A stretch of 64,000 bases of DNA from Clostridia bacterium (GTDB lineage Bacteria; Bacillota; Clostridia; Christensenellales; Aristaeellaceae): positions 1,709-65,708 of the forward strand of contig JAFSNT010000230.1 in NCBI GenBank assembly GCA_017443295.1. The letters are read 5' to 3'. Below the pieces are notes generated by a model. It was given only the letters and a program-made list of their open reading frames with translations, did not search any database and was not told the origin of the DNA. This document shows positions 1 through 64,000 of this stretch, one piece after another. The position numbers and the translations under genes are program-made. Within the stretch, counting starts at the first letter, position 1. Each line of letters starts with the position of its first letter.

Positions 1-57
1 AAGTTGCCCATTTTCAAGGCCGCATGGGCATATTGTCCCTTCCCGGCGTCTTCCGTA

Positions 58-1893
58 TCAGTCGGCCAGCGTACCGGCCCGTTCAAGCAGGGTGAGCAGG
101 TACACGAATTCCTCTTTGTAGGGGTCGCCGGTCACCAAGCCGCTGGAACGGGCCAGGGCCAGGGCGCTGGTCCAGGAAGCGCTGCCCGCGTAGGAGCTTT
201 GCCGCAGCAGCATGCCCGCTTCCGCCACGGCGGCGGCGAACTTCATCTGATCGGACAGGTCGGTTTTCGCCTCCCCCGTCAGGGGGTAGGACCACAATTG
301 GCTCTCTTTGGCGTCGGGCTGCTTGGCGCGAATGTTCAGCGTCAGCCATTCGTCGCTGCCCTCGGCGGCGGCGGGCTGCTGATATTTGCTCTGGGGCGCG
401 TCCACGGAAAAGGCGCTGCCCACGGGCACGATCTCATACAGCGCCGTGACCCGGTGCCCGCTGCCGATCTCGCCGCCGTCCACGGTATCGTCGGCAAAAT
501 CCTCCGCCGCCAGCAGCCGGTCTTCATAGCCGATGAGCCGGTAGGCGCTGACCTTGGCGGGGTTGAAGTCCAATTGGAGCTTCACGTCCTTCGCCACCTC
601 CAGGAAGGTGCCGCCCGCTTCCGTGACCAGCGCGCGCCGCGCTTCATAGACGGAATCCAGATAATAATAGTTGCCGTCGCCGTAATCCGCCAGGGCCTCC
701 AGCTTGTTGTCCTTGTAATTGCCGTAGCCCACGCCGAGCATGGTGAGGCGCACGCCGCTTTGCTTCTTTTCCATCACCAGCCGGGCCAAATCGCCCTCGC
801 TGGTCATACCCACGTTAAAGTCACCGTCCGTAGCCATGAGGATGCGGTTGACGCCGCCCTCCACGGCGTATTCCTCCGCCAGCTGATACGCCGTCTGAAT
901 ACCGGCGGCGCTGTTGGTGCTGCCCCTGGCCTGCAGGCCCGAAATGGCCTCCATGATGCGCACCTTGTCCGCGGCGGGTACGCCGGAAAGCACCACCTCG
1001 TCCCGGGAGGCGTAGGTCACGATGGATACGGTGTCCTGGGGCTGCAATTCGTCCAGCAGCAGCAGGAACGCCCGCTTCACCAGATCCAGCCGGTTTGAGC
1101 CGAACATGGAACCCGATACGTCGATGAGGAACACCAGATTGTGCCGGGGCCTGTCTTCCGCCATGACCGTTTTGGCCTGGAGGCCCACCTGCAAAAGCAG
1201 GGTATCTTCATTCCACGGACAGGGAGCCAGCTCCAGAAATACGCCGAAGGGGTCGCCGTCCTGGGGCTGGGGATAATCGTATTGGAAATAATTGAGCATT
1301 TCCTCGATGCGCACCGCGTCGGCGGGCGCCGCTTTGCCCGTCAGGAGCATGGAACGCAATTGAGCGTAGGACGCGGTGTCCACGTCGGCGGCGAAGGTGG
1401 AAAAGGGCGAAACGGACACGCTCTGGAAGCCGTTCTCCCGGATATAGGCGTACTCGTTAGTATTCCAATCGTAGCTGTTTCCCAGCCCTCTGCTCGCCCC
1501 AAGGGCGGCGGGCATGGAAGTGGCCATGGGGGCCATCATGTAATACGCGCCGCTTTCCTCCGCCTCTTCATAGTATTTCATCTCTGTGACGGGGTTGTTC
1601 TTTTTTGCGTTTTCGCTGAACAGGGCCTCCAGGGTGAGCCTGTCCCCCATGCCGGTGACCAGCAGGCCGTTATTCCGCTGGAAGGCCATGAGGGCGTTTT
1701 CCGTGGCTTCGTCAAAAACGCCGTGGGCGTCGCCCGTCAGATACGCTAATTCGATCAGCCGCGCCTGCAAAGCGGCCACTTCTTCCCCCGTATCGCCCTT
1801 TTGCAGCGTTTTGCCCTCCGCCAGGACGGGCAGCGCGGCGGTCAATAGCAGCACTATCGTCAGCAGCGCGGCCAGCAATTTTTTCCCTGTCAT
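58..1893 (-). CDS. secreted vWA-domain protein with N-terminal peptidoglycan-binding domain (YfbK-like)
   Basis: ORF 58..2148 trimmed to the ATG at 1893. MTGKKLLAALLTIVLLLTAALPVLAEG is a signal peptide preceded by GGAGGAAGG. PG-binding-like LQKGDTGEEVAALQARLIEL and the vWA MIDAS block NLVFLIDVSGSM are present. Family names by recall. Confidence 0.8.
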   Translation of the reverse strand: MTGKKLLAALLTIVLLLTAALPVLAEGKTLQKGDTGEEVAALQARLIELAYLTGDAHGVFDEATENALMAFQRNNGLLVTGMGDRLTLEALFSENAKKNNPVTEMKYYEEAEESGAYYMMAPMATSMPAALGASRGLGNSYDWNTNEYAYIRENGFQSVSVSPFSTFAADVDTASYAQLRSMLLTGKAAPADAVRIEEMLNYFQYDYPQPQDGDPFGVFLELAPCPWNEDTLLLQVGLQAKTVMAEDRPRHNLVFLIDVSGSMFGSNRLDLVKRAFLLLLDELQPQDTVSIVTYASRDEVVLSGVPAADKVRIMEAISGLQARGSTNSAAGIQTAYQLAEEYAVEGGVNRILMATDGDFNVGMTSEGDLARLVMEKKQSGVRLTMLGVGYGNYKDNKLEALADYGDGNYYYLDSVYEARRALVTEAGGTFLEVAKDVKLQLDFNPAKVSAYRLIGYEDRLLAAEDFADDTVDGGEIGSGHRVTALYEIVPVGSAFSVDAPQSKYQQPAAAEGSDEWLTLNIRAKQPDAKESQLWSYPLTGEAKTDLSDQMKFAAAVAEAGMLLRQSSYAGSASWTSALALARSSGLVTGDPYKEEFVYLLTLLERAGTLAD

Positions 1894-1983
1894 TTTTCCT
1901 TCCTCCTTTTTCCTGTGAAGTCCTTTCACTGTATTGGACGAACCGGAGGAAAAAAAGTTCCGGGAAAAAGAAAAAAATTTTGC

Positions 1984-2017
1984 GCAAAAAACGCCGGAAG
2001 CTTTTGGATTCCGGCGC
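1984..2017 (-). terminator. intrinsic terminator after the 2037..2849 gene
   Basis: gccggaa..ttccggc stem followed by a T-run on the minus strand. Confidence 0.65.
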
Positions 2018-2036
2018 ATCAATATCATTTTGAAAT

Positions 2037-2849
2037 TCAGTCGTCCGCTTCCCGGGATTCCGCGCCGTTGGCCAGGGCCTTGGCGTATTTCTCGGTCATG
2101 AGGTCGATGGAATAGAGGTACGGTTCGCCGTTGATGGCGGCCTCGCATTCCCGGATATCCTGATAGGCGGGATCGGTCTTCATCTGGGCGATGATGGCGC
2201 CCATGCGCTCCTTGTCCAGGTAGAAGGGCTGGCGGGCGAAGTAGTACACGGGGGTGGGGGTGGGGAAAGCCTTGCAGTTGAAGCGCACCATTTCCGCCAC
2301 AGTGCGGGCGTCGTCCTTTTCCAGGGTCAGCACGGCGATTTTGGCGTAATTGTTCGCCATCAGTTCGTCGGAATAGAAGTATTCGTCCTTCTGGCCCTTT
2401 ACGGACTGAATGTCCTTGCAGCTTTCGTCCGCTTTGAGCTGGGCCAGCAGGGCGTCAACGTCCTCCTCGTCCTTGGCGATGAGGGCCTTGGGGGTGATGA
2501 GGGCCGATTTGCAGCGCTCCCGAATGAATTCGGCCAACAGCTGGGCCTTGGTCTTTTCCGGCTCCGGGGGCTGCTCCGGTTCCGGCGCGGAGGGCGGGAA
2601 GGGGTCTTCCACGTCGGGCAGGGACTGCATGTAATCGAAGATATCCGGCTTTTCCGCCGGGGCGGCGGGCTGAGTTTCCCCGGCAGCCTCCATGGCCTGC
2701 TGCTGCATGACCCGTTTTTCCAGCTTGGGGTTGTCCAGCTCCTTGTTCACGGCGGGGTCCAGCGCGTCGCTGAATTCGCCGGGGATCTCGCTGGGCTTGA
2801 GCTCCACTTCCTTGGAGAAGCCGGGCTTGCGGCGTCCGAATAATGCCAT
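2037..2849 (-). CDS. hypothetical protein with internal duplicated C-terminal module
   Basis: ORF 2037..2876 trimmed to the ATG at 2849, with AAGGAGG about 8 nt upstream; the upstream ATGs sit on the RBS. A Pro/Glu-rich linker is followed by two similar modules (..DEYFYSDELMANNYAKI.. and ..GEPYLYSIDLMTEKYAKA..). No family recognised. Confidence 0.6.
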   Translation of the reverse strand: MALFGRRKPGFSKEVELKPSEIPGEFSDALDPAVNKELDNPKLEKRVMQQQAMEAAGETQPAAPAEKPDIFDYMQSLPDVEDPFPPSAPEPEQPPEPEKTKAQLLAEFIRERCKSALITPKALIAKDEEDVDALLAQLKADESCKDIQSVKGQKDEYFYSDELMANNYAKIAVLTLEKDDARTVAEMVRFNCKAFPTPTPVYYFARQPFYLDKERMGAIIAQMKTDPAYQDIRECEAAINGEPYLYSIDLMTEKYAKALANGAESREADD

Positions 2850-2862
2850 TTCCATGACCTCC

Positions 2863-3900
2863 TTATGCGTTGTCAAAGGTGATGGTCTGCCGTCCCGCGT
2901 CCACCGCAGCCTGCACCCCGAAAGGCAGGATGCACCGAGGCCGGGCGTGGCCGATGTTCAGGTTGCACAGGATGGGTAAGTCCGGCTTGCCAATCACTTC
3001 CGTCAGCAGCTTTTTATATTCCGTGTGGTAGGTTTCGTCCATGGGCTTGCCTGCCAGCACGCCGCTGATCGCGTCAAAGACGCCGGTGCTTTTCAGTTTC
3101 AGCAGCGCCTGTTCGTATTTTTCCGGCGGCATCTTTTCTTCGCAGGATTCCAGCAGCAGGATGCGGCCCCGCCAATCCTCCAGGGACGGGAACAGCCCGT
3201 ATTTTTTGCACAGAACGGGCATATCCCCGTACCGTTCGCCGTCAAAGAAATCATACAGGGAATCGATGCAGCCGCCGAGGATTTTCCCTGAAAACCGTTC
3301 CGGCCCTTGCAGCAGTTCAAAGCCCTGATTGGGATGATCGGGGGTCGGTTTTCCGACCTGATCCGGGCCGAAATTGGTTCTTTCCTCGTACCAAATATCG
3401 CTGGGCGTCACTTGCCGGATGGTGCCGGTTTCGATCAGTTCTTCAAAATACTTCCGGGTATACGGCAGCATTTCTTTGTCCATCTCGCACACGTCCGCCA
3501 GGAAGGACTGGCCGTAAAAGGACCTTGCGCCTACCTTGTGCAGCATCAAATGATTGATGGTTGTATCGGAAAAACCCAAAAACACCTTGTCCGTTACGGC
3601 TTTTTTTAATTCGTCATGGTCAAACAGGTACGGCAGCAGCCGGTAGGTATCGTCCCCACCGTTGGCGCACAGGATCATGTCCACCTCGGGATCCTGATAA
3701 GCTGCCAGCAGGTCCTCCGCCCGTTTTTCCGGGTGCTCCTTCACGTAATCGATCCCTTTCAGCGCATGGGGCATGAAACGCACCGATAAGCCGTAAGCCT
3801 CCAGGCGCTTGATCCCAATATCCAGTTCGTGTTTCACAAACGGCTCCCCGATGATGCCGCTGGACAGGCTGACAATGGCGACGGTTTTGATCTTTTGCAT
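2863..3900 (-). CDS. LD-carboxypeptidase / peptidase S66 (LdcA/MccF-like)
   Basis: 345-aa ORF starting MQKIKTVAIVSLSSGIIGE... Length and N-terminal pattern are typical of the S66 family. Assignment by recall. Confidence 0.65.
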   Translation of the reverse strand: MQKIKTVAIVSLSSGIIGEPFVKHELDIGIKRLEAYGLSVRFMPHALKGIDYVKEHPEKRAEDLLAAYQDPEVDMILCANGGDDTYRLLPYLFDHDELKKAVTDKVFLGFSDTTINHLMLHKVGARSFYGQSFLADVCEMDKEMLPYTRKYFEELIETGTIRQVTPSDIWYEERTNFGPDQVGKPTPDHPNQGFELLQGPERFSGKILGGCIDSLYDFFDGERYGDMPVLCKKYGLFPSLEDWRGRILLLESCEEKMPPEKYEQALLKLKSTGVFDAISGVLAGKPMDETYHTEYKKLLTEVIGKPDLPILCNLNIGHARPRCILPFGVQAAVDAGRQTITFDNA

Positions 3901-4054
3901 GTGCTCAACCCCTTTCCGGGAAGAATGTTCTTCATAACGGAAAAAAACTCCTGCACAGAGACTTGCACAGGAGTCACTTTTTACATTATTTGCTCAAATT
4001 GCCCATTTTCATTGAAATATCAAGCCATCCCTTATAGCTTTCTCGGAAGGGGGG

Positions 4055-4098
4055 CTGGGGGAAACCGCTCTTTGGCTACAAAGAGCGGTTTCCCCCAG
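4055..4098. repeat. perfect palindrome, 20-bp stem with 4-nt loop (REP-like)
   Basis: ctgggggaaaccgctctttg gcta caaagagcggtttcccccag. The arms are shared with 12681-12794. Confidence 0.9.
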
Positions 4099-4109
4099 AA
4101 AATATCTCC

Positions 4110-6305
4110 TTAGATCAGGCCCAGCTCTTCCAGCTTATCCGCGCAGTCCTTGAGGTCGAACTTTTCCAGGGTCTCGCGGGTGGGGATGCCGGTTTCCTTG
4201 TTCCAGCCCATGGCCTCGTACCACATATCCAGGCTCTTTTCCCAGTCTTCCCGATCCAGCTTCACGGTGCCCTGCTCGAAGGGCTTGAAGTCCGGCTCCT
4301 TATCGAAGACCCAATCGGAGACCCGGTCATGATCCTTGCGCAGGTTGGTGCTGCCTAAGTTCAGCTTGAAGCTCACGGCGGTCATGACGCGGAGCAGCTG
4401 GCTGATGCGCTCGGAATCCCGTTCCTGATCGTCCCGGGTGTAGGTTTCGCCCAGCACAGCGGACATGTACTTGGCGTCCAGATCCAAATCGCCGATGTAA
4501 TCGCGCTTCTTGCTGGTGGCGATGGTCATGGGGTACATCCAGTTGCACAGGGTGGCGCTGTCGTGCCACTGCTTGCCGATGAAGGCCCACTTCGCCAGCT
4601 TGATCTTGTTCTCGTTGATGGGGGTGTAGTTCTTCTGGGCGTCGGTGCAGCCTTCGCCGAAGAAATGCTCCAGCACGGGCTTGATGATCTCGTTGTATGG
4701 CGCGCCGGAGGAGCAGAAGTTGATCAGGTGATGAATCATGCAGTCACGGTTGTACATCATGCTGTACAGCGTGCCCGCCTGCCAGCAGTTTTCGGGGCCG
4801 TGATGGCGGGGATAGCCGTTGTGGCCGATGTTGAAGTTCTTGCCGTTGACGAAATCGTAGAAGCTGACGCCCGCCACGTTCTTTTCGGGATCGTCCATGC
4901 CCCACTTTTCGTAGAGGCGGTAGGTGCCAAGGCCCAGATCGGAGAACAGGCCCTTGCCTAAGGAAATGCGGCGGTAGACCTCCACGCACCAGCGCGGGTC
5001 GCCGGATTCCATGAGATCCCAGGGGATTTCGTCCCATTCGCCGGGATAGAGGCGATCCGCCACGTCCTTGAGGACGCCGGTGGTATAGGCCATGTTGAAG
5101 TCTTCGTAGAGGTTTCCGTAGTTGCACCACACGCCGTAATCGTCCGCCGCCCGGGAACCGGCGCCGCCCAAGATCATCTTGGCGTCGTTCTCGTCCACGA
5201 AGCTGTGGGTGGACTTGACCTTGTTGCCGTCGGCGTCCTTATGGTCGGGGTACCATTCCAGCATCTTGATGATGGGCATGCAGGTGTTGGAAACGTGGGT
5301 GGGCAGGTCGTAATCCGCCAGGGGATCCATATCGTATTCGGTGTAGCAGCGCACGGGGCAGGAGGAGCAGCCGCCCTGCTTCACGGTGTACTTTTCGGCG
5401 ATTTCGCCAAAGTCGAACACGCCCTTGTTGCAGCGCAGGGCCGCCACGTTGATCTGGCCGCTGGGCTGCTCGCCCATGTCGATGGGACCCTTGGGGGCCT
5501 TGTCCCAGGTGATGCCGGGAGCGCCCTGCCAGCGGTTGTTGGTGGCCACGTATTCGCTCCAGCTCTGGGCGTGGCAGGGAACGGTGTGGTTGTTGTTGCC
5601 GCCCACCAGATCCTTGATCATGTAGTTGGACAGCAGGCGGACCTTCAGAGGTTCGGCGATCTTCACCGCGCCGGTGCCGCGAACCACCACGGCCTTAACC
5701 TTCTTGCTGCCCAGCAGCGCGCCGATGCCAGCGCCGCCGCTGTTGCCGAAGGAGGTGATGATGTTGCTCATGGGCACCAGGTTTTCACCGGCGGGGCCGA
5801 TGGAGGCCACGTCGAATTCCGGGCCGTTTTCCTTGGACAGGGTGGCGTTGGTTTCAAAGGTGCCCTTGCCCCACACGTGGGAAGCGTCCTCGATGGTCAC
5901 CTTATCGTCCTCGATTTTGATATAAACGGGCTTGCTGCTCTGGCCTTCCACGATCATGGCGTCATAACCCGCGTACTTGAAGGCGTGGGCGATATGGCCG
6001 CCCATGTGGGCGTCCACGATGGAATAGCCTTTGCTCCAGCAGGAAAGCAGGGTGATGTTCATGCGGCCGGAGCAGGGCACGCCGGAGGCCGTCAGGGGGC
6101 CGACGCCGAACACGCACTTGGCGTCTGGGCCAAGAGGATCGGTGTCCAGGGGCACTTCGTCCCAAATCACTTTATAGCCAAGGCCCATGCCGCCGATATA
6201 GGGCTTATACTTGGGCAGGGTGTCTTCCTTGGTAATCGCGCCGGTGGTCAGGTTCACGCGGACGATCGTACCCGCCCAGCCGTTGATGCCATTTTTCACA
6301 GACAT
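4110..6305 (-). CDS. aldehyde:ferredoxin oxidoreductase family W/Mo-pterin enzyme (YdhV-like, 731 aa)
   Basis: AOR N-terminal signature MSVKNGINGWAGTIVRVNLTTG..YIGGMGLG. FeS motif GGCSSCPVRC. No signal peptide of its own. Confidence 0.85.
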   Translation of the reverse strand: MSVKNGINGWAGTIVRVNLTTGAITKEDTLPKYKPYIGGMGLGYKVIWDEVPLDTDPLGPDAKCVFGVGPLTASGVPCSGRMNITLLSCWSKGYSIVDAHMGGHIAHAFKYAGYDAMIVEGQSSKPVYIKIEDDKVTIEDASHVWGKGTFETNATLSKENGPEFDVASIGPAGENLVPMSNIITSFGNSGGAGIGALLGSKKVKAVVVRGTGAVKIAEPLKVRLLSNYMIKDLVGGNNNHTVPCHAQSWSEYVATNNRWQGAPGITWDKAPKGPIDMGEQPSGQINVAALRCNKGVFDFGEIAEKYTVKQGGCSSCPVRCYTEYDMDPLADYDLPTHVSNTCMPIIKMLEWYPDHKDADGNKVKSTHSFVDENDAKMILGGAGSRAADDYGVWCNYGNLYEDFNMAYTTGVLKDVADRLYPGEWDEIPWDLMESGDPRWCVEVYRRISLGKGLFSDLGLGTYRLYEKWGMDDPEKNVAGVSFYDFVNGKNFNIGHNGYPRHHGPENCWQAGTLYSMMYNRDCMIHHLINFCSSGAPYNEIIKPVLEHFFGEGCTDAQKNYTPINENKIKLAKWAFIGKQWHDSATLCNWMYPMTIATSKKRDYIGDLDLDAKYMSAVLGETYTRDDQERDSERISQLLRVMTAVSFKLNLGSTNLRKDHDRVSDWVFDKEPDFKPFEQGTVKLDREDWEKSLDMWYEAMGWNKETGIPTRETLEKFDLKDCADKLEELGLI

Positions 6306-6351
6306 GATGATGTCCCTCCTATTTTCTTATTGATAAAAGCGGGTACTGCGA

Positions 6352-6990
6352 TCAGATCGCCTGGGAAACGGACACGATGGCGTCCCAGGGAACGATGGAC
6401 AGCGCGCCGGAGGGGCAGCCCTCGGCACAGGCGCCGCACATGATGCACTTGGAGGATTTGTGGGTGACGGGGTTCACGGTGGGCATATGCCAGGGGCACG
6501 CCTGGGCGCACGCGCCGCAGCCGATGCACTTTTCGGTGTCCACCCGGCGGATGCCCAGGTCATCGGCGTAAATCGCGCCCATGGGGCAGGCGTTGCCGCA
6601 GGCCGGGTCTTCGCACTGGCGGCAGGTGTCCGGGAAGTACACCCAGTTGTTCTCGGTGTACAGGCCGTTGCCGTTGCGGCTGGAATACAGGTTGCGGGTC
6701 ACCTTCACGCGGGAAATGTAGCTGGAGCAGCAGCCGTCGTTGGTGAGCGTGCAGTTGATTTCGCAGCGCTGGCAGCCCACGCACCGATCCTCATTCACCA
6801 CCAGCAGGCCCTGGGGGAACGCCCACACCCGCACCTTGTCCTCGGCCACCGCTTCCTTTGTCACGCCCAGCACGCTGAGCAAGGAAGTGGAAATGGCCAG
6901 CCCGGCCAGACTCTTGCCCGACAGCTTCAGAAACTGGCGGCGGGTGTAGTCCTTGTCCAGGAAGCTCTTGCGATCCTTGGATTCAGTCAT
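6352..6990 (-). CDS. Tat-signal 4Fe-4S ferredoxin-type subunit (YdhX/YdhY-like)
   Basis: ORF 6352..7170 trimmed to the ATG at 6990, with GAGGAGGAG RBS upstream. Twin-arginine motif TRRQFLKLSG followed by a hydrophobic stretch. Several CxxCxxCxxxC clusters. Confidence 0.85.
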   Translation of the reverse strand: MTESKDRKSFLDKDYTRRQFLKLSGKSLAGLAISTSLLSVLGVTKEAVAEDKVRVWAFPQGLLVVNEDRCVGCQRCEINCTLTNDGCCSSYISRVKVTRNLYSSRNGNGLYTENNWVYFPDTCRQCEDPACGNACPMGAIYADDLGIRRVDTEKCIGCGACAQACPWHMPTVNPVTHKSSKCIMCGACAEGCPSGALSIVPWDAIVSVSQAI

Positions 6991-7275
6991 GTTCGATCTC
7001 CTCCTCACGATATGGATAGACTGGGAACGCCGGAGGCCCCTCCTCCCGGCGCAAACAAATACCCGCCGCACGCAAAACACGCGGATCATGCACCAAGAAA
7101 AGCACACCCTCGCGCGTTCCGTTCGACGGGCTCCTTCGCAAAAGGCAAGCGCTTCCGTTGCCGGAAACACTCATCGGTTTAGGCGGCCCCGTGGGTCATC
7201 CCAAACTCGGAGCATGTTTGAACTGGTTTCATTATAACAGATTAACACAGAATTGAAAAGAGTTTTTCAAAAAAA

Positions 7276-7854
7276 CTATTTCGCCAGCCGCGCGATGATC
7301 TCCGCGCAGGCTTCCAGGCCCAGGGCGCCGCTGTCCAGGGCCAGGTGGTAATTGTTCAGATCGCCCCACTTGCGGTCGGTATACAATTGGTAGTACGCCT
7401 TGCGCTTTTTATCCTTGTCCTTGAGGCGCTGGAAGGGATCCTCGGCGCGTTCGCCGTACTGGTGTACGATGCGCTCCGCCCGCTTTTCCATGGAGGCGTG
7501 AATGAACACCTTGAGCAGGTCGTCCCGGTCGTCTAAGATGTAATCGGCGCAGCGGCCGATGAGTACGCAGGGGCCTTTGTCCGCGATTTCCCGGATCACC
7601 TTGGTCTGGGCGCGGGTCAAATCGTCCTGGAGGGAATGGCCGTAGAAATCCCGCCCGGCGGTGAAGGACAGCCAGCCCCCCGTCACGTTTTCGGAATTTT
7701 CCTCCACATAGGCCCGGATCAGGCCGCTTTCCTCGGCGATTTTGTCGATCAGCTCCTGATCGTAGCAGGGAACGCCCAATTTTTCCGCCGCCATGCGGCC
7801 GATGGTTCGCCCGCCGCTGCCAAATTCGCGGCTGATGGTAACGATTTTGCTCAT
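7276..7854 (-). CDS. cytidylate kinase-like family protein
   Basis: MSKIVTISREFGSGGRTIG P-loop-like start, typical of the Cytidylate_kin2 family. 192 aa. Confidence 0.7.
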   Translation of the reverse strand: MSKIVTISREFGSGGRTIGRMAAEKLGVPCYDQELIDKIAEESGLIRAYVEENSENVTGGWLSFTAGRDFYGHSLQDDLTRAQTKVIREIADKGPCVLIGRCADYILDDRDDLLKVFIHASMEKRAERIVHQYGERAEDPFQRLKDKDKKRKAYYQLYTDRKWGDLNNYHLALDSGALGLEACAEIIARLAK

Positions 7855-7874
7855 AATAAAGCTCCCTTCTGGTC

Positions 7875-7955
7875 AGAGTTGAGAGTTGAAATTGTATGGC
7901 CTGATATATTCGGATTTTGAACGATTCGACTATCTAAATCTCAACTCTCAACTCT
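7875..7955. repeat. heptad-arm hairpin element A (AGAGTTG flavour, 15-bp perfect arms)
   Basis: agagttgagagttga at 7875-7889 is the exact reverse complement of 7941-7955. 51-nt AT-rich loop. Confidence 0.9.
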
Positions 7956-7960
7956 TTTTT

Positions 7961-8419
7961 TCATTTCGTTTCGCACAATACCTTCACCACGGCTTTCCGG
8001 CACACTGCCGGGCCTTTTTCCGGCAGGCCGGGGGCATGGGCCTCGCCGGGCAGGAAGATCACGAACTGATTTTCCCACAGGGTGAATTCCACCGCGTTCT
8101 CCACCTGGGTCACTTCCCGGAAATCCCCGTTCAGGGGACCCGGCACGCCTTTGCCCCACCGGAAGCGTTCGCTGCCCCGCAGGATCAGTTGGATATCGGC
8201 GTAGCGGTCGTGGGCCTCGAAGCCCGGCTCCTTCTCCTGCTGGGTGTATTCCTGCATGAGTACGAACACGTTTTCCCCGTCGATTTCGTGCTTTCCCACG
8301 GGCAGGGCGGCAAATTCGCCCGCCTCCAGGAATCGAACCGCGGCGGCGAAATGCTTCCCTAACCGGGCGTAATCAAAGGAAAACCCCTTTCCCTTTTCAG
8401 GCAACTGACCAATCAGCAT
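7961..8419 (-). CDS. yhcH: YhcH/YjgK/YiaL (EbgC-like, DUF386) family protein, sialic-acid associated
   Basis: MLIGQLPEKGKGFS..HDRYADIQLILRGSE pattern of the YhcH family. Start is ambiguous between 8419 and 8428. Sits in a nan-type neighbourhood. Confidence 0.7.
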   Translation of the reverse strand: MLIGQLPEKGKGFSFDYARLGKHFAAAVRFLEAGEFAALPVGKHEIDGENVFVLMQEYTQQEKEPGFEAHDRYADIQLILRGSERFRWGKGVPGPLNGDFREVTQVENAVEFTLWENQFVIFLPGEAHAPGLPEKGPAVCRKAVVKVLCETK

Positions 8420-8436
8420 AACAACCATCCTTTCAT

Positions 8437-8534
8437 AAAAAGTGGAAATTGGAAAGTGAAAAGTGAAAATTTGAACAGCCGAATGTAAGGGCAAAATAAA
8501 TCTTCACTTTCCACTTTTAACTTTTCACTTTTTT
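8437..8534. repeat. heptad-arm hairpin element B (AAAAGTG/GAAAGTG flavour, ~5 heptads per arm)
   Basis: Left arm 8437-8471 and right arm 8501-8534 are imperfectly complementary. The right arm touches the stop codon of the GntR gene. Confidence 0.85.
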
Positions 8535-9240
8535 ATAATTCTTCGTAGGAGTCCATCTTCAAATACTTCCCCGACGAGTAATGCGCCAGCATAGTCAGCA
8601 CGAACGCCTGATAATCGTAGGCCTCCAGGGCGTCCACGATTTTTTCGTGCTTGGTGACGGTGCTGGCCAGATGGGGCATTTTGGCCTCCAGCTGGAAGCC
8701 CGCGTCCGCCGCCCATATAGCCTCCAGCATGGAATTCAGCACCATATTATTGAGGGAACGGAACAGGGCCATATGGAAGCGGCGGTCCGCGTCGGCGAAC
8801 ATTTCGCCCTTTTCCCACTGGCTTCTGATCTCCCCGGCGCAGGCGCGCATTTCGGCGATATCTTCCTTTGTAATGGAAAGAAACGCCTCCCGCATGAAGC
8901 TCAGCTCCAGCGCCCGGCGGATGGCGAACATTTCCCGCACCGGCTTGTCCTGGCCGTCCATATGGAAAAACAGCACGTTCTGGAAGATGAAATCCAGGCT
9001 GAATTCCTGCACCTCCGTGCCCCGGCCCGGGCAGGCCCGCACCATGCCCATCAGCTCCATGCTTTTGATGGCTTCCCGAAGCACGTTGCGGCTCACCCCT
9101 AACTGGGTACACAGCTGCTGCTCCGTGGGCAGCAAGTCCCCCGCCGCCAGATGATTTTCCATGATATAGCTGCGAACCTCCCGGAACGCCTGGATGTACA
9201 GCTTTTCGTTCTTTCCAATGTCTGTCACGGACGATCCCAC
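8533..9240 (-). CDS. GntR/FadR-family transcriptional regulator (NanR-like by context)
   Basis: N-terminal winged-helix segment LPTEQQLCTQLGVSRNVLREAIKSLE.. plus a FadR-type all-helical C-domain. Divergent from the ABC/nanA operon. Confidence 0.8.
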   Translation of the reverse strand: MGSSVTDIGKNEKLYIQAFREVRSYIMENHLAAGDLLPTEQQLCTQLGVSRNVLREAIKSMELMGMVRACPGRGTEVQEFSLDFIFQNVLFFHMDGQDKPVREMFAIRRALELSFMREAFLSITKEDIAEMRACAGEIRSQWEKGEMFADADRRFHMALFRSLNNMVLNSMLEAIWAADAGFQLEAKMPHLASTVTKHEKIVDALEAYDYQAFVLTMLAHYSSGKYLKMDSYEEL

Positions 9241-9369
9241 CCCCGCAAGCAGAATGGTATTTGTAGGATATTTTGCAAGTTCATTATATTATAAGTTCCG
9301 CCAGTTTGTCAATAAAAAGTCGTTATTGGTAAAAATTTTGTCTGCCTGTCTATTTTTTTAAAAAAGCTA

Positions 9370-9398
9370 TTGACAAGCAGGATCATTTGTAGTACATT
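9370..9398 (+). promoter_or_regulatory. promoter of the sialic-acid ABC/nanA operon with overlapping GntR-type half-site palindrome
   Basis: TTGACA (9370-9375), 17 nt, TACATT (9393-9398). TGTAgTACA spans the spacer/-10 junction. The ATTTGTAG motif is repeated at about 9259. Confidence 0.5.
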
Positions 9399-9477
9399 TA
9401 GTGCAGAAGCAGCCGGGACCGGGGCACAAAGCCCGCCGCGCCGCAAAAAAACGATTATCTAAAAGGAGGAACCATTC

Positions 9478-10743
9478 ATGAAGAAACTGCTTGCTCTCCT
9501 TCTGTGCCTGATCCTGGCCCTGCCCGTTCTGGCGCTGGCCGAGGAAACCGAAATTACCCTGTGGACCTATCCCATCGGCAAATGGGGCAATGAAGAGACT
9601 GTGAACGAGATCATTGCCAACTTTAACGCCGTGCATCCCGAAATCAAGGTGAAGGTGCAGTATCTGGACTACACCTCCGGCGACGATCAGGTGACCACCG
9701 CCATCGAAGCCCACACCACCCCCGACATCGTGATGGAAGGCCCGGAACGCCTGGTTGCCAACTGGGGCGCCGCCGGCAAGATGCTGGACATCTCCGACCT
9801 GTGGGATGACGCCGTGAAAGCGGACATCATCGCCGCCAGCCCCGCCGTGGAAGCGGCCTGCCGGAATGACGCGGGCATCTATTATGAATATCCCCTGTGC
9901 ATGACCACCCACTGCATGGTCATCAACTACAACGACTTTGAAAAGGCGGGCGCTCTCCAGTACATCGACGAAGCCACCCATACCTGGACCACCGACGGCT
10001 TCCTGAAAGCTTTGGAAGCGCTGAATGCGGCGGGCTTCCAGCCTGCCGGTGTGGTGTACTGCGGCGGCCAGGGCGGCGACCAGGGCACCCGCGCGCTGGT
10101 GACCAACCTGTACTCCGGCCAGTTCACCAATGCTGATCACAGCGCCTACACCATGAACACCGAAGAAAACATCAAGGCCCTGAAGCTGCTCCAGACCCTG
10201 ACCAGCGACGGCCAGCTGGATGCTGATCCCAGTATCGTAGCCAGCGGCGAAATCGCCCTGTTCTGCAACAGCACCACCTCCATCGGCTTCTGCTGGAACG
10301 CTTCCGCCGCCGTGTCCAATAAGGCCAGTCTGGCGGACGATGTGAAGGTGTTCCCCATGGCTTTCCCCTCTGATGACGGCGTGCCCGAGCTGCAGGGCGG
10401 CATTTGGGGCTTCGGCCTGTTCGATAACGGCGACGAGGCCAAGGTGGCCGCCGCCAAGGCTTTCATCAAGTTCGTTTGCGACGATCCTTCCCAGGCCGCT
10501 GCCAGCGTGTACGCTTCCGGCTTCTTCCCCACCCGCGCTTCCCTGGGCGATGTGTACGCGGGCACCGAAATGGCTGAAAACGGCGATTATGCCATCTTCA
10601 TGCCGTACTTGGGCGACTATTATCAGGTCACGCCCAACTGGGCTGCGCAGCGCACCGAATGGTGGAACCTGCTCCAGCGCATCTTCGCGGGCGGCGACGT
10701 GGAAGCCGAAGTGGCTGTGTACGAAGCCAACGCCAATAAATAA
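9478..10743 (+). CDS. ABC transporter extracellular solute-binding protein (carbohydrate, family 1)
   Basis: AAAGGAGG RBS, signal peptide MKKLLALLLCLILALPVLALA, 421 aa. First gene of the SBP-permease-permease-nanA block. Confidence 0.85.
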   Translation: MKKLLALLLCLILALPVLALAEETEITLWTYPIGKWGNEETVNEIIANFNAVHPEIKVKVQYLDYTSGDDQVTTAIEAHTTPDIVMEGPERLVANWGAAGKMLDISDLWDDAVKADIIAASPAVEAACRNDAGIYYEYPLCMTTHCMVINYNDFEKAGALQYIDEATHTWTTDGFLKALEALNAAGFQPAGVVYCGGQGGDQGTRALVTNLYSGQFTNADHSAYTMNTEENIKALKLLQTLTSDGQLDADPSIVASGEIALFCNSTTSIGFCWNASAAVSNKASLADDVKVFPMAFPSDDGVPELQGGIWGFGLFDNGDEAKVAAAKAFIKFVCDDPSQAAASVYASGFFPTRASLGDVYAGTEMAENGDYAIFMPYLGDYYQVTPNWAAQRTEWWNLLQRIFAGGDVEAEVAVYEANANK

Positions 10744-10834
10744 TCTGCTCTGAATCACTGATCCAACCGGGTTTTGCGCCCCCATTCCCTCGCGGGGTGG
10801 GGGCGCTTGATTTCCGAAAGGAGGTTATTCCCCC

Positions 10835-11758
10835 GTGCAAAAAACCGCTGTCGCGCCCATCAGGAAGCCCAGCGTGAGCATGAAGCAGGCCCGCAGGCGG
10901 GAAAACGTCGCCGGGTATCTGTTCATGGCCCCCAGCCTGATCTTCTTCCTGGGCTTCGTGATTTTTCCCATGGTCATGTGTCTGGTGTACAGCTTTACGG
11001 ATTACACCATGTCCAGCTTCAGCTTTTCGGGTCTGAACAACTACAAGACCATGATCCAGGACGCCATTTTCGGCAAAGCCCTGTGGAACACCATCATCCT
11101 GGTGCTAGTCAGCGTGCCCATCACCTGCTTCTTTTCCCTGTGGGCGGCGTCCATTATTTCCAAGCTGCATGACCGCACCACGTCTTTCTTCCGCTGCGTG
11201 TTCTATCTGCCGGTGGTCACGGGTTCCGTGGCCGTGACGGTGGTATGGCGGTGGATCTTCAACCGGTACTACGGCGTGCTGAATTATGTGTGCATGAACC
11301 TGGGGCTGATCTCCCGGAACATGAACTGGTTAGGCGACGCCAGCACCGCCTTAGGCTGCATCATCACCATCCTGCTCACCACCTCCGTGGGCCAGCCCAT
11401 CGTGCTGTACGTGTCGGCCCTCAACAACGTGGATCAATCCCTGGTGGAAGCCGCCAGCGTGGACGGCGCCACCAACATGCAGACCTTCTGGCGCATCAAA
11501 TGGCCCCAGATCATGCCCACCACTCTGTATATCCTGGTCATCACCACCATCAACTCCTTCCAGTGCTTCGCCCTCATCCAGCTATTGACCTCCGGCGGCC
11601 CCAACCACGCCACGGAAACCATCATGTACTATATTTATTACAACGCCTTCAAGCTGCAAAATTACGGCTACGGCAGCGCTATGGGCATCATCCTGGCCCT
11701 GATCATCGCGGCGTTCAGCGCGCTGCAGTTCAAGCTGGCCAAGACCGATAACGGCTGA
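10835..11758 (+). CDS. carbohydrate ABC transporter permease
   Basis: GTG start with AAAGGAGG 9 nt upstream. Multi-TM protein of the MalF/BPD_transp_1 type. Confidence 0.8.
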   Translation: MQKTAVAPIRKPSVSMKQARRRENVAGYLFMAPSLIFFLGFVIFPMVMCLVYSFTDYTMSSFSFSGLNNYKTMIQDAIFGKALWNTIILVLVSVPITCFFSLWAASIISKLHDRTTSFFRCVFYLPVVTGSVAVTVVWRWIFNRYYGVLNYVCMNLGLISRNMNWLGDASTALGCIITILLTTSVGQPIVLYVSALNNVDQSLVEAASVDGATNMQTFWRIKWPQIMPTTLYILVITTINSFQCFALIQLLTSGGPNHATETIMYYIYYNAFKLQNYGYGSAMGIILALIIAAFSALQFKLAKTDNG

Positions 11759-11774
11759 GAAAGGAGGGACGGAC

Positions 11775-12668
11775 ATGAGCAATAATATCGCGGCCATCCA
11801 GAAACGCATGCAGCGCAAGCAGGAAAACACCGGCGGCGACCACAGCGTACACCAGATCACGCCCTATGAAATCGCGGCGCTGGTCGTGCTGATCATCATC
11901 GCCATCCTGTTCATTTTCCCGCTGTACTGGATCATTACCGGCTCCTTCAAGAACGCCCAGGACGTGATCGCCAAGGTACCCGTATGGTTCCCCCTGGCTC
12001 CCACCGTGGACAATTACGCCCGCCTGTTCGCCCGCCCCGCCTTCCGCTGGCTGTGGAACACGGTGTTCCTGTGCGCCATGAGCATGGCGCTCACCTGCGT
12101 TTCCGCCTCCATGGGCGGCTATGCCCTGGCAAAGAAGAAATTCGTGGGCCGGGGGCTGGTGTTCTCCATCTTCGTGTGCGCCATGGCCCTGCCCAAGCAG
12201 GTCATTTTGATCCCGCTGCTCAAGGAAATGGCGTTCCTCAAGCTGCATAACACCCTCTGGGCCGTCATTCTGCCCACCGTGGGCTGGCCCTTCGGCGTGT
12301 TCCTGATGAAGCAGTTCTCCGAAAACATTCCGGAATCCCTGCTGGAAGCCGCCCGCATCGACGGCGCCGGTGAAGCCCGCACCTTCATTGAAATCGTGCT
12401 GCCCATCATCAAACCCGGCATCGGCGCTCTGGCCATCTTCACCTTCATCACCACCTGGAACGATTATTTCCTCCAGCTGATTATGCTCAACGATACCGAC
12501 GTACTCACCATCTCCCTGGGCATCGCCAAGCTGCAAAGCGAGCTGAGCAACGATTTCGGCCTCATCATGGCCGGCGCGGCTTTAGGCTCCATCCCCATCA
12601 TCGTTATCTTCCTCATGTTCCAGAAATTCTTCACCCGCGGCATCACCATGGGCGCGGTGAAGGGGTAA
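11775..12668 (+). CDS. carbohydrate ABC transporter permease
   Basis: AAAGGAGGG RBS. MalG-type permease with the EAA-loop-like segment LLEAARIDGAGEARTF. Confidence 0.85.
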   Translation: MSNNIAAIQKRMQRKQENTGGDHSVHQITPYEIAALVVLIIIAILFIFPLYWIITGSFKNAQDVIAKVPVWFPLAPTVDNYARLFARPAFRWLWNTVFLCAMSMALTCVSASMGGYALAKKKFVGRGLVFSIFVCAMALPKQVILIPLLKEMAFLKLHNTLWAVILPTVGWPFGVFLMKQFSENIPESLLEAARIDGAGEARTFIEIVLPIIKPGIGALAIFTFITTWNDYFLQLIMLNDTDVLTISLGIAKLQSELSNDFGLIMAGAALGSIPIIVIFLMFQKFFTRGITMGAVKG

Positions 12669-12680
12669 CGGGAGAAAATA

Positions 12681-12794
12681 TCTGGGGGAAACCATTCTTT
12701 GCCGTCCGGGGCCTTCCGGCCCGGTCTCCGCTGAAAACCGGCCCAAGGGCAGGTTTTCCGGGCGCTTCGACCCCAAAGAATGGTTTCCCCCAGA
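12681..12794. repeat. same palindrome arms enclosing a 72-nt structured insert
   Basis: tctgggggaaaccattctttg (12681-12701) and caaagaatggtttcccccaga (12774-12794). Inner hairpins include ccggggccttccggcccgg. Confidence 0.85.
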
Positions 12795-12870
12795 CCCCCT
12801 TCCAAGAAAGCCATAAGGGAGATGTTATTATGATTATCCTGTTTGAATCAGTAACAAAGGAGTGATTTCT

Positions 12871-13785
12871 ATGAGCCTTGAAAAATATTGCGGCATCATT
12901 CCCGCCTTTTACGCCTGCTACGACGAGCAGAACGAAGTGAGCGAAAAGGCCGTCCGCGCCCTGGCCCGGCATATGGTGAACAAGGGCGTGAAAGGCCTCT
13001 ATGTGGGCGGCTCCTCCGGCGAATGCATCTACCTGGAAAAGGAAGAGCGCATGAAGAACTTAGAAGCCGTCATGGCCGAAGTGAAAAGCGAATGCACCAT
13101 CATCGCCCACGTGGGCTGCAACAACACCCGGGAATCCATGCAGCTGGCCGCCCACGCTGAAAGCCTTGGGGTAGATGCCATCGCCTCCATCCCGCCCATT
13201 TACTTCCACCTGCCGGAATACTCCATCGCCCAGTATTGGAACGATATTTCCTCCGCCGCGCCCAACACGGATTTCATCATCTACAACATTCCCCAGCTGG
13301 CGGGCGTGGCCCTCACCGCCCCCCTCTTCAAGGAAATGCTGAAAAATCCCAAGGTGGTCGGCGTGAAAAATTCCTCCATGCCCACCCAGGACATCGACAC
13401 CTTCGTGCGCATCGGCGGCGAGCGCTGCGTGGTCTTTAACGGCCCCGACGAGCAGTTCCTTTCGGGCCGCGCCATCGGCGCGGGCGGCGGCATCGGCGGC
13501 ACCTACGGGGCCATGCCCGAGCTGTTCCTGAAAATGGACGCCCTGGTGAAGGAAGGCCGCTACAAGGAAGCCGAACCCATCCAGCACGAGGTGAACGCCA
13601 TCATCACCGAGCTGTGTTCCTGCAAGGGCAACATGTACGCCGTCATCAAGGCCGTGCTGAAAATCAACGAGGGCTTAGAGCTTGGCTCCGTCCGCAAGCC
13701 CCTCACCGGCCTCCAGGACGGCGATATGCCCAAGGCGGAAATCGCCGCCAAGCACATCCGGGAAGCCATCAGGAAGTTCTGCTAA
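12871..13785 (+). CDS. nanA: N-acetylneuraminate lyase (DHDPS/NanA family)
   Basis: ATG at 12871, 8 nt after AAAGGAG. The sequence ..IIPAFYACYDEQNEVSEKAVRALARHMVNKGVKGLYVGGSSGE.. is typical of NanA. Context includes yhcH, a GntR regulator and a sugar ABC importer. Confidence 0.75.
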   Translation: MSLEKYCGIIPAFYACYDEQNEVSEKAVRALARHMVNKGVKGLYVGGSSGECIYLEKEERMKNLEAVMAEVKSECTIIAHVGCNNTRESMQLAAHAESLGVDAIASIPPIYFHLPEYSIAQYWNDISSAAPNTDFIIYNIPQLAGVALTAPLFKEMLKNPKVVGVKNSSMPTQDIDTFVRIGGERCVVFNGPDEQFLSGRAIGAGGGIGGTYGAMPELFLKMDALVKEGRYKEAEPIQHEVNAIITELCSCKGNMYAVIKAVLKINEGLELGSVRKPLTGLQDGDMPKAEIAAKHIREAIRKFC

Positions 13786-13796
13786 ATGATTCTCTG

Positions 13797-13834
13797 TCGG
13801 CAGCGCCGTTTCCGCACGGTGCTGCCGATTTTTT
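13797..13834 (+). terminator. intrinsic terminator of nanA
   Basis: 13-bp stem tcggcagcgccgt/acggtgctgccga followed by TTTTTT. Confidence 0.75.
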
Positions 13835-13949
13835 GGAAAAGTGAAAAGTGGAGAGTGAAAAGTGAAAATTTGAATAGAAAATGCCTTGTGTCTGCCGATT
13901 ATTTTCGGCCATATCTATTTCCACTTTCCACTTTTCACTTTCCACTTTC
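13835..13949. repeat. heptad-arm hairpin element C (AAAAGTG/GAGAGTG flavour)
   Basis: Left arm 13835-13871, right arm 13917-13949. Same flavour as B, and the loop starts with the same tttgaaNag. Confidence 0.85.
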
Positions 13950-14048
13950 AGCCAGCGAATCCTTCCTTCGCCGAGGCTGTACAAACCCAAATTATTATGA
14001 TATAATCACCAATGTGTTGCGAAAGATTTACGAACGCGGGAGGGACAC

Positions 14049-15497
14049 ATGAAGCGGGGATGGGGGATCCGGCTGATAGAGCTGATGGCGGCGGCGGTGC
14101 TGATGCTGTCCGTCCTGTTCCCTGTTGCCCTGGCGGACGAATACGATAAGAATTATCCCGAGCTGCTGGCCGAAGGCCACCTGACCGCCTCCTCGGTCAT
14201 CCTGATCGAAGCGGAAACGGATCAGGTGATTTTTGAAAAGAACCCGGATCAGCGCATGTACCCCGCCTCCACCACCAAGATTCTGACCGTGTGGCTGGCC
14301 CTGACCCTGGGCGAATCCTTGGAAAACGGCCTGGAAACCAAAATCACCCTGAGCGAAAACGCGGTGAACCTGGCCCCGGACGAATCCTCCGCCAAGTTCG
14401 CGGCGGGAGAAAACGTCAGGCTTATCGACCTGTGCTACGCCGCCATCCTCGTATCGGGCAACGACGCCGCCACCGCCATCGCAGAGGGCCTGGGCGGCTC
14501 GGTGGAATCCTACGCGGGCATGATGAACGAAGCGGCCTATGCTCTGGGCTGTTACAGCACCCATTTCGTGAACGCCAACGGCCTGCACGACGAAAACCAT
14601 TATACCACCGCCCGGGATCTGGCCACCCTGTCCCGCATTGCCATGGAGAACGAAGACTTCCGCATGATCGTCAGCGCCCCGGAATACAAGCTGCCCAAGG
14701 ACAACATTTACCGCGCCCGTTCCCTGATCAACGGCAACAATTTCGTGGCCGAATCCAAGGACGAAAACAAAAAAAGCCGCTATTATCCCGATTCCACCGG
14801 CATCAAAACCGGCACCACCTCGGCGGCGGGCAACTGTCTGGTGGCCTCCGCCACCCGGGACGGGGTGAGCCTGATCGCCGTGGTGCTGGGCGCCACCTCG
14901 GACACCAGCCGCTACGAGGACGCCATCAAGCTGATGGATTACGGCTTTTCCCAGTTTTTGAGTACCAGCATCGCCGAAATCTACCTGCGCAATCCCCGAA
15001 TCGTGGATATTCGGGGCTTCGATCTGGACGACCCCCAGGTGGGGCGGCTGACCCTGGAAATCCGCCTGCAATCCACCGGCGTGTCCGACGTGATCGTGAC
15101 CAGCCGGGAAGAAATGGAATACTGGGTGCAGAATTTTTCCAGCTACACCGTCACTGAATTTACCCGGGAGTTGAAAGCCCCCATCTCCCAGGGCGAGGTC
15201 ATGGGCACCCTGACCTATTACGGCGACGCCGGCCAGCCGGTGGTATACGATCTGGTGGCCTCCCGCTCCATCGCCGCCCGGGAACAGCTTTTCCCCTCGC
15301 TGGAGCAGCTCATTTCCGAGGCGGAAAACGACCCCAACCCCTTCCCCCGCATCACCGTGGAGCTGGTGGTGCTGTACCTGATTCTGCCCGTCCTTTCCGT
15401 GATCGTCGCGGTGCGCCTGCTGAAAGCCCTGTTCCGCCTCGGCCGAAAACGCAAAAAAGTAAAGGCCTTCAAGCCCACCAGCCGGTATTACCGGTAA
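14049..15497 (+). CDS. D-alanyl-D-alanine carboxypeptidase (peptidase S11, PBP5-type) with C-terminal membrane anchor
   Basis: Signal/TM at the N-terminus, SxxK motif PASTTKILT, SGN motif VSGNDAA, and a C-terminal TM (VVLYLILPVLSVIVAV). Confidence 0.85.
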   Translation: MKRGWGIRLIELMAAAVLMLSVLFPVALADEYDKNYPELLAEGHLTASSVILIEAETDQVIFEKNPDQRMYPASTTKILTVWLALTLGESLENGLETKITLSENAVNLAPDESSAKFAAGENVRLIDLCYAAILVSGNDAATAIAEGLGGSVESYAGMMNEAAYALGCYSTHFVNANGLHDENHYTTARDLATLSRIAMENEDFRMIVSAPEYKLPKDNIYRARSLINGNNFVAESKDENKKSRYYPDSTGIKTGTTSAAGNCLVASATRDGVSLIAVVLGATSDTSRYEDAIKLMDYGFSQFLSTSIAEIYLRNPRIVDIRGFDLDDPQVGRLTLEIRLQSTGVSDVIVTSREEMEYWVQNFSSYTVTEFTRELKAPISQGEVMGTLTYYGDAGQPVVYDLVASRSIAAREQLFPSLEQLISEAENDPNPFPRITVELVVLYLILPVLSVIVAVRLLKALFRLGRKRKKVKAFKPTSRYYR

Positions 15498-15510
15498 AAG
15501 GCATATATAT

Positions 15511-15561
15511 GGGGGCTTCTTCAGCCCCCAAACCCCCGAACCAGGGAGGTGACCTCCCTGG
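15511..15561. repeat. twin GC-rich hairpins (REP-like)
   Basis: gggggcttcttcagccccc and ccagggaggtgacctccctgg. The reverse complement resembles 60316-60370. Confidence 0.8.
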
Positions 15562-15586
15562 ACCCTCACTCATGTCGTAAATTACC

Positions 15587-15707
15587 GCTCCTGGGCAGGC
15601 GGCAAAGCCGCCTACGGTGCGCGAAGCGCACCTGAAAAACGAGGATATGACCAGGAAAAAGCTCGCTTTTTCCCTGGCATATGCCTCGTTTTTCTTTGCC
15701 CAGGAGC
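15587..15707. repeat. cloverleaf-like composite element, copy 1 (outer stem plus 3 hairpins)
   Basis: Outer stem gctcctgggca/tgcccaggagc. Hairpins ggcggcaaagccgcc, ggtgcgcgaagcgcacc and the long hairpin containing ccaggaaaaagctcgctttttccctgg. Confidence 0.8.
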
Positions 15708-15912
15708 TTGCAATATTTCTTTTCCAAACAGGCGCAAACTGTTTGTTTTCGTGCGTTTGCTGTTCGCCTGATGGGGCGCAGGGGGCGAAGTCCCCTGCCG
15801 CACAGACGAACCGCCGATGACCGCCTGTGGCGGAAATTTCATCGGCGGTGAGATCAGCCGAAAGGGAGCAATCTCCCCATGAAGGGGAGTTGCGACCTTT
15901 GAGGCTGCGGAA

Positions 15913-15935
15913 TCAGGGGCCGCGGAGGCCCCTGA
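15913..15935. repeat. GGGGCCGCGGAGGCCCC hairpin
   Basis: tcaggggccgcggaggcccctga. Same core as 37397-37421 and 43080-43104. Confidence 0.85.
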
Positions 15936-15941
15936 CCTCAT

Positions 15942-17936
15942 TTACCACAACGCCTTTTCCGCGTCTTTACCATCGGCAAAGGGGCCGGGCAGGGCGGAAA
16001 GGCCCCGGTGATTGCCGAAATAGTCCCGATCGAACAGGATATCGGTGCCGTCGGGGTTCTCGAAGCGCTGTTCCGGCTCGAACGCCTTGCCCAGGGTGTC
16101 GCTGGAAACCAGGCCCACCCGGAAATCCTTGATGATGTCGTAGACGTTGGTGTTCAGGCAGGGCTTCCCGTCCTTTTCGGTCAGTTCCACGGTAGCGGGC
16201 AGTTTTTCGTCCGCCACGAAGCCCTGATCCTCATGCTTGCTGACGGTGGCCCCGGCCAAATAGGCGTTGCCATGCACCCTCACAGGCAGATGACCGAAGT
16301 GGTACTGCGCCAGCGCGCCCATATCCGGCTCCCGATCCATCATGAAATGGGAAATCCACTCATCGTAGGAGGGGAAAATGTCCATGGGCGCGGTGCCCAC
16401 CCGTTCATAATCGCTGGCCGTGGGCTGGCGGTCGGGGTCGGTGATGGGATAGTGCTGCACGAAAATGTTGTTGTAAATGCGGTCGTCGCCGTGGAGGATG
16501 GTCATGAACCCGGCCACCTCCGTGCGGTGGCGGATGTGGTAGGGGGTATAGCGGGGTTCCCGCTGACCGTTCACCACGCTGTCCACGCCGGAATTCACCA
16601 GGCCGAAGCCGCCGAGCATCAGGTTATGCACGCAGGCCAGGCCCTCGCTGGGCATGACCACGGAGACCTTGGAAAGCAGCACGTTGTTGTCGATCAAGGT
16701 CGGGCCGTGGCCCACCTCGATGAACACGTCGCAGTTGAACATGGCCCCCTGGGCCTTGCTCCGGCCTTCGGGCATCATGTTATCGTGCATCAGGTTCTGG
16801 GAAATGCGCGCGCCCTGGGCCTGCCAGTCGCACCACACGCCCATGATGCAGTGGTGAATGTGGTTGCGGCGGATGGTCACGTCGATGGCGGCGTGCAGCT
16901 TGATCCCGGCGGTTTCCGCACCGCCTAACTGCTGGGAATTGCAGACGTGGTGAATGTGGCAGTCCTCAATGGTGGAGAACACACCGCCCATGCGGCCCAC
17001 GATGCCAGTCTGCTCGCAATGGTGTACCTCGCAGCGGCGGATGATGTGGCCGCCCACCTTTTCCTTGAGCCAGCCGTGATACTGGCCCCGGCACACGGCG
17101 TCCCGCTCCATCTGGGTGGGGGATTTCACGTGCTTGGTGTAGAAGTACATATCGTTTTCCGGGTCGAGATATTTGCCCAGGGAAATGCCGCAGCACTTGC
17201 TGTTGCTGATCTCGCAGTCCTCGATGATCCAGCCACGGCTCCAGTGGGGGCCGATCATGCCGTCCTGGTACGCGGCGGGCGGCGCCCAGGTGGTGGCCGC
17301 CTTGTCGATTTTAAAACCGCTGACGGTGATATAGCCCACGCCGGTTTTGTCCGGCATGAAACAGTTGCGCCGCACGGTGATTTCCACCTTTTCCCGGTTG
17401 GGGTCCTTGCCCTGGAAATTGGCGTACAATACGGTTTCGCCGCCGTCCTGCTCGGTGTACCAGAGGTACTTGGCTTCCTCCTGGTTCCAGGCGCAGGGGT
17501 CGGGCTTTCCGGCCATACATTCTTCCAAACTGACGGTTTCATACAGCATCCGGTCGTTCAGGAACACCGCGCCGGTATGCCGCACGGTGGGGGCGAAGTA
17601 CCAGTCGCCGCAGACCATAGTAGTGTAAGGATTGTAGTTGGCAAACACGCCGTTGTCCACCCGGTTCACCCACACGGTGCCCTGATAGGGCTTCCAGCCG
17701 GTGAGCGTTTCCGCGCCGGTGATCACCGCGCCTAAGGGCTGTTCCGAACGGTACACGATGCGCATTTCTTCCGTGCCGGCGTTCTGGGGATTCACATATT
17801 CCCGGTAAATGCCTGGGGCCACGATGATTTCATCCCCGGGCAGGGCAATTTGCGCCGCGTCGTTGATGCGGCGGAAGGGGGTTTCCTTGCTGCCGTTGCC
17901 CTCTTTGGGCGCGGCGGTGTTGACATAATAAAGCAT
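15942..17936 (-). CDS. right-handed parallel beta-helix (pectin-lyase fold) protein, function unknown
   Basis: 664 aa with AAAGGAG RBS and no signal peptide. The N-terminus GSKETPFRRINDAAQIALPGDEIIVAPGIYRE is typical of DUF1565/beta-helix proteins. Repeated Hxx/IxN beta-helix turns. Confidence 0.55.
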   Translation of the reverse strand: MLYYVNTAAPKEGNGSKETPFRRINDAAQIALPGDEIIVAPGIYREYVNPQNAGTEEMRIVYRSEQPLGAVITGAETLTGWKPYQGTVWVNRVDNGVFANYNPYTTMVCGDWYFAPTVRHTGAVFLNDRMLYETVSLEECMAGKPDPCAWNQEEAKYLWYTEQDGGETVLYANFQGKDPNREKVEITVRRNCFMPDKTGVGYITVSGFKIDKAATTWAPPAAYQDGMIGPHWSRGWIIEDCEISNSKCCGISLGKYLDPENDMYFYTKHVKSPTQMERDAVCRGQYHGWLKEKVGGHIIRRCEVHHCEQTGIVGRMGGVFSTIEDCHIHHVCNSQQLGGAETAGIKLHAAIDVTIRRNHIHHCIMGVWCDWQAQGARISQNLMHDNMMPEGRSKAQGAMFNCDVFIEVGHGPTLIDNNVLLSKVSVVMPSEGLACVHNLMLGGFGLVNSGVDSVVNGQREPRYTPYHIRHRTEVAGFMTILHGDDRIYNNIFVQHYPITDPDRQPTASDYERVGTAPMDIFPSYDEWISHFMMDREPDMGALAQYHFGHLPVRVHGNAYLAGATVSKHEDQGFVADEKLPATVELTEKDGKPCLNTNVYDIIKDFRVGLVSSDTLGKAFEPEQRFENPDGTDILFDRDYFGNHRGLSALPGPFADGKDAEKALW

Positions 17937-17980
17937 GGATAGAACTCCTTTTCATTGTCATTTCATTGGCGGAAAACCGT

Positions 17981-18505
17981 CTATTTCGCCGGAGGGCATT
18001 TTTCTTTCAAAAACGCGAGCAGGGCGTCCTTTTCATCGCCTAAGCAGCGAACCGGAAGGATGTATGCCCGATAAAGGCCGTCGTACAAGTACAGGCGGAA
18101 GGGCGTTTCCACGATGCGGATGATGTCGCCATAGGCGACCCGCCGCATGGATTTTTCCGTTGTTTGGATCATTTCCGTATCGGTGAATTCTATATCCGCC
18201 TCCGGTTCATAAGGCAGTTTGCCTTCCTTCGCGGCACGCTCGATCTTCCTGCGGACACCCCTTTCCCGCATGCTGGGAAAACGGAAAAAGGATACCGCCG
18301 AAAAGTACGCCAAAATGATCCCGCCAATCACCAAAACCGTTTCCGACGCTCGAAACGCCAGCAGTACCAGCATGACAAACGCGGAAAGAAACAATGCTGT
18401 CAGCCTGCCGAGCAGCAGGTTCTTTTTTGCATCCGAGTGATGGCGCATAGCGTCCAGGTTAAAAGCAATATAATCTTCTTCCGTTACAGTAACATGAAAC
18501 TTCAT
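17981..18505 (-). CDS. YcxB-like membrane protein
   Basis: Two central TM helices followed by a YcxB-like C-domain (..FRLYLYDGLYRAYILP..). By recall. Confidence 0.5.
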   Translation of the reverse strand: MKFHVTVTEEDYIAFNLDAMRHHSDAKKNLLLGRLTALFLSAFVMLVLLAFRASETVLVIGGIILAYFSAVSFFRFPSMRERGVRRKIERAAKEGKLPYEPEADIEFTDTEMIQTTEKSMRRVAYGDIIRIVETPFRLYLYDGLYRAYILPVRCLGDEKDALLAFLKEKCPPAK

Positions 18506-18557
18506 GGCGTTCTCTTTCTTTAATTACAATTCAATTGACCGATCATGCGGCGTGAAG

Positions 18558-18815
18558 CTAAAAGTTCGTCCAGAAGAAAGCTTTCAGCTTGAGGACGGCT
18601 TCGTATTCGTCCTCGCCCTCCAAGGTCACCTTCACCGTGTCGCCCTGACGGATGCCCAGGCCCATGAGCCCTAAGATGTTCTTGGCGTCGGCTGTTTTTT
18701 CATCCTTGGCAACGGAAACGGCGCAGGCGTACTGCCGCGCTTCCTTCACCAAAATCCCCGCGTGGCGGGCGTGCATCCCCACGGGGGCCTTGATGGTGTA
18801 CATGAAGGACTGCAT
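18558..18815 (-). CDS. ptsH: HPr-family phosphocarrier protein (His15 present, Ser46 replaced by Asn)
   Basis: 85 aa. GMHARHAG corresponds to GIHARPA. The regulatory-site region reads ADAKNILGLMGLG instead of ..KSIMGVMSLG. Confidence 0.8.
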   Translation of the reverse strand: MQSFMYTIKAPVGMHARHAGILVKEARQYACAVSVAKDEKTADAKNILGLMGLGIRQGDTVKVTLEGEDEYEAVLKLKAFFWTNF

Positions 18816-18848
18816 AGGACGCCCCCTTTCACGTGAACCCGTTATAGT

Positions 18849-18958
18849 AGAGTTGAGAGTTAAGAGTTGAGAGTTGAGATCATATAGTGGTCATCATGGA
18901 AGAATCGCATTTGATGCACTATATACATCTCAACTCTCCGCTCTCAACTCTCAACTCT
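18849..18958. repeat. heptad-arm hairpin element D (AGAGTTG flavour, 32-nt arms)
   Basis: agagttgagagttaagagttgagagttgagat versus the reverse complement of 18927-18958. Mismatches occur only in the central heptad. 46-nt loop. Confidence 0.9.
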
Positions 18959-18969
18959 ATTTGACCCAA

Positions 18970-20553
18970 TCAGATTTCCAAGAGATTACTAAACGCCTTT
19001 AACGCCCCGTCGGTATCGTGGGCCAGGACGCGCTTGGCCAGCACCTTGCCTAACTGCACGCCCTCCTGGTCGAAGCTGTTCAGGTTCCACACAAAGCCTT
19101 GGAACATGACCTTGTTTTCAAAATGGCTGAGCAGCGCGCCAAGGGCTTCCGGGGTGAGCTGTTTGCCGATGATGATGGAGGAGGGCCGTCCGCCCGCAAA
19201 ATTCTTGTTGGGATTGGCGTCGGTCTTGCCGCAGGCGAAGGCCATGATCTGGGCCGCTACGTTGGCGCACAGCTTCTGCTGGCTGGTGCTGCCCTGGATA
19301 TCCACGTCCATGCCCGCCTGATTCTGGCTGAAGCCCACGAACTGGAGCGGCACGATGTCGGTGCCCTGGTGCAAAAGCTGATAGAAAGAGTGCTGGCCAT
19401 TGGTGCCCGGTTCGCCGAAGATGATGGGGCCGGTCACGCAGGACACGGGCTCGCCGAAGCGGTTCACGCTCTTGCCGTTGCTCTCCATATCCAGCTGCTG
19501 CAAGTGGGCGGGGAAGCGGGAAAGGGCCTGGGAGTAGGGCAGCACGGCGGTGGCGGGATAACCCTGCACGTTGCGCTCGTACACGCCGATGAGGGCGTCC
19601 AGCATGGCGGGGTTCTGTTTGATGTCGGCGTTCTTGGCGAGGGCATCTTCTTCCGCCGCGCCGCTTAAGAACCGGGCGAACACCTCCGGCCCAAAGGCCA
19701 GGGACAGCACCGCGCCGCCTACGCAGGAGGTGGAGGAATAGCGGCCGCCGATGTAATCGTCCATGAAGAAAGCGGCCAGGTAATCACTGCTGCTGGCCAG
19801 GGGGCTGGTTTCGCTGGTGACGGCCACCATATGATTGGCAGGATCCAACCCGGCGTTTTTCAGCGCGTCCTTCACGAAGGCTTCGTTGGTCAGGGTTTCC
19901 AGGGTGGTGCCGGATTTGCTCACCAGCACGAACAGGGAATGGGGCAGGTCGATGGACTTTAACACGCTGGCCGCGTCGTCGGGGTCCACGTTGCTGATGA
20001 ACCGGGCTTCCATTTTGAAGCACCCGTTCTGCTTAGCCCAGTTTTCCAGCGCCAGATACATGGCACGGGGGCCCAAATCGCTGCCGCCGATGCCGATCTG
20101 CACCACGGTGGTGAACTTTTCACCGGCCGCGTTGGTGATTTCCCCCGCGTGTACCTTCTTGGCGAATTCCGCCGCTTTCTGCTGCTGGGCCACGTAGAAG
20201 TCCCGCTTGTTCACACCGTCGGCAGTCACGTCGCTGCCAAGCTGACCACGGGTCAATTGATGCAGCACCAGGCGCTTTTCGCCGGTGTTGATCACCGCGC
20301 CGTCGTACAGCGCTTCGTACTTTTGCGTGAGCTGGGCTTCGTCGGCCAGGGCCTGCAGTGCGGACAGCACTTCATCGTCCACCTGCTTGGCGGCGTAATG
20401 GTAGGTCAGCCCTGCGGCCATGGGCGCGGCGTATTCCGCAACGCGCTTGGCCCCGTTTTCCCCGGCCATGGCTTCTTGCAGGTTCACATGGTTTTTCAGT
20501 TCGTTCAGCTTGCCGTAGGCGGGCAGCATATCAAGATTTTTCCAGGAAATCAT
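18970..20553 (-). CDS. pgi: glucose-6-phosphate isomerase
   Basis: ORF trimmed to the ATG at 20553 (MISWKNLDMLPAYGKLNELK, RBS AAAGGAAAG). Long-type PGI, ~527 aa, with ..GIGGSDLGP.. and ..FDQEGVQLGK.. motifs. Confidence 0.9.
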   Translation of the reverse strand: MISWKNLDMLPAYGKLNELKNHVNLQEAMAGENGAKRVAEYAAPMAAGLTYHYAAKQVDDEVLSALQALADEAQLTQKYEALYDGAVINTGEKRLVLHQLTRGQLGSDVTADGVNKRDFYVAQQQKAAEFAKKVHAGEITNAAGEKFTTVVQIGIGGSDLGPRAMYLALENWAKQNGCFKMEARFISNVDPDDAASVLKSIDLPHSLFVLVSKSGTTLETLTNEAFVKDALKNAGLDPANHMVAVTSETSPLASSSDYLAAFFMDDYIGGRYSSTSCVGGAVLSLAFGPEVFARFLSGAAEEDALAKNADIKQNPAMLDALIGVYERNVQGYPATAVLPYSQALSRFPAHLQQLDMESNGKSVNRFGEPVSCVTGPIIFGEPGTNGQHSFYQLLHQGTDIVPLQFVGFSQNQAGMDVDIQGSTSQQKLCANVAAQIMAFACGKTDANPNKNFAGGRPSSIIIGKQLTPEALGALLSHFENKVMFQGFVWNLNSFDQEGVQLGKVLAKRVLAHDTDGALKAFSNLLEI

Positions 20554-20772
20554 AGCGCACTTTCCTTTCTTTTCGCCCGCCGGAACCTCGCCCGGCAGAA
20601 CGTTTATTTCCCTTCCATTATTGCATAAAAACCTCATACTTGCAACAGAAAAAAAGGCGATATTTCCTCATTGTATTTTATTTGTTTTCCTCTTGACTTT
20701 AATGCTTTTATGCGCTAAAGTGTAAATCGTTAAAGCGAAAGCCGCATTTGCGCGGAGAAGGAAGGACAAACA

Positions 20773-22368
20773 ATGATTCTCAAAATCCTGCTGCTGATCG
20801 TATTCTTTGGGCTGATGGTGGGCATCGGCCTGTACTGCCGCCGCAACGCCACCGACGTGAACGGCTTCGTACTGGGCGGCCGGGCGGTAGGCCCGTGGCT
20901 GACGGCCTTCGCCTATGGCACCTCATATTTTTCCGCCGTTATTTTTGTCGGCTATGCGGGCCAGTTCGGCTGGAAGTTCGGCATTGCCGCCACGTGGATC
21001 GGCATCGGCAACGCGGTGATCGGGTCGCTAATGGCCTGGGCGGTGCTGGGGCGCCGCACCCGGATCATGACCCAGCACCTGCAAAGCGCCACCATGCCGG
21101 ATTTCTTTGCAAAGCGGTTCAATTCCCAGTCCCTTAAAATCATTTCCGCCGTGGTGATCTTCGTTTTCCTCATCCCCTACACCGCCAGTTTGTACAATGG
21201 CCTGAGCCGCCTGTTTGAAATGGCTTTCGGCATCCCCTACATCTGGTGCGTCATAGCCATGTCTGTACTGACGGCCATTTACGTGATCGCCGGCGGCTAT
21301 ATGGCCACCGCCATCAACGATTTCATTCAGGGCATCATCATGATCTTCGGCATCATCGCCGTGATCGCCGCGGTGCTGGGCTACAAAGGCGGGTTCATGG
21401 GCGCCCTGGAGGGCCTGGCCAACGCCAAGGTGACGGAAGCGGAAGTGGCTGCCACCCCGGCCGTGGGCATCAAGGGCATCTTCAATTCCTTCTTCGGCCC
21501 CGATCCCCTGGGGCTGCTGGGTGTGGTGATCCTCACCTCCCTGGGCACCTGGGGCCTGCCCCAGATGGTGGGCAAGTTCTACGCCATCAAGCGCGAAGGC
21601 GATATCCATAAGGGCACCATCATTTCAACCGCCTTCGCGGTGATCGTGGCCGGCGGGTGCTATTTCCTGGGCGGCTTCGGGCGGCTGTTCACCGGGGATC
21701 CCGGCATCCAGTTCAACGACAAGGGCGGCATCATTTATGACTCCATCGTTCCCGCCATGCTCCAGTCCAGTTTGGGAGACCTGCTCATCGCGGTGGTGAT
21801 CATCCTGGTGCTGTCCGCCTCCATGAGTACCCTGTCCTCCCTGGTACTCACCTCCTCCTCTACCCTGACGCTGGACCTGCTCAAGGGCCACGCGGTCAAG
21901 AAAATGGATGAAAAGAACCAACTGCTGACTATGCGCGTACTCATCGTGGTGTTCATCGCCATTTCCGCCGTCATCGCCATCATTCAGGTCAAATCCCCGG
22001 TGGCCTTCATCGCCCAGGCCATGGGCGTCAGCTGGGGGGCCATGGCCGGTGCGTTCCTTGCGCCCTTCCTGTACGGGCTGTACTGGAAAAGGGCCACGGC
22101 CCTTTCCTGCTGGGCATCCATTCTGTTCTCCAGCATTTTCATGACCCTGGTAATGTTCAACCAGCTGGGCGTACTGACGCTGAATCTGGGGCTGCTTGCC
22201 TCCCCCATCAATTCCGGCGCGTTCTGCATGCTGGCCGGTTTGGTGCTGGTGCCGCTGGTCAGCCTCATCACCCCCGCTCCGGACAAGAAGTTGGTGGACA
22301 ATGCCTTCTCCTGCTACAGCCAGAAGGTGCTGGTCAAGCAGAGCGAAGCCCTGGCCGACCCCGAATAA
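20773..22368 (+). CDS. sodium:solute symporter (SSS) family transporter
   Basis: 531 aa, about 13 TM helices, N-terminal pattern ..GFVLGGRAVGPWLTAFAYGTSYFSAV.. typical of PutP/PanF-type SSS. Substrate unknown. Confidence 0.8.
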   Translation: MILKILLLIVFFGLMVGIGLYCRRNATDVNGFVLGGRAVGPWLTAFAYGTSYFSAVIFVGYAGQFGWKFGIAATWIGIGNAVIGSLMAWAVLGRRTRIMTQHLQSATMPDFFAKRFNSQSLKIISAVVIFVFLIPYTASLYNGLSRLFEMAFGIPYIWCVIAMSVLTAIYVIAGGYMATAINDFIQGIIMIFGIIAVIAAVLGYKGGFMGALEGLANAKVTEAEVAATPAVGIKGIFNSFFGPDPLGLLGVVILTSLGTWGLPQMVGKFYAIKREGDIHKGTIISTAFAVIVAGGCYFLGGFGRLFTGDPGIQFNDKGGIIYDSIVPAMLQSSLGDLLIAVVIILVLSASMSTLSSLVLTSSSTLTLDLLKGHAVKKMDEKNQLLTMRVLIVVFIAISAVIAIIQVKSPVAFIAQAMGVSWGAMAGAFLAPFLYGLYWKRATALSCWASILFSSIFMTLVMFNQLGVLTLNLGLLASPINSGAFCMLAGLVLVPLVSLITPAPDKKLVDNAFSCYSQKVLVKQSEALADPE

Positions 22369-22376
22369 ACAGTTTT

Positions 22377-22476
22377 CAGAGTACAGAGTGCAGAGTTCAG
22401 ATTATTTAGTCAATATCATCAGCGTACCTGCAATAATGTAAACTATCTTCATCTGAACTCTGTACTCTGAACTCTC
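22377..22476. repeat. heptad-arm hairpin element E (CAGAGTN flavour, 26-nt arms)
   Basis: Left arm 22377-22402 versus right arm 22451-22476, 23/26 complementary. Wedged between convergent genes. Confidence 0.9.
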
Positions 22477-23017
22477 TATCTCCCATCACATGGTATTCTT
22501 TCCCCTCCAGTGTCTTCCACCGGAACACGCCGTCCTTCAGCGTCATATAGCCGCGGGCGGTGTTTTCTTTTGGGATAGATACTGAGCCGGGGTTCAGATA
22601 CCAGTATTCCCCCCGGTTTTCCCAGGCGGGCACGTGGGTGTGGCCGTGGAGCAGGATATCCCCCTTTTTCAGGGGCGGCGGGTTTTGCGTGTTGAAATGG
22701 TGCCCGTGGGTGGCAAACAGCACCCGGCCCTCCACCTCCAGCAGAGCGTAATCCGCCATTATAGGAAATTGCAGCACCATCTGGTCCACCTCCGTGTCGC
22801 AATTGCCGCGCACGCACAGGATATCCTGCCTGCGCTCGTTCAGCAGGGCGATCACTTCCTTGGGCGCGTACCCTTCCGGCAGATCGTTCCGGGGGCCATG
22901 ATACAGCACGTCGCCCAACAACAGCAGCCGATCCGCCTTTTCCCGATCATAGGCTTCCAGCATTTCCCTGCAAAATACCGCCGATCCGTGAATATCCGAC
23001 GCGATAAACAGCTTCAT
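22406..23017 (-). CDS. yfcE: YfcE-family metallophosphoesterase with repeat-encoded C-terminal tail
   Basis: ORF 22406..23254 trimmed to MKLFIASDIHGS at 23017. Motifs GDVLYHGPRN, GNCD and GHTH are present. The last ~25 codons run through the heptad hairpin at 22377-22476. Confidence 0.8.
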   Translation of the reverse strand: MKLFIASDIHGSAVFCREMLEAYDREKADRLLLLGDVLYHGPRNDLPEGYAPKEVIALLNERRQDILCVRGNCDTEVDQMVLQFPIMADYALLEVEGRVLFATHGHHFNTQNPPPLKKGDILLHGHTHVPAWENRGEYWYLNPGSVSIPKENTARGYMTLKDGVFRWKTLEGKEYHVMGDREFRVQSSDEDSLHYCRYADDID

Positions 23018-23243
23018 ATTCCTTTTCCCCCTTCTGAATAACCCTTCGTTCCGCGTCTTTTTATTGTAACCGGATCGGAATAAACCGTCAAGCGTTCGGC
23101 TGAAAACAACCGTCGGCGGCAAACGTGAATCGTTGATTCTTTTTCCCCATCCCGTCATTTGGGACTGGGCAGGAGAGGCAAAATGTGGTATACTGGGGAT
23201 GTTCATTCCACCCCGCATTATCACCGGATGAGGAGCGATCATT

Positions 23244-25844
23244 TTGAGGAGCATAGAAAAAGGACTCGTCTACACCAACGACAAATGCATCGGCTGCAAC
23301 AAGTGCATCCGCGCGTGCAGCTGCATCGGGGCCTGCGTATCCACGGAGCCGGACGAAAACGGTAATTCAAGGATCATGGTGGACGGCAGCCTCTGCGTGG
23401 CCTGCGGCGCCTGCTTTGATATCTGCGAGCATAACGCCCGCGATTTTGTGGACGATACCGAACGGTTCTTTGACGATCTGAAAAAAGGCGAAAAGATTTC
23501 GCTGCTGGTTGCTCCCGCCTTCCCCGCCAATTATCCGGATACCTGCGCCAGGGTTTTGGGCAAGCTGAAAGAATTGGGCGTGAACCGCATCATCAGCGTT
23601 TCCTTCGGCGCGGACATCACCACCTGGGGATATATCAATTACATTCAGCAGCATGATTTTTCAGGCGGCATTTCCCAGCCCTGCCCGGCGGTGGTGGGCT
23701 ATATCGAGCGGTATTTGCCGGAGCTGCTGCCCAAGCTCTTCCCCGTGCAAAGCCCCCTCATGTGCGCCGCTATTTACGCGAAAAAGGAATTAGGCGTCAC
23801 GGATAAGCTGGCCTTTATCAGCCCGTGCATCGCCAAAAAGTTAGAAATCGACGACCCCAACAATCACGGGTACGTCAGCTATAACGTGACCTTCAAGCAC
23901 CTGATGGATTACGCCGAAAAATTCAATTTGTACGGGGAACCCTGCCGGGATGAAATGGAATACGGCCTCGGCTCCATCTATCCCATGCCGGGGGGGCTCA
24001 AGGAAAACGTGCTGTGGCTCCTGGGCCAGGACGCGTTCATCCGTCAGGTGGAGGGCGAAAAAAGGCTGTTCCACTACCTGGAAAAAAACAAGGAGCTGCT
24101 GCGGGACGGAAAGACGCCCTTCCTGTTCGTGGACGCGCTCAACTGCGAAAAGGGCTGCATCTGCGGCACGGGCACCGATATGGCCCTGGCCGTCACCGAT
24201 CATTCGCTGTACCATCTGCACGACATCAAGGAGGCCGTGGAAAAGGATACGGCCGGCAGCGCCTGGTCCCGGAACGCCGCGCCGGAGGAAAGGCTGGCCT
24301 GCCTCAACAAACAGTTTGAACACCTGAACCTGGAAGACTATCTGCGCTCCTATACGGACCGGTCGGCCCAATGCACCCTGCGCATTCCCGATCCCGAAGA
24401 GCTGGAAGCCATCTTCCTGGAAATGAACAAGACCGACGAAGCCTCCCGGCACATCAACTGCTCCTGCTGCGGCTATGACACCTGCACGGAAATGGCGACG
24501 GCGATCCACAACGGCTTCAATCACAAGGAAAACTGCATCCATTACTTGAAGGACATGTATGTGAAGAAGGCCGCCGAAACCGACATCATGACCGGCCTGC
24601 CCAACGCCGCCGGGTTCAGAACCTTCGTCAACAGAATGTGGGCGGCGGGAAAGCTCACGTCCTACAACGCGTTCTACCTGAACGTAAAGAGCTTCGGCCT
24701 GATCAATAAAAAGTACGGAAAGCAGGAGGCGGACCATATCATCATCCGCTTCGCGGAGCTGCTTTTATCGTATACCGACGATGACGAGTGCGCGGGCCGC
24801 CTGTCCGGCGACACGTTCATCCTCATGGTGCATAAAGAAAAGACCGACGCCGTGCTGAAGCTGACCTCCGGCGTGGATATCCGCGCCTCCCTGAACGGCC
24901 AGGAAGAAATGGCGACCCTGCAGGCCATCGCGGGCTGCCTGGATATCGACGACGACGAAATGGACAGCGAGGGGATCATCGGCAGATGCTCCACGGCGCT
25001 GAACGTGGCAAGATACGACAAGCACGCGCCCTATTTATTCTCAACGCCTGAAATGCACAAAAAGGCCATTCATCAAAAGCAAATTCTTTCCGTGTTCGCC
25101 GAGGCTTTGGAAAAGGGCGAGTTCCAGCCCTACTATCAGCCTAAGGTCAACACCAAGACCAAGACCCTGGCCGGCGCGGAAGCCCTGGTGCGCTGGATCA
25201 GAGACGGAAAGACCATCACCCCCGGCGAATTTATTCCGATTCTGGAGACCGGCGACAGCATTTGCATGCTGGATTTCTATATTTTCGAGCAGGTGTGCAA
25301 GGATATCCGCCGGTGGATGGACGCGGGCATCGAGCCGGTGCGCGTGTCGACGAATTTCTCCCGCAAAAACTTGGCCGATCCCGAGTTTTCCCAAAAAATC
25401 AGGAAGATCCTGACCGCCTATAACATCCCCAAGCAGCTGATCGAGGTGGAAATCACCGAAACCATGAGCGAGGAAGACAACGAGCGGCTGAGAAGGTTCA
25501 TCAGCGATATGCACGATTCCTCCATCGCCATGGCCATCGACGACTTTGGAACGGGGTATTCTTCTTTGAATATCCTGCGGGATTTCTCCGCCGACGTGCT
25601 GAAATTGGATAAATCCTTCATTGACGGCCACACGGGCACCAAACGCGACAGCGTGGTGGTTTCCAACGTGGCAAAAATGGCCAACGAGCTGAACATGAGC
25701 GTGATCACCGAGGGCGTGGAGAACTGGGATCAGGTCAACTTCCTGAAAAGCGTCAATATTGATATGGTGCAGGGCTTCCTGTTCGACAAACCCCTCCCGA
25801 AGGGAGATTTTGAACAGCGGCTGAGAAATAAAACGTATGACTGA
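23244..25844 (+). CDS. [FeFe]-hydrogenase-like FeS sensor domain fused to degenerate GGDEF and intact EAL (putative c-di-GMP phosphodiesterase)
   Basis: TTG start 8 nt after GAGGAG. Two CxxCxxCxxxC ferredoxin motifs. Hydrogenase large-subunit-like motifs SQPCPAV, SPCIAKKLE and NCEKGCICGTG. CSCCGYDTC FeS domain. GGDEF slot reads RLSGDTF. EAL-domain motifs AEALVRW, EVEITE, DDFGTGYSSL, KLDKSF, EGVE and QGF. Confidence 0.85.
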   Translation: MRSIEKGLVYTNDKCIGCNKCIRACSCIGACVSTEPDENGNSRIMVDGSLCVACGACFDICEHNARDFVDDTERFFDDLKKGEKISLLVAPAFPANYPDTCARVLGKLKELGVNRIISVSFGADITTWGYINYIQQHDFSGGISQPCPAVVGYIERYLPELLPKLFPVQSPLMCAAIYAKKELGVTDKLAFISPCIAKKLEIDDPNNHGYVSYNVTFKHLMDYAEKFNLYGEPCRDEMEYGLGSIYPMPGGLKENVLWLLGQDAFIRQVEGEKRLFHYLEKNKELLRDGKTPFLFVDALNCEKGCICGTGTDMALAVTDHSLYHLHDIKEAVEKDTAGSAWSRNAAPEERLACLNKQFEHLNLEDYLRSYTDRSAQCTLRIPDPEELEAIFLEMNKTDEASRHINCSCCGYDTCTEMATAIHNGFNHKENCIHYLKDMYVKKAAETDIMTGLPNAAGFRTFVNRMWAAGKLTSYNAFYLNVKSFGLINKKYGKQEADHIIIRFAELLLSYTDDDECAGRLSGDTFILMVHKEKTDAVLKLTSGVDIRASLNGQEEMATLQAIAGCLDIDDDEMDSEGIIGRCSTALNVARYDKHAPYLFSTPEMHKKAIHQKQILSVFAEALEKGEFQPYYQPKVNTKTKTLAGAEALVRWIRDGKTITPGEFIPILETGDSICMLDFYIFEQVCKDIRRWMDAGIEPVRVSTNFSRKNLADPEFSQKIRKILTAYNIPKQLIEVEITETMSEEDNERLRRFISDMHDSSIAMAIDDFGTGYSSLNILRDFSADVLKLDKSFIDGHTGTKRDSVVVSNVAKMANELNMSVITEGVENWDQVNFLKSVNIDMVQGFLFDKPLPKGDFEQRLRNKTYD

Positions 25845-25857
25845 TTGAGGAAAAAGC

Positions 25858-27360
25858 ATGGACGGCCGAATGAAGATCAGAGATACGCTGCGGCACGTGA
25901 GCGTGAAATCCATTGTATTGGCGATCATCGTGATTCTGTTCGCCAATATCACCGCCGCCTTTATTGGAAACAGCTTTTACGCGACGGAGAAAGAAACCCT
26001 GCGGCAGCAATGCGAGCTGAACGCCAAGGATTCCGCCAGGGAATACGACCATATTCTTCTGACGCGGGTGAACATCGTCACGCTGGTGGGGCGCACGGTG
26101 GATAGCATGCTGTCTTCCGGCACGGGCAGCAAAAAGATCGAAAAGTACCTGGTGGAGCAGACGAACAACATCGCCGCCACCCTGGATCCCACCACCACCG
26201 GCCTGTACGGCTGGGTGGGCGGCGTGTATCTCGACGGCGCGGGCTGGGTGCCTGAAGACGATTATGTGCCCACCGAACGGCCCTGGTATATCCAGACCAT
26301 GGCATCCGACCAGGAAATCACCTTTGTGGAACCCTACCTGGATTTGCAGACGTATACGGTGATGATGACTGTGTCCGATCTTTTGAGCGACGGGCAAAGC
26401 GTGATCGCCATGAACGTGAGCCTCGACCCCTTGCAGGCCATTGTGGAGCGCATCGCCGCCGCCACGGAGGGCGGCCAGGCCCTCGTGCTGGACGGCAGCG
26501 GCATCGTGGTGGCCCATTCCGATAAGAATCAGCTGGGCCGGAACTATCTGAACGAACCGGAGAGCCTCGGCGGCGCCGTGGCACGCAAAATCCTTGCGGA
26601 CGGGGAAAAGCAGTTTGATCTCAACGCCAAAGAGGGAAATTTCTCCGTTTATGTGGAACAGCTGGAAGGCAGCTGGTACAGCGTCAGCCTGATCAACGCC
26701 GACGTTTGGTACCGCCCCCTGCGATACACCATTCTTGCGTTTTCCGCCATTGTGGCGCTGGTCAGTCTTTTCCTGGTGGCGGTGTTTCTCCGCCTCAGCG
26801 CCAAAAACGTGGCGCTGCAGGCGCTTCATACGCGCATCGACCAGGAGGAGAAGCGGGGCGAGGCCCTGCAGGCGCTGTCCGAAACGGACCGCATGACCGG
26901 CCTGCTGGACCGCGTCAGCGGCCAAAACAAGGTGAACGAGCTGCTGGCCTCCGGCAGCGGCGGCATGTTCCTGGAGCTGGATATCGACCATTTCAAAACC
27001 ATCAACGATACCTACGGGCATCAGACGGGCGATACCGTCATCATCGCCGTGGCCGATTCCATGCGCGGCATTTTCCGTTCCAACGATTTATGCATGCGGC
27101 TGGGCGGCGACGAGTTCGGCGTTTTCGCGGTGGGCATTGTGAAGCGGGAAATGGCCGAGGCCATTATCCGCCGGCTGTTTGAAAGGCTCGAAAAAACGGA
27201 GATACCGGAGTTGCGCGGGGAAAAAATCGCCGTCAGCGTGGGCGTAGCCCTGCACGCGGGAGAAAACGCGGCCTCCTTTGACGCGCTCTACGCCCGGGCG
27301 GACACCGCTATGTATGCAAGCAAAAAGATACCCGGCAACAGCATGACCTTCAGCGGCTGA
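25858..27360 (+). CDS. membrane diguanylate cyclase with extracytoplasmic Cache-like sensor domain
   Basis: TM1, then a ~270-aa periplasmic-type domain, then TM2, then GGDEF with RLGGDEF and an I-site RSND five residues upstream. Confidence 0.85.
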   Translation: MDGRMKIRDTLRHVSVKSIVLAIIVILFANITAAFIGNSFYATEKETLRQQCELNAKDSAREYDHILLTRVNIVTLVGRTVDSMLSSGTGSKKIEKYLVEQTNNIAATLDPTTTGLYGWVGGVYLDGAGWVPEDDYVPTERPWYIQTMASDQEITFVEPYLDLQTYTVMMTVSDLLSDGQSVIAMNVSLDPLQAIVERIAAATEGGQALVLDGSGIVVAHSDKNQLGRNYLNEPESLGGAVARKILADGEKQFDLNAKEGNFSVYVEQLEGSWYSVSLINADVWYRPLRYTILAFSAIVALVSLFLVAVFLRLSAKNVALQALHTRIDQEEKRGEALQALSETDRMTGLLDRVSGQNKVNELLASGSGGMFLELDIDHFKTINDTYGHQTGDTVIIAVADSMRGIFRSNDLCMRLGGDEFGVFAVGIVKREMAEAIIRRLFERLEKTEIPELRGEKIAVSVGVALHAGENAASFDALYARADTAMYASKKIPGNSMTFSG

Positions 27361-27376
27361 CCGAAAGGAGACGCCC

Positions 27377-28606
27377 ATGCAGTATAAAACCGTGACCATC
27401 GTGATCCTGTCCGCCGTATTCCTGTACAACATGCTGCTCCGGCTGATCGAATACCGGTCGGCCCAAAATCCCATTCCCCTGAACGTGCTGGACGTGTACG
27501 ACCTGGACACCTACAAAAAGTGGCGGGCCTATCACGGGGAAAAGTGCCGCTTAGGGGCGTTCAGCGCCCTGGCGGGATTCATGGTGGATCTCATTCTGAT
27601 CCTGCCCAACCTCTACGCCGCCTTTGCCCGTCTGTTTCCCGATACGGCCTTTTGGCAGATGCTGGCCGTGATCCTGTTATCCATGGCGGGCCTCGTGACG
27701 GAGCTGCCCATCGAATACTACGACACCATGGTCATCGAGGAAAAGTACGGCTTCAACCGTTCCACCAAGAAAACCTTCTGGCTGGATCAATTGAAGGGTC
27801 TGCTGATCAATCTGGCCCTGGTGATCGCGGTAAGCTCCCTGCTGCTGGGGGCGCACACCTGGCTTGGGGACTGGCTGATCGTGGTCTTCGCCGGGGCCAT
27901 GACGCTTTTGACCCTGGGTATTTCCTTCCTCTATCCCTTTTTCAGCCGGATCTTCAACAAGTTCACGCCCCTGGAGGACGGGGAGCTGAAGGACAAGCTC
28001 ACCGGCCTGCTGGAAAAGCACGGCTTCAAGGTGCGCGCCATTCAGGTAATGGACGCCTCCCGGCGCTCCACCAAGTCCAACGCCTATTTTACGGGCTTCG
28101 GCAAAATGAAAACCATCGTGCTGTACGACAATATGGTGCAGGCCATGACGACGGATGAAATCTGCGCGGTGTTCGCCCATGAAATGGGCCACGGCCTGCA
28201 TAAGGACACCCTGAAAAGCCAAATCTTTTCCTTTGTGCAAATGCTTTTCATAGGCGCGCTGGCCTGGCTGACCCTGCGCACGCCGGAAGTTTTCACCGCC
28301 TTCGGCTTTCCGGGTGTGAATTACGGCTTTGCCTTCTTCCTGATCACCAGCGTGGAATTTGCCCTGATCGCCCCGCTCTTCGGCCTGCTGGTGAACGGGC
28401 TTTCCCGGCGGGCGGAATACCGGGCGGACGCCCAGGCCGTTCAGGAGGGCTACGGCGAAGCGCTGATTTCGGGCCTGAAAAAGCTGAGGCGGGAAAACTT
28501 TGGGGAATTGGCCCCCTCTCCCCTGCTGGTGAAGCTGGAATATTCCCATCCCACCCTGAGCCAGCGCATTGCGGCCATTGAAAAATTGGGAGGTAAAGCG
28601 GAATGA
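27377..28606 (+). CDS. M48-family (Ste24/HtpX-like) membrane metalloprotease
   Basis: AAAGGAG RBS, multi-TM N-terminal half, HEMGH zinc motif (VFAHEMGHGLHKD). Confidence 0.8.
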   Translation: MQYKTVTIVILSAVFLYNMLLRLIEYRSAQNPIPLNVLDVYDLDTYKKWRAYHGEKCRLGAFSALAGFMVDLILILPNLYAAFARLFPDTAFWQMLAVILLSMAGLVTELPIEYYDTMVIEEKYGFNRSTKKTFWLDQLKGLLINLALVIAVSSLLLGAHTWLGDWLIVVFAGAMTLLTLGISFLYPFFSRIFNKFTPLEDGELKDKLTGLLEKHGFKVRAIQVMDASRRSTKSNAYFTGFGKMKTIVLYDNMVQAMTTDEICAVFAHEMGHGLHKDTLKSQIFSFVQMLFIGALAWLTLRTPEVFTAFGFPGVNYGFAFFLITSVEFALIAPLFGLLVNGLSRRAEYRADAQAVQEGYGEALISGLKKLRRENFGELAPSPLLVKLEYSHPTLSQRIAAIEKLGGKAE

Positions 28607-29541
28607 CCGTGGATTACAAGCTTTTGAACGAGCAAATGGAAGCCCTGGCCCAAGCGGAGGGCTGGTACGTGTCCCTGTTCGCCAACGCCTCGGCCCTGCT
28701 GTGGGAAATGCTGCCCGATATCAACTGGGCCGGGTTTTATACTGTGGAAGGCCCCGATCTGGTGCTGGGTCCCTTCCACGGCAAAGTGGCCTGCATTCGC
28801 ATCCCCCGGGAAAAGGGCGTATGCGGCGCGGCCCTGCGGGAAGGACGCACCATGCTGGTGCCGGACGTACACGCTTTCCCCGGCCACATCGCCTGCGACA
28901 GCGCATCCCGTTCCGAACTCGTGATTCCCCTGCGGGATGGGCGGGGCCGGGTGGCCGCCGTGCTGGACATGGACAGCCCCATGCTCAACCGTTTTTCCGA
29001 TCAGGACCGGCAAGGGCTGGAAGCCTTCGCCCATATCATCGAAAAAGCCATGAAAGGACTGTCCCCCATGGAAAAGACCGTTTATTTGGCGGGCGGCTGC
29101 TTCTGGGGCTGCCAGAAATATTTTGACCTGATGGACGGCGTGATCGAAACGGAGGTGGGCTACGCCAACGGCGAAGCCGAAAACCCCACCTACGAGCAGG
29201 TGAAGCACGGGGCGGGCCACGCGGAAACCGTTCGGGTAGTATATGATCCCGCTAAGCTTCCCCTGCGGGAGCTGCTGGAACGCTATTTCCAGGTGATCGA
29301 CCCCACCGCCGTCAATCACCAGGGGGAGGATTTCGGCGTTCAGTACCGCACCGGCATTTATTTCGCCGACCCCGCCGACGCCCCCACCGTCGCCGCCGCC
29401 CTTCACGACCTGGCCCGCCGCTATGACAAGCCCCTGGCGGTGGAAAACCTGCCCTTGCAGAACTTCTATTCGGCGGAGGAATACCACCAGAAATACTTGG
29501 AAAAGCATCCGGGCGGCTACTGCCACATCCATTTTGACTGA
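28603..29541 (+). CDS. msrA: fusion of GAF-domain free methionine-(R)-sulfoxide reductase (fRMsr/YebR-like) and peptide methionine-(S)-sulfoxide reductase MsrA
   Basis: ATGA overlap with the M48 gene. The N-terminal half is a YebR-like GAF domain (..GFYTVEGPDLVLGPFHGKVACIRIPREKGVCG..). The C-terminal half is MsrA with GGCFWGCQ. Confidence 0.8.
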   Translation: MTVDYKLLNEQMEALAQAEGWYVSLFANASALLWEMLPDINWAGFYTVEGPDLVLGPFHGKVACIRIPREKGVCGAALREGRTMLVPDVHAFPGHIACDSASRSELVIPLRDGRGRVAAVLDMDSPMLNRFSDQDRQGLEAFAHIIEKAMKGLSPMEKTVYLAGGCFWGCQKYFDLMDGVIETEVGYANGEAENPTYEQVKHGAGHAETVRVVYDPAKLPLRELLERYFQVIDPTAVNHQGEDFGVQYRTGIYFADPADAPTVAAALHDLARRYDKPLAVENLPLQNFYSAEEYHQKYLEKHPGGYCHIHFD

Positions 29542-29553
29542 TTTCTTTCTTGG

Positions 29554-29582
29554 TTGACAAACGGCCGCGGACAAAATATAAT
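29554..29582 (+). promoter_or_regulatory. sigma-A type promoter upstream of the third c-di-GMP gene
   Basis: TTGACA, 17 nt, TATAAT. Confidence 0.55.
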
Positions 29583-29655
29583 GATTCCGTCGGGGTTTAA
29601 TTCGTTTTTTCAATATGCAAGCAGCGCATCCCACGCAGCGAGGGAGGTTACGCCC

Positions 29656-31056
29656 ATGAAGCACCACAAGAGGCCCCTGAACCGCAGCATCACCGTGGGA
29701 TGCGTTCTGTTTATCCTCGCCCTGTGCGTGCTGCTGAGCTTCGCCAATCTGACGATGTATAAAAACTACGTTTATGAGGATTACCGCAATTATATCGACG
29801 ATATCCTGAACTATACCCTGTCCGAAATCGACGGGGACGATCTGAAAGCCTGCATCGAAACGGGCGAGGAAAGCGAGCGGTACAAGAAAACCCTGCTTTT
29901 CATGGATCATATGATGGATCATTTCGACGATATCCATTATTTCTACGCCATCCTGCCCCTGAATACCGAGGAAACGGGCAACGTGATGAGCGTGCTTTCG
30001 GCGGAGCGGTATCAAGACCGGTATATCGACACGGAAGGAAATCTCTATTTGGGCTGGATCTCGGACGACGAATTCGACGCGGCCACCGCCGCCCAGTTTT
30101 TTGAGATCATGAAGGGCAAGGGCATCGTTTACTTTGAGGAAGCCACGGAATGGGGCATTGATTATACCGGCGCCGTGCCCATCCGGGACGCCAAGGGAAA
30201 CAGCGTGGCCGTGCTGGCGGTGGATATTGATATTTCCTTCATCAACGGCATGGTTTGGCAGTACGCCGCCGTGAATATCCTGGTGATCCTGCTGGCGGGC
30301 GCGGTGTTCATCGCCATTTTCCTGTTCTGGTCCCGCAGGAACATCACCCAGCCCATCCTGCGCCTGGAGGAAAGCGCCGTGGGCTTTGCGGACCGCAGCC
30401 ACGGCCAGCGGGACGTGAACGCCCTGACCTTCGACGCGCCTCCCATGAAAACGGACAACGAAATCAAATCCCTGTCCGACGCGGTGGTGAAAATGACCGA
30501 GGACATGCGGGATTACGTGACCGACATCATCACCGCCGAGAAAAAAGCCGCCAACATGCAGGAGCTGGCCAACCGGGACGCCCTCACCGGCATCCGCAAC
30601 AAAACGGCCTACGACAACGAAATGAAGCGCGTGGCCGTGAAGTTAGAGGACGGGATTGCCCAGGTGGGCCTGGCCATCGTGGATCTGAACTTCCTGAAAA
30701 AAATCAACGATACTTACGGCCACGACATGGGCAATATCGCCATCCGCAAGCTCAGCCGCATGGTGTGCGTGATCTTCGACCACTCCCCCGTGTTCCGCAT
30801 CGGCGGCGACGAATTCGCCGTGATCCTGCGCGGCACCGATTTCGACCATTACGGCGAGCTGGAAGCCCGCTTTAACGCGGAAATGGCCGCCCTGGCCCGG
30901 GATGATTCCCTGCCGCCCTGGGAAAAAGTGTCGGCGGCCATCGGCGCGGCGTTCTATGACCCGGAGCTGGACGACGGCGTGGACAGTCTGTTTAAGCGGG
31001 CAGACCATGTGATGTACGACCGCAAGAAGGAAATGAAAGCAACCCGAAAAGATTGA
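29656..31056 (+). CDS. membrane diguanylate cyclase (two TM helices flanking a sensor domain, GGDEF)
   Basis: ORF trimmed to the ATG at 29656 (AGGGAGG RBS). MKHHKRPLNRSITVGCVLFILALCVLL. RIGGDEF active site with no RxxD I-site. Confidence 0.85.
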   Translation: MKHHKRPLNRSITVGCVLFILALCVLLSFANLTMYKNYVYEDYRNYIDDILNYTLSEIDGDDLKACIETGEESERYKKTLLFMDHMMDHFDDIHYFYAILPLNTEETGNVMSVLSAERYQDRYIDTEGNLYLGWISDDEFDAATAAQFFEIMKGKGIVYFEEATEWGIDYTGAVPIRDAKGNSVAVLAVDIDISFINGMVWQYAAVNILVILLAGAVFIAIFLFWSRRNITQPILRLEESAVGFADRSHGQRDVNALTFDAPPMKTDNEIKSLSDAVVKMTEDMRDYVTDIITAEKKAANMQELANRDALTGIRNKTAYDNEMKRVAVKLEDGIAQVGLAIVDLNFLKKINDTYGHDMGNIAIRKLSRMVCVIFDHSPVFRIGGDEFAVILRGTDFDHYGELEARFNAEMAALARDDSLPPWEKVSAAIGAAFYDPELDDGVDSLFKRADHVMYDRKKEMKATRKD

Positions 31057-31070
31057 CGCTTTGCACGGCA

Positions 31071-31112
31071 ACAGCGCCCGCCAGCCGGTGTTTATCGGTT
31101 GGCGGGCGCTGT
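31071..31112. terminator. hairpin between convergent genes (DGC and M18 peptidase)
   Basis: acagcgcccgccagccg .. cggttggcgggcgctgt long stem. Confidence 0.6.
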
Positions 31113-31128
31113 TTGCATCGGAACGTTT

Positions 31129-32433
31129 TTATTCCAGGGCGTAAGCTCCATTGCCTAAGCTGCGGATCTCCGTTTCATAGAAGGCCCGCATGCCGTCGAT
31201 CATAGAAGCCACGTCCTTAGCCCCGGCGGTTTCGTAGCTGCTGTGCATGGCCAGCTGGGCCAGGCCGATATCCAGCGTGTTGACGGACACGTGGCTGCCG
31301 GAAATGTTGCCTAAAGTGCCGCCCCCCGGCAGATCGGACCGGTTGGCGTAATGCTGCACCGGCACCCCGGCCTTTTCGCAGATGTGATGGAATACCGCCT
31401 CGCTGACCCCGTCGGTGGTGTATTTCTGGTTGGCGTTGAACTTGATCACAATGCCCTTGTTCATTTCCGTCATATTCAGGGGATCGGAATATTCCGGATG
31501 ATTGGGGTGCATGGCGTGGGCGTTGTCGGCGGACAGCATGAAGCTGTGGGCAAGCAGGGTGTAATAATCCTCCTCCTGGCGGCCCAGGGCCAGCACGACG
31601 CGGCGCAGCACGTCGGAAAGGAAGGTGGAATCCGCGCCCTGCTTGGTGGTGCTGCCTACTTCCTCGTTATCGAACACGCAGCACACGTTGGCGTGACTGC
31701 CGGGCTTGGCGGCTTTCATAGCTTCCACGGAGGCGAAGGCGCATTCCAAATCGTCCAGCCGGGGGGCGGAAATGAATTCCTCCTTCACGCCCCACACCTT
31801 ACCCTCCATCCGGTTATACAGGAACAGGTCAGCCCCCAACAGGCCTTTTTCCGAAACCCCCGCCGCCTTTGCGATTTCCGCCCGGAAGGTATCTTTGGCT
31901 TCTCCCGTTCCCCACAGGGGATAGGTGTCCACCGCCGGATTGAACTTGTAGCCATCGTTCACCTGCCGGTTCATGTGAATGGCCACGTTGGGAATCACGC
32001 ACGTATCCCGATCCAAATTCACCAGCACGGTGGCGACGCCCGTTTCTGTGCGCACCAGGGCGCGGCCCGCGATGGACAGGGGCCGATCGAACCAGCTGGA
32101 CATGATCATGCCGCCGTAGCGTTCCGTGTCCAGCTGCACGTACTTGTCCCTGACCGCCACTTCGGCGTTTTCCTTGATCTTGAAGGTGGGGGAATCGGCG
32201 TGGCTGGCGACGATCTGGAAGCCGGTGCAATCCCCTTGTGGCAAGGTGAAGGCGATCACGCTGCTGCCGTTGCGGATCACAAGGTATTTCCCGCCCGGCT
32301 TAAGATTCCATTTTTCCCCCTCGTTCAGCAGGGTATAATCGCTGAACGCCCGCCGGATGGTATCAATGGCGTGGTAACAGGTGGGGCTTTGCCCGATGAA
32401 TTCGATCAGCTTCTGCACACAGTTTTCTTTCAT
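31129..32433 (-). CDS. M18-family aminopeptidase
   Basis: 434 aa. The N-terminus ..LIEFIGQSPTCYHAIDTIRR.. and overall pattern are typical of aspartyl aminopeptidase/M18. Confidence 0.8.
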   Translation of the reverse strand: MKENCVQKLIEFIGQSPTCYHAIDTIRRAFSDYTLLNEGEKWNLKPGGKYLVIRNGSSVIAFTLPQGDCTGFQIVASHADSPTFKIKENAEVAVRDKYVQLDTERYGGMIMSSWFDRPLSIAGRALVRTETGVATVLVNLDRDTCVIPNVAIHMNRQVNDGYKFNPAVDTYPLWGTGEAKDTFRAEIAKAAGVSEKGLLGADLFLYNRMEGKVWGVKEEFISAPRLDDLECAFASVEAMKAAKPGSHANVCCVFDNEEVGSTTKQGADSTFLSDVLRRVVLALGRQEEDYYTLLAHSFMLSADNAHAMHPNHPEYSDPLNMTEMNKGIVIKFNANQKYTTDGVSEAVFHHICEKAGVPVQHYANRSDLPGGGTLGNISGSHVSVNTLDIGLAQLAMHSSYETAGAKDVASMIDGMRAFYETEIRSLGNGAYALE

Positions 32434-32445
32434 GGGAATCCTTTC

Positions 32446-33951
32446 TTACTGCAAATCGGTGCGGATCACGTATACGGTGACGGCCTGCATGCCCTCGGGG
32501 CGGAGATCGTAGCCCCCGTTCCGGGCCTGATCCCGGGTCTGCTCGTACAATTCAAGAATATGAAGCGCGTCGCGCTGCACGTAGGGCAGGGCCAGGGCGG
32601 CCAGCTGCTTTTCCGCGGTCTGCACGGTGGATTTCACCTTGGCGGTGCCGTTCTTTTGCAGCTTTTCCGCGTCCTTTTGCAGCGCCGCCGCGCTGTCCTT
32701 GAGGGCGATGAGACCGGCGTTCAGGGCGTCGGCGCTCTGGGCCGCCTGGGCCGCGGATTCGGTATAGGCTTTCAGGCTGTTCACGAGCTGCACGGTCTGC
32801 TCCAACTGGGCTTTCAGGGCGGCGAGCTTGGCGGTTGTGTTTTCATCCTGGCCCTGGGCGGCATTGTCCAGCGCCTGGGCGTAGTTTTCCGCCGTCAGCT
32901 CGGACACGGTGACGCCGAAAGCGGCCAATTGCGTTTGGGTAGACTGGAAAGCGGCGGAAAGCAGGGCATTGGCCTGGGCGTTCAGGGCGTCGCCGCTGGT
33001 CTGCAAGCCGTTCAGGGCGGTTTGCAGCGTTCCGGCGTTGGTCTTAGCTTCCCCGGCGCGGTTTGTCAATTCCTCCGCGCTGCCCTTGAGGGCCTGGGCG
33101 CTTTCGTCCAGCTTGACCACATTATGGTTAAAGTCGTTCACCTGGCCCAGCACGATATTGGTCTTCAGGTTTTTCAGGCCCGGCTGCATGGGCACGTCCT
33201 CCCCGTTTTTCAGGGCGGTGAGCAGGGATTCGGCCAGGGTCAGGGTGTCCCGCAGATCAATGGGCAGCCTTTCGTCGATTTCCTGGGCGGCCAGCCGGAT
33301 GGGGTCGGCGGAAATCAGGGTCATCATCCAGCTCAGATCGGCGTGATCGGCGTGGAAGGACACGGTGAAGTGATCCGGCAGGCCCAAATCCGCGTCCACC
33401 CCCGGCGCGGCGTACCCCACCAGCACCCGCTGGCCCGCTTCGGACAGGATCATGGCGTTTTCCGCATGGATATTCGTCATGCCTGCGCCGTCCAGGGGCA
33501 GCAGGGTCACGGCCAGGGCGGGCAGGGCGCTTACGGAACGGTAGGAAACGGTGAGTACCGCTTCGCCGGTCTTGTTTTTCAATTCGGCGGCGGTGACCGT
33601 TTCTCCTTCCAGGGTCAGGGAGACTGTCGGCAGGATGGCCGGAGTCTGATCGGAGGTTCCCTGGTAAACGATATCGTTCCCCTGGGCCTGCCAGATCAGG
33701 GCGTCCCCGTCCCGGGTGAAGGCTTCGTCGCCGCTCATGTTTTCAATGCCGGTCAGCAGGGAAACGTCGGCGATTTCCGAAAGCCCCTCCTTGTTTTCCA
33801 GGCGGACGCTGTCGGTCAGGCTCCGGATTTCCCCGTCGGGTCCGGCCACGATATACACCCGTTCATGCTTGATGTTTTCCCCTAAGGCGGGCGCGCAGCA
33901 GCCCATCAGAAACGCGGCGGCCAGCAGCGCGGCAAGCAGCTTTTTCATCAT
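32446..33951 (-). CDS. lipoprotein with YhgE/Pip-like coiled-coil (xxxLxxG heptad) region
   Basis: Signal peptide with lipobox FLMGC. Central Ala/Gln/Leu-rich repeats (..AGTLQTALNGLQTSGDALNAQANALL..). Downstream of the MMPL gene on the same strand. Confidence 0.6.
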   Translation of the reverse strand: MMKKLLAALLAAAFLMGCCAPALGENIKHERVYIVAGPDGEIRSLTDSVRLENKEGLSEIADVSLLTGIENMSGDEAFTRDGDALIWQAQGNDIVYQGTSDQTPAILPTVSLTLEGETVTAAELKNKTGEAVLTVSYRSVSALPALAVTLLPLDGAGMTNIHAENAMILSEAGQRVLVGYAAPGVDADLGLPDHFTVSFHADHADLSWMMTLISADPIRLAAQEIDERLPIDLRDTLTLAESLLTALKNGEDVPMQPGLKNLKTNIVLGQVNDFNHNVVKLDESAQALKGSAEELTNRAGEAKTNAGTLQTALNGLQTSGDALNAQANALLSAAFQSTQTQLAAFGVTVSELTAENYAQALDNAAQGQDENTTAKLAALKAQLEQTVQLVNSLKAYTESAAQAAQSADALNAGLIALKDSAAALQKDAEKLQKNGTAKVKSTVQTAEKQLAALALPYVQRDALHILELYEQTRDQARNGGYDLRPEGMQAVTVYVIRTDLQ

Positions 33952-33990
33952 TCAGTCCTTCTTTCTCAATCATTTCAAGGAAGCTTTACC

Positions 33991-34100
33991 GAAGGTAGGA
34001 GGTAGGAAGTAGGAGGTAGGAGGTTTTATTATGTTCATAAAAGTGCAGGGTTTCTTCCTTTTGTGGACTATATATGCTTCCTACCTCCTACTTCCTACCT
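33991..34100. repeat. heptad-arm hairpin element F (GGTAGGA/AGTAGGA flavour)
   Basis: aggtaggaagtaggaggtaggagg (34000-34023) versus the reverse complement of 34077-34100, 23/24. Confidence 0.9.
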
Positions 34101-34135
34101 GATTAAAGAGTTCTTTTCAGTGCATCTGCCAACAG

Positions 34136-36202
34136 TTACCTCGCGGCTTTCATGTCAAAAGTCGTATGAACGATCAGTTTATCCAGCAGCAGCAGCACGG
34201 CGGGCAGCAGCAGCAACACCACCGCCACAGAAATCAGCGCGCCCCGTGCGATGAGGCGGCACATGGTGGAAATGATCGCCACGTTGGAATACAGGCCCAC
34301 GCCGTAGGTGGCGGCGAAGAACCCGATGCCGCTGACCAGCACGCTTTGGGCCGAGGACGCGGTGGCCTGGTTCACGGCTTCCGCCTTATTCATGCCATTC
34401 AGGCGGTTCTGCTTGTAGCGGGTGGTGAGCAGGATGGCGTAGTCCACCGTCGCGCCCAATTGAATGGTGGAAATCAGGATCGGCCCCACGAAGGGCAATT
34501 CCTCATGCAGATAGCAGGGCACGCACAGGTTGGCGGCGATAGCCAGCTCGATGATGGCCACCAGCAGCACCGGCAGGGTCAGGGATTTTTGCACCAGCAG
34601 GATAATGACGAAAATGGCGGCGATGGAAACGAGGCTGACCACCGTGAAATCGTGGTCGGTACAGGCGATCAGGTCCTTGGTGCAGGGAGCCTCGCCGATG
34701 AGCATGCCGCCCTGGTCGTATTTCTTCAAAATCCCGTTCAGCACGTCGATCTGGGCGTTCACCTCGTCGGTGGAAATGACGTAGGCGGAATTGATCAGCA
34801 TGAGCTGATAGCGGTCGCTTTTGATAAGGGAAAGCACGTCCCCGGGCACGATGGATTCCGGGATGCCCGCGCCCAGCAGGCTGTCCACGCCGATCACGGC
34901 CTTCACCCCGTCCACCTGCCGCATTTCCTCCGTCATGGCCCGCACGTTCTTCTGGGACACGTCGGCGTCCACCAGCAGCAGGTGGGTGGTGGCCATATCG
35001 AAGGTTTCGGCCAGCTTTTTGTTGGCGATGATGGAGGGCAGCTCCTGGGGCATGACCTTGCTCATGTCGTAATACACGGGCGCGTTCATGTAGCCGTAAA
35101 ACGCCGGAACGATCATCAGGGCCAGCACCGCGCACAGCGCCTTATAATGCTTGCTGACGAAGCTGCCTAAGAAATGCAGGTTGGGCAGCAGGGGCTTGTG
35201 GCTGGTTTTTTCGATGGCCCCGTCCAGGGCGCGAATCACGCAGGGCAGCAGCACCACCGTGCCCAGCACGCCCAGCACCACGCCCTTGCTCATGACCACG
35301 CCCAGATCCCGGCCTAAGGTGAAGCTCATGAAGCAGATGGAAATGAAGCCCGCCACGGTGGTCAGGCTGGAGCCGAGGATGGAGGTGAAGGTCAGGCGGA
35401 TGGCGTTTGCCATGGCCTCGTCCTTATCGTTGGTCAATTGCTTTTGCTCCTTGTAGCTGTGCCACAGGAAAATGGAATAGTCCAACGTGACGCCCAGTTG
35501 CAGCACAGCGGCCACGGCCTTGGTGATGTAGCTGATTTCCCCGAAGAAGTAATTGGTGCCCATGTTGTACAGCACGGAAACGCCGATGCAGCACAGGAAA
35601 ATCAGCGGCAGCAAGAAGGAATCCATGGTGAGCGTCAGCACCAGGGCGCACAGCGCCACGGCGATGCCCACGTAGATGGCTTCCTGATCCTCCACCAATT
35701 GCTTGGTATCCGTCACCACGGCGGACAGGCCGCACACGAAGCACTTTTCCCCCGCCACGGCCCGCACCCGCCGAATGGCCTCCATGGTTTCCTCGGCGGA
35801 GGAGCCCGAATCAAAGAACACGGCGGACAGCATGCAGTCCCCCCGCTGAAACAGCTCCCGGTAGTCGGTGGGAATGATTTCCACCGGCAGCGCGCCCTTT
35901 GTGATGGAGGCATAGCCGATCACCGATTCCACGTGGGGGATCTCCCGGATGGCGTTTTCCATTTGCTCCTGCTCCCGAAGGGGCATGCCCTCCGTGATCA
36001 GCAGGGAGAAAGCGCCCTTGCCGAAATCCTGCAACAGGATTTCCTGCCCCCGCACCGTTTCCAGCTCCTGGGGCAGATAATACAGCAGATCGTATTTGGT
36101 CTTGGTGGCGGCCATACCCAGCGCCGAGGGGATCATAAGCAGCAGGCATATCACGATCACCAGCGCGCGGCGTCGCACCAGCCATTTGGCAAAGCCCTTC
36201 AC
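34136..36202 (-). CDS. MMPL-family (RND superfamily) membrane transporter
   Basis: GTG start with AGGGAGG 8 nt upstream. 688 aa, two 6-TM bundles each preceded by a large loop. Confidence 0.85.
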   Translation of the reverse strand: MKGFAKWLVRRRALVIVICLLLMIPSALGMAATKTKYDLLYYLPQELETVRGQEILLQDFGKGAFSLLITEGMPLREQEQMENAIREIPHVESVIGYASITKGALPVEIIPTDYRELFQRGDCMLSAVFFDSGSSAEETMEAIRRVRAVAGEKCFVCGLSAVVTDTKQLVEDQEAIYVGIAVALCALVLTLTMDSFLLPLIFLCCIGVSVLYNMGTNYFFGEISYITKAVAAVLQLGVTLDYSIFLWHSYKEQKQLTNDKDEAMANAIRLTFTSILGSSLTTVAGFISICFMSFTLGRDLGVVMSKGVVLGVLGTVVLLPCVIRALDGAIEKTSHKPLLPNLHFLGSFVSKHYKALCAVLALMIVPAFYGYMNAPVYYDMSKVMPQELPSIIANKKLAETFDMATTHLLLVDADVSQKNVRAMTEEMRQVDGVKAVIGVDSLLGAGIPESIVPGDVLSLIKSDRYQLMLINSAYVISTDEVNAQIDVLNGILKKYDQGGMLIGEAPCTKDLIACTDHDFTVVSLVSIAAIFVIILLVQKSLTLPVLLVAIIELAIAANLCVPCYLHEELPFVGPILISTIQLGATVDYAILLTTRYKQNRLNGMNKAEAVNQATASSAQSVLVSGIGFFAATYGVGLYSNVAIISTMCRLIARGALISVAVVLLLLPAVLLLLDKLIVHTTFDMKAAR

Positions 36203-36238
36203 TTTGTTTTCCTCCCTTTCGAGTTACAAAACATTGTG

Positions 36239-36267
36239 TTGACTTTCTCAACGTTAAGTATTATAAT
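36239..36267 (+). promoter_or_regulatory. promoter of the TetR gene
   Basis: TTGACT, 17 nt, TATAAT. Confidence 0.55.
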
Positions 36268-36283
36268 ATATCTCGCGGTGGAA

Positions 36284-36308
36284 ATCAATAACCAATTTGA
36301 TTATTGAT
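36284..36308. promoter_or_regulatory. candidate TetR operator (8-bp perfect inverted repeat, 9-nt spacer)
   Basis: ATCAATAA ccaatttga TTATTGAT, between the promoter and the tetR start in the MMPL/tetR divergent region. Confidence 0.45.
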
Positions 36309-36390
36309 CGTCCGATAAGCGGCATGCAGTTGGAATCGTGGCTGTTATCCGACACATATGCCGCGCATTGTTGAGAAAGAAGGCCAAACC

Positions 36391-36972
36391 ATGGAGCAGG
36401 AAAAAAAGGAAGACAGGCGCGTGCGCCGCACCAAAAAGCTGCTGACCCAGGCCCTGACCCAGCTTTTGCAGGAAAAGCAGGCCAAGGAAATCACGGTCAA
36501 GGAGCTGACCGAGCTGGCGGACATGAACCGGGGCACCTTTTACCTATACTATAAAGACATTTTCGATATGCTGGAAAAAATCGAGGACAGCTTATTTGAA
36601 GCCCTGGACGCCATTGTGGCCCGCCACGAGGAAGAAGCCTTTTCCGCGAAAACCAAGCCCATGCTGCTGGACTTGTTCACCTTCGTTCAGGAAAACCAGG
36701 AAATGTGCCGGGTGCTGCTCAGCGCCAACGGCGATATGAATTTCCTGCACCGGCTGAACGAGGTGGTGCGGGAAAAATGCCGCAGCGTCTGGCTGGCCCT
36801 GCGCAAAGGCCGGGACGACGACGCTTTTGACTACCATTACAGCTTCGTCGTCTTCGGCTGCGCCGGGCTGATCCGCGCCTGGGTGAACCGGGGCTGCCCC
36901 GAAACGGCGGCGGAAATGGCTGAGCTGGCTGACCGCATGATCCAGCGCGGCAGCCTGACGGATATGGAATAA
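36391..36972 (+). CDS. TetR/AcrR-family transcriptional regulator
   Basis: MEQEKKEDRRVRRTKKLLTQALTQLLQEKQAKEITVKELTELADMNRGTFYLYY is a TetR HTH. Divergent from the MMPL gene. Confidence 0.85.
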   Translation: MEQEKKEDRRVRRTKKLLTQALTQLLQEKQAKEITVKELTELADMNRGTFYLYYKDIFDMLEKIEDSLFEALDAIVARHEEEAFSAKTKPMLLDLFTFVQENQEMCRVLLSANGDMNFLHRLNEVVREKCRSVWLALRKGRDDDAFDYHYSFVVFGCAGLIRAWVNRGCPETAAEMAELADRMIQRGSLTDME

Positions 36973-37158
36973 AACCTCCGGGGGCACGGCTCACGCACGA
37001 ATGAGAAATTGAAATATGACGGGGATACGCTGGGCGCTCCGCGCGCCCAGACCTGCGTCAGGGGCGTGACGCCCCTGAACCCCCACCTGGCGAAGCAGCT
37101 TGCAAGACTATACCGAACAAGCGCCGCCTGCCGCGCTGGGGTTTACGAAAGCATGACG

Positions 37159-37284
37159 GCTTCTGGCCCAAGAAAGCCGGGAAAATCCCAGGGAAAAAGC
37201 TCGCTTTTTCCTCGGGATTATTCCCTGGCTTTCCCCGGATGCTTCGCATCCGGGTTGGCCGCCAAAGGCGGCCGGGCCAGAAGC
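37159..37284. repeat. cloverleaf-like composite element, copy 2 (inverted relative to copy 3)
   Basis: Outer stem gcttctggccc/gggccagaagc. The same three hairpin modules appear in reversed order. Confidence 0.85.
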
Positions 37285-37396
37285 ACAAGACCGTCAAGTT
37301 TTGCTATCCTTTTCATGCAACAGCGGGAACCATGTTGTCTCTACCCATCGAGTAATTTCCGCAGGAGAAGGTGCAGGGGATCATCCCCTGCCGCCG

Positions 37397-37421
37397 GGTC
37401 TGGGGCCGCGGAGGCCCCAGC
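37397..37421. repeat. GGGTCTGGGGCCGCGGAGGCCCCAG hairpin
   Basis: 25-mer identical to 43080-43104. Confidence 0.9.
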
Positions 37422-37494
37422 GGTTCCCTCTCTCCAACAAATCTCAACAGGCCGCGCCCGAAACGGACGCGGCCTGTTGTTTGCTGTAAAGAGC

Positions 37495-38313
37495 TTATTC
37501 GGCGGGCACGGTGAACACGGGGGCGAAGCCGCTGTCCACGATCAGATCGTACACTTTCTGGGTGTAAACGACCTTTTCCAGGGCCTTGACGAAATCGGCC
37601 TCGGCGTTTTCGGGCCGCACGGCGAAGATATTCACATAGGCTTCGGCAGCTTGGGAGCCGGGCTGTTCAAAGTACACGGCGTCCTTACCGGGGTTCAGGC
37701 CGTTCTGGGAGGCGTAGTTGCCGTTGATGACGGCGAAAGCGCCGCCTTCACGCAGACGGGGGGTCAGCTCGGCGTTCACATCCTGGAACTCCAGGCCCTT
37801 GGGGTTGCCCACGTCGTACTTGGTCACGGTGCTTTCCAGGGTGGTGCCTTCGGGCAGTTCCACCAGACCGGCGTCCGCCAGCAGAATGAAAGCGCGGGTC
37901 ATGTTCACGGGATCGTTGGGCACATAGATGATGTCGCCTTCGGTCAGTTCGTCCAGGCTGGTCTTCTGGCCGGGATAGATGCCCATGGGTTCAAAGTGGG
38001 TGGGCACCACCATGACGAGCTGTTTGTCCGCTTCCACGGATTCATTGTAGCCGTTCAGATAGGGGATGTGCTGGAAGAAGTTGGCCAGGGTGTCGCCCGC
38101 GGCAGTGGAAGGATTCTCGGTGGTGTAGTCGTTGCAGGGCGCGCCCAGCTCCAGTTCAAAGCCCAGGGCAGCCAGATCGTCCCGCACCAGCTCCAGGATC
38201 TCATAGTGGGGGTTGGCGGTAGCGATAATGGGCAGGGTTTCCGCCACGGCGGACGCGGCGCCCAGCGCCAGGATCAGGGCCAGCAGGATGGCAAGAGTCT
38301 TTTTCATAGTCAT
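37495..38313 (-). CDS. metQ: methionine ABC transporter substrate-binding protein (MetQ/NlpA family)
   Basis: Signal peptide MTMKKTLAILLALILALGAASAVA. NlpA-family pattern. Last gene of the metN-metI-metQ order. Confidence 0.85.
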   Translation of the reverse strand: MTMKKTLAILLALILALGAASAVAETLPIIATANPHYEILELVRDDLAALGFELELGAPCNDYTTENPSTAAGDTLANFFQHIPYLNGYNESVEADKQLVMVVPTHFEPMGIYPGQKTSLDELTEGDIIYVPNDPVNMTRAFILLADAGLVELPEGTTLESTVTKYDVGNPKGLEFQDVNAELTPRLREGGAFAVINGNYASQNGLNPGKDAVYFEQPGSQAAEAYVNIFAVRPENAEADFVKALEKVVYTQKVYDLIVDSGFAPVFTVPAE

Positions 38314-38358
38314 ATCCTCCTTAAATATTTATATTCAAGCTTGCGCTTAAATAACGGT

Positions 38359-39117
38359 TTATCGAATGCGGTGGTCGTGCTTGCGGGACAGTGACGTGCC
38401 CAGCATGGTGATGATCTGCACCAGCACCACCAGCAAAATACTGGCGGCATACATGATGTCGTACTGGCGGTAGGACAGGCCGTACACCACCGCCGTAGCG
38501 CCTAAGCCGCCGCCGGCGGCCACGCTGGCCATGGTGGTGTAGCCAAGGATGGTGGTCATGCAGATGGCAAAGCCGTTGATGAGGGAGGGCTTGGCCTCCG
38601 GCAGCAGCACCTTATGCACGATTTGCCACGTGCTGCTTCCCATGGCCTTGGCCGCCTCGATCACGCCGCCGTCCACCTCCATCAGGCTCCCTTCCACCAT
38701 GCGCGCCACGTAGGGGAAGGCGGAAATGGTGAGGGGGAAGGAGATGGTGACGGTGCCGGTCATGCGGCCGGTGACCGCCAGGGTGGTATCCAGCAGCATC
38801 ACCAAAAGGATAATGAACGGGATGGAGCGCAGGAAATTTACCACGGTGCCCAGCACCATATTCAGCCGGGGCATGGGCTTGATGCCGTTTTTCCGGGTGA
38901 TCACCAGCACCACGCCCAAGGCCAGGCCGATGATGTAGGAAAGGATGGTGGAAAGCAGCATCATGTAAATGGTTTCGCCGAAGGCGGGCCACAGGATCTT
39001 CCAGGAGCGCTGATAGACGAAGCTGAACACCGTGCGGTACAGGAAATCGCCTAAGCCGTTCCAGCCGTCCATGCACACCTTGTAGGGCGCCTGCCAGAAA
39101 ATGTGGGACCAGTTCAT
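38359..39117 (-). CDS. metI: methionine ABC transporter permease
   Basis: 5-TM MetI-type permease. ATGA overlap with the metN stop. Confidence 0.85.
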   Translation of the reverse strand: MNWSHIFWQAPYKVCMDGWNGLGDFLYRTVFSFVYQRSWKILWPAFGETIYMMLLSTILSYIIGLALGVVLVITRKNGIKPMPRLNMVLGTVVNFLRSIPFIILLVMLLDTTLAVTGRMTGTVTISFPLTISAFPYVARMVEGSLMEVDGGVIEAAKAMGSSTWQIVHKVLLPEAKPSLINGFAICMTTILGYTTMASVAAGGGLGATAVVYGLSYRQYDIMYAASILLVVLVQIITMLGTSLSRKHDHRIR

Positions 39118-40181
39118 GCTTCCCCCACCTCCTTCACGGTCAGGCCCTGTTCCTTCAAATAGGAAATTACCTGATTTTTCACCACGGGATCGTCCGGCGA
39201 TTCGATCAGCATTTGGCCGTAGGGCTTGCCGTTGATGGGCTTGATGTCGGCGGACAGGATGTTCACGTCCACCCCGCAGTTTTTCACCAGCCCGGCGATG
39301 ATAGGCATGCCCTCCTGGCCGCCCTCAAACACGATGCGCAGGGCGGGCACGTCGGAAACGGCGTCGTCCTCCTGGGCGGGCAGGATGCCGAAGAGCCGCT
39401 TGCCCGCCGCGCTGCGGGTGTGAACGAACACGTCGTCCACCGTGCCTTCCTCGGCGATGCGGCCCCCGTCTAAGATCGCCACCCGGTTGCAGATTTGCCG
39501 GATGACCGCCATTTCATGGGTGATCAGCACCACGGTGATGCCCATGTTCCTGTTGATGTCCTGGAGCAGGGCTAAGATGGATTGGGTGGTCATGGGGTCC
39601 AGGGCGCTGGTGGCCTCGTCGCACAGCAGCACTTCGGGATCGGAGGCCAGGGCACGGGCGATGGCCACGCGCTGGCGCTGGCCGCCGGACAATTGGATGG
39701 GATAAGCGTCGGCCTTGCTTTCCAGCTCCACCAGGGAGAGAAGGGCCTTAACCCGGGTATTGGCTTTGGCCTTGGGCACTCCCGCCAAATCCAGGGGGTA
39801 ACGCACGTTCTGGGCCACGGTTTTCTGCATCAGCAGATTGAAGGACTGGAAGATCATGCTCACCTTGCGGCGCATAGCCATGAGCTGTTTGCCGTTCATG
39901 GTCAGGATATTCTGGCCGTCGATGAGGATTTCGCCGTCGGTGGGCGTGTCCAGCCGGTTCAGGCACCGGATCAGGGTGCTTTTCCCCGCGCCGCTCATGC
40001 CGATGATGCCGTAAATGGAGCCGCGCTGGATGTTCAGGTCGATACCGTCCAGGGCCACGACCTCGCCCCCGGGCACGGCGTACACCTTGCGCAGGCCCTT
40101 TACCTGAATCAGGGGCTTACAGGGGGCTTCCGCCTCCAAGATTTCCGGGACTTCCTGGGTATTCGCTTCGGACAAATGCAT
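39114..40181 (-). CDS. metN: methionine ABC transporter ATP-binding protein with C-terminal NIL domain
   Basis: Walker A GMSGAGKST, signature LSGGQRQR, NIL-like C-terminus. Confidence 0.9.
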   Translation of the reverse strand: MHLSEANTQEVPEILEAEAPCKPLIQVKGLRKVYAVPGGEVVALDGIDLNIQRGSIYGIIGMSGAGKSTLIRCLNRLDTPTDGEILIDGQNILTMNGKQLMAMRRKVSMIFQSFNLLMQKTVAQNVRYPLDLAGVPKAKANTRVKALLSLVELESKADAYPIQLSGGQRQRVAIARALASDPEVLLCDEATSALDPMTTQSILALLQDINRNMGITVVLITHEMAVIRQICNRVAILDGGRIAEEGTVDDVFVHTRSAAGKRLFGILPAQEDDAVSDVPALRIVFEGGQEGMPIIAGLVKNCGVDVNILSADIKPINGKPYGQMLIESPDDPVVKNQVISYLKEQGLTVKEVGEA

Positions 40182-40247
40182 GCATTCCTTTCGGATTCTG
40201 TGTTCCTCTCCGGCCAGGGCACGTCTGCCCCGGCGCGGCCCGCATCC

Positions 40248-40280
40248 AGAAAAACCCGCTCCGCGCAGCTGCGAAGCGGG
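40248..40280 (-). terminator. leader terminator (attenuator) inside the metNIQ 5' UTR
   Basis: On the minus strand: cccgcttcgc agctgc gcggagcggg, a 10-bp stem followed by TTTTTCT, about 70 nt upstream of the metN ATG. Confidence 0.6.
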
Positions 40281-40413
40281 CTTAACGAACGAAATCGGGC
40301 GTCAAGCGGCGCAAAGCAAACAGCGCGTGGGGCAGTGCCCGCGCAGGGACATTCGCATCATACACCGTTCCATGGGGCACGCTCCTTTCCGGCTGTCGCC
40401 GCTGACTGGGTCT

Positions 40414-40443
40414 ATTATAAGGGATGGGGGCTTTTTGTGTCAA
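40414..40443 (-). promoter_or_regulatory. promoter of the metNIQ operon
   Basis: On the minus strand: TTGACA, 18 nt, TATAAT. Predicts a leader of about 225 nt. Confidence 0.6.
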
Positions 40444-40504
40444 GGGCTTGAAGCTGTACTATAATTGTATTACCAGCTATAGATTTTAGCTATATGTTTT
40501 AGCG

Positions 40505-40518
40505 CACAGAGTTCAGAT
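40505..40518. repeat. truncated heptad hairpin (left-arm end of E flavour only)
   Basis: cacagagttcagat plus the loop start atttatatggtc resembles 22389-22412. No right arm nearby. Lies at the left edge of the low-GC segment. Confidence 0.55.
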
Positions 40519-40569
40519 TTATATGGTCGATCAATTTGAGCATTTTCGCGTCACAAAACCCGCATGGGC

Positions 40570-41235
40570 TTATTCTTCCATCAACTCATGCGAAGCCAGC
40601 TTTGCTTCACCCGCGTCAATTTGGGAAGTAATGCGTTCCAAATGGGCAAGGTTCGCATCCGAGCAAAATGGGTCAATGGATTCTTTTAGAACTTTTCGCA
40701 TGACCGCCTGCCCGTTTTCCCTCGCCACCTCAACAAATCCTGCTTTTTGATAAAGGCGAACAGGTCCTTGATAATCGAAGTCATTCCGTTTATCAGAAAG
40801 TTTAGGGTATCCTTCAACAGCCGCGTATCCCTTTGCTTTCGCGTCCTTGCAAACGCTGTCGATCAACGCGGAAGCGACGCCCATACCTCGATATGCGGGC
40901 GCGATTTCAAAGCAAACAATGGAAACGGTTTTTCCGCAGGGATTCTTCCTGGCGAATTCCGGAACGAACCCGGCATAGCTTTCCATATCCGCCGCGTTGC
41001 ACCATCCAACGGGCAGCTTTCCGTCATAAGCCAAATAGCCTTGAATCTTGTTCCTGTTCAGCATGTCCACGGCGTATTTCCGCAGCGTAGCTTTTACGCC
41101 AAAGGTTTGAAACTCGCTGACCATCCGCTTGATTTCTTCTTCATCCTGATTGGGGGACGTGCAATAGCATGGCCCGTTGGGATTATCATCCGTAAACGCG
41201 CGATGATCGAAAAAATCCAGATAATCCGCATACAA
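40570..41235 (-). CDS. GNAT-family N-acetyltransferase (low-GC gene)
   Basis: 221 aa with a GNAT core (..FEIAPAYRGMGVASALI..). Clearly more AT-rich than the flanking genes. Confidence 0.7.
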   Translation of the reverse strand: MYADYLDFFDHRAFTDDNPNGPCYCTSPNQDEEEIKRMVSEFQTFGVKATLRKYAVDMLNRNKIQGYLAYDGKLPVGWCNAADMESYAGFVPEFARKNPCGKTVSIVCFEIAPAYRGMGVASALIDSVCKDAKAKGYAAVEGYPKLSDKRNDFDYQGPVRLYQKAGFVEVARENGQAVMRKVLKESIDPFCSDANLAHLERITSQIDAGEAKLASHELMEE

Positions 41236-41798
41236 TGCCGGGGGTCAAAGGTTTGATAACGATTTCTTTCACGAACGTATGCCCTCCGAAGTAAATTCCG
41301 CTTCATCCGACAGCATTTTAGCACATCTTCCCCCGCCCCGCAAGGCGCCGCAAAAAAAGCATGGGAACGGTTTTCTGTGCATTGCCGCAAGCACGGATGG
41401 CAGTATAGAAAACCGCCTTCTATCCATGCGAAAAAAAAATTCATTCTCCCATGCTACAAAAAAAGCGCCACTGGCTGAACAGTGACGCAGCTTTCAAATA
41501 CTTGCAATTATAGGTCGTTGTTTCTCCGTTGATTAGATTCTTCTTGTATGGTAATATCTTTTCCAATCAAAGTTTGAAATTCAGCCTTACTGAAAAGCCT
41601 ATACCCGATATGCAAGAATGGATTGCTCGTAGAACTATAAACGGAAATATGCATGTCAATCAGCAAATAGCAATCATCAAAATGCACAGGGGACGGTTCT
41701 CTGTGTTGACCACCGTACTTGCGGCAATGCACATAGAACCGTCCCCTGTGTTCCTTTTCAAGATTCTACACAACAATAACTGAAAAAGAATAAGGAGC

Positions 41799-42251
41799 TT
41801 ATGGCTGGGCTAACTTTCTTGTTCCTGCATTATCACCTGTTGCAAGATAGCCTTCCGCGAATACACCAACAGATTCAGGGAGACTGAATTGTCCTGTAGC
41901 ATTTATAACAGTCCATAATCCGTTTATTATTCCCCATATAGGTACTGCTACATATGTCGCAACCGTAATTGCTGCCCCAGTTAGCTTTCCTGTCCAGTTT
42001 CCTTTTCCGGCGGTAATGGCGACTTTGCCGTCACCATTGTTCTTGATAGTCACATAACACTTAGTGTCCCCACCCAAAAGACCATTGTAAAATCCCACTT
42101 CCCTGGTATTTGCGTTAAGAACATGAATCCCTTTTTCTGGGTCATATTCATGTGCTACTGACATGCCTTTTTTATCAAAAAACCCAACAATTGCATCGCA
42201 TAATTCGTTTTCGGTATGTCCGTTCAATTCTAATGTCCTGTCCATGCTCAA
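41799..42251 (-). CDS. hypothetical protein with C-terminal hydrophobic segment (low-GC gene)
   Basis: 150-aa ORF, no family recognised. Probable TM region LTGAAITVATYVAVPIWGIINGLWTVI. Divergent from the XRE regulator. Confidence 0.5.
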   Translation of the reverse strand: MSMDRTLELNGHTENELCDAIVGFFDKKGMSVAHEYDPEKGIHVLNANTREVGFYNGLLGGDTKCYVTIKNNGDGKVAITAGKGNWTGKLTGAAITVATYVAVPIWGIINGLWTVINATGQFSLPESVGVFAEGYLATGDNAGTRKLAQP

Positions 42252-42598
42252 TACCTCCAGTCCTTTTTTTGAATAAATACGTATGTCATTTCACGTAACT
42301 GTTTGAAGTTCATTCTGACATGTTAAAAATAGCAGAAAGAAATTCAGTTTTCCAACTCTGTATCCTATCTTTGTACGATCCTGTAATCAAGAAAATCGAG
42401 AACAATCACCTTCCCTTTTTTATCATCCTGAATCGTATTGATGAATTTTCCTTTTACATTTTTCTCTCCCTCCCTAACTGCTACTTGTCATGTAATTCGT
42501 CTTCTCTAAATTATCACATTTCGTGATTTTTGTCAATATCCCGTTTTGTGATAAATATAATGAAATAGATTACTGAATGTCGGAAGGGGGAAATTGCC

Positions 42599-42829
42599 TT
42601 GCGTCTACGCGACCTTCGGGAAGATCACGACTTGACGCAGACAGAACTGGCAAGGCAACTTCATATTCGACAAAGCACGTATTCCCAATACGAAAACGGG
42701 CAACGACAGATTCCTTTAGAAGCGTTGATAAAACTTGCGCTTTACTATCACACATCAGTTGATTATATCCTGGAATTAACAGATGAGGTTACTCCCTATC
42801 CATTGTCAAAGCGATACATAAAAGTATGA
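42599..42829 (+). CDS. XRE-family helix-turn-helix transcriptional regulator
   Basis: TTG start after GGAAGGGGG. LRDLREDHDLTQTELARQLHIRQSTYSQYENGQRQIPLEALIKLALYY is a Cro/C1 HTH. Confidence 0.8.
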   Translation: MRLRDLREDHDLTQTELARQLHIRQSTYSQYENGQRQIPLEALIKLALYYHTSVDYILELTDEVTPYPLSKRYIKV

Positions 42830-42851
42830 ATCATTAAAACTATCTGCTTAT

Positions 42852-42976
42852 GCTTCTGGCCCGGCGGCTGAAAGCCGCCTGACCGGATGCAAAGCATCCG
42901 GTGAAAGCCAAAGAGAACCCCCAGGGGAAAGCTCGATTTCCCTTGGGGGTTCCCTGGCTTTCATGGGGCCAGAAGC
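42852..42976. repeat. cloverleaf-like composite element, copy 3
   Basis: Outer stem gcttctggccc/gggccagaagc. Hairpins ggcggctgaaagccgcc, ccggatgcaaagcatccgg and the long hairpin gaaagcc..ggctttc. Confidence 0.85.
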
Positions 42977-43079
42977 CCACTATCTGTTATTTCTCCCAGC
43001 GACAGGCGAACGTTGTCTGTTTTATTCGTTCAAGTCAATTCGCCTAATGGTGTCCAGAGGACGAAGTCCTTTGGCGCGG

Positions 43080-43104
43080 GGGTCTGGGGCCGCGGAGGCC
43101 CCAG
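43080..43104. repeat. GGGTCTGGGGCCGCGGAGGCCCCAG hairpin
   Basis: 25-mer identical to 37397-37421. Confidence 0.9.
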
Positions 43105-43111
43105 TATAGCC

Positions 43112-46100
43112 CTACAGCTGGAACAGCGTCACTTGGTTGGTTTCGGCCAAATCTTTCAGGCAGCCGTGCTCCCGCAAAAGGTCGATGACGGCGCTGGAGG
43201 CCTTGCCCCGGTTTTTCAGGTCTTCCACGGAAATGAAGGGATCGCTGCGGGCGTCCACGATGCCCTGGGCGGCGGCTTCGCCCAGGCCCCCAAGGGCGGT
43301 GAAGGGCACGCGGAGGCCTCTGTCGCCCTCGGGAATGAAGCGCTTCACATCGCTCTTGTAGAGGTCGGCGGGCAGGAAATAGTAGCCCCTCGCCATCATT
43401 TCCAACACCAGCTCCATGGCGGTGATGGCGTCCTTGTCCTTGGCGGTGGTTTTCTTTTCCTGGTCGGCCTGATAGGCTTCTTTCAGCTTCTGGCGAAGCT
43501 GGTCGATGGGCAGGATCATGGTGCAGGCGTCGAAGCCGTCGCCGCGAATGGTGAAGTAGGCGGCGTAGTAGGCCTGGGGGTAGTATACCTTGTAGTAGGC
43601 CACGCGCAGGGCCATGGTCACGTAGGCGGCGGCGTGGCCCTTGGGGAACATGTACTTGATTTTGCGGCAGCTTTCCTCAAACCAGGCGGGCACGTTGTGC
43701 TCGTGCATGGCGTCGGCCATTTCGGGCTTTAAGCCCTTGCCCTTGCGCACAAATTCCATGGTGTCAAAGGCCATTTTGGCGGGGACGCCCTGCTGCATGA
43801 GCTGGTTCATGATGTCCTCGCGGGTGCAGAGGCATTGACTTAAAGGCACGATGCCCTTGTCGATCAGGTCTTTGGCGTTGCCTAACCACACGTCGGTGCC
43901 GTGGGACAGGCCGGAAATGCGGATCAGCTCCTGCATGGTTGAGGGGTGGGTGTCCTCTAACATCTGGCGCACAAAGGCGGTGCCGAATTCAGGCACGCCG
44001 AAGGTGCCGGTGTTGCAGTTGATTTCCTCCTTGGTGACGCCCAGGGCCTTGGGGGAGGAAAAGAGGCTCATTACGCCCTTATCGTCCAGGGGGATCTTTT
44101 TGAAGTTCACCCCGGTCAATTCCTCTAACATATGCAGCATGGTGGGATCGTCGTGGCCTAAGATGTCCAGCTTGACCAAAATGTCGTGCATGGAGTTGAA
44201 ATCGTAGTGGGTGGTGACGGTGGTGGATTCCACGTCGTCCGCCGGGTGCTGCACGGCGGTGAACTGGCAAATGTCGTATTGCTGGGGCAGCACCACCATG
44301 CCCGCCGGGTGCTGGCCCGTGGTGCGCTTCACGCCTACGCAGCCCGCCGCCAGGCGCTCCTTTTCCGCGTCGGAGACGGTCATGTTCCGTTCTTCCAAGT
44401 ATTTCAATACGTAGCCGTAAGCCGTTTTTTCCGCTAAGGTGCCGATGGTGCCCGCGCGGAACACGTATTCCGGGCCGAACAGCTCTTTCACGTAGTTGTG
44501 GGCGGTGGGCTGGTATTCGCCGGAGAAGTTCAGGTCGATATCCGGCACCTTGTCGCCCTTGAAGCCAAGGAAGGCTTCAAAAGGAATGTCGAAGCCGTCC
44601 TTGACCAACGGATTGCCGCAGACCGGGCATTTTTTGTCCGGCAAATCCACGCCGATGGTGTACTGGGGCGGAATGTCAAAATCGGCCTTGCGGCAGGTTT
44701 CGCAGCGGTAATGGGGCGGCAGGGAATTGATTTCCGTGATGCCGGTGAGGAAGGCCACGAAGGAGGAACCCACCGACCCACGGCTGCCCACCACGTACCC
44801 GTCCGCCAGGGATTTTTTCACCAGCTTTTGGGCGATGGAATAAAGCGTGCAGTAGCCGTAGCCCACGATGGCGTTCAATTCCTTGTCGATGCGCTTCTGT
44901 ACGATGTCCGGCAAATCGTCCCCGTACAGGCGGTGGGCGGTGCCGTAGGTGAGATTTTTGATATCGTCCTCCGCTTCGGGCCAGAAGGGGGAGAAGGTGG
45001 TTTTGCCCTCCGGGTGCTTGGGGAACAGGCCCACTTCGCCGATGCGGGAGGCGACGAGCTTGGGGTTTTTGACGACCACCTCGTAGGCCTTTTCCTTGCC
45101 CAGATAGGAGAATTCCTTCAGCATTTCGTCGGTGGTCTTGAAGTACAGGGGCGGCTGATTGTCGGCGTCGGAAAAGCCCTGGCCCGCCTGGATGATGGAG
45201 CGGAAAACCGCGTCCTCCGGGTCGAGAAAATGCACGTCCCCGGTAGCGCACACGGGCAGGCCCAGCTTTTCGCCTAAGCGCACGATGCGGCGGTTGTATT
45301 CCCGCAAATCCTCCTCGCTGCCTACCCGGCCCTCCCGGAGCAGGAATTCATTGTTGCCGATGGGCTGAATCTCCAAATAATCGTAGAACCGGGCGATTTT
45401 GCCGAGCTTTTCATCGCTGGCCCCGTCCACCATAGCGGAAAACAGCTCGCCCGATTCGCAGGCGCTGCCCACGATCACGTCCTTGCGGTACTTTTGCAGC
45501 ACGGCCCGCGGAATGTGGGGTTTGCGGCGGAAGTATTTCAGGTGGCTTTCCGAAATCATGTGGTTCAGGTTGGTCATGCCGTCCTGGCTGGCGGCCAGCA
45601 GTACGATATGCCAGGAATTGCCCAGGGTGTAGCCGGTGGACACGTCGTTTAAGTCCCGCAGCTTTTCCGCGCCCTTCTTCTTTGCGTCGTCGATCATGCG
45701 GGCCAGACACTGGGCGGTGGCGGCGGCGTCGTTGACGGCCCGGTGGGCGTCCTTCAAGGACACGCCCAAGCGCTTGCACACGCTGCCGAGCTTGTGGGTT
45801 TTCAGTTCGGGGTACAGCTTCCGGGCCAGGGTGAGGGTGTCCAGGTGGGGCACGTCGTAGGTCATCCCCAAACGCTTCAATTCGCTGTCCAGCACGGCGC
45901 AGTCGAACTTGGCGTTGTGGGCGGCGATGGGGCAGCCGTCCATGAAGGCCAGCAATTTGGGCATAGCCTCCGCGATGGTGGGCTGACCGCGGAGCATTTG
46001 ATCGGTGATGTGGGTGATTTCGGTGATCTTGGGCGGCAGCAGCATGCCGGGGTCGATCAGCTCCCCGTAGCTGTCCACCACCTGGCCGTTGGCCAATTTC

Positions 46101-47446
46101 ACCGCGCCGATTTCGATGATGCGGTCCTTGGCGGTGTTCAGGCCCGTGGTTTCAAAGTCCAGCACGATCACGGGGGTGTCGATGGGCAAATCGCTGTCCC
46201 CCGTCACCACGTCGTCGTCGTCGGTCAGGTAGCCTTCCACGCCGGGCAGCAGCTTGATGCCGTTTTTCTTGGCCGCGCCGAAGGCTTCGGGAAACGCCTG
46301 CACCACGCCGTGGTCCGTAACGGCGATGGCCTCGTGGCCCCATTTGGCCGCCCGCTCGATGAGGGCGGTGGCGGAGGCCACGGCGTCCATGTTGCTCATT
46401 TGAGTGTGCAGGTGCAGCTCGATGCGCTTTTCTTCGGCGGTGTCCATACGCACGGGCAGATCGCAGGCGGACATATCCCGCACCATGACCACCGTTTCAT
46501 GGGAAAACTTATCGTACTGGGTATCGCCCCGCACGATGATGCCCATGCCGGGCTTCACGGCTTTGACGACCTTTTTCACCACTTCCCGTTCCTCGTCGGT
46601 GATGGGCGGCGCTTCCTCGTCCTTCCGCGCGCGGGCGTGATAGCGCAGGAACGCCTTGCAGCGGATGGTGGAGGTGAAGTCCGTGACCAGGAAGGAGAGC
46701 AGCACCATTTCGCCGCCGGAAATTTCCTTGTCCTCGGCGGACAGCACCTTGCCCCGGATGACCACCAGGCCCGTATCGTCCGTCAGGCCCTTGATGGGCA
46801 CCGGCGGATCGTTGATGGGGCGGCCCTTGATGCGGTTATCCTTTTCCTTGGGCTTTTCTGCCTGGGCCGCCTGAGCGGCGATTTCCTCATACCGCTGGGC
46901 GCGCTCGGCGGCCACCCGGTCCTGCTCCGCCCGTTCCTGCTTCAATTCCTGCAAACGCTTTTCCTCGTCGCCGCACACCCGCAGGGCCACTTCCGTGTCC
47001 ACCCGGAACACGTCGTGAATCACGGCGGCCAGCTGCTCCCGCACGCCCTGCTTTTCCAGGTAACGGGCGGAAAACTCGTCCGGCATTTCCAGGGTGACTC
47101 GGCCGTTGCCCGGCGTCCAGCGCATATCGAATTCCCAGGACGCCGCCGCCGGATAGTGGCGGATCAGGAAATGATTCAGCGGCGCGCAGTATTTATCGGG
47201 GTTTTCCAAAAATTCCTTCGCCAGCGACGGGCTGGCCACCCGCAGGGAGAATTTCAGCCCCGGGAACGCTTTGCCCAGGGCGTTCTTCATGATGAAAAAG
47301 CCCTTCTCCCCGATCAGCACGTCGGAGAGAAAGGAGAAATACGCTTTGTTCTCGCTTTTGCAAAACCGCACCCGTTCAATGGCGAGCTTGCCTTCCGTTT
47401 CGGGCAATGCCTGGGTGACGCTGCGGAGTAATTCTTCGTAGGTCAT
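43112..47446 (-). CDS. polC: DNA polymerase III alpha subunit, PolC type
   Basis: 1444 aa with an internal 3'-5' exonuclease block (VLDFETTGL.. HNAKFDCAVL) inside PHP/pol III alpha, the Gram-positive PolC architecture. Confidence 0.95.
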   Translation of the reverse strand: MTYEELLRSVTQALPETEGKLAIERVRFCKSENKAYFSFLSDVLIGEKGFFIMKNALGKAFPGLKFSLRVASPSLAKEFLENPDKYCAPLNHFLIRHYPAAASWEFDMRWTPGNGRVTLEMPDEFSARYLEKQGVREQLAAVIHDVFRVDTEVALRVCGDEEKRLQELKQERAEQDRVAAERAQRYEEIAAQAAQAEKPKEKDNRIKGRPINDPPVPIKGLTDDTGLVVIRGKVLSAEDKEISGGEMVLLSFLVTDFTSTIRCKAFLRYHARARKDEEAPPITDEEREVVKKVVKAVKPGMGIIVRGDTQYDKFSHETVVMVRDMSACDLPVRMDTAEEKRIELHLHTQMSNMDAVASATALIERAAKWGHEAIAVTDHGVVQAFPEAFGAAKKNGIKLLPGVEGYLTDDDDVVTGDSDLPIDTPVIVLDFETTGLNTAKDRIIEIGAVKLANGQVVDSYGELIDPGMLLPPKITEITHITDQMLRGQPTIAEAMPKLLAFMDGCPIAAHNAKFDCAVLDSELKRLGMTYDVPHLDTLTLARKLYPELKTHKLGSVCKRLGVSLKDAHRAVNDAAATAQCLARMIDDAKKKGAEKLRDLNDVSTGYTLGNSWHIVLLAASQDGMTNLNHMISESHLKYFRRKPHIPRAVLQKYRKDVIVGSACESGELFSAMVDGASDEKLGKIARFYDYLEIQPIGNNEFLLREGRVGSEEDLREYNRRIVRLGEKLGLPVCATGDVHFLDPEDAVFRSIIQAGQGFSDADNQPPLYFKTTDEMLKEFSYLGKEKAYEVVVKNPKLVASRIGEVGLFPKHPEGKTTFSPFWPEAEDDIKNLTYGTAHRLYGDDLPDIVQKRIDKELNAIVGYGYCTLYSIAQKLVKKSLADGYVVGSRGSVGSSFVAFLTGITEINSLPPHYRCETCRKADFDIPPQYTIGVDLPDKKCPVCGNPLVKDGFDIPFEAFLGFKGDKVPDIDLNFSGEYQPTAHNYVKELFGPEYVFRAGTIGTLAEKTAYGYVLKYLEERNMTVSDAEKERLAAGCVGVKRTTGQHPAGMVVLPQQYDICQFTAVQHPADDVESTTVTTHYDFNSMHDILVKLDILGHDDPTMLHMLEELTGVNFKKIPLDDKGVMSLFSSPKALGVTKEEINCNTGTFGVPEFGTAFVRQMLEDTHPSTMQELIRISGLSHGTDVWLGNAKDLIDKGIVPLSQCLCTREDIMNQLMQQGVPAKMAFDTMEFVRKGKGLKPEMADAMHEHNVPAWFEESCRKIKYMFPKGHAAAYVTMALRVAYYKVYYPQAYYAAYFTIRGDGFDACTMILPIDQLRQKLKEAYQADQEKKTTAKDKDAITAMELVLEMMARGYYFLPADLYKSDVKRFIPEGDRGLRVPFTALGGLGEAAAQGIVDARSDPFISVEDLKNRGKASSAVIDLLREHGCLKDLAETNQVTLFQL

Positions 47447-47509
47447 GCGTTCTTCCTTTTCGTTCGTTTTTTCAACTGGGCGAGAGAGCCAATTACTTAG
47501 TTTTCAAAT

Positions 47510-47971
47510 TTATTTTATATTGATCCAGATTCCGGTATCGTGAATAGAAGCATCTTCCATATTGTTATAAAAGTTTTTCGCTTCATCATTATTTGCCATC
47601 AATGCAATCAATAAGCCTACGCCCTGTTCTTTGCATTTCGTGCGTAATGCGTTCAACAGTGCCTGCGCTGTTCTGTGGTGTCTTTCACTTTTCAGCACGC
47701 AAATCCAATCAAGGTAAGCGCTAAAGCAGGTCGCATCACTTCGGCTGCTGATAAGAGAAGCATCAATTCTACCAATAACCCTATTATCTTTCAGCGCGAT
47801 AAGGGATAACGCTGTGTTAAACCTTGGATCATCAAAGCTCTGCTCTAATTGTTTTTCATACGCTTCATCAGGTTCCCAGTAATAGGTGTCCGGCTCCTGC
47901 TTTCTTAATTCCAATTCAAAGGCAATTACTTTCTGAATGTCTTCTTTTTCAAGTTCCTTTATCTCAAACAT
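47510..47971 (-). CDS. GNAT-family N-acetyltransferase (low-GC gene)
   Basis: 153 aa with a GNAT core (..LDWICVLKSERHHRTAQALLNAL..). AT-rich. Confidence 0.7.
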   Translation of the reverse strand: MFEIKELEKEDIQKVIAFELELRKQEPDTYYWEPDEAYEKQLEQSFDDPRFNTALSLIALKDNRVIGRIDASLISSRSDATCFSAYLDWICVLKSERHHRTAQALLNALRTKCKEQGVGLLIALMANNDEAKNFYNNMEDASIHDTGIWINIK

Positions 47972-48059
47972 ACGGTTCCTCTTGCTCTACTGTATGAAGG
48001 AATAACGAATTTTTTCTGCGCAAATCATCCCGGCAGATCGCTCACAAGCACGAAAATGC

Positions 48060-48087
48060 TTGACAATCCTGCCAAAGGGGATATAAT
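48060..48087 (+). promoter_or_regulatory. promoter of the orphan structured RNA
   Basis: TTGACA, 16 nt, TATAAT, followed by AAAGACGAGGAGT. Confidence 0.6.
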
Positions 48088-48093
48088 AAAGAC

Positions 48094-48455
48094 GAGGAGT
48101 GAACCACGCACGCGGTTCCTCTTTGAAGTTCTTACCTAACTTGCGATTCGCATCGCAAGAACAGTCGTCACTTGGCCGAGTGGCGGCTGTTCTTTTGTTT
48201 GCGATGCGTTTCGCTGATGACGATGGTCACAGTGTACTTTCCAATATGGAATGTAATACGCTTTCGCACCACCCCCCTTTTCAGAAGGTGTCCGAGCATT
48301 CCGCAACCTCAATCGGCGCAACTCCGCACTGCGGAGATTGCTTGTTTCGGTTGACCAAAGCGCTGACGATATACCCGCCACTGGCGGTCGTCAGCGCTTT
48401 GTCCACCTGCGCGTTTGTTGTTCACTCCCGGCCCTGACGGATCAGGGCTTTTTTA
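48094..48455 (+). ncRNA. orphan ~360-nt structured RNA candidate, class unknown
   Basis: TTGACA-16 nt-TATAAT promoter at 48060-48087. Several long hairpins (48140-48159, 48157-48194, 48358-48401). GC-rich stem plus T-run terminator at 48431-48455. The only ORF (48099..48437) starts inside the GAGGAG with no spacing. Confidence 0.5.
48431..48455 (+). terminator. intrinsic terminator of the orphan RNA
   Basis: gccctga cgga tcagggc followed by TTTTTTAT. Confidence 0.7.
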
Positions 48456-48624
48456 TTGTATGAAAAACCCCGAAATTTGTCAATAGTGGCTTGTTAGACC
48501 GAAAACGGCATGCGGTAATACGTCCACATCATGAACGAAGATTTTGAACTCACTGAGTACAAAATTTGCGGACTTTCCAACAACAGCATTTGCTGTAGCC
48601 TGTCCTTCGCTAAACTGGAATTTG

Positions 48625-49227
48625 TTATTCTGTATCAATTTTTACCTTTATTTCCGTGTCGTTTTGCTCTCTCATTTCGTAAATCATTTCCAGTTCTGCT
48701 ATAACATCTTCTTTTCTTCGAATAAACCCCTCAAAATGACTGACTAACAAGAAGGTAGCGTTTAGTTTTTTCAAAACCGCTATTTCTTCCTGCAAAAGCC
48801 GGGCATCGTATATATAACAGCCATCTCTCACTTTGCTGTAAAGTGCATCGCCCACAAATGCATAAGTATTGTCTACTTCCAAGCCCAAACTGCCTTTTGT
48901 ATGGCTGGAAGGTAAGGGAAAAATATGCAGATTTCCGATATAGAGGCTTCCACACACAATTTTCCCTTTGGAAATATATTCATACGTTTCTTTTGATAAG
49001 TAGAGTTCCCTGGTTTGAATCTTATTAATATTTCCAATATGGTCCTGATGAAAGTGAGATAAAACTATGTTATAGCCTCCATCCAAATCAGTTATATGAT
49101 TCTCTCCGTTGCCCACATCATAGAGCCAAGTGACGCCGTTATCTCGAATAATCCCAATTTCTGCAGAGAGAGGGTTTTCAGAGGATGCAATGTAACTGAT
49201 CTTATCATTTATTTTTATTTCGTCCAT
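48625..49227 (-). CDS. MBL-fold metallo-hydrolase (low-GC gene)
   Basis: HxHxDH motif LSHFHQDHIGN. 200 aa. Confidence 0.75.
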   Translation of the reverse strand: MDEIKINDKISYIASSENPLSAEIGIIRDNGVTWLYDVGNGENHITDLDGGYNIVLSHFHQDHIGNINKIQTRELYLSKETYEYISKGKIVCGSLYIGNLHIFPLPSSHTKGSLGLEVDNTYAFVGDALYSKVRDGCYIYDARLLQEEIAVLKKLNATFLLVSHFEGFIRRKEDVIAELEMIYEMREQNDTEIKVKIDTE

Positions 49228-49251
49228 TTATCGCCACCACCAAACTTCGAT

Positions 49252-50313
49252 TTATGCATCAGTTGCTGAAAGCCTGAGGTATTCCCGCACCGCCTGCACA
49301 AACCCTTCCGCCAGATCGCCCGTCAGCTTTTTCACGGGCTTGCCGTGGATGAACAATTCGCCGCAGTCCTTGCCGCCGCACAGGGCGATGTCCGCGTCCC
49401 TGGCTTCGCCGGGGCCGTTGACCACGCAGCCCATCACCGCCACAGTAACAGGCAAATCAATATCGGAAAACTCCTTGGTCACCCGCTGGGCGATGCCCAT
49501 GACGTTGATTTGCGTGCGGCCGCAGGTGGGGCATGACACGAACCGGATGCCCTTGCGCAGCCCCAAAGCGCGAAGGATTTCCAGGGCGGCTCTCGGTTCG
49601 TCCACCGGGTCGCTGGTCAGGGACACGCGCACCGTGTCGCCGATGCCGTCCAGCAGCAGCGACCCGATGCCGATGGCGCTTTTCACCGTGCCCTGGCCCG
49701 GCAGGCCCGCTTCGGTGACGCCCAAATGCAGGGGATAATCGCACACCTTGTGCATCAGCCGGTAGGCCGCCACGGTGGTGGGCACGTCGCTGGCTTTCAG
49801 GGAAATCACGATATCGTCAAAGCCCGCTTCCTCCAGCAGCTTCACGTGATTCAGGGCGCTGTCCACCATGCCCTGGGGGGTAAGGCCGCCGTACTTGGCC
49901 AGGATGTCCTTTTCCAGGGAACCGGCGTTGACCCCGATGCGGATGGGCACATGGTGCATCTTGGCGCAGTCCGCCACCCGGCGCACCTTCTCCGCGCTGC
50001 CGATGTTGCCGGGGTTGATGCGCATTTTGTGAATGCCGTTTTCCATGGAGGCGATGGCCAGCGTGTGGTCAAAATGAATGTCCGCCACCAACGGCACCGG
50101 GCTTTGATCCACCAGCCGCCGCACCGCCCCGGCGCACGCCCGATCGTACACCGAAACGCGCACCAAATCGCACCCCGCCGCCGCCAATTGCCTGATCTGC
50201 TCCAGGGTGGCGGCCACGTCCCGGGTGTCCGTATTGGTCATGGATTGAATGGAAACAGGCGCGCCGCCGCCGATCAATACGCTGCCCGCCTTTATCTGTT
50301 TTGCTGCGCCCAT
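49252..50313 (-). CDS. ispG: 4-hydroxy-3-methylbut-2-en-1-yl diphosphate synthase
   Basis: ORF trimmed to the ATG at 50313 (GGAGGG upstream). ..PVSIQSMTNTDTRD.. and a C-terminal CPTCGR FeS motif. Confidence 0.9.
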   Translation of the reverse strand: MGAAKQIKAGSVLIGGGAPVSIQSMTNTDTRDVAATLEQIRQLAAAGCDLVRVSVYDRACAGAVRRLVDQSPVPLVADIHFDHTLAIASMENGIHKMRINPGNIGSAEKVRRVADCAKMHHVPIRIGVNAGSLEKDILAKYGGLTPQGMVDSALNHVKLLEEAGFDDIVISLKASDVPTTVAAYRLMHKVCDYPLHLGVTEAGLPGQGTVKSAIGIGSLLLDGIGDTVRVSLTSDPVDEPRAALEILRALGLRKGIRFVSCPTCGRTQINVMGIAQRVTKEFSDIDLPVTVAVMGCVVNGPGEARDADIALCGGKDCGELFIHGKPVKKLTGDLAEGFVQAVREYLRLSATDA

Positions 50314-50348
50314 AATGCCCTCCGTTTGTCTTTCGGTTGCTGTTGTAC

Positions 50349-50377
50349 TTGACATTTTTCAACGATATGCATATAAT
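50349..50377 (+). promoter_or_regulatory. promoter of the sRNA candidate
   Basis: TTGACA, 17 nt, TATAAT, followed by AAAGACAGGGAGT. Confidence 0.55.
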
Positions 50378-50383
50378 AAAGAC

Positions 50384-50470
50384 AGGGAGTTGGTAGCTCG
50401 CGGAGTTTATCGCCTGCCGGTGATAAAATCATGAAAGCCACCGCGTATGCCAGTACGCGGTGGCTTTCTC
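50384..50470 (+). ncRNA. ~85-nt sRNA candidate convergent with the 30-aa toxin-like gene (putative type I antitoxin)
   Basis: TTGACA-17 nt-TATAAT at 50349-50377. Ends at the bidirectional terminator 50436-50465, so the 3' ends of the two transcripts would overlap. Confidence 0.4.
50436..50465. terminator. bidirectional terminator shared by the sRNA and the toxin-like mRNA
   Basis: agccaccgcgta tgccag tacgcggtggct, with T-rich tracts on both strands. Confidence 0.6.
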
Positions 50471-50475
50471 ATTGC

Positions 50476-50568
50476 TTATTTGTGATTCTGATTCAGAATG
50501 AATTCGATCAGTTTCAGCAAGAGAGTCATGGACGCGATACAAATCATGGTGATTTCATACCCGCTCAT
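50476..50568 (-). CDS. 30-aa hydrophobic peptide, BsrG/Hol-Tox-like type I toxin candidate
   Basis: Read by eye; below the ORF-track length cutoff. ATG at 50568 preceded by AGGCAGGTGAT. Peptide MSGYEITMICIASMTLLLKLIEFILNQNHK. Own consensus promoter at 50652-50680 and a shared bidirectional terminator. Confidence 0.5.
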   Translation of the reverse strand: MSGYEITMICIASMTLLLKLIEFILNQNHK

Positions 50569-50651
50569 GTGCATCACCTGCCTTTCGTTCAGCAGGTGCA
50601 AGCTCCGCGTATTGTCTCCCTGTCTGCCATGGATCGCTCCACGGCAGATTT

Positions 50652-50680
50652 ATTATATGGGATAAGATATATGTTGTCAA
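50652..50680 (-). promoter_or_regulatory. promoter of the 30-aa toxin-like gene
   Basis: On the minus strand: TTGACA, 17 nt, TATAAT. Confidence 0.55.
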
Positions 50681-50711
50681 GAAAGCGCATCCATTGTTGT
50701 GCTGCCGTTTC

Positions 50712-51827
50712 CTACCGGAAAATGTTCAGCACGTCCTTACATGTCATCACGATCATGAAGCCGAACAGCAGCACGTACCCCGCCGTATGTACATAGGCCT
50801 CCACCTTCTGGGGCACGGGCTTGCGGCGGATGGCCTCGATGAGCAGGAACACCAGGCGGCTGCCGTCTAAGCCCGGAATGGGGATCAGGTTGAACAGCCC
50901 CAAATTCACCGAAATCAGCACCAGCAGCTGGCCGTAGGTGATCAAAGCGCTCCCTGCGGATTCCGCGGCGGACTTCTCCGTTTCCTCGGCGATCAGCTTC
51001 ACGATCCCCACCGGGCCGGAGGTTTGATCCAGCCCCGCGCCGGTGGTGACCAGGTTTTTCAATGCCTCGATGATGGCACCCGCCGCCCGCACGCAGTAAT
51101 CCGCGCCCAACTCCACGGCCCGGGGCAGGCTCACGGGGCTATATACCGGCACGTATCCGGGGTTCAGGCTCACGCCCATGAGATAGCGCTTTTCCGTTTC
51201 GCTGAACTTGGGCGCGATCCGCACGGACAGCAGTTCCTCGCCCCTGCGAACCCCCAGCGTCAGCGGTTCCCCGCCCTCCTGATAGGCATTGATCAACACC
51301 GTCAGGTTCCAGGCCTTTCCGTCCTCCGTGACTCCCACGGCGCTCTGGCCGTTCACCGTTTCCAGGCCGTCGCCGGGCAGGATGCCCGCCTGCTCCGCCG
51401 GGCTTCCCGCGTCCACGGTCAGCACCTTCGGCGCGACGAAATACCCGTTATCCTCCCCCACGGCCCCGAACAGCGCCGCCGCCACGATCAGCGCCAGCAC
51501 GAAATTCATGGCGGGACCCATGAAAATGGTCACCATCCGCCGCCACGGGGCGAACTTGCCGATGGAACGGGGGTCTTCCTTCGCTTCCTTGCCCTCCGTA
51601 TCGTCCTCGCCGTAAAACATGCAGTAGCCCCCGGCGGGGATCAACCGCACCGAAAACTGGGTTTCATGCTTTTTCCGCTTCCAGGACAGGAGCTTGGGCC
51701 CCATGCCGATGGAAAACTCCTTCACCGGAATGCCCGTCAGCCGGGCCGCAAAAAAATGCCCCGCCTCGTGTACCGTCACCATCACGCCTAACATCACGAT
51801 GGCGGCCAACACATACAAAATTGTCAT
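50712..51827 (-). CDS. rseP: RIP metalloprotease RseP/RasP (M50, site-2 protease)
   Basis: HEAGHFFAAR zinc motif in TM1, PDZ region, C-terminal ..NLIPIPGLDG... Confidence 0.9.
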   Translation of the reverse strand: MTILYVLAAIVMLGVMVTVHEAGHFFAARLTGIPVKEFSIGMGPKLLSWKRKKHETQFSVRLIPAGGYCMFYGEDDTEGKEAKEDPRSIGKFAPWRRMVTIFMGPAMNFVLALIVAAALFGAVGEDNGYFVAPKVLTVDAGSPAEQAGILPGDGLETVNGQSAVGVTEDGKAWNLTVLINAYQEGGEPLTLGVRRGEELLSVRIAPKFSETEKRYLMGVSLNPGYVPVYSPVSLPRAVELGADYCVRAAGAIIEALKNLVTTGAGLDQTSGPVGIVKLIAEETEKSAAESAGSALITYGQLLVLISVNLGLFNLIPIPGLDGSRLVFLLIEAIRRKPVPQKVEAYVHTAGYVLLFGFMIVMTCKDVLNIFR

Positions 51828-51858
51828 ACAATCTCCTTACTATTCCGAAAAACAGAAG

Positions 51859-52359
51859 CTATCCTTGTCTTTCAATATAATCAAGGGCATATTCAAGCAG
51901 CTCTTTAGAAATCCACCGCTTTGACTGACGCAGTTTTTCGATCGCCGTCCTTACATCCCCCGCGGTGATAATCCCTTCATCATACGCGCCAAGCAGAACG
52001 CCGATAGTGCCCATGATATGAATCCCCATAGATTTTGCCACTCTTCTGCCTGCGCCTTCATCCATGAGCAGCGTGTCCGCTTTATTTTCGTCCGCAAAAA
52101 TGATGGCTTCACTCTCGCCAAGGTTCAACCCTGTAGCGCGCTGTAAAACATCCACCGCACGGGGTTCGCTTACAGCCACCACCTTGATAAACGGGCAGCG
52201 TCTGATTTCTTCCGACTCTTCCTGAAATTCGTGATTCTCCGTCAATTCGGCAAAAACTGCTTCAGGAATCAGGATTTCACCGTACAAGCCTTGCAGCGTA
52301 TGAAGCTGGGAAGCTTTCATCAATGAAATCAGAGGCGTCGTATCAGATACAACGATCAT
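51859..52359 (-). CDS. PIN-like DUF3368 family protein (putative toxin)
   Basis: MIVVSDTTPLISL...ILIPEAVFAEL is the typical DUF3368 start. Low GC. Overlaps the upstream UPF0175 gene by 4 nt. Confidence 0.75.
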   Translation of the reverse strand: MIVVSDTTPLISLMKASQLHTLQGLYGEILIPEAVFAELTENHEFQEESEEIRRCPFIKVVAVSEPRAVDVLQRATGLNLGESEAIIFADENKADTLLMDEGAGRRVAKSMGIHIMGTIGVLLGAYDEGIITAGDVRTAIEKLRQSKRWISKELLEYALDYIERQG

Positions 52360-52637
52360 TCCGCATTCCCTCTCATCCGGTGGAAATCCGCAAGCTCTTC
52401 TTCCAAATCCGATATGGACTGATTCAGATAAGGCAGACCCATCCCACAGTAAAAATCAATCAGATCAAGCTTGTTCACGCCGAGAATGTCCGCCGCTTTA
52501 CCGTGAGAAATCGTCAGATCCTGAATATACGGATAAAGCATCATGGCGTTTCGCTCAAAGGATCGGTCCCGCTCCGTGTCAGATAAATAAGGCACCATTC
52601 CTTTCGGAAGCTTCATCGGTACAGATACCATTTCCAT
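52356..52637 (-). CDS. UPF0175-family protein (putative antitoxin)
   Basis: ORF 52356..52871 trimmed to the ATG at 52637. ..ERNAMMLYPYIQDLTISHGKAADILGVNKLDLIDFY.. is the UPF0175 pattern. Confidence 0.7.
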   Translation of the reverse strand: MEMVSVPMKLPKGMVPYLSDTERDRSFERNAMMLYPYIQDLTISHGKAADILGVNKLDLIDFYCGMGLPYLNQSISDLEEELADFHRMRGNAE

Positions 52638-52690
52638 TTTTACACCGCCTTTCCCTAAGACCTTTTCCGAAATACACATCGAGAAAACAG

Positions 52691-52713
52691 TATATGAACT
52701 CTCAACTCTTAAC
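52691..52713. repeat. truncated heptad hairpin (loop end plus right arm of AGAGTTG flavour only)
   Basis: tatatgaactctcaactcttaac. The reverse complement of the arm, gttaagagttgagagttc, matches the left arm of element D at 17/18. Contains the dxr stop codon. No left arm. Confidence 0.6.
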
Positions 52714-53851
52714 CATTCAGCAGTTTTCTCGCTTCTTCCCTCGCCAGCGCGTCGGCCCGGTCGATATCGTCCAAATCCCGGGCGGGCAGGCCGCCGTGCA
52801 TCTGCAATGTAGCTTCCACGATTTCGGGGATGCGGCCGAAGGGGATTTCTCCCCGCAGGAAGGCGTAGCACGCTTCTTCGTTGGCGGCGTTCAGCACGCA
52901 GCAGGCCGCGCCGCCAGCCCGGAGCGCTTCATACGCCATGCGAATGGCCGGGAATTTTTCCGGGTCGGGCCGCTCGAAGGTCAGTTGACCCAAAGCGAAC
53001 AAATCCAGGGGCTTGCTACCCGTTTCCAGCCGTTCCGGGTACGTCATGGCGTACAGGATGGGCAGCTTCATATCCGGCACGCCCATCTGCGCGATCACCG
53101 CCCCGTCCCTGAATTCCACGGCGGAATGGACGATGCTTTGCGGGTGTACCACCACCTGAATCTGCTCGGGCCGGGCGCTGAACAGCCATTTGGCCTCGAT
53201 GATTTCCAACGCCTTATTGAACATGGACGCCGAATCAATGGTGATTTTCGCGCCCATATTCCAGGTGGGATGGCCCAAGGCCTGCCCCACCGTGGCGGTT
53301 TTGACCCGCTCCCTATCCCACGTGCGGAAAGGCCCGCCGGAGGCCGTCAGCAGGATTTTTTCATACTGGTTCGGCCCCGCCCCCTGCAAACACTGGAAAA
53401 TGGCGCTGTGTTCGCTGTCCACAGGCAATAGTGTGCCCGTCGGGCAGGCGTTCATCACCATTTCTCCCCCGGCCACCAAGGTTTCCTTGTTCGCCAGCAG
53501 CACCCGCTTGCCTGCCTGCCGGGCGGCCATGACGGATTTGAGGCCCACCATGCCCACCACGGCGGCCAGCACGTCCTGCCCCTCGGTTTCCCGCGCAACC
53601 TCCGCCAGGGCCTTTGGCCCGAAGCGGAATTCGCAGAATTTCAGATCGTCGGGTACATCCACCGGCTCCGAAACGCCCGTCAGCGCCGCAAGCCGGGGCC
53701 GGAGCGCCCGCACCTGCTCAAACAGCAGCGCCGCGTTTTTGTGGGCGGTGAGCGCCGTTACAAAAAAGCGGTCGGGATGCAGCCCGATCACTTCAATGGC
53801 CTGTTTGCCGATGGAACCGGTGCTTCCCAAAATGGCGATGCCGCGTTTCAT
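52709..53851 (-). CDS. dxr: 1-deoxy-D-xylulose 5-phosphate reductoisomerase
   Basis: Trimmed to MKRGIAILGSTGSIGKQ at 53851. Dxr motifs throughout. Confidence 0.9.
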   Translation of the reverse strand: MKRGIAILGSTGSIGKQAIEVIGLHPDRFFVTALTAHKNAALLFEQVRALRPRLAALTGVSEPVDVPDDLKFCEFRFGPKALAEVARETEGQDVLAAVVGMVGLKSVMAARQAGKRVLLANKETLVAGGEMVMNACPTGTLLPVDSEHSAIFQCLQGAGPNQYEKILLTASGGPFRTWDRERVKTATVGQALGHPTWNMGAKITIDSASMFNKALEIIEAKWLFSARPEQIQVVVHPQSIVHSAVEFRDGAVIAQMGVPDMKLPILYAMTYPERLETGSKPLDLFALGQLTFERPDPEKFPAIRMAYEALRAGGAACCVLNAANEEACYAFLRGEIPFGRIPEIVEATLQMHGGLPARDLDDIDRADALAREEARKLLNG

Positions 53852-53873
53852 GACCTCACCCATCCCTTTGCCG

Positions 53874-54692
53874 TCACGCCGCGAACCAATGCGCGGCAAA
53901 ATTGTAATACACGTAGATAATGACCGCCGTCCAGTATACGCTGTCCAGCCGGTCCATCATGCCGCCGTGGCCGGGAATAATGTTGCTGAAATCCTTGATG
54001 CCGCAGTGGCGCTTCACCAGAGAAGCAAACAGATCGCCCATCTGCCCGGCCACGCCGCCCAGCAATCCCAGCGCCAGGAAATGCCACAGGGGCGGAATGG
54101 AAGTGAACGCGGAGAAAACGCCCGCCGTCGCCAGCGCCCAGAGCATGCTGCCTCCCAGGCCCGCCACCGCGCCCTCAATGGATTTATTGGGGCTTACCGC
54201 GGGGCACAGCTTCCGCTTGCCGAAATGGCTGCCGATAAAGTAGGCCAGGGTATCCCCGAACAGGGGTACGCCGAAGGCCAGCACCAGCAGCATGGATTGG
54301 TTCAGCTGTCCCGGCGCTTTTTGCAGCCCCAACATGCACATGCCGGGCAGCAGCACGCTCACCAGCGGCAGGCAGGATACGGTGATGTCCTCCAATTTGG
54401 GTTCCTTGCGGAAGATCACCGTCATGGAAATGAGCATGAACGTACCGCCCACCAGCGGCATCATCAGCATTACGCTGCCGTAATAGTGGTACAGGGGAAT
54501 GGACAGGGCGAAGCACAGCCAGCAGGGCCACTGCACGGGATCGTGCCCCGCCTGCACCGTGGCCCGGATCATTTCATAGAAGGATAGGCTGGTGGTGATG
54601 ACGCAGGGCACGGCGAACCACAGCCCGCCGCCCCACAGGGCAAGAAACAGAAAAGCGGTCAAGGCAAGGCCGGTGATCGTTCGCTTAATCAT
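53874..54692 (-). CDS. cdsA: phosphatidate cytidylyltransferase
   Basis: 272-aa multi-TM protein with the C-terminal CTP-transferase signature ..SLVKRHCGIKDFSNIIPGHGGMMDRLDS... Confidence 0.9.
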   Translation of the reverse strand: MIKRTITGLALTAFLFLALWGGGLWFAVPCVITTSLSFYEMIRATVQAGHDPVQWPCWLCFALSIPLYHYYGSVMLMMPLVGGTFMLISMTVIFRKEPKLEDITVSCLPLVSVLLPGMCMLGLQKAPGQLNQSMLLVLAFGVPLFGDTLAYFIGSHFGKRKLCPAVSPNKSIEGAVAGLGGSMLWALATAGVFSAFTSIPPLWHFLALGLLGGVAGQMGDLFASLVKRHCGIKDFSNIIPGHGGMMDRLDSVYWTAVIIYVYYNFAAHWFAA

Positions 54693-55402
54693 GTTTTCCG
54701 TCCTCCAAAACGCCGGTCCCGGCTGCCGAAAGCGGCCAGCGCTTCATGATAGGCGGCCAGATCGAAGTCCGGCCACAGCACCGTGGGAAACACAAACTCC
54801 GCGTAGGCGCACTGGTACAAAAGGAAATTGCTCAGCCGCATTTCCCCGCTGGTGCGGATCAAAAGATCCACATCCGGCAGGCCCCTGGTGTACAGCTCGT
54901 CCGCAAGGGCCTGTTCGGTGATGTCCTCGGGGCGGATTTCCCCCCGGACGGCCTTTTCCGCCAGGATGCGCGCTGCCCGGGCCAGTTCCGCCCGCGCACC
55001 GTAGTTGATGGCGATATTGAGCTTTAAGCCCGTGTTGTTTTTGGTTCGCTCCTCGGCCTTGACCAGCGCCTGGCGCTGCTTTTCCGGCATACCGTCCTTA
55101 TCGCCTAAGATGCGGATGCACACCCGGTTTTCGTCCAGCTCGTCGATTTCCTTGGTAAAATACTCCAGCAGCAGCCCCATCAGCGCTTCCACCTCTTCCG
55201 GGGAGCGCCGCCAGTTTTCCGTGGAAAAGGCGTACAGCGACAGGGCCTCGATGCCGATATCGCTGCTTTCCCGGATGATGGCGCGCAGGGCTTCCACGCC
55301 CTTGCGATGGCCCAAAGCCACCCGCAGGGCGTTCTTCTTGGCCCAGCGCCCGTTGCCGTCCATGATGATGGCTACGTGCCGGGGAAGGGCGGATGTATTC
55401 AT
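54689..55402 (-). CDS. uppS: isoprenyl transferase (undecaprenyl diphosphate synthase)
   Basis: HVAIIMDGNGRWAKK, ..YAFSTENWRR.., ..RTSGEMRLSNFLLYQ... Confidence 0.9.
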   Translation of the reverse strand: MNTSALPRHVAIIMDGNGRWAKKNALRVALGHRKGVEALRAIIRESSDIGIEALSLYAFSTENWRRSPEEVEALMGLLLEYFTKEIDELDENRVCIRILGDKDGMPEKQRQALVKAEERTKNNTGLKLNIAINYGARAELARAARILAEKAVRGEIRPEDITEQALADELYTRGLPDVDLLIRTSGEMRLSNFLLYQCAYAEFVFPTVLWPDFDLAAYHEALAAFGSRDRRFGGRKT

Positions 55403-55608
55403 GCTTCGTTTTTCCTTTCTGGATTTGCGTCAAGGAACCGGGCCGCGATCCATACCCCTTCCCGGCAGGCCACCACCCGCAGGGTGCCCTCCTGCCGCGT
55501 TTGGCCGTCCCGTCGGGGGGCGGCGGTTTCCACAACGCGGGGCGGCGCTTCATCCGGGGAAAGGGAAGAAAGGGCCTCCCCCAGCGGGCGGCCCAAAATA
55601 TTCCGCAT
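55399..55608 (-). CDS. small hypothetical protein (69 aa) translationally coupled between frr and uppS
   Basis: Its ATG overlaps the frr TGA (TGATG) and its TGA overlaps the uppS ATG (ATGA). Third-position GC is high by eye. In the ORF track it is hidden inside the longer out-of-frame ORF 55399..56184. Confidence 0.4.
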   Translation of the reverse strand: MRNILGRPLGEALSSLSPDEAPPRVVETAAPRRDGQTRQEGTLRVVACREGVWIAARFLDANPERKNEA

Positions 55609-56165
55609 CAGACTTCCATGATCTCCTTTTCTTTTTCCGCCGCGATCTTGTCCACGTCCTTGATCTGGGCGTCGGTCAGCTTCTGCAGCTCGTCCTCGGC
55701 CTTGCGCTGATCGTCCTCGGTGATCTGGGAATCCTTCTTGAGCTTCTTGATCTGCTCCATGGCGTCGCGCCGGGTGTTGCGCATGGCCACCTTGGCTTCC
55801 TCCGCGCCCTTGCGAACGACCTTGGTCAGCTCCTTGCGGCGTTCCTCGTTCAGCTCCGGCACCACCAGACGGATCAGCTTGCCGTCGTTGGAGGGGTTCA
55901 TGCCTAAGTCGCTCTTCTGGATGGCCTTTTCCACCAGGGGAATGGCCTTGGGATCCCACAGGGCGATGGTCAGCAGGCGGGGTTCGGGACTGTTGATGTT
56001 GCCCATCTGCTTGAGCGGGGTGGCGGTTCCGTAATAATCCACCACGATGCGATCCAGGATCTGGGGATTGGCGCGGCCCGCCCGCAGGGACAGCATATCC
56101 TTCTGATAGAATTCCTTGGTTTTCACCATTTTTTCCTTGGCGGTGTCGATAACCTTCTTGTACAT
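55608..56165 (-). CDS. frr: ribosome recycling factor
   Basis: 185 aa, ..LRAGRANPQILDRIVVDYYG.. RRF signature. Confidence 0.95.
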   Translation of the reverse strand: MYKKVIDTAKEKMVKTKEFYQKDMLSLRAGRANPQILDRIVVDYYGTATPLKQMGNINSPEPRLLTIALWDPKAIPLVEKAIQKSDLGMNPSNDGKLIRLVVPELNEERRKELTKVVRKGAEEAKVAMRNTRRDAMEQIKKLKKDSQITEDDQRKAEDELQKLTDAQIKDVDKIAAEKEKEIMEV

Positions 56166-56276
56166 ACCCGTTCCTCCTGTTCAATTGATTTGCTGATACT
56201 TATTTTACTCTGTTTTTGCTGATTAAGCAAGCGTTTCCTTGCTGTTTTTGCAATTATGCGGCACAGCTGCAAGAAA

Positions 56277-56385
56277 GTGGGAGGTAGGAGGTAGGAAGTA
56301 GGAGGTTTTATCTTGTTCACAAAAGCGAAAAGCTGCCGTTCTCGACAATAATATACCTCCTACTTCCTACCTCCTACCTCCTACT
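56277..56385. repeat. heptad-arm hairpin element G (GGTAGGA/AGTAGGA flavour, 30-nt arms)
   Basis: Left arm 56277-56306 versus right arm 56356-56385, 29/30. The right arm contains the stop codon of the FMNAT gene. Arms are nearly identical to element F. Confidence 0.9.
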
Positions 56386-56938
56386 TTTTATTCGTCAATT
56401 CTCGCAGCTTAGGGGATAAAGGCCGTCCTAACATTTCTTCCGCCAAAGCGGCATCTCCAGCCAAAATGGCCTTGCGGATAGCGGTGCTGGACACGCGGGT
56501 GCCGTCCAACAGGGCAACCGGCGGGCACACCGTCAGCCCCACGCCCGCTTCCCGGCACAGCGTTTCCAGCTCCTTCACGCCCCAGCCGCCCCGGTAGCCG
56601 AAGCGGTGATCGTCGCCGCAGACCACGTGGCTGGCGTTCAGGCTGCCCAGCACGATGCCGCGGAAAAAAACGTCGCCGGACATGCGGCGCATGTCCTCAT
56701 TGAACGCGCTCACCGCCACCCGGTCCGCCCCCGCCGCTTTGAGCAGCGTTTCCCGCTCGCTTAGGGTGGTCAGGGCAAAATCCTTTTCTCCCGGCGCCCG
56801 GTCAAAGGTGTGGGCGCAAACGATCAGCCCTTTGTCCCGGGCGATGTCCGCCGCCGCCCGCAGCAGCGACAGGTGCCCCTTGTGTACCCCGTCAAAAAAG
56901 CCCAAACATACAACGCTTGGCGCGTTGAGTTCATCCAT
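56381..56938 (-). CDS. FMN adenylyltransferase (FAD synthetase domain only, no riboflavin kinase domain)
   Basis: ORF 56381..57478 trimmed to the ATG at 56938 (AAAGGAGA RBS). GFFDGVHKGH and SSTAIRKAI motifs. Only 185 aa. Confidence 0.75.
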   Translation of the reverse strand: MDELNAPSVVCLGFFDGVHKGHLSLLRAAADIARDKGLIVCAHTFDRAPGEKDFALTTLSERETLLKAAGADRVAVSAFNEDMRRMSGDVFFRGIVLGSLNASHVVCGDDHRFGYRGGWGVKELETLCREAGVGLTVCPPVALLDGTRVSSTAIRKAILAGDAALAEEMLGRPLSPKLRELTNKK

Positions 56939-57127
56939 CGGTATGTCTCCTTTGATGCCGCATTGCTTCCCGCCCGCCGCATCTGGCCATATTCTACCAC
57001 AGTTTTTCAACCCGCGCAACCTGCGCCTTTCGCTTCCAATTGTAACACTTTGCGGCGCGAATTGACTTTTCTCCATCCCTTTCCTATACTGTACGTGCTG
57101 GCACCCGATTACCAAAGAAGGCGTGGG

Positions 57128-57682
57128 ATGGAATTGATACCCCTTGTGTTTCTGCTGATCGAAAACGAGGACGACCGGCTGTTTCTGGAAAACGTATATC
57201 TGCAATACCACAGGCTGATGTACGTGCAGGCCCTGCAAATATTGAAGCAAAGCCAGGCGGCGGAGGACGCGGTGAGCGACAGCCTGCTGGCGCTGATAAA
57301 AAAAATTTCTCTGCTGCGCACTTTTGACTGCAACAAACTGCGCTCCTACGTTGTCATTACTGTCAGGCATACTGCCGTCACCCACCTGAACCGGGGGAAG
57401 CGGGAGCGTCTGCCGGGAGATGCCACCCTGGAGGAAATGGCGGGCACGGCCAAAGTTGACGCCCGTTTGCTTTCCCATGCGGGGGTCGAGGGCATCAAAG
57501 ACGCCATCCGCGCCCTGTCTCCCCGGGAAAAAGACCTGATGCTGATGAAGTATTTCCGGGAGATGACGGAGCAGGAAATCGCCGATGAAATGAGGCTAAA
57601 GCCCGTATCGGTGCGGACGTGCCTGAGCCGGGCACGGAAGCATTTGACCCAATTGCTGAAAGAAAGGGGGGAGAGTATATGA
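57128..57682 (+). CDS. sigma-70 family (ECF-like) RNA polymerase sigma factor
   Basis: Trimmed to the ATG at 57128. Region 2 (..YLQYHRLMYVQALQIL..) and region 4 HTH (..MTEQEIADEMRLKPVSVRTCLSRARKHL..). Confidence 0.8.
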   Translation: MELIPLVFLLIENEDDRLFLENVYLQYHRLMYVQALQILKQSQAAEDAVSDSLLALIKKISLLRTFDCNKLRSYVVITVRHTAVTHLNRGKRERLPGDATLEEMAGTAKVDARLLSHAGVEGIKDAIRALSPREKDLMLMKYFREMTEQEIADEMRLKPVSVRTCLSRARKHLTQLLKERGESI

Positions 57683-58554
57683 AACGCGAGGAAGACTGGC
57701 TGCGGGAAGCCTGCGCCCAATTGGCTCAGGAAGAAACAGCGCAGTTAGAGCAAAATCTCACCCGCGCCGAACTGCTTAAGGCGGAGGAAGCCTACCGCCG
57801 CCACCGGCGGAAGGCCCTTGCCCTGATTCGCCGGAACACGCGGAAGCAGTCCCCCGCCCGGATCATCCTGCGGGCCGCCGCCGTGCTTCTGGTGCTGGCT
57901 GGGGCGGTCTATCTGTCCCTGCGTCAGCCGCCGCCGGATACGGTGCGGCAAACCCATCTTTCCGCCGTCACCGCCGCCCCCTATTATTCCCCCACGCCTT
58001 CACCAAATCCAACCACGAATTTAGAAATTCCCCCCACTCCATCCACAAATTCAGCCGAAATAAGCACAGTAATTCCCACTGAACAGCCACCTTCCTGGCC
58101 TTCTCCCACAGTCATCCCCACTTTGGCGCCCACCGCTGAACCGACGCCCACCCCCGAACCCACCGCGACGCCCTCTCCCGAGCCGACGCCCACTCCGCTT
58201 CCCACGCCCGCGCCCAGCGCCGTTCCTTCCCCGCCTGAGGGCTGGACAGGCACCCTTTTCCCCATGGGCCTGCTGGACGCGGACAAGCCGGATATTTCGT
58301 GGGGCGACGGCTGGCAGCAGGCGGCCTGGGACGGATGGGTATTTACCGAATACACGGACGGCCGGGTGCTGGACGTACCCGAAGACTCCGAAATTTCCTA
58401 CGTCCAATGGGCGGATACGGTGGCCCTGCGGGCGGAAACAGCCGGGGGCGTCACCCTGATCTGGGTGCAGGACGGCCGCAGCCTGCGCCTGTTCACGACT
58501 TCGGGGGACGCGGTGGAAATGGCAAAAACCGTGGTCAGCGTCCCGATCAACTGA
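57679..58554 (+). CDS. putative anti-sigma factor: cytoplasmic N-domain, one TM, Pro/Thr-rich linker, extracytoplasmic C-domain
   Basis: ATGA overlap with the sigma gene. TM IILRAAAVLLVLAGAVYLSL. About 110 aa of PT-rich low complexity. Confidence 0.6.
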   Translation: MKREEDWLREACAQLAQEETAQLEQNLTRAELLKAEEAYRRHRRKALALIRRNTRKQSPARIILRAAAVLLVLAGAVYLSLRQPPPDTVRQTHLSAVTAAPYYSPTPSPNPTTNLEIPPTPSTNSAEISTVIPTEQPPSWPSPTVIPTLAPTAEPTPTPEPTATPSPEPTPTPLPTPAPSAVPSPPEGWTGTLFPMGLLDADKPDISWGDGWQQAAWDGWVFTEYTDGRVLDVPEDSEISYVQWADTVALRAETAGGVTLIWVQDGRSLRLFTTSGDAVEMAKTVVSVPIN

Positions 58555-58674
58555 ACAGCTGCAAACCGTGAAATTTTTTCGCGGAATGAAACAATCGGAA
58601 CATCTCCCATGTCTTTATGGATGAACGCCGCTGAAAAACCGAGGCGGCGGAACCACCGAAAGGAGATGGATTTC

Positions 58675-60171
58675 ATGAAACGCTTTTTATCCCTGCTGCT
58701 GTGCCTTACGCTGATCGCCCTTCCCCTGTTGCCGCGGTGTGCCCCCGCCCTGGCGGAGGGGGCGTACATCCAAGCCGCCAGCATGCCCGACGAGGTAAAA
58801 AAATTCTTCGCTTCCTCCCAGTTCGACGGCTGGACCATTGGGGCGGCTTCCGCCTGCGTGATCGAAAGCGGCGCGGGCAGCTTCTGCTTCGCCGTTGTTC
58901 AGAAGGACAGCCATAACGTACTCTACGGCTTTGAAAAGAAAAACGGCCAGTACAATTACTGGCTGAAAACGGAGAAGTGCCTGCCCCAGGGGAAGGGCGG
59001 CTTCGACCTGTTCCACACTTACGGGAAACATGAATTTGCCAGCGGGGCCACCGCCACCTACGGCGACGCCCTGGAAATCATTTTTTACAAAGCCGATTAC
59101 GAGGAACAGGGCGACACGGGCCTGATCGCCGAAGTGAACAAAAACGGCCAATTCCTCGTGCGGGCGGTGTTCTTTAATTTCATGTGGGATGAAGCCTACC
59201 TGACCTCGGATTCCATCACCTATTATTTGGACGAGGGCGGCAAAAAAGCCACCGTCTACGGCACGGTGGAAACCAATCTGCGGTATTTCAGCCTGTCCGC
59301 ATTCCCCCGCACCATCCAGGAAGCCCGGAACAAGCTGACCCAGGCCCCCGCCATCCCCGCCGGGGAGCTGACCGCAAAGAAAATCAAGTTCACCGGCGGG
59401 CAGAAATACCCGGTGTACTCCGGCCCCGGCATGGAATACGAGCGGGCGGCTAACGGCAAGGCCAGCGTGTCCACTAACGATTGGATTCAGGTGTTCGGCA
59501 GCGAAAGCGGCTATATCATGATTCAGTACGCCCTTTCCTCCAGCCAGATGCGCATCGGCTACATCGACCAAAGCTCCCTGCCCAAGAGCGCCAGCGTCAG
59601 CCCCCTGCGGTTCGCCTGGGAGGACGCGGAAATCACTTCTTCCACTTTCCTGACCGACGATCCCCTGAACAGCCAAACTCGCGTCCGCACGCTGAACGCC
59701 GGGCAGCAGGTGAAATGGCTGTCCACCATGGGCAATTGGGTGTATGTGGAGCTCACCGGCACCGGCCAGCCCATCCGGGGCTTTGTGCCCGCCAACGCCA
59801 TCCGGAAAGCGTCCGCTTATTGGCAGGACTACGCGAGTTTCCGTAACAGTACCTATTCCGCCGACGCTACCGTGGCTGTGAGGAACGGCGTTACGGCGGA
59901 AATCATCATTGTCGTCACCGGCCCCGCCGCCTGGTCGCAGGCGGGCGCGGATAATGTGACCGGCTATCAGGTATACGCCAACAACGTGCCGCTGTTTATA
60001 GCCTCCGCTTCCAAGGTGGAAATGAACAGCGCCGGGCACTACACCTACGTTGACGGCACCGCCACGCTGCCCACCGGCACCACAGTGCTTGGCCTGTGCC
60101 CCGTGCATGCCCAAAGCGGCCTTCAGGCCGGGGAAATGATCACGGTGATCCTGAACGATACTACGAAATAA
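58675..60171 (+). CDS. secreted protein with two SH3-like (SH3_3-type) modules
   Basis: Trimmed to MKRFLSLLLCLTLIALPLLP at 58675. SH3-like segments ..YPVYSGPGMEYER..WIQVFGSESGYIMIQY.. and ..VRTLNAGQQVKWLSTMGNWVYVEL... Confidence 0.6.
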   Translation: MKRFLSLLLCLTLIALPLLPRCAPALAEGAYIQAASMPDEVKKFFASSQFDGWTIGAASACVIESGAGSFCFAVVQKDSHNVLYGFEKKNGQYNYWLKTEKCLPQGKGGFDLFHTYGKHEFASGATATYGDALEIIFYKADYEEQGDTGLIAEVNKNGQFLVRAVFFNFMWDEAYLTSDSITYYLDEGGKKATVYGTVETNLRYFSLSAFPRTIQEARNKLTQAPAIPAGELTAKKIKFTGGQKYPVYSGPGMEYERAANGKASVSTNDWIQVFGSESGYIMIQYALSSSQMRIGYIDQSSLPKSASVSPLRFAWEDAEITSSTFLTDDPLNSQTRVRTLNAGQQVKWLSTMGNWVYVELTGTGQPIRGFVPANAIRKASAYWQDYASFRNSTYSADATVAVRNGVTAEIIIVVTGPAAWSQAGADNVTGYQVYANNVPLFIASASKVEMNSAGHYTYVDGTATLPTGTTVLGLCPVHAQSGLQAGEMITVILNDTTK

Positions 60172-60187
60172 CCTACGCACACATAAA

Positions 60188-60235
60188 AACAGGACATTCC
60201 TTCCTGCATTACCAGTTAGGGATGTCCTGTTTTTT
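60188..60235 (+). terminator. intrinsic terminator after the secreted SH3-like protein gene
   Basis: aacaggacat..atgtcctgtt stem followed by TTTTT. Confidence 0.65.
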
Positions 60236-60323
60236 GTAAATGATACGAGGAATTTAAGTTTGTTCAAGCATCAGCGGAAACAACGTTTTTTCGACGTGTC
60301 AGGAAATATCCGCTATTGAGGGT

Positions 60324-60370
60324 CCAGGGGCATCATGCCCCTGGTCGGGGTCTGGGGCGGATAGCCCCAG
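60324..60370. repeat. twin GC-rich hairpins (REP-like)
   Basis: ccaggggcatcatgcccctgg followed by ggggtctggggcggatagccccag. Same family as 15511-15561 in the opposite orientation. Confidence 0.8.
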
Positions 60371-60385
60371 GGTATCCCCGTCTCG

Positions 60386-61399
60386 TTATTTCTCCTCGTA
60401 ATCGAATCCCCGCAGCCGCATTTCATCGGCGAAATGGCAGGCCACCATGCGGCCGTCCACCTCACGGAGGTTGGGCACGTCGTGCTTGCATTTTTCCTGG
60501 CAGTACTTGCAGCGCTCGTGGAAATAGCAGCCGGAGGGCGGATTGGCGGGATTGGGGATTTCGCCCTGGAGGGGGATACGCTCGTTCTGGATGTCCGGGT
60601 CCGCGATGGGCACGGCGGACAGCAGGGCTTCGGTATAGGGATGGCAGGGGCGGGAAAACAGCTTTTCCGTCTCGCCGAATTCCACCAGCCGCCCTAAGTA
60701 CATCACGCCCACCTTGTCGCTGATGTGCTCCACCACGGACAGATCGTGGCTGATGAAGATGTAGGTGAGCTGCAGTTCCTTCTGCAAATCCTTGAGCAGA
60801 TTGATGATCTGGGCTTGGATGGACACGTCCAAAGCGCTGACCGCCTCGTCGCACACGATCACCTGGGGGTTCAGGATCAGGGCGCGGGCGGTGCCGATGC
60901 GCTGGCGCTGGCCGCCGGAGAAGGCGTGGGGGTAGCGCTTCAAATAGGTGGTGTTCAGGCCCACCTTCTTGGCGATCTCGATGACCTTCTGCTCCACTTC
61001 CGCCTTGGGCATTTTGGGAAAATTGGCTTTCAGGGGCTCCGCGATGATGTCGATGACGGTCATGCGGGGGTCCAGGGAAGAATAGGGGTCCTGGAAAACC
61101 ATCTGGATTTCCTTGCGGACTTTCTTCATTTCCTTTTTGTCCAGCTTGAGGAAATCATAGGTGACGCCGTCCCGGGCGGTGTACTTCACTTCGCCCTCGC
61201 TGGCGTTGATGGCGCGCACGATGCACCGGCCCAGGGTGGTTTTGCCGCAGCCCGATTCGCCCACGATGCCGATGGTCTCCCCCTTGCGCACGTCGAAGGA
61301 CACGTCCGTCACGGCGCGCACGCACACGCCCTTGGAGGTAAAGCGCTTGGAAATATGCTTCACTTGCAGAATGAGATCTTTTTCAACTTTTTCGCTCAT
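60386..61399 (-). CDS. oppF: oligopeptide/dipeptide ABC transporter ATP-binding protein (OppF-type)
   Basis: Walker [18 protein letters not shown]-like FSGGQRQR, C-terminal oligopeptide TOBE-like Cys motif. Confidence 0.8.
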
Positions 61400-62412
61400 T
61401 TCTCCGCGCCTCCTTTCCGGCAGTGTACGCAGGCCGCGCAGTGGGTGCCCTCAATGCAGCAGGTTTCCGGCTCGGCCTGATTGCACACGCCCTCCACCCG
61501 CACGTCGCACCGGTCGTAGAAGCCGCAGCCAGGGCGCAGGTTCAGGGCAAGGGGCACGGTGCCCTCGATGGAGAACAGGCGGTCCAGCTTCCTGCTGCCG
61601 ATCTTGTGCACGCTGCCCATGAGGCCTCGGGTGTAGGGGTGCTGGGGATTCTTGTAGATTTCCCGGGCGGTGCCGGTTTCCACGATGCGGCCTAAGTACA
61701 TGACCGCCACCCGGTCGCACATCTTGGCCACGGTGCCCAAATCGTGGGTGATAAAGAGGATGGCCATGCCCAGTTCCTTCTGCAATTGCTGCATCAGCTC
61801 CAGAATTTGGGCCTGAATGGTCACGTCCAGGGCGGTGGTGGGTTCGTCGGCAATCAGCAGCCGGGGCTTGCACACCAGGGCCATGGCGATGAGGGCGCGC
61901 TGGAGCATGCCGCCGGAAAACTCGTGGGGGTATTGGTCGTAGCGCTTTTCCGCGTTGGCGATGCCCACCTTTTTCATCATTTCTAAGGTGATGGCCTTGG
62001 ATTCCTTCTTGTCCTTGGTGATGTGCAGGCGGGTACATTCGTTGATCTGGTTGCCGATGGTGTACATGGGCGAGAAGGCCACCATGGGCTCCTGAAAGAT
62101 CATGGAAATCTGCTTGCCCCGGATGGCGCGGATGGGCTTGCCCGTGGGGTTCAGTTTCAGCAGGTCGATCACCTTGCCGTCGTCCCCCTGGAACAGGATT
62201 TCGCCGCCGGAATGGCATTTCTTGTCGTTGATGCCCAAAATGGCCTTGCTGGTCAGGCTCTTGCCGCAGCCCGATTCGCCCACCAGGCCTAAGGTTTCGC
62301 CGGGCTTGATTTCAAAGGACACGCCGCGAACGGGGGTCAGGGTGCCTTCATCCATTTTGATGCTCACATGGAGATCGTTGACCCGGATGATGGGTTCCGT
62401 TTTTTCACTCAT
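61396..62412 (-). CDS. oppD: oligopeptide/dipeptide ABC transporter ATP-binding protein (OppD-type)
   Basis: Walker [22 protein letters not shown] overlap with the downstream gene. Confidence 0.8.
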
Positions 62413-62426
62413 TCAGCGCGCCTCCC

Positions 62427-63626
62427 TTACTTGTACGGATCGGCCGCGTCGCGCATGCCGTCGCCTAAGAAATTGAACGCCAGCACGGTGAGTACCACGA
62501 AGAACAGGGGGATCAGGCACCAGGGATGGCTGACGATGTTGGTCACGTTCTGCGCTTCCTTGAGCAGCACGCCCCAGCTGGTGGCGGGAGCCTGAATGCC
62601 CAGGCCCAAGAAGCTCATGCTGGTTTCGCCGATGATCATGGAGGGGATGCCCAGGGTGAGGCTCACGATCAGGTAGCTCATGAAGCCGGGCACCATGTGC
62701 TTCATGATGATCTTCATATCGCTGACCCCGGCAAGCCGGGCGGCCATGACGTAATCCTCGTTTTTCAGCGACATGAACTTGCCGCGCACCACCCGGGCCA
62801 GGCCCGTCCAGCCGATGAGGGAGAGGATGACGGTAATCAGCAGATACATCTGCACCGGCGGGATGCCGGCGGGAATGGCGGCGGAAAGGGCCATCCACAG
62901 GGGCAGGGAGGGCAGGGAGTTCAGCACCTCGATGATGCGCTGGATCACGTTGTCCACCGTGCCGCCGAAGTAGCCCGAAACGGAGCCGATGAGCAGGCCC
63001 AGCACGAAGCTGATAAGCGTGCCCGCAAAGGGAATGGTAAGCGACACCTGACTGCCGAGGATGATGCGGCTGAACAAATCGCGGCCTAAGCTGTCGGAGC
63101 CGAAGAGGAAGATTTTCCCCCCTTCGATGCCGAACAGGTGCAAATCGCTGCCGAAGATGCCTAAGATTTTATAGGAGGAGCCGTGGACGAACCAATGCAG
63201 CTTCAAGGGCTGGGTTTCGTCGGTGACGATCTGCCGGGTGGAGAAGGTTTCGCCCCGGGCTTCCGCCTCCTTCTTGGCCTTGCTCATTTCGGCCACGCTC
63301 ATTTTCAGGGTGCCCCATTCCGATTTGAACACGTAGGGGCCGATATACTCGCCCTCGTACATGAAATGAATGGCGGTGGGGGGCAGATCCTTGGAATTGG
63401 CGTCGTATTCCGTCAGGTTGTAGGGGGCCAGGAAATCGCCGAACAGGGCCACAATGTACAGGAAGCCCAAAATCACCAGGGAGATGCGGGCCAGCTGGTG
63501 CTTGCCCAGCTTCCGGGCCATCAATTGCCATTGGGAAGCAAGGTAGTATTTTTCTTCCTTGATTCTTGCTTTTTCCGCTTTTTTCGCGGCGCGCAGGGCT
63601 TTTTTGTCAGGATTGGACATGGTCAT
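62427..63626 (-). CDS. oppC: oligopeptide ABC transporter permease (OppC-type, long N-terminal extension)
   Basis: 399 aa. N-terminal TM, a large loop, then a BPD_transp_1 core. Confidence 0.8.
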   Translation of the reverse strand: MTMSNPDKKALRAAKKAEKARIKEEKYYLASQWQLMARKLGKHQLARISLVILGFLYIVALFGDFLAPYNLTEYDANSKDLPPTAIHFMYEGEYIGPYVFKSEWGTLKMSVAEMSKAKKEAEARGETFSTRQIVTDETQPLKLHWFVHGSSYKILGIFGSDLHLFGIEGGKIFLFGSDSLGRDLFSRIILGSQVSLTIPFAGTLISFVLGLLIGSVSGYFGGTVDNVIQRIIEVLNSLPSLPLWMALSAAIPAGIPPVQMYLLITVILSLIGWTGLARVVRGKFMSLKNEDYVMAARLAGVSDMKIIMKHMVPGFMSYLIVSLTLGIPSMIIGETSMSFLGLGIQAPATSWGVLLKEAQNVTNIVSHPWCLIPLFFVVLTVLAFNFLGDGMRDAADPYK

Positions 63627-64000
63627 TCAGCCCTCCTTCCGGAAAAACGGATGCGGGGATCGAGCCACGCCAGCATGATATCGGAAAGCAGGGTGCCCAG
63701 CACGATCAGGAAGCCCATGACCAGCAGGATGGTGCCCGCTAAATACATATCCTGGGCCTTCAAAGCGCTGTACAGGCGGGGGCCCACCAATTGCAGGTTC
63801 ATCACGATGGCGGAGATGGTGGAGCCGTTGAAGATGTGGGACAGCACGCCGCTCAGACCCGACACCGTGGGGTTCAGGGCGGCCCGCAGGCAGTACTTAT
63901 AGATGATGCGCCGCTCGGAAACGCCCTTGGCCCTGGCGCAGAGCACGTAGTTCCTGCCCAACTCGTCCAGCATCTGGGCGCGCATGGAGCGCAGGGTGCC
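63623..64000 (-). CDS. oppB: oligopeptide ABC transporter permease (OppB-type), C-terminal part only
   Basis: The reading frame is open to the window edge, so the 5' end lies outside the window. The C-terminus ..DIMLAWLDPRIR is typical of OppB/DppB. Confidence 0.75.
   Translation of the reverse strand, partial: GTLRSMRAQMLDELGRNYVLCARAKGVSERRIIYKYCLRAALNPTVSGLSGVLSHIFNGSTISAIVMNLQLVGPRLYSALKAQDMYLAGTILLVMGFLIVLGTLLSDIMLAWLDPRIRFSGRRAE

Follow-up and report, generated by a model that had tools for sequence, protein, structure and literature searches.

In a 64,000-nt stretch of an uncultured ruminant-gut Clostridia chromosome (the window), the single gene yhcH is bracketed by two hairpins whose arms consist of tandem 7-nt repeats, and further hairpins of this design lie elsewhere in the same DNA. 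A first-pass annotation, made from the sequence alone, had suggested that yhcH is flanked like a cassette. Are these hairpins recombination sites that move a gene, structures selected by the host, or repeats that spread on their own? Here we find that they are not gene cassettes but belong to a kind of bacterial repeat that is still poorly understood.

The heptad-armed hairpins are a real, confirmed feature of the window. All seven full copies listed by the first-pass annotation were recovered at the coordinates it gave (Table 1). An eighth copy, c8, lies just outside the window, and the family within it amounts to seven full hairpins and two remnants. In the seven window copies, the inverted arms are 83–100% complementary and separated by 25–57 nt, and Tandem Repeats Finder (TRF) reports period-7 arrays on both arms of every copy. 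A detector that seeks a period-p array followed by its own reverse complement within 110 nt returned exactly these seven copies, and no others in the window, at p = 7. It returned zero hairpins at p = 4–6 and 8–12 over the window, and zero on 100 block-shuffles of the window. The claim of a family with shared architecture and 7-nt periodicity thus holds, with a period that is strictly 7 and is absent from shuffled sequence. On either strand, each copy also folds far more stably than its dinucleotide-shuffled versions, with z-scores between −4.9 and −14. Periodicity and arm pairing are far beyond chance, and because 18 metagenome contigs, independent of one another and produced by different assemblers, contain identical copies, an assembly artefact is excluded.

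The two truncated copies claimed at 40505 and 52691 also proved to be genuine remnants when compared with relatives. The first matches the left arm and loop start of c3 and of the related locus L095, in which its 16-nt stretch CAGAGTTCAGATTTAT is identical, and L121 carries a half-copy orthologous to the second, 3′ of its dxr stop. Searches of the window and Bacteroidales copies with Rfam covariance models, in gathering and E-value modes, matched no family at the gathering threshold; the sub-threshold matches were generic miRNA-precursor hairpins only. Literature searches by exact arm sequence gave nothing in a relevant context, and a search for a Bacteroides heptamer stem-loop found nothing.

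Table 1. Full hairpins and remnants of the heptad-armed family, in window coordinates except for c8.
Feature	Position	Arms and loop	Gene context
c1	7875–7955	AGAGTTG ×2 arms, 49-nt loop	Between yhcH stop (7961–7963) and cmk-like start (7852–7854), both genes on − strand
c4	8437–8534	RAAAGTG ×4 arms	Right arm abuts/overlaps GntR/FCD regulator stop (8533–8535); left arm ends 17 nt ahead of yhcH ATG (8417–8419)
c5	13835–13949	RAAAGTG ×4.7 arms	Downstream of nanA-like DHDPS gene (dihydrodipicolinate-synthase family; stop 13783–13785); D-Ala-D-Ala carboxypeptidase gene 99 nt further on
c2	18849–18958	AGAGTTG ×4.4 arms	10–11 nt past pgi stop (18970–18972); HPr start (18813–18815) 33 nt away
c3	22377–22476	AGAGTNC ×3.5 arms	8 nt past stop of sodium:solute symporter gene (Pfam SSF), + strand
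c6	33991–34100	RGTAGGA arms, ×4.6 / ×3.1	35 nt past MMPL-family (membrane transporter) stop (34136–34138); 39 nt ahead of next − strand gene (start 33949–33951)
c7	56277–56385	RGTAGGA ×4 arms	ribF (FAD synthetase) stop TAG (56381–56383) within arm
c8	L140:6488–6603		oppA/oppB gap, outside window
Remnant, AGAGTNC subfamily	40505–40530	1.5 heptads and loop start, right arm missing	Adjoins 3′ end of GNAT acetyltransferase gene
Remnant, AGAGTTG subfamily	52691–52713	Two heptads and inner AT-rich box	Directly 3′ of dxr stop

Comparison with relatives settles the question raised by yhcH. In five of them, yhcH lies between the GntR-family regulator gene and the cmk-like (cytidylate-kinase-like) gene with two, one or no hairpins, and the cassette idea fails because the gene stays in place irrespective of the hairpins. 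The GntR/yhcH gap holds a hairpin in the window and in L091 and is empty in L093–L095, whereas the yhcH/cmk-like gap holds one in the window, is empty in L091 and L094, contains a decayed copy in L092 and L093, and carries another flavour in L095. It was conceivable that the hairpins are attC-type recombination sites of integron-like or other gene cassettes, with yhcH as the mobile gene. Indeed, attC sites (57–141 nt) are likewise structure-defined, sequence-variable imperfect palindromes at ORF 3′ ends. Besides the synteny comparison, which refutes this proposal at the yhcH locus, the hairpins neighbour housekeeping genes (pgi, ribF, frr, dxr and polC), which occur in both orientations, there is neither a cassette array nor an integrase among the window ORFs scanned, and gene order is independent of the hairpins. 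On direct reading, the RYYYAAC/GTTRRRY core sites are missing from most flavours; the nearest approach is GTTGAGA in the AGAGTTG flavour, which fails at the last position. We therefore give the cassette proposal virtually no chance of being right. The first-pass annotation had itself set the hairpins apart from classic REPs and CRISPR, and we agree on both and set them apart from integron attC sites as well: conserved attC core sites are absent, the arms are not self-palindromic, and CRISPRs are 23–50 nt direct repeats with unique spacers, whereas the units here are 7 nt long and contiguous, in two inverted arrays.

The hairpins are instead interspersed repeats, in which, judging from alignments between copies, the whole hairpin is copied as a unit. 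This unit measures 80–115 nt and consists of a purine-rich arm of 2–5 tandem heptads, a 25–57 nt loop and a complementary pyrimidine-rich arm. Copies c6 and c8, at unrelated loci (on the 3′ side of the MMPL gene and between oppA and oppB, respectively), are 89.6% identical over 106 nt, including the arms and the entire loop, and have a one-heptad difference in one of the arms; c7 belongs to the same group and has diverged further. Loop homology appears to be retained at the subfamily level only. Homology between copies terminates at the arm tips, and the flanks of c6, c7 and c8 have no significant similarity to each other and no direct repeat. No target-site duplication was found in these flanks or in filled/empty pairs, those at the c4 and c7 sites having at most an ambiguous A-run. 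A small ORF in the c6 loop (AGGAGG-N7-ATG, 23 codons) was rejected as a candidate gene, as neither c7 nor c8 conserves it.

In relatives, an orthologous site may contain the element, be empty, show a decayed copy or hold a different repeat. At the GntR/yhcH gap, the insertion appears precise, with no flanking sequence lost. L120 and L132, the latter only 9% diverged at four-fold sites of frr, have no element at the c7 site. In both, ribF continues to its ancestral stop, and in the window the ancestral ribF 3′ end is still recognizable downstream of c7. By this comparison, c7 was inserted into the 3′ end of ribF and now supplies its stop codon. The c3 site instead holds a canonical terminator in strains whose SSF gene is 99% identical, and it marks a synteny break between them; SSF relatives at 88–90% identity (L113–L116) are not syntenic and hold no elements. 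A convergent metallophosphoesterase ORF on the − strand crosses the right arm of c3 and stops in its loop (22406–22408), so that its last ~22 codons are element-derived. An orthologue of c2 is present in L117, and its arms are near-identical (~9% divergence) whereas the loop differs by 23%, close to four-fold sites (15–22%), although these numbers are small. L091 has arms as in c4 with a loop that resembles c1, a combination unpredicted by simple copy-and-diverge.

One could also imagine that the hairpins are healed double-strand breaks, in which a reverse transcriptase- or polymerase-like activity adds heptads to both 3′ ends and a filler joins them, giving (unit)n-filler-(complement)n. The analogy is with telomerase addition and the head-to-head fusion of telomeres. 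Such healing would predict a universal arm polarity, which is seen in all of the ~20 hairpins, as well as unequal unit numbers in the two arms, unique centres and no target duplications; the units are telomere-like in size and G/T/A composition, and the position of c3 at a synteny break would fit. However, homology of the whole loop at unrelated loci (90% for c6/c8, and also c6/c7) is unexpected with random filler, the flanks of the GntR/yhcH insertion appear intact, and the window encodes no such enzyme. To our knowledge, no bacterial enzyme performs telomerase-like heptad addition at breaks. We consider break healing very unlikely.

Scanning the ~54 window ORFs for the recombinases or nucleases that might accompany such elements returned no transposase, RAYT, integrase or reverse transcriptase gene. 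A parent IS with matching terminal repeats was found neither in the window nor in ~1.8 Mb of related loci.

The arms themselves follow a rule. The first-pass annotation had held that the flavours share no sequence, which turned out to be wrong: 19 distinct consensus heptads fit one register, R-G-A-R-T-K-N, in which the central A and R are present in 19/19 and the T in 16/19. At 6.85 bits, this register carries more information than letter-shuffled units do (6.00 ± 0.22), and none of 200 shuffles reaches that value. Units AGAGTTG and AGAGTTC differ by a single base. The purine-rich arm is invariably 5′, reading the same strand 5′ to 3′ toward the centre. The arms are nearly C-free and unable to self-pair, and the window units (AGAGTTG, RAAAGTG, AGAGTNC and RGTAGGA) have no GGG runs. 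Each arm matches its own partner, as had been stated, with a complementarity of 0.94 against a mean of 0.65 with the arms of other copies. Arm length changes in steps of complete 7-nt units, which are gained or lost, and the two arms of a copy can differ in unit number. Among the 18 independent contigs of the same strain, unit numbers did not vary, and phase variation was rejected on this ground. The A/T-rich junction and TATAT box that had been described between the arms are partly inverted copies of each other and so define no orientation. The common orientation of all seven window copies is likewise only apparent, as the junction boxes are themselves inverted copies and c8 is inverted relative to c6. 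A universal inner box, WATAKRGYC, was dropped because it is not enriched in the window (7 found versus 3.4 expected).

A near-invariant core among four variable positions, at a strict period of 7 that extends to the Bacteroidales, is what one would expect if an ART core every 7 nt were read by an oligomeric factor on DNA (cruciform or duplex) or RNA, the hairpin being a regulatory or nucleoid platform. Precedents are HutP on NAG-N4 repeats, and HUH Rep proteins on the tandem GAGC repeats of a parvovirus terminal hairpin. The recurrence of the same units across phyla with unrelated loops would fit as well. In addition, lone arrays directly upstream of start codons in Bacteroides finegoldii (coaBC/recN) resemble the TAACTGA arrays of Beggiatoaceae, for which binding of a post-transcriptional regulator has been suggested (PMC4679880). 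However, no candidate protein was identified, and half of the sites in a hairpin are the complement (AYT), so that a single-strand reader would meet two motifs. Moreover, the flavours may share ancestry and are not independent samples, the core may partly follow from a composition of purines plus one T, and the sites are dispensable in close relatives. Overall, binding arrays are an improbable primary explanation.

With respect to genes, the copies occupy narrow gaps at the 3′ ends of genes and leave the downstream ribosome-binding site (RBS) intact, as had been noted. Insertions fall either in the space that separates a stop codon from the following RBS or within the final codons of a gene, and every copy is downstream of at least one gene 3′ end, with none in a purely divergent promoter gap. 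A promoter reading was not retained, since inward sigma-70-like matches occur only in c2 and come from its symmetry (TTGAGA arm, TATAGT box). The locations would suit regulatory hairpins selected by the host as bidirectional terminators, attenuators or mRNA 3′-end stabilizers, in which heptad slippage tunes stem length and strength and dispersal is secondary. Consistent with this, an A-run precedes and a T-run follows the hairpin on both strands at c4 and c7, c1 (+ strand) and the B. finegoldii pyrD-like/phoH copy have T-rich tails, and the 5′-purine/3′-pyrimidine polarity is that expected of an extended A-tract-stem-T-tract bidirectional terminator. The pgi and SSF genes have no other terminator in the window, and relatives have canonical GC-rich terminators at the same places. 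The oppA/oppB and rpsB/tsf gaps are classic sites of intercistronic hairpins, for which REP in the mal and his operons and the rpsB-tsf attenuator are precedents.

However, the stems of 15–35 bp are AT-rich and, with loops of 25–57 nt, depart from the terminator criterion of a short GC-rich stem and a 3–8 nt loop; a consensus terminator scan did not call them. U-tracts follow c4 and c7 (both strands) and c1 (+ strand) and are absent from c2, c3 and c6, and terminator activity is only putative because most copies have no U-tract. Copy c5 would be redundant, as it lies immediately 3′ of the canonical terminator of the DHDPS gene (13796–13829 plus T-run). The sites are freely empty in close relatives, and the constant unit numbers in the 18 same-strain contigs speak against rapid tuning. 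Comparison of G-U pair counts and folding energies revealed no consistent folding advantage of the sense strand, the antisense strand folding better in two asymmetric cases. Selection on a folded structure, as put forward by the first-pass annotation, is thus only one explanation of the matching arms: the match is real, but whole-unit copying and the lack of a sense-strand advantage weaken that claim. We regard host selection as a doubtful account of the family, with a small chance of being correct.

The explanation that we tentatively favour, and that is quite possibly right, is that the hairpins are a small non-coding palindromic interspersed repeat, REPIN- or MITE-like, with arms that evolve by slippage and a REP-like action on mRNA. 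The element would be mobile as a folded single strand, served in trans by an enzyme encoded outside the window, perhaps of the HUH/Y1-transposase type as for REPINs and IS200/IS605 derivatives, which would recognize the repeated ART core. Replication slippage and inter-arm template switching (quasipalindrome correction) would maintain periodicity and complementarity. Once inserted, the element would be transcribed within operons as a long RNA hairpin that is orientation-independent, like REP sequences, and may serve as a 3′-exonuclease barrier, a partial terminator or an RNase III site; such a hairpin would explain why positions such as oppA/oppB, pgi/ptsH and Phocaeicola rpsB/tsf are tolerated.

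REP sequences and REPINs are mobilized by RAYT transposases (Bertels & Rainey 2011, PMC3116915; Nunvar et al. 2010, PMC2817692). Like REPINs, the elements are ~100-nt non-coding hairpins of two inverted arms and a spacer, dispersed in many copies over intergenic gaps at gene 3′ ends, without target duplication, and tolerated in operons, one such place being downstream of the gene for the substrate-binding protein of an ABC transporter. However, a REP arm is a 20–40 nt imperfect palindrome with a conserved head, whereas here the arms are tandem heptads without self-pairing that vary in sequence between subfamilies, in a different taxon and with no RAYT or Y1 gene in the window. The bacterial MITEs (Correia/NEMIS, RUP, BOX and ERIC) are similarly small, non-autonomous and bounded by inverted repeats, with multiple homologous dispersed copies that can supply stop codons or extend ORFs and sit between co-transcribed genes. 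MITEs nevertheless carry terminal inverted repeats specified by a transposase, together with a target-site duplication and a recognizable parent IS, none of which is seen here, and their terminal inverted repeats are not built from simple sequence repeats (SSRs).

Several observations stand against the REPIN/MITE-like reading as a whole. The ~54 window ORFs scanned provide no mobilizing enzyme, a single enzyme would need to tolerate many heptad variants, and the arms are not self-palindromic REP units. The c4-like arms and c1-like loop of L091 and the lack of a sense-strand folding advantage count against it too. The AGAGTTG unit with unrelated loops in other phyla could mean that arrays arise, or are selected, independently of one mobile family.

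The architecture is indeed not confined to the window. It occurs in related rumen metagenome-assembled genomes (MAGs), in B. finegoldii, in Phocaeicola massiliensis (with a copy in the rpsB/tsf gap) and in an IMG/VR contig, and the AGAGTTG unit itself recurs in the Bacteroides, Phocaeicola and IMG/VR sequences. The surE/lpxB gap is a further site among the two Bacteroidales species. No further copy came from a phage search with c7, plasmid searches with c7 and c5, or a scan of viral contigs for the GGTAGGA hairpin.

Among known systems, the nearest to these elements are the heptamer arrays of unit GGGAATC that occur in Xanthomonas as convergent pairs (Rehm et al. 2015, PLoS One, PMC4692102); the “class 3” sites of Geobacter metallireducens, which are paired heptanucleotides (PMC2700814), come close as well. 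As in Xanthomonas, two nearby intergenic tandem 7-nt arrays of at least two units lie on opposite strands, with the purine/G-rich array first, and may form a stem-loop. Related genomes differ in array length but keep the array type (here c4/L091, c2/L117 and c6/c8), and GGGAATC is one base from the GGGGAAT of L054. However, the Xanthomonas arrays have one G-tract unit, studied as a G-quadruplex former, whereas the elements described here, in Clostridia with more copies in Bacteroidales, have many units, mostly without G-runs, a fixed loop-containing architecture, whole-element homology of dispersed copies, and insertion/absence polymorphism that includes an insertion in a coding 3′ end. A second relationship is with direct heptanucleotide arrays, such as the cyanobacterial STRR and the TAACTGA arrays of Beggiatoaceae, Cyanobacteria and Bacteroidetes (PMC4679880), which share the period of 7 and the intergenic location, often hard against start or stop codons. 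TCAGTTA, the reverse complement of TAACTGA, matches the CAGTTAA of L029 at 6/7 bases, and lone arrays are found here also (L022, L024 and B. finegoldii). TAACTGA arrays are almost never inverted pairs (1/170 in Beggiatoa; PMC4679880), whereas every array within the window is half of a hairpin. More generally, an excess of heptamer SSRs in bacteria is attributed to Mrazek et al. 2007 by the papers that cite it (PMC4692102, PMC4679880).

It is also possible, though rather unlikely, that the heptad-armed hairpins of several phyla (Clostridia and Bacteroidales, and possibly those of Xanthomonas and Geobacter) form one class, made or moved by dedicated machinery that works in 7-nt steps with an R-G-A-R-T-K-N unit and a fixed polarity. 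This could be an HUH/Rep-like enzyme that oligomerizes on tandem units in the hairpin stem or, alternatively, a reiterative polymerase or reverse transcriptase. If true, it would be the first mechanistic explanation of the bacterial excess of heptanucleotide repeats.

Neither this excess (since 2007), as far as the citing papers describe it, nor the inverted heptamer pairs of Xanthomonas (2015) have a known origin or function. Our analysis adds that paired heptamer arrays can be genuine interspersed elements that have defined boundaries and are polymorphic for insertion, that the many flavours all follow a single degenerate unit with the same strand polarity, and that the same architecture, even the AGAGTTG unit, is present in gut Bacteroidales. 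As these are culturable, experimental testing is now feasible. Finally, the elements sit inside core-gene operons (pgi/ptsH, oppA/oppB, ribF/frr and rpsB/tsf), can rewrite gene 3′ ends and in one case coincide with a synteny break, and are therefore relevant to annotation, expression and rearrangement in gut and rumen genomes.

The seven complete hairpins of the window (c1-c7), each consisting of an arm of tandem 7-nt units, a loop and the complementary arm, are real, and rereading the sequence at each site gave exactly the coordinates reported in the first-pass annotation. They are the longest close inverted repeats of the window in an inverted-repeat search, with an arm complementarity of 83-100% and 25-57 nt separating the arms, and Tandem Repeats Finder identified a period-7 array on both arms of all seven. 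A custom detector, which looks for a period-p tandem array and then its reverse complement within 110 nt, returned these seven copies and nothing further at p=7, no match in the window at p=4, 5, 6, 8, 9, 10, 11 or 12, and no hairpin in 100 block-shuffles of the window. Folding was much stronger than that of dinucleotide shuffles on both strands for all copies (z -4.9 to -14). An assembly artefact is ruled out, since 18 independent metagenome contigs, produced with several assemblers, contain base-for-base identical hairpin sequences. Of the first-pass interpretation, the family and its 7-nt periodicity stand. The two copies described as truncated are genuine remnants: that at 40505-40530 retains the last heptads and the loop start common to c3 and a copy in a related metagenome contig, and that at 52691-52713 is matched by an orthologous half-copy in one relative.

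The window consists of core chromosomal DNA from an uncultured bacterium of the Clostridia in ruminant gut metagenomes; its GC content is ~58%, and among its genes are polC, ispG, rseP, dxr, cdsA, uppS, frr, ribF, pgi, ptsH and a sialic-acid cluster. Within the species collection, rumen MAGs labelled 'Clostridia bacterium' come closest to it. No transposase, RAYT, integrase or reverse transcriptase was found among the ~54 window ORFs scanned. Each copy follows one or more gene 3' ends, as previously noted, and the metallophosphoesterase ORF (22406-23254, - strand) owes its stop codon and its ~22 final codons to c3 (the stretch 22406-22476).

Positions and settings of the heptad hairpins, their remnants and other repeats and loci (window positions unless a related contig, L + number, or an accession is named; SSF, sodium:solute symporter gene; cmk-like, cytidylate-kinase-like gene)
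Feature	Position	Unit or sequence	Setting
c1	7875-7955	AGAGTTG	5 nt past yhcH stop; 20 nt ahead of cmk-like start
c4	8437-8534	RAAAGTG	overlaps GntR-family regulator stop; ends 17 nt ahead of yhcH ATG
c5	13835-13949	RAAAGTG	after canonical terminator of nanA-like DHDPS gene
c2	18849-18958	AGAGTTG	10-11 nt past pgi stop; 33 nt ahead of ptsH
c3	22377-22476	AGAGTNC	between SSF and convergent metallophosphoesterase gene
c6	33991-34100	RGTAGGA	between MMPL-family transporter gene and next same-strand gene
c7	56277-56385	RGTAGGA	ribF stop codon within element
c8	L140:6488-6603		oppA-oppB gap, ~2.5 kb beyond window position 64000; same strain, full copy
Remnant	40505-40530
Remnant	52691-52713		directly 3' of dxr stop
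Bacteroidales sites	L124 (NZ_OY725943.1) 33138-33236; L127 (NZ_OY725936.1) 25382-25442, 34006-34040; L125 (OY725986.1) 209-281
Bacteroidales hairpin		AGAGTTG x6	surE-lpxB gap, filled exactly
Bacteroidales hairpin, 11-nt loop		AGAGTTG	rpsB-tsf gap
Bacteroidales hairpin		GAATGAA	between convergent genes, pyrD-like-phoH gap
Bacteroidales lone array		AGAGTTG	coaBC-recN gap; overlaps coaBC stop, 9 nt ahead of recN
Second palindromic repeat	4055-4098; 12681-12794; L120:8400-8445	CTGGGGGAAACC (core)	intergenic; in L120, dxr-rseP gap
Two further repeat families	L117:1-150; L119:2525-2622; L015:1830-2000; L016, L024, L028	ACTAAATYCCWTCTAAAAG...GGTCAACGTAGCGCTGCTACGCC; GATCCTTCG...GCGCTCAGGATGACA	recur in relatives; 3' of pgi in L016, L024, L028
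UPF0175 / DUF3368 pair	51859-52871		between dxr and rseP
Arrays flanking blocks	L029:2425-3000, 7651-8152	AACAGTT, AATGAGK, GGAGTKA	rumen MAG SIG356
Low-GC stretch	40000-43000		49-51% GC
ORFs in low-GC stretch	39582-40451 (+); 41799-42251 (-)		no Pfam match
Inverted repeat in low-GC stretch	41685-41750	CACAGGGGACGGTTCTCTGTG	21 nt, spacer 24 nt

By following the same strain ~7.4 kb past the right end of the window via exact-protein look-up, we identified an eighth copy, c8. Over 106 nt, whole loop included, it shares 89.6% identity with c6, from which it differs by one more heptad in one arm and by its opposite orientation. A more diverged member of this subfamily is c7 (83% column identity in the c6/c7 alignment). 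In the flanks of c6, c7 and c8, outside the arm tips, we found no significant similarity, no direct repeat and no target-site duplication. Since similarity stops at the arm tips, the copied unit is arm-loop-arm. Loop-proximal sequence is also common to c4 and c5, to c1, c2 and the 52691 remnant, and to c3, the 40505 remnant and related contig L095. The family thus consists of interspersed, insertion-polymorphic repeats, the hairpin being copied whole, from arm tip to arm tip. The arms change by whole 7-nt units.

Orthologous sites in relatives document this polymorphism. Among contigs encoding YhcH at 89-67% identity, the window and L091 carry a hairpin in the GntR-yhcH gap, which is empty in L093, L094 and L095, the RBS there directly following the stop codon. 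In the yhcH-cmk-like gap, the window has a hairpin and L091 and L094 have none; this gap is occupied by decayed remnants in L092 and L093 and by a hairpin with a different arm-unit type, or flavour, in L095. The L091 hairpin (640-760) combines c4-type RAAAGTG arms with a loop (AATTCTATTG...TTCAACGATTCGA) resembling that of c1 (AATTGTATGG...TTGAACGATTCGA) rather than that of c4, a mixture suggestive of loop exchange or of a second insertion into this site. The idea that yhcH and its flanking hairpins form a cassette was abandoned, as yhcH itself never changes place, whatever hairpins are present. L092 (520-720) has lost most of the GntR/FCD regulator gene that precedes yhcH, and the remaining promoter and first codons of that gene are fused near the yhcH RBS.

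The ribF-frr element is absent from L120 and from L132, the latter only 9% diverged at frr four-fold degenerate sites. The ribF frame of these two continues to a stop within ...CAAGGAAACGCTTGCTTAA; this sequence survives 3' of c7 in the window, where the arm provides the TAG that ends ribF. A different, non-heptad palindrome occupies this site in L121. After pgi, an orthologous c2 is kept in L117 with nearly identical arms, one CGG/CCG variant unit among them being paired in L117. The loop of this copy shows 23% divergence, similar to the 15-22% of four-fold sites, and another repeat family, ACTAAATYCCWTCTAAAAG...GGTCAACGTAGCGCTGCTACGCC, has replaced the distal right arm. In the strains L118 and L119, whose SSF is 99% identical to that of the window, a canonical GC-rich terminator and another gene follow SSF in place of c3 and the metallophosphoesterase gene. 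This different content 3' of SSF (window 22369-22560) places c3 at a synteny breakpoint. An origin of the elements in break healing seems extremely improbable to us. Taken together, the sites point to histories of insertion, then slow decay and loss, over roughly 10-25% synonymous divergence.

The first-pass annotation held that the flavours share no sequence, which our comparison does not support. We compared the consensus heptad of every array found (19 distinct units, rotations optimised), and all fit the single register R-G-A-R-T-K-N, with A at position 3 and a purine at position 4 in 19/19 and T at position 5 in 16/19. The register holds 6.85 bits versus 6.00 +/- 0.22 for letter-shuffled units and was reached by 0/200 shuffles, a statistic that is descriptive rather than a strict test because the units are not phylogenetically independent. 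As judged from these sequences, the flavours are related to each other. An array serving to bind a protein could be imagined from such a register; we consider this rather improbable. In all ~20 hairpins, on both strands, the AGT/purine-rich arm is 5' and the ACT/pyrimidine-rich arm 3', the same polarity as in the 'convergent' heptamer pairs of Xanthomonas (PMC4692102). TGA, TAG or TAA is present in most purine arms and, as 7 is not a multiple of 3, arrays of at least 3 units hold a stop in all three frames, which explains the termination of ribF in c7.

The closest mechanistic analogue of the heptad hairpins is found in REP/REPIN elements (PMC3116915, PMC2817692). An enzyme encoded elsewhere would mobilise the element in trans, acting on it as a folded single strand; by analogy with REPINs and IS200/IS605 derivatives, this enzyme would be of the HUH/Y1 type. 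Among HUH Rep proteins, binding to short tandem repeats within a hairpin stem is known from the AAV inverted terminal repeat. Slippage and template switching between the arms may maintain both periodicity and complementarity. In mRNA, the element could act like a REP hairpin. The sites after oppA, after pgi and in the rpsB-tsf gap fit such a role, and so does the fact that the elements take the place of canonical terminators at pgi and SSF; however, no sense-strand folding preference was found and most copies lack a U-tract, both of which count against it. The same observations bear on a primarily host-functional terminator or attenuator, which we consider unlikely. The only alignable orthologous loop (c2/L117) diverges at about the neutral rate, and the proposed selection on structure was not demonstrated. 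Our tentative preference is a composite, namely, a dispersed, REPIN/MITE-like hairpin that would be mobilised in trans, evolve its arms by slippage and behave in mRNA like a REP.

No Rfam family matches the hairpins, and the arm sequences do not occur in a relevant context in the searchable literature. The hairpins belong to an already known kind, inverted pairs of heptanucleotide SSR arrays, with REPIN/MITE-like behaviour. Their nearest precedent is the GGGAATC heptamer arrays of Xanthomonas (Rehm et al. 2015, PMC4692102), of which 70-75 form stem-loop-capable convergent pairs; these are intergenic and vary in length between species. Paired heptanucleotide sites were reported in Geobacter metallireducens (PMC2700814), and direct TAACTGA arrays in Beggiatoaceae, Cyanobacteria and Bacteroidetes, where translational regulation was proposed (PMC4679880). 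A general excess of heptamer SSRs has been ascribed to polymerase slippage (Mrazek et al. 2007, as cited in PMC4692102 and PMC4679880).

Other repeats share this chromosome. The second palindromic repeat of the table is unrelated to the hairpins; its core has 5 matches versus 0.76 expected, and it forms a tight hairpin in one case and has arms 62 nt apart in the other. An AGAGTTG half-copy adjoins the edge of the UPF0175 / DUF3368 (PIN-like) toxin-antitoxin-type gene pair; the dxr-rseP interval of L120 and L121 is only a 180-240 nt gap.

With the same detector, we surveyed 1.35 Mb of sequence surrounding the pgi homologues of 80 species. Hairpins with other units were confined to L019, L020, L054 and L055, a few of the nearest rumen MAGs; lone or compound arrays occur in L022, L024 and L029. 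In L029, arrays flank 430-470 nt blocks of 2 or 3 copies of a ~120-nt GC-rich palindromic unit, a compound mosaic resembling bacterial interspersed mosaic elements (BIMEs). No hairpins were found in ~58 kb of GC-rich Clostridia with an 88-90% identical SSF. An IMG/VR contig carries an AGAGTTG hairpin with a GC-rich 14-nt loop. Unexpectedly, a BLAST search of a plasmid collection (PLSDB) with c2 matched records of Bacteroides finegoldii and Phocaeicola massiliensis that contain the Bacteroidales arrays of the table and look like chromosome fragments, as they carry dnaN, ftsH, lpxB and rpoD. The density is ~3 per 233 kb in these Bacteroidales records versus ~7 per 64 kb in the window. Heptad hairpins are now accessible in culturable Bacteroidales.

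Follow-up and report, generated by a model that had tools for sequence, protein, structure and literature searches.

A worn copy of a large palindromic repeat with a cloverleaf core lies between two convergent genes of a gut Clostridia genome

Results

A structured block between dacC and GH120

The window analysed here is a stretch of 64,000 nt from a Clostridia bacterium genome (GCA_017443295.1, JAFSNT010000230.1:1709-65708). At positions 15511-15935 it contains an intergenic block (block 1), flanked by genes encoding an S11 D-Ala-D-Ala carboxypeptidase (dacC-like) and a GH120/beta-helix protein, which converge on it. An initial annotation had described twin hairpins at the left end of the block, a small hairpin with a T-run in its interior and GC-rich hairpins at its right end; all were present, the first starting at 15510/15511. 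The component parts of block 1 are as follows.

15510..15530, plus strand: hairpin A of the 5' arm (TGGGGGCTTCTTCAGCCCCCA), perfect 8-bp stem
15541..15561, plus strand: hairpin B of the 5' arm (CCAGGGAGGTGACCTCCCTGG), 9-bp stem
15587..15707, plus strand: cloverleaf copy 1, covariance model (CM) score 102.3 bits
15725..15775, plus strand: remnant of the hairpin C' region of the 3' arm (aacaggcgcaaactgtttgtttt ... ttcgcctgatgg), aligning with C' of other copies
15778..15798, plus strand: hairpin B' of the 3' arm (GCAGGGGGCGAAGTCCCCTGC)
15802..15912, plus strand: module E, a two-hairpin repeat of 111 nt between B' and A', a separate insert
15913..15935, plus strand: hairpin A' of the 3' arm (TCAGGGGCCGCGGAGGCCCCTGA)

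Hairpin A starts 13 nt past the dacC-like stop codon (15495-15497) and A' is separated by 6 nt from the stop codon of the GH120-like gene (15942-15944, minus strand). The match to the A-B arm profile covered 15506-15561, a consensus scan placed a terminator-like hairpin with a T-run at 15725-15745, and no promoter-like site was found in block 1.

The outer stem gctcctgggca/tgcccaggagc forms an 11-bp closing stem around three hairpins, as the initial annotation had proposed, and folding of 15587-15707 bore this out. Hairpin 1 lies at 15597-15613, hairpin 2 at 15616-15632 and the long hairpin 3 at about 15634-15694, giving arm lengths of 11, 7, 9 and about 30 bp. The minimum free energy was -80.8 kcal/mol as RNA and -50 kcal/mol as single-stranded DNA, with the same cloverleaf fold under both sets of parameters, a z score of about -10 under each and none of 200 dinucleotide shuffles as stable. 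A tRNA- or tmRNA-like cloverleaf was considered and rejected, as the arms have the lengths given above and ARAGORN recognised no tRNA or tmRNA in the window.

Other copies in the window

Three cloverleaf modules of 121-126 nt were present in the window, each a four-way junction with a z score of about -10. A CM built from these three returned them as the only strong matches in the window (102-129 bits), the next best being their own reverse strands. The recurrence of the modules in two further blocks, also noted initially, was reproduced, with the correction that copy 2 lies in the opposite orientation. The initial alignment of 15727-15800 with 42999-43075 was also recovered. The other features belonging to the family in the window are listed below.

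37000..37444, minus strand: copy 2, canonical full element, CM score 127.7 bits
37159-37284, minus strand (inverted relative to copies 1 and 3): cloverleaf of copy 2
37400-37420 (A) and 37373-37391 (B), then the C region, minus strand: 5' arm of copy 2
C' region, 37058-37078 (B') and 37030-37050 (A'), plus outer flanks, minus strand: 3' arm of copy 2
42852..42976, plus strand: cloverleaf of copy 3, from its CM score (128.6 bits) and fold
42977..43104, plus strand: 3' arm of copy 3, with linker, C' region, B' (43054-43074) and A' (43084-43104)
60252..60379, minus strand: solo arm without cloverleaf (A 60352-60370, B 60324-60344, C region)

Copy 2 has genes for TetR and MetQ as neighbours, and its arms are inverted repeats of 32 nt each (37022-37053 and 37397-37428, 81% complementary). 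Copy 3 has no 5' arm; it begins 22 nt past the stop codon of an Xre-type HTH ORF, and 7 nt separate the end of its A' from the polC stop codon (43112). The solo arm lies 15 nt downstream of an ABC ATPase gene (60386-61399, minus strand). Every A hairpin in the window was found 6-75 nt past a stop codon, and the genes flanking the three copies are of ordinary chromosomal type for a high-GC Firmicute. Each block contains the 17-mer GGGGCCGCGGAGGCCCC once (15916, 37402 and 43086), and these are its only three occurrences; with reverse-strand self-matches included the 17-mer was listed seven times, against 1.1 expected. Some unrelated hairpins in the window, such as those at 37445-37479 and 50433-50468, are ordinary terminators.

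Copy 1 was the most divergent of the window copies, with 61-65% identity to copies 2 and 3 and compensatory differences from them in every helix. Its hairpin 2 (GGTGCGCGAAGCGCACC) and closing stem are wholly unlike the canonical sequence (CCGGATGCAAAGCATCCGG), with the fold unchanged.

Extent and organization of the repeat unit

Conservation continued for ∼130-160 nt on each side of the cloverleaf, and the order of modules was constant over about 400 nt, with conserved linkers. In the orientation of the model, the 5' side consists of GGGAACGC and hairpin A, ACCCC, hairpin B, ACCCTC, hairpin C (with a variable loop) and a linker; the core cloverleaf of 121-130 nt is then followed by a linker, C', B' and A' with GCGTTCCC. 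Hairpins A and B are GC-rich, 17-21 nt long and recurred in every element. They covary, the B stem being GC, AU, CG or UA at four pairs among copies, and their loops do not flip; the TGA loop of B kept its polarity in the arm alignment. In the alignment of more than 60 arms, A was preceded by GGGAACGC, ACGAGGC or ACGGGGC. The A and A' hairpins of one copy were often of different subtypes.

The two arms are inverted with respect to each other. Matches to the arm profile fell as plus/minus pairs about 400 nt apart, and in five copies the inverted stretches were 25-63 nt long, 73-81% complementary and 280-410 nt apart; some lineages shared an extra 25-30 nt of inverted sequence beyond the arms. 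A single long rod of paired 5' and 3' arms was rejected, because the best long-range arm-to-arm helix was 69.3% paired, compared with 67.5% in shuffles, with no excess covariation, and RNAalifold favoured local hairpins.

The cloverleaf was always accompanied by a 3' arm and usually by a 5' arm, which was absent from copy 3, L006 and the RGIG6780 copies. The A-B arms were nearly always part of a full element, the exceptions being the solo arm of the window and solo A-B pairs in locus L163. Hairpin 2 of the cloverleaf was never found outside a cloverleaf, which rules out a nest of independent REPs. The repeat unit is an element of ∼420-450 nt with a central cloverleaf, as opposed to a loose grouping of REPs that are independent of one another. 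Nested within it are small palindromic modules, E among them; only spurious ORFs overlap the unit, which has no coding capacity. No conserved U-tract was seen after the hairpins in the aligned copies.

Block 1 is a worn, degenerate copy of this larger repeat with module E in addition, and hairpin C and the linker are largely missing from its 5' arm. The initial description of the block, as a 121-nt cloverleaf among recurring modules, was correct in substance and needs amending in that 15802-15912 is a separate insert and part of the 5' arm is missing. Module E, the most abundant of the modules, was found in the identical position in L066 and L074, with compensatory changes in its stems.

Recurrence in gut Clostridia

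One genome per species (GTDB) was scanned with a degenerate pattern, and 115 stretches were then scored with the CM. Among the stretches listed, at least 38 further full-length copies were identified at 87-128 bits, and all 38 lay in 12 species-level MAGs carrying Clostridia, Clostridiales, Christensenellaceae or Oscillospiraceae labels. The MAGs came from cattle, goat, sheep, buffalo, deer (red deer) and other gut samples and included RUG and RGIG. Additional cloverleaf copies were found in L159, L206 and L196. Around 70 chance matches to the pattern, from Actinobacteria, Proteobacteria and other phyla, gave no CM match and constitute a negative control.

In the alignment of 41 copies, 95.4% of cells in paired positions were paired, and double (compensatory) changes were recorded at 28 of the 53 pairs. 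None of 500 shuffles attained these values, and slid partners were only 39-59% paired. The scan pattern demanded exact motifs in helices 1 and 2, which biased the sample to intact copies, and conservation in these two helices is partly ascertainment because parts of them were fixed by the pattern. The compensatory changes were mostly in helices 3-6, which the pattern left free. The structure of the cloverleaf is conserved with compensatory change and the family is restricted to one clade; the CM search of relatives suggested with the initial annotation was in this way productive.

That the modules are unrelated chance GC-rich palindromes or ordinary intrinsic terminators is scarcely credible. 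Hairpins are numerous in this GC-rich genome, and some, like the two named above, are ordinary terminators. However, CM matches at 87-129 bits were found in one clade only and in none of the ∼70 GC-rich control loci, and exact recurrences of 17-mers and 20-mers have chance expectations of 1.1 and 0.01. The order of modules is moreover kept over about 400 nt, and DNA depth exceeds that of flanking genes by 45-160x (see below). Random palindromes, named initially as the outcome that would overturn the family, fail against this genome-wide recurrence and covariation.

Diversity of copies and inversion of hairpin loops

Mean identity between cloverleafs was 83% within one MAG (61-97%) and 77% between MAGs, and 25 of the 41 copies had their nearest relative in another MAG. 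The family is thus old and diverse and does not result from a recent burst.

Two loops were found in both of their inverted states at close to equal frequency. The loop of hairpin 2 was CAAAG in 11 copies and CTTTG in 12, or CGAAG in four and CTTCG in five, and the tip of hairpin 3 was GCTCGC in 11 and GCGAGC in 11. The states were independent of each other and of overall orientation, and both occurred within one genome. Inversion of three or four bases cannot come from point mutation and is what results when the two halves of a perfect inverted repeat recombine or undergo strand switching. This flip-flop shows that there are hairpin dynamics at the DNA level, and that these loops carry no strand-specific information.

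Copy number and transcription

DNA and RNA depths were taken from assembled contigs of metagenome and metatranscriptome runs and are strandless. In four gut metagenomes containing this genome, the DNA depth of the canonical cloverleaf was 45-110x that of flanking genes and that of module E 100-160x, and the A-B region reached 5-8x (subtype of copy 1) and up to about 20-60x (subtype of copy 2). This excess, together with three copies in 64 kb, suggests roughly 100 copies in each genome; the figure from depth is an upper bound because related co-resident species contribute to it.

Metatranscriptome depth relative to genes was 10-25x for the cloverleaf and 50-100x for module E, with a peak at 15776-15912. 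Since the RNA ratios do not exceed the DNA ratios, these peaks reflect copy number and not special expression, and a 'highly expressed small RNA' was rejected (50-100x in RNA over 15776-15912 against 100-160x in DNA). The expression proposed for checking at the outset was thus found in so far as metatranscriptome contigs cover the block, with no excess beyond copy number. Single RNA contigs joined dacC to A-B and the cloverleaf (record 15322-15643), and GH120 to A', in keeping with read-through. RNA contigs ended at 37481 on the metQ side of copy 2, beside the terminator-like hairpin 37445-37479; DNA contigs continued past this point.

A multi-copy gene for a structured non-coding RNA, whether trans-acting or a guide or scaffold, is a highly unlikely identity for the cloverleaf or for the unit as a whole. 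The very stable, covarying multi-helix fold and its presence in metatranscriptome contigs would suit such a gene, as would counts of 73 G-U against 39 A-C, a slight excess, in the orientation of the model. Copy 2 also weakly resembled RF02613, the Brucella sRNA BSR0739 (PMC4365724), in its branch order of closing stem, long hairpin and two short hairpins (32.8 bits, E 9e-6 in a 181-nt search). However, a check of Rfam, proposed at the outset, gave 0 matches at gathering scores across the window to any family, ROOL, GOLLD and HEARO included; the best sub-threshold scores were 32.8 against 191 bits for BSR0739 and 17.9 against 58.6 bits for Clostridiales-2, and no sub-threshold matches at E 0.1 or below were obtained in eight other copies or loci. 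Membership of either family was rejected on these far lower and unreproduced scores; BSR0739 comes from an unrelated phylum, and the resemblance is structural and probably due to chance. The G-U excess is carried by three columns, for which reason it was also set aside as an indicator of the strand under selection. The RNA ratios lie within the DNA ratios, block 1 has no promoter-like site, the element occurs in both orientations relative to neighbouring genes, and its freely flipping loops hold no strand-specific information.

Gene context and turnover

The convergent 3'-3' position initially ascribed to the blocks holds for all three window copies and becomes a tendency only among the wider copies. 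Among 23 copies with callable context, about 9-10 were convergent, 12 tandem and two divergent; 24 of 35 left genes were co-directional and 15 of 26 right genes convergent. Some copies lay upstream of gene starts and most lay downstream of at least one gene. The element is depleted from divergent (promoter-side) spacers, yet is not confined to 3'-3' junctions, and has no preferred orientation relative to neighbouring transcription. An arm acting as a 3' UTR element always just after the stop codon of its own gene describes the window only, given the 12 tandem and two divergent contexts elsewhere, and was rejected. No orthologous neighbours were common to copies of different MAGs (67 flanks, 41 copies).

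None of 80 metagenome loci covering the 3' end of polC had an adjoining cloverleaf; L159 carries a copy about 840 nt downstream of polC. Relatives with a PolC C-terminus 94-97% identical each had a different element at this position: a solo A-B pair in L163, a different long palindrome family in L159, another element flanked by heptamer tracts in L119 and L140, and plain hairpins in L116-L118.

A relative with 90% identical DacC and 95% identical GH120 proteins had a convergent junction of only 99 nt, containing a textbook dacC terminator (14-bp stem and TTTTAT) and, 6 nt away from the GH120 stop codon, a hairpin of the A' type. At the A' position of this junction the sequence in L204/L205 is TCAGGGGCCTCCGCGGAGGCCCCTGA. 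A-B, the cloverleaf, C', B' and E were all absent from the 99-nt junction, A' being the sole shared module. The window is without the relative's dacC terminator, so the spacer was replaced rather than simply interrupted, and a target duplication is unreadable at this pair because of the replacement. Absence and replacement were seen, and no clean empty site or target duplication, at the polC junction, the joints in the DNA runs and the dacC/GH120 ortholog. The flanks beyond the arms were inverted, not direct, repeats in several copies, and the termini were fuzzy.

In same-strain assemblies block 1 was identical to that of the window, and several of the assemblies broke inside it. Variants of block 1 in the same metagenomes were without E, with 15801 joined to 15913 and GGGG between, or without both B' and E. 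At block 2, a variant strain had exactly 36970-37448 replaced by 2756 nt.

The position of the element next to stop codons could reflect a cis-acting 3'-end element of the host whose structure is kept by selection at each locus, a possibility that we consider real but somewhat unlikely. Such an element could be a bidirectional terminator or insulator, a protector of mRNA 3' ends, or a site bound by a nucleoid protein or a topoisomerase, as suggested for REP/BIME of E. coli; it would have spread by recombination rather than transposition, and is compatible with the repeat being a replicator as well. The 6-75 nt distances of the window A hairpins from stop codons, the predominance of positions downstream of a gene and the A'-type hairpin kept 6 nt from the GH120 stop in a relative without the rest all accord with it. 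The RNA contigs joining dacC to A-B and the cloverleaf, and GH120 to A', also fit, as do old divergent copies that are still 95% paired. However, close relatives are without the element at the same junctions and have an ordinary hairpin and T-run terminator instead, which argues that any role at host 3' ends is dispensable. There is no conserved U-tract after the hairpins and no orientation preference, some copies are upstream of gene starts, and copy 2 is accompanied on the metQ side by a separate terminator-like hairpin, at which RNA contigs stop before reaching the element.

A search was made for an enzyme that might mobilize the repeat. The RAYT genes that the initial annotation advised looking for did not appear: tblastn with an approximate RAYT-like probe gave nothing below E 0.1 in the window and 196 loci (∼1.25 Mb), and Pfam identified no Y1_Tnp, transposase, integrase or RAYT among 49 window proteins. 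No parent IS with the same termini was present among the loci examined. One cloverleaf copy was found among 2.9 million viral contigs, on a phage-like contig beside a capsid-like ORF. A phage or plasmid origin was rejected, this being the only viral contig with a copy and blastn giving no match to 50,697 phage and 72,556 plasmid records.

Discussion

Nature of the repeat

Extragenic palindromic repeats are best understood in Proteobacteria (REP/BIME and REPIN-RAYT) and much less so in Firmicutes, and we know of nothing on such repeats in the abundant uncultured Clostridia of the rumen and gut. We consider block 1 to be a degenerate copy of a high-copy palindromic repeat of ∼420-450 nt that is a non-autonomous replicator of the REPIN/MITE/BOX kind, and place the probability of this reading at roughly 0.55. 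The family combines high copy number, modular nesting, absence from orthologous junctions of close relatives and loop flip-flop with transcription no higher than copy number predicts. As the cloverleaf stems are kept by compensating mutations, a genomic hitch-hiker of the REP/MITE type is most likely, not a gene.

The repeat would multiply or move as DNA, with a folded single strand as the probable intermediate, through a recombinase or transposase that recognises structure and is encoded outside the repeat. It may settle where it is least harmful, downstream of genes and beside existing GC-rich 3' hairpins, and would then ride passively in read-through transcripts. Stems would persist because only foldable copies propagate, or because unfoldable ones are purged, and loops would be free to change, being inverted by strand switching within the palindromes. 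Several observations weigh against a replicator: the window and ∼1.25 Mb of loci contained no transposase or RAYT, no target-site duplication was seen, and neither was a clean filled/empty pair. The retention of stems by old, diverse copies (mean identity 83%) could equally mean host-level selection at each locus.

A more speculative reading, which we regard as decidedly unlikely, is that the family represents, in Firmicutes, the equivalent of the REPIN-RAYT symbiosis, with a four-way junction resembling a Holliday junction at its centre. A junction- or hairpin-specific, possibly domesticated, recombinase would recognise the cloverleaf either in folded single-stranded DNA or in the form of an extruded cruciform, with the polar A-B arms as its sequence-specific handles; the ∼1:1 loop flip-flop would be the footprint of hairpin-primed or strand-switch copying. 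In a related reading, the symmetric unit may be exploited by the host as a bidirectional insulator between genes.

The family is large, strongly structured and old, with copies ∼20% apart that keep 95% of their base pairs. It offers a clean natural data set for the question of whether structures are kept by selfish copying or by host use, and a lead to a candidate structure-specific recombinase. In practical terms, repeats in ∼100 copies with modules nested inside them break short-read assemblies, as in the same-strain contigs that end inside the block, and create spurious 'highly expressed' peaks in metatranscriptomes. The repeats also mark hypervariable intergenic sites and could serve in strain typing.

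Comparison with known repeats

REP units of Enterobacteria are 20-40 nt long and carry a GTAG (or CGTC) tag. The likeness to REP/BIME drawn in the initial annotation stands for the high-copy, intergenic palindromic mosaic found mostly 3' of genes and does not extend to the tag, which was absent as either GTAG or CGTC from the alignment of more than 60 arms; no RAYT was found in the window or in the ∼1.25 Mb of loci. As in REP/BIME (for a survey, see PMC3733652), the short palindromes are GC-rich, extragenic and in high copy number (hundreds of copies for REP/BIME), and form mosaic blocks with a conserved order of modules. They also lie mostly between convergent or co-directional genes, often a few nt from stop codons, and are transcribed within 3' UTRs. 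In contrast to REP/BIME, the unit here is ∼420-450 nt with an unsplit four-way-junction core and belongs to Firmicutes/Clostridia, and the BIME comparison is an analogy, not membership, since its units bear no relation to the Y/Z REPs or the L/S/l/r motifs of E. coli.

REPINs are doublets of about 100 nt that fold into one long hairpin and are defined by their RAYT partner (PMC3116915, PMC3337134). The cloverleaf repeat shares with the REPIN-RAYT system its inverted hairpin repeats, diverged copies that keep their hairpins by compensatory change, an implied long persistence in the lineage and, probably, single-stranded, structure-dependent copying. It differs in that its arms are about 120 nt each, are split by a 125-nt cloverleaf and linkers, often differ in subtype (A and A') and, although inverted, show no covariation in support of long-range pairing between them.

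BOX elements of Streptococcus pneumoniae are modular boxA-boxB(n)-boxC repeats in about 100 or more copies. Both they and the cloverleaf repeat are modular, composite intergenic repeats of Firmicutes with partly complementary end modules, variable central modules and strong predicted structure; neither has coding capacity, and a mobilising enzyme is not known for either. Compared by description, with no sequence kinship expected, BOX is without a four-way-junction core, its modules differ in size and order, and it occurs in low-GC streptococci, whereas the cloverleaf repeat occurs in high-GC gut Clostridia.

MITEs that fold as RNA (Correia, ERIC/IRU and RUP; PMC10969869, PMC3184786) are small, non-coding, high-copy, intergenic elements with terminal inverted repeats, co-transcribed with their neighbours and present or absent between close strains. 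The cloverleaf repeat is likewise under about 600 bp and non-coding and has terminal inverted repeats. MITEs, however, are delimited by defined termini and a target-site duplication and usually have a recognisable parent IS, none of which was found here, and form bursts of near-identical copies, whereas cloverleaf copies are 61-97% identical within one genome. Literature searches returned no description of the cloverleaf repeat family, and our verdict is that the block is a new, unusually large variant of the REP/BIME/BOX/MITE-like mosaic repeats.

Assembly breaks and cloverleaf occurrence in (pro)phage DNA

Four independent short-read assemblies of the window's own strain (L200-L203) each ended inside block 1, the degenerate repeat copy at the dacC/GH120 junction, with break points located 171-392 nt past the dacC stop codon; metagenome assemblies are fragmented by these repeats. 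In the viral collection the cloverleaf, the four-way-junction core of the repeat, was found on a single contig (L196, positions 1963-2087). This contig additionally encodes a capsid-like protein, with weak matches to PF25209 and PF13252, and the repeat can therefore occur in (pro)phage DNA.

Genes in the window

The stretch between a GNAT gene and cloverleaf copy 3 (window 40570-42830) is gene-poor and of low GC content. Two ORFs were located here:

40570-41235, minus strand, GNAT ORF
42599-42829, Xre-type HTH ORF

A small ORF found 3' of polC in two metagenome loci from relatives (L159 and L163) has at its C-terminus the same ∼30 residues (DANLAHLERITSQIDAGEAKLASHELMEE) as the GNAT ORF has at its own. 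This small ORF, which is followed by a toxin-like ORF, is read from its sequence alone as a RelB/DinJ-type antitoxin, and the shared C-terminus suggests a rearranged toxin-antitoxin remnant.

Genes for c-di-GMP turnover were clustered at window 23244-31056. Three of them code for GGDEF proteins and a fourth for an Fe-hydrogenase-like/GGDEF/EAL fusion; genes for an M48 peptidase and a GAF-MsrA fusion are interspersed among them.

Other repeated sequences

A second palindrome family, unrelated to the cloverleaf repeat, was represented in the window and in two other loci:

Window 4055-4098, CTGGGGGAAACCGCTCTTTGGCTACAAAGAGCGGTTTCCCCCAG, perfect 20-bp stem
L159 about 440-540, downstream of polC, longer relative, CTGGGGGAAACC...GGTTTCCCCCAG around further hairpins
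L072 about 5380-5440, fragment

In L124 (1545-2400), a relative with an 88% identical PolC, a ∼100-nt GC-rich unit (...GGCTTCCCCTTGAGGGGAAGCTGTCGCCGCAGGCGACTGATGAGGTGG...) occurs in tandem at least six times 3' of polC.

Tracts with a 7-nt period occupied intergenic spacers of the window, some immediately adjoining a start codon:

8490-8531, 13907-13948 and 18917-18958
7929-7955 and 22442-22468
33991-34043 and 56273-56325

On the minus strand these tracts read AAAGTGA-AAAGTTA-AAAGTGG... and AGAGTTG-AGAGTTG-AGA, and on the plus strand there are Shine-Dalgarno-like (GTAGGAG)n runs with GGAGGTTTTATTATG or GGAGGTTTTATCTTG at the end. In two further metagenome loci (L119 and L140), TAGGCAA/TAGGAGG tracts resembling the heptamers of the window flank another palindromic element 3' of polC.

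Follow-up and report, generated by a model that had tools for sequence, protein, structure and literature searches.

A sensory-type [FeFe]-hydrogenase cassette fused to degenerate GGDEF and EAL domains in rumen Clostridia: a candidate H2 sensor for c-di-GMP hydrolysis

In gut and rumen microbiomes, [FeFe]-hydrogenases of the putative sensory groups C and D are plentiful and strongly expressed, and we know of no signalling target that anyone has demonstrated for them. Two members, TamHydS of Thermoanaerobacter mathranii (group D, or M2e) and TmHydS of Thermotoga maritima (group C, or M2f), share one layout: two [4Fe-4S] clusters, an H-domain without the C299 proton relay, and the motif Cx2Cx4Cx16C (PMC8163306). 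Both have a functional H-cluster that reacts with H2, and H2 induces a structural change in TamHydS (PMC8163306, PMC13104023). With no output fused to TamHydS and only a PAS domain in TmHydS, their signalling partners are unknown; for TamHydS, a 2026 study still described both its partners and its route of signalling as unknown (PMC13104023). A further class, HydDB Group C2, is defined by chemotaxis (MCP) outputs, and apparently none of its enzymes has been characterized biochemically. Here we describe a protein of rumen Clostridia that has the layout of these sensors and carries an enzymatic output, a degenerate GGDEF domain followed by an EAL domain, on the same polypeptide.

The gene occupies positions 23,244..25,844 of the plus strand, the strand of all features given below, in the 64-kb stretch of DNA that was analysed (the window). 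It starts with TTG and encodes 866 amino acids. Its GC3 of 0.78 is similar to that of real genes nearby, and the reading frame, the Pfam matches and orthologues of the same length in ruminant-gut MAGs (83–98% identity) mark it as complete. The protein is soluble, having no membrane segment. At the N-terminus, a ferredoxin domain for two [4Fe-4S] clusters (aa 10–66; 23,271..23,441; Pfam Fer4/Fer4_7) has CxxCxxCxxxC twice (C15/18/21/25 and C51/54/57/61); across 150 diverse relatives, each of these eight cysteines is conserved at 90% or more. The hydrogenase H-domain (aa 85–311; 23,496..24,176) matches PF02906, Fe_hyd_lg_C, over aa 85–308, scoring 97 bits where the cutoff is 22 (E 1.5e-27). The accessory C-terminal FeS domain of the sensor (aa 404–432; 24,453..24,539) scores 22.6 bits with PF04060, slightly below the cutoff of 23, and its homologues score 25–34 bits. 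The GGDEF domain (aa 444–590; 24,573..25,013; E 2.6e-14) and the EAL domain (PF00563; aa 619–850; 25,098..25,793; E 5.8e-58, 196 bits) complete the protein. These domain matches are far beyond chance. An earlier, sequence-only reading had proposed this very order of domains; the Pfam scan confirms it, and the motifs quoted there are all found (SQPCP, SPCIAKK, NCEKGC, CSCCGYDTC, RLSGDTF and those of the EAL domain). The same architecture recurs in more than 100 clusters (clustered at 90% identity) that are 48–89% identical to the fusion protein. Public records label such proteins merely "EAL domain-containing protein" or "diguanylate cyclase."

Alignment of the H-domain with DdH and TmHydA pairs C147 (of SQPCP, P146-C147), C195 (of SPCIAKK, S193-C195-K198) and C301 and C305 (of NCEKGC) with DdH C179, C234, C378 and C382, which correspond to CpI C300, C355, C499 and C503. 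The four H-cluster cysteines, claimed earlier to be conserved, are thus at positions equivalent to those of solved hydrogenases. The pocket of the [2Fe] subsite is also kept: P91 (CpI P231), S170-P171 (S323/P324), K198 (K358) and E201 (E361). Over 150 representatives at roughly 26–60% identity, the 16 cluster cysteines and P91, S170, P171, K198, E201, G304 and G308 are each at least 90% conserved. Among them are residues lying around the [2Fe] subsite of group A enzymes. The signature of catalytic groups A and B is absent, CpI C299, M353 and M497 being replaced by P146, S193 and L299. The loss of the proton-relay cysteine (TSCCP) had been noted before, and a proline indeed stands at its position. 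TamHydS has the same serine and leucine for M353 and M497 (PMC8163306, PMC11803613). It has alanine at the C299 position, where the fusion protein has proline, a difference that speaks against H2 as the signal here. Since Foldseek with the full-length model returned GGDEF-EAL matches only, a second model of the sensor alone was needed; its best 50 PDB matches were all [FeFe]-hydrogenases (TMq 0.5–0.6). The NCBIfam hydrogenase models scored far under their cutoffs (B1, 130 vs. 450; A, 89 vs. 406).

HydDB assigns classes by k-NN. In a BLAST nearest-neighbour comparison of the L1–L3 core with eight reference cores, in place of a full phylogeny, the sensor core appears closest to [FeFe] Group C2 ("chemotactic, putative sensory"): the two C2 references gave 112 and 85.5 bits (39 and 35% identity) vs. 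76 for C3, 45–48 for B, 40–43 for C1 and 42 for A3. The likeness to sensory or non-catalytic hydrogenases proposed earlier is borne out, in that the core groups with C2 and not with A or B. As regards a likeness to Nar1/NARF, the pocket residues of the family are conserved, and the nearest classified relatives within this HydDB reference set are bacterial Group C2 sensors. Those references, from Treponema bryantii (WP_022931679.1) and Ruminococcus flavefaciens (WP_028517519.1), have the same cassette, with L1/L2/L3 motifs ISQPCP, ISPC and LNCxxGC, and the same C-terminal domain, 43% identical across its length. The Cx2Cx4Cx16C motif, known from TmHydS and TamHydS (M2e/M2f; PMC8163306), is exact in the fusion protein (C406/C409/C414/C431) and identically spaced in 257 of 257 family proteins; together with the two N-terminal clusters it makes up the M2e/M2f sensory architecture. 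The MCP output associated with Group C2 is absent from the fusion protein, which has GGDEF-EAL in its place; close relatives of the cassette (62% identity) do have MCPsignal. Membership of group D (M2e, TamHydS-like) was considered and rejected. Identity to TamHydS over aa 39–205 is only about 28%, in a comparison with a supplementary coding sequence damaged by OCR, and the C1 cores, which M2e resembles, scored lowest among the C groups despite the common Ser353/Leu497 signature.

The 438-residue sensor cassette is found fused to HisKA-HATPase (36), MCP (35), GGDEF-EAL (23) and GGDEF (15), and also to HD-GYP, PP2C, PAS, and Hpt with HATPase_c. This census, from local jackhmmer/BLAST clustering and Pfam scans of representatives, comprises seven or more types of signalling output, and the cassette is without a partner domain in only 4 of 129 cases. 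Such a spread over outputs is what a sensor domain typically shows. The present protein thus represents one of several outputs carried by a widely distributed modular cassette and is no one-off. The integrity of the GGDEF domain follows the company it keeps: GGDEF-only fusions retain GG(D/E)EF, whereas most GGDEF-EAL fusions are without it (seven retain GGDEF).

In the fusion protein, the GGDEF domain is degenerate, as had been claimed: the motif census gives SGDTF at the active site, the first metal-binding Asp has become Asn (YLNVKSF), and the RxxD I-site is absent from the domain. The guanine-binding residues N488 and D497 are kept; N488, G492, D497 and R519 are invariant in 50 homologues, and the domain matches in structure the GTP-bound degenerate GGDEF of PA0575 (Foldseek). 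The domain is catalytically dead and probably retains GTP binding. The claim that the EAL domain has all its catalytic motifs stands: EALVRW, N704, EVEITE, DDFGTGYSS, K787, EGVE and QGF are present, and E646, L648, R650, N704, E734, E736, E739, D766, D767, K787, E823, E826 and Q843 are invariant in 50 homologues. Its model matches active EAL domains with a TM of about 0.9 (Foldseek), and by its sequence the domain is catalytically competent. Between sensor and output, a helix predicted from the AF2 model (aa 432–450; 24,537..24,593) links the last cluster ligand, C431, to the GGDEF start motif DIMTGLPN. The linker has 15–16 residues in 118 of 130 GGDEF fusions, and in the kinase fusions its length changes in heptad-like steps.

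The earlier proposal was that H2, redox state or O2 is read out as c-di-GMP hydrolysis, and it appears to us the best supported. In its H2 form, which we consider somewhat probable, the protein would be a cytoplasmic one-component sensor of H2 (or of an H2-linked redox signal), with a short and rigid helix as the link by which it controls c-di-GMP hydrolysis. The input would be aa 1–438, a putative sensory [FeFe]-hydrogenase of HydDB Group C2 type with two ferredoxin-type [4Fe-4S] clusters, an H-cluster site that lacks the proton relay and is presumably fitted with its [2Fe] subsite, and an accessory C-terminal [4Fe-4S] cluster. The output would be the EAL phosphodiesterase, preceded by the dead GGDEF. 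Binding and slow oxidation of H2 at the H-cluster may alter both the redox state and the conformation of the H-domain. From there the effect would pass to the C-terminal FeS domain and, through the helix that starts at the last cluster ligand, to the GGDEF-EAL tandem. EAL activity, and with it cellular c-di-GMP, would then be altered in one direction or the other; the typical c-di-GMP target is attachment vs. motility, which may be the physiology served here. H2 leaves the C-terminal cluster of TamHydS unreduced (PMC13104023), which excludes a plain redox switch at this step of the relay.

The genomic context adds little that is conserved. A membrane-bound dCache-GGDEF diguanylate cyclase with an intact RLGGDEF (25,858..27,360) begins 13 bp 3′ of the fusion gene with no intervening terminator. 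It is possibly a local partner, though a lineage-specific one: it is present in the relative at 98% identity (L006) and absent from that at 94% (L007) and from more distant orthologues. Genes for an M48 protease and a GAF-MsrA protein follow downstream on the same strand. Methionine-sulfoxide reductase and protease hint at oxidant sensing, but this synteny is not conserved, being restricted to relatives of at least 94% identity. A conserved operon was rejected: synteny is intact only in L006, and orthologues at 79–86% identity have unrelated gene neighbours. No hydrogenase or HydE/F/G gene lies within the window, and no hydrogenase or maturase gene or ORF with HydF/HydG motifs lies within 10 kb on either side of 84 related loci, three of which have paralogous sensors nearby. 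This counts against the H2 reading, as HydS-type sensors adjoin group A hydrogenase genes. In a published rumen survey, the cultured cassette host XBB2008 had no hydrogenase called at all and the likewise cultured AB2028 only a [NiFe] 4e; maturases may therefore be missing in some hosts. The survey was HydDB-based with a cutoff of 1e-50, and the Clostridia/Lachnospiraceae branch of the cassette, which reaches only about 1e-29 to the C2 references, was missed by it. The window held no tRNAs and no regulatory RNAs, c-di-GMP riboswitches included, and promoter and terminator scans gave counts not above those of shuffled sequence.

Possibly, although we think it rather unlikely, the sensor module holds [4Fe-4S] clusters only, with no [2Fe], and passes redox state, O2 or oxidants on to c-di-GMP hydrolysis, for example by sensing with its N-terminal clusters how far the ferredoxin pool is reduced, or by suffering O2 damage to the clusters. 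The missing hydrogenase structural and maturase genes, the two surveyed hosts without a catalytic [FeFe]-hydrogenase, the proline at the relay position, and the downstream genes for repair of oxidative damage would all suit such a sensor. There is also a precedent: eukaryotic Nar1 and NARF keep the H-cluster cysteines without a [2Fe] subsite, so that conservation of the cysteines by itself is not decisive. However, the [2Fe]-contact residues (those at CpI P231, S323/P324, K358 and E361 and the GCxxG loop) stay at least 90% conserved in very divergent members, which makes an empty pocket hard to explain, and the related sensory enzymes tested so far do bind [2Fe] (PMC8163306). The survey zeros are soft because its thresholds were strict, and the protease-MsrA synteny is confined to close relatives. 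A broader and still more doubtful form of the idea takes the C2-type cassette as a whole to be a hydrogenase-derived sensor independent of HydEFG and [2Fe], a bacterial counterpart of Nar1. Such a cassette would be a general Fe-S input of redox, O2 or another small molecule for kinases, chemoreceptors and c-di-GMP enzymes, and would cover gut anaerobes including species without any [FeFe]-hydrogenase.

It seems to us very improbable that the fusion is no sensor at all and that the protein acts either as a catalytic hydrogenase of low activity or as a constitutive phosphodiesterase whose Fe-S clusters are structural or only supply electrons. TamHydS and TmHydS do turn over H2 measurably (PMC8163306), and an N-terminal ferredoxin domain is the usual electron path in catalytic enzymes. 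Against this, the cassette is joined to many signalling outputs and hardly ever stands alone, the entry residue of the proton pathway is absent, linker length is constrained, and GGDEF integrity follows the presence or absence of EAL. We give as little credence to the EAL domain being a non-catalytic c-di-GMP receptor that signals by protein–protein contacts in the manner of LapD or FimX. These dual-domain proteins are among the Foldseek matches, and the GGDEF of LapD is likewise degenerate, but the best structural matches are the active enzymes MorA, PA0575, DosP and PdeA, and the EAL-R, N, ExxE, DDFGTGYSS, K, EGVE and Q residues, unlike those of LapD and FimX, are all invariant.

If the signal is H2, as the favoured reading has it, H2 partial pressure would be tied to whether the cells attach or stay motile. 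H2 partial pressure governs the fermentation balance of the rumen and the syntrophy with methanogens. A sensor fused to an easily measured enzyme (c-di-GMP to pGpG) makes switching by H2 an in vitro question for a single protein, and sister proteins with intact cyclase, kinase or chemoreceptor outputs are built-in comparisons on the same cassette. Standard hydrogenase screens also overlook an entire Clostridia/Lachnospiraceae branch of Group C2.

The lack of a known coupling of this kind, also asserted earlier, held up: our literature search found no [FeFe]-hydrogenase-type sensor linked to GGDEF or EAL. The nearest proposal is HydDB [NiFe]-hydrogenase Group 2c, "diguanylate cyclase-linked (putative)," a hydrogenase-type H2 sensor suggested to use c-di-GMP (PMC5037454). 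Its metal site is evolutionarily unrelated, its putative link is to a cyclase where the present protein has a fused phosphodiesterase, and it too is uncharacterized. On the output side, the closest solved structures to residues 440–866 are PA0575 and RbdA (PA0861) of Pseudomonas aeruginosa and CC3396/PdeA of Caulobacter, in which a GTP-binding degenerate GGDEF activates the EAL domain; their sensors are PAS or periplasmic, none with Fe-S clusters. The overall scheme is analogous to that of DosP (PdeO) of E. coli, where a cofactor domain that senses gas or redox state precedes a degenerate GGDEF, itself followed by an active EAL phosphodiesterase. DosP ranks among the top structural matches of the C-terminal half and is an NCBIfam similarity match below the cutoff, yet its sensor is unrelated: a haem-PAS domain with O2 as ligand, as against the Fe-S/H-cluster domain of the fusion protein.

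The gene at 23244-25844 (+) encodes a Group C2-type sensory-hydrogenase cassette, an N-terminal sensor block of about 440 residues, fused to a c-di-GMP phosphodiesterase, and this assignment is well supported. The open reading frame has 866 codons and a TTG start; its GC3 is 0.78, and its codon-position GC pattern is the same as in nearby real genes. A Pfam scan bore out the domain order proposed in the sequence-only reading: two ferredoxin-type 4Fe-4S motifs (aa 10-66), Fe_hyd_lg_C (aa 85-308, E 1.5e-27), the FeS domain PF04060 (aa 404-432; 22.6 bits, marginally below the cutoff of 23, with homologues at 25-34 bits), GGDEF (aa 444-590) and EAL (aa 619-850, E 5.8e-58). Every peptide motif listed in that reading was found in the frame. 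As no membrane-spanning hydrophobic segment is present in the 866 residues (maximum 19-residue Kyte-Doolittle mean 1.44), the protein should be cytoplasmic. In public records such fusions are named 'EAL domain-containing protein' or 'diguanylate cyclase'. Full-text literature searches did not turn up any account of GGDEF/EAL coupled to a sensor of the [FeFe]-hydrogenase type, in agreement with the earlier statement that no such coupling was known to have been characterised biochemically.

Among genomes, the best match (98% identity, syntenic) is to a MAG from the red-deer rumen that carries the label Christensenellaceae. Ten full-length orthologues share 83-98% identity, every one from a Clostridia MAG of the ruminant gut, and PolC in the window is consistent with Firmicutes. 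Downstream, after a 13-bp gap without a terminator, lies a predicted membrane dCache-GGDEF cyclase (25858-27360, +), followed by an M48 membrane protease (27377-28606, +), a fusion of a GAF free-methionine-sulfoxide-reductase-like domain to the peptide methionine sulfoxide reductase MsrA (28603-29541, +), and a second GGDEF protein (29554-31056, +, a mechanical ORF call). Three GGDEF-domain genes are thus found within 8 kb (23244-31056): one encodes the soluble sensor-phosphodiesterase, and the other two encode predicted cyclases that are anchored in the membrane and have GGDEF intact. The arrangement is broken in the 94% relative and absent in remoter orthologues, where the fusion gene stands alone. 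Since the 98% relative has the dCache-GGDEF gene and the 94% relative lacks it, this gene was recently gained or lost. The GAF-MsrA start overlaps the stop of the protease gene by 4 bp, which suggests that the two are a co-translated oxidative-damage repair pair just 3′ of the c-di-GMP genes. A sigma-70 consensus (TTGACA, 17 nt, TATAAT; 12/12) lies at 29554-29582 (+), exactly at the called start of the second GGDEF gene; this gene probably has a strong promoter of its own and a true start about 100 bp downstream of 29554.

Elsewhere in the window, an aldehyde:ferredoxin oxidoreductase (AFOR_N/AFOR_C, 731 aa) adjoins a polyferredoxin-like 4Fe-4S protein (272 aa) at 4110-7170 (-), a pair that belongs to the ferredoxin-linked redox metabolism of this organism. 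A 501-aa ORF at 32446-33951 (-) has a normal coding signature and no Pfam match, and is 84-88% conserved in the 98% and 94% relatives. Two stretches flanking the PolC gene, 40000-43000 and 47500-49300, have a GC of 0.49-0.51 against about 0.58; their ORFs (for example 40570-41235, a GNAT acetyltransferase; 41799-42251; 47510-47971; 48625-49227) lack the usual high GC3, and the stretches may be horizontally acquired or non-coding.

The output half looks like a phosphodiesterase. The GGDEF domain is degenerate, as first described: its site is SGDTF, Asn replaces the first metal-binding Asp, and there is no RxxD I-site, while Asn488 and Asp497, which contact guanine, are invariant. The EAL domain, also as first described, carries the full catalytic motifs, its catalytic residues being invariant across 50 homologues. 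In the full-length model, residues 440-866 match the GGDEF-EAL tandems of MorA, PA0575, RbdA and DosP, and isolated active EAL domains match at a TM of about 0.9. Of these, PA0575 binds GTP at its own degenerate GGDEF, and DosP is an O2 sensor. The last cluster ligand, C431, lies at the start of a helix (aa 432-450) that is predicted to lead directly into the GGDEF start motif. In 118 of the 130 fusions, many of them close homologues, the last cluster Cys and the DxLTGLxN motif are 15 or 16 residues apart; diverse representatives likewise show 15. Where the output is a kinase, the phospho-acceptor His follows that Cys at 31, 34, 38, 42 or 45 residues, steps of 3-4 residues as expected of a continuous coiled coil. 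The constrained linker length and these steps together support a rigid helix as the mechanical route of the signal.

Residues 1-440 served as query in an exhaustive HMMER search, which yielded 3,112 cluster representatives; 710 fell below 1e-30. The best 150 are proteins of 400-1,700 aa that are about 26-60% identical to the query; in them the entire 438-residue block is matched in one stretch, and all 16 cluster cysteines, along with P91, S170, P171, P194, K198, E201, G304 and G308, are at least 90% conserved. Among 129 complete-cassette proteins, the C-terminal partner is HisKA-HATPase (often with REC, PAS or Hpt) in 36, an MCP signalling domain in 35, GGDEF+EAL in 23, GGDEF alone in 15, HD-GYP-type HD_5 in two and PAS-SpoIIE(-HATPase_c_2) in two; four have no partner, and the remaining scanned singletons include PAS-only, Hpt + HATPase_c, PAS-HAMP-MCP and one SpoIIE-only protein. 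The nearest cassettes are joined to other outputs (kinase-REC at 67% identity, MCP at 62%, HD-GYP at 56%), and the cassette behaves as a portable sensor domain. Almost all cassette-GGDEF proteins without EAL keep GGDEF or GGEEF and so are predicted cyclases, whereas the cassette-GGDEF-EAL proteins, whose site is degenerate in most cases (SGDAF, SGDNF, SEDNF and others; GGDEF is retained in 7), are predicted phosphodiesterases. One input would thus be wired to both synthesis and breakdown of c-di-GMP. A 1,140-aa form in Treponema (representative P0219 and its cluster members), with an extra PAS C-terminal to EAL and annotated merely 'EAL domain-containing protein', shows that the c-di-GMP-linked form crosses phyla. 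In one Lachnospiraceae locus (L073), two paralogous cassette-MCP genes lie on opposite strands 3 kb apart (5011-6939, -; 9998-11932, +), as they do in L074; in one of the L073 pair the L1 motif does not have the SQPCP form, and this member is nearer to the C2 reference from Ruminococcus flavefaciens (44% identity).

The N-terminal 440 residues were aligned to TmHydA, DdH and CpI (phmmer, PDB sequences), and residue pairs were taken from the DdH alignment. C147 pairs with DdH C179, S193-P194-C195-x-x-K198-x-x-E201 with DdH M232-P233-C234-x-x-K237-x-x-E240 (CpI M353, C355, K358, E361), and L299-x-C301-x-x-G-C305 with DdH M376-x-C378-x-x-G-C382 (CpI M497, C499, C503); A90-P91-A92 pairs with the APA/APS motif and S170-P171 with the SP of VKSPQQ. 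Hence the four cluster ligands, whose conservation had been proposed and which all align with those of DdH and CpI, and the residues around the [2Fe] subsite are present. P146 (DdH residue 178, CpI C299) takes the position of the proton-relay Cys, a replacement that was also read originally, and Ser and Leu replace both framing Met. Towards the C-terminal end of the cassette, C406, C409, C414 and C431 fit Cx2Cx4Cx16C exactly; this accessory-cluster motif is the defining one for M2e/M2f sensory enzymes (PMC8163306). When residues 1-440 were modelled with AlphaFold (pTM 0.73; pLDDT about 80-95 in the H-domain, low in the ferredoxin part), the top 50 PDB matches to the model were all genuine [FeFe]-hydrogenases.

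The leading inference, which we favour somewhat, is that the protein responds to H2 through a mature H-cluster. The main rival, a sensor of Fe-S redox state or O2 without the [2Fe] subsite, seems less likely. Several observations speak against H2 sensing. No hydrogenase or maturase genes occur in the 64-kb window or in the 10 kb on each side of 84 related loci, where second H-domain ORFs are paralogous sensors only. Cassette-histidine-kinase fusions with ISQPCP occur in four cultured Hungate Lachnospiraceae, XBB2008 (L021), AB2028 (L024), AD3010 (L028) and V9D3004 (L061). In a rumen survey, XBB2008 is listed without any hydrogenase, AB2028 with a [NiFe] 4e enzyme alone, and AD3010 and V9D3004 with [NiFe] 4e plus [FeFe] group B (PMC6776011). 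Some cassette hosts may therefore lack maturases, although the hydrogenase zeros are soft, the survey cutoff being strict. The cassette proteins of these four strains were not called Group C, since the first-pass cutoff was 1e-50 and matches of the cassette to C2 references are at about 1e-29; standard hydrogenase screens under-detect the family. The four strains are good test cases for maturase dependence, and the main value of the fusion is that it makes H2 sensing, the preferred reading, directly testable.

HydDB recognizes three putative sensory [FeFe] classes, C1 (histidine-kinase-linked), C2 (chemotactic) and C3 (phosphatase-linked), and its sole c-di-GMP-linked class is [NiFe] Group 2c (PMC5037454). 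Classified core sequences are printed in the supplement of the HydDB-based rumen survey (PMC6776011). There, the C2 cores have ISQPCP...ISPC...LNCEKGC, followed later by NCGACGYKTC...NCHHY, the signature of the cassette family; C1 cores read ISS(Y/A)CP...I(S/T)PC and resemble TamHydS, and the C3 core keeps TTCCP. By BLASTP against eight cores, the L1-L3 core (spanning the H-cluster motifs) scores 112 and 85.5 bits with C2 (39% and 35% identity), against 76 with C3, 45-48 with B, 40-43 with C1 and 42 with A3. As C2 cores score best and TamHydS is only about 28% identical, the sensor would belong in, or adjacent to, Group C2, a nearest-neighbour placement on eight reference cores rather than a phylogeny. 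We found no biochemically characterised Group C2 enzyme in the searchable literature, and the fusion is a new output for a known but functionally unproven sensor class. The putative sensor TamHydS has Ser and Leu at the framing-Met positions and Ala at 299 (PMC8163306, PMC11803613); the present protein shares the identical Ser and Leu substitutions and differs in having Pro at position 299.
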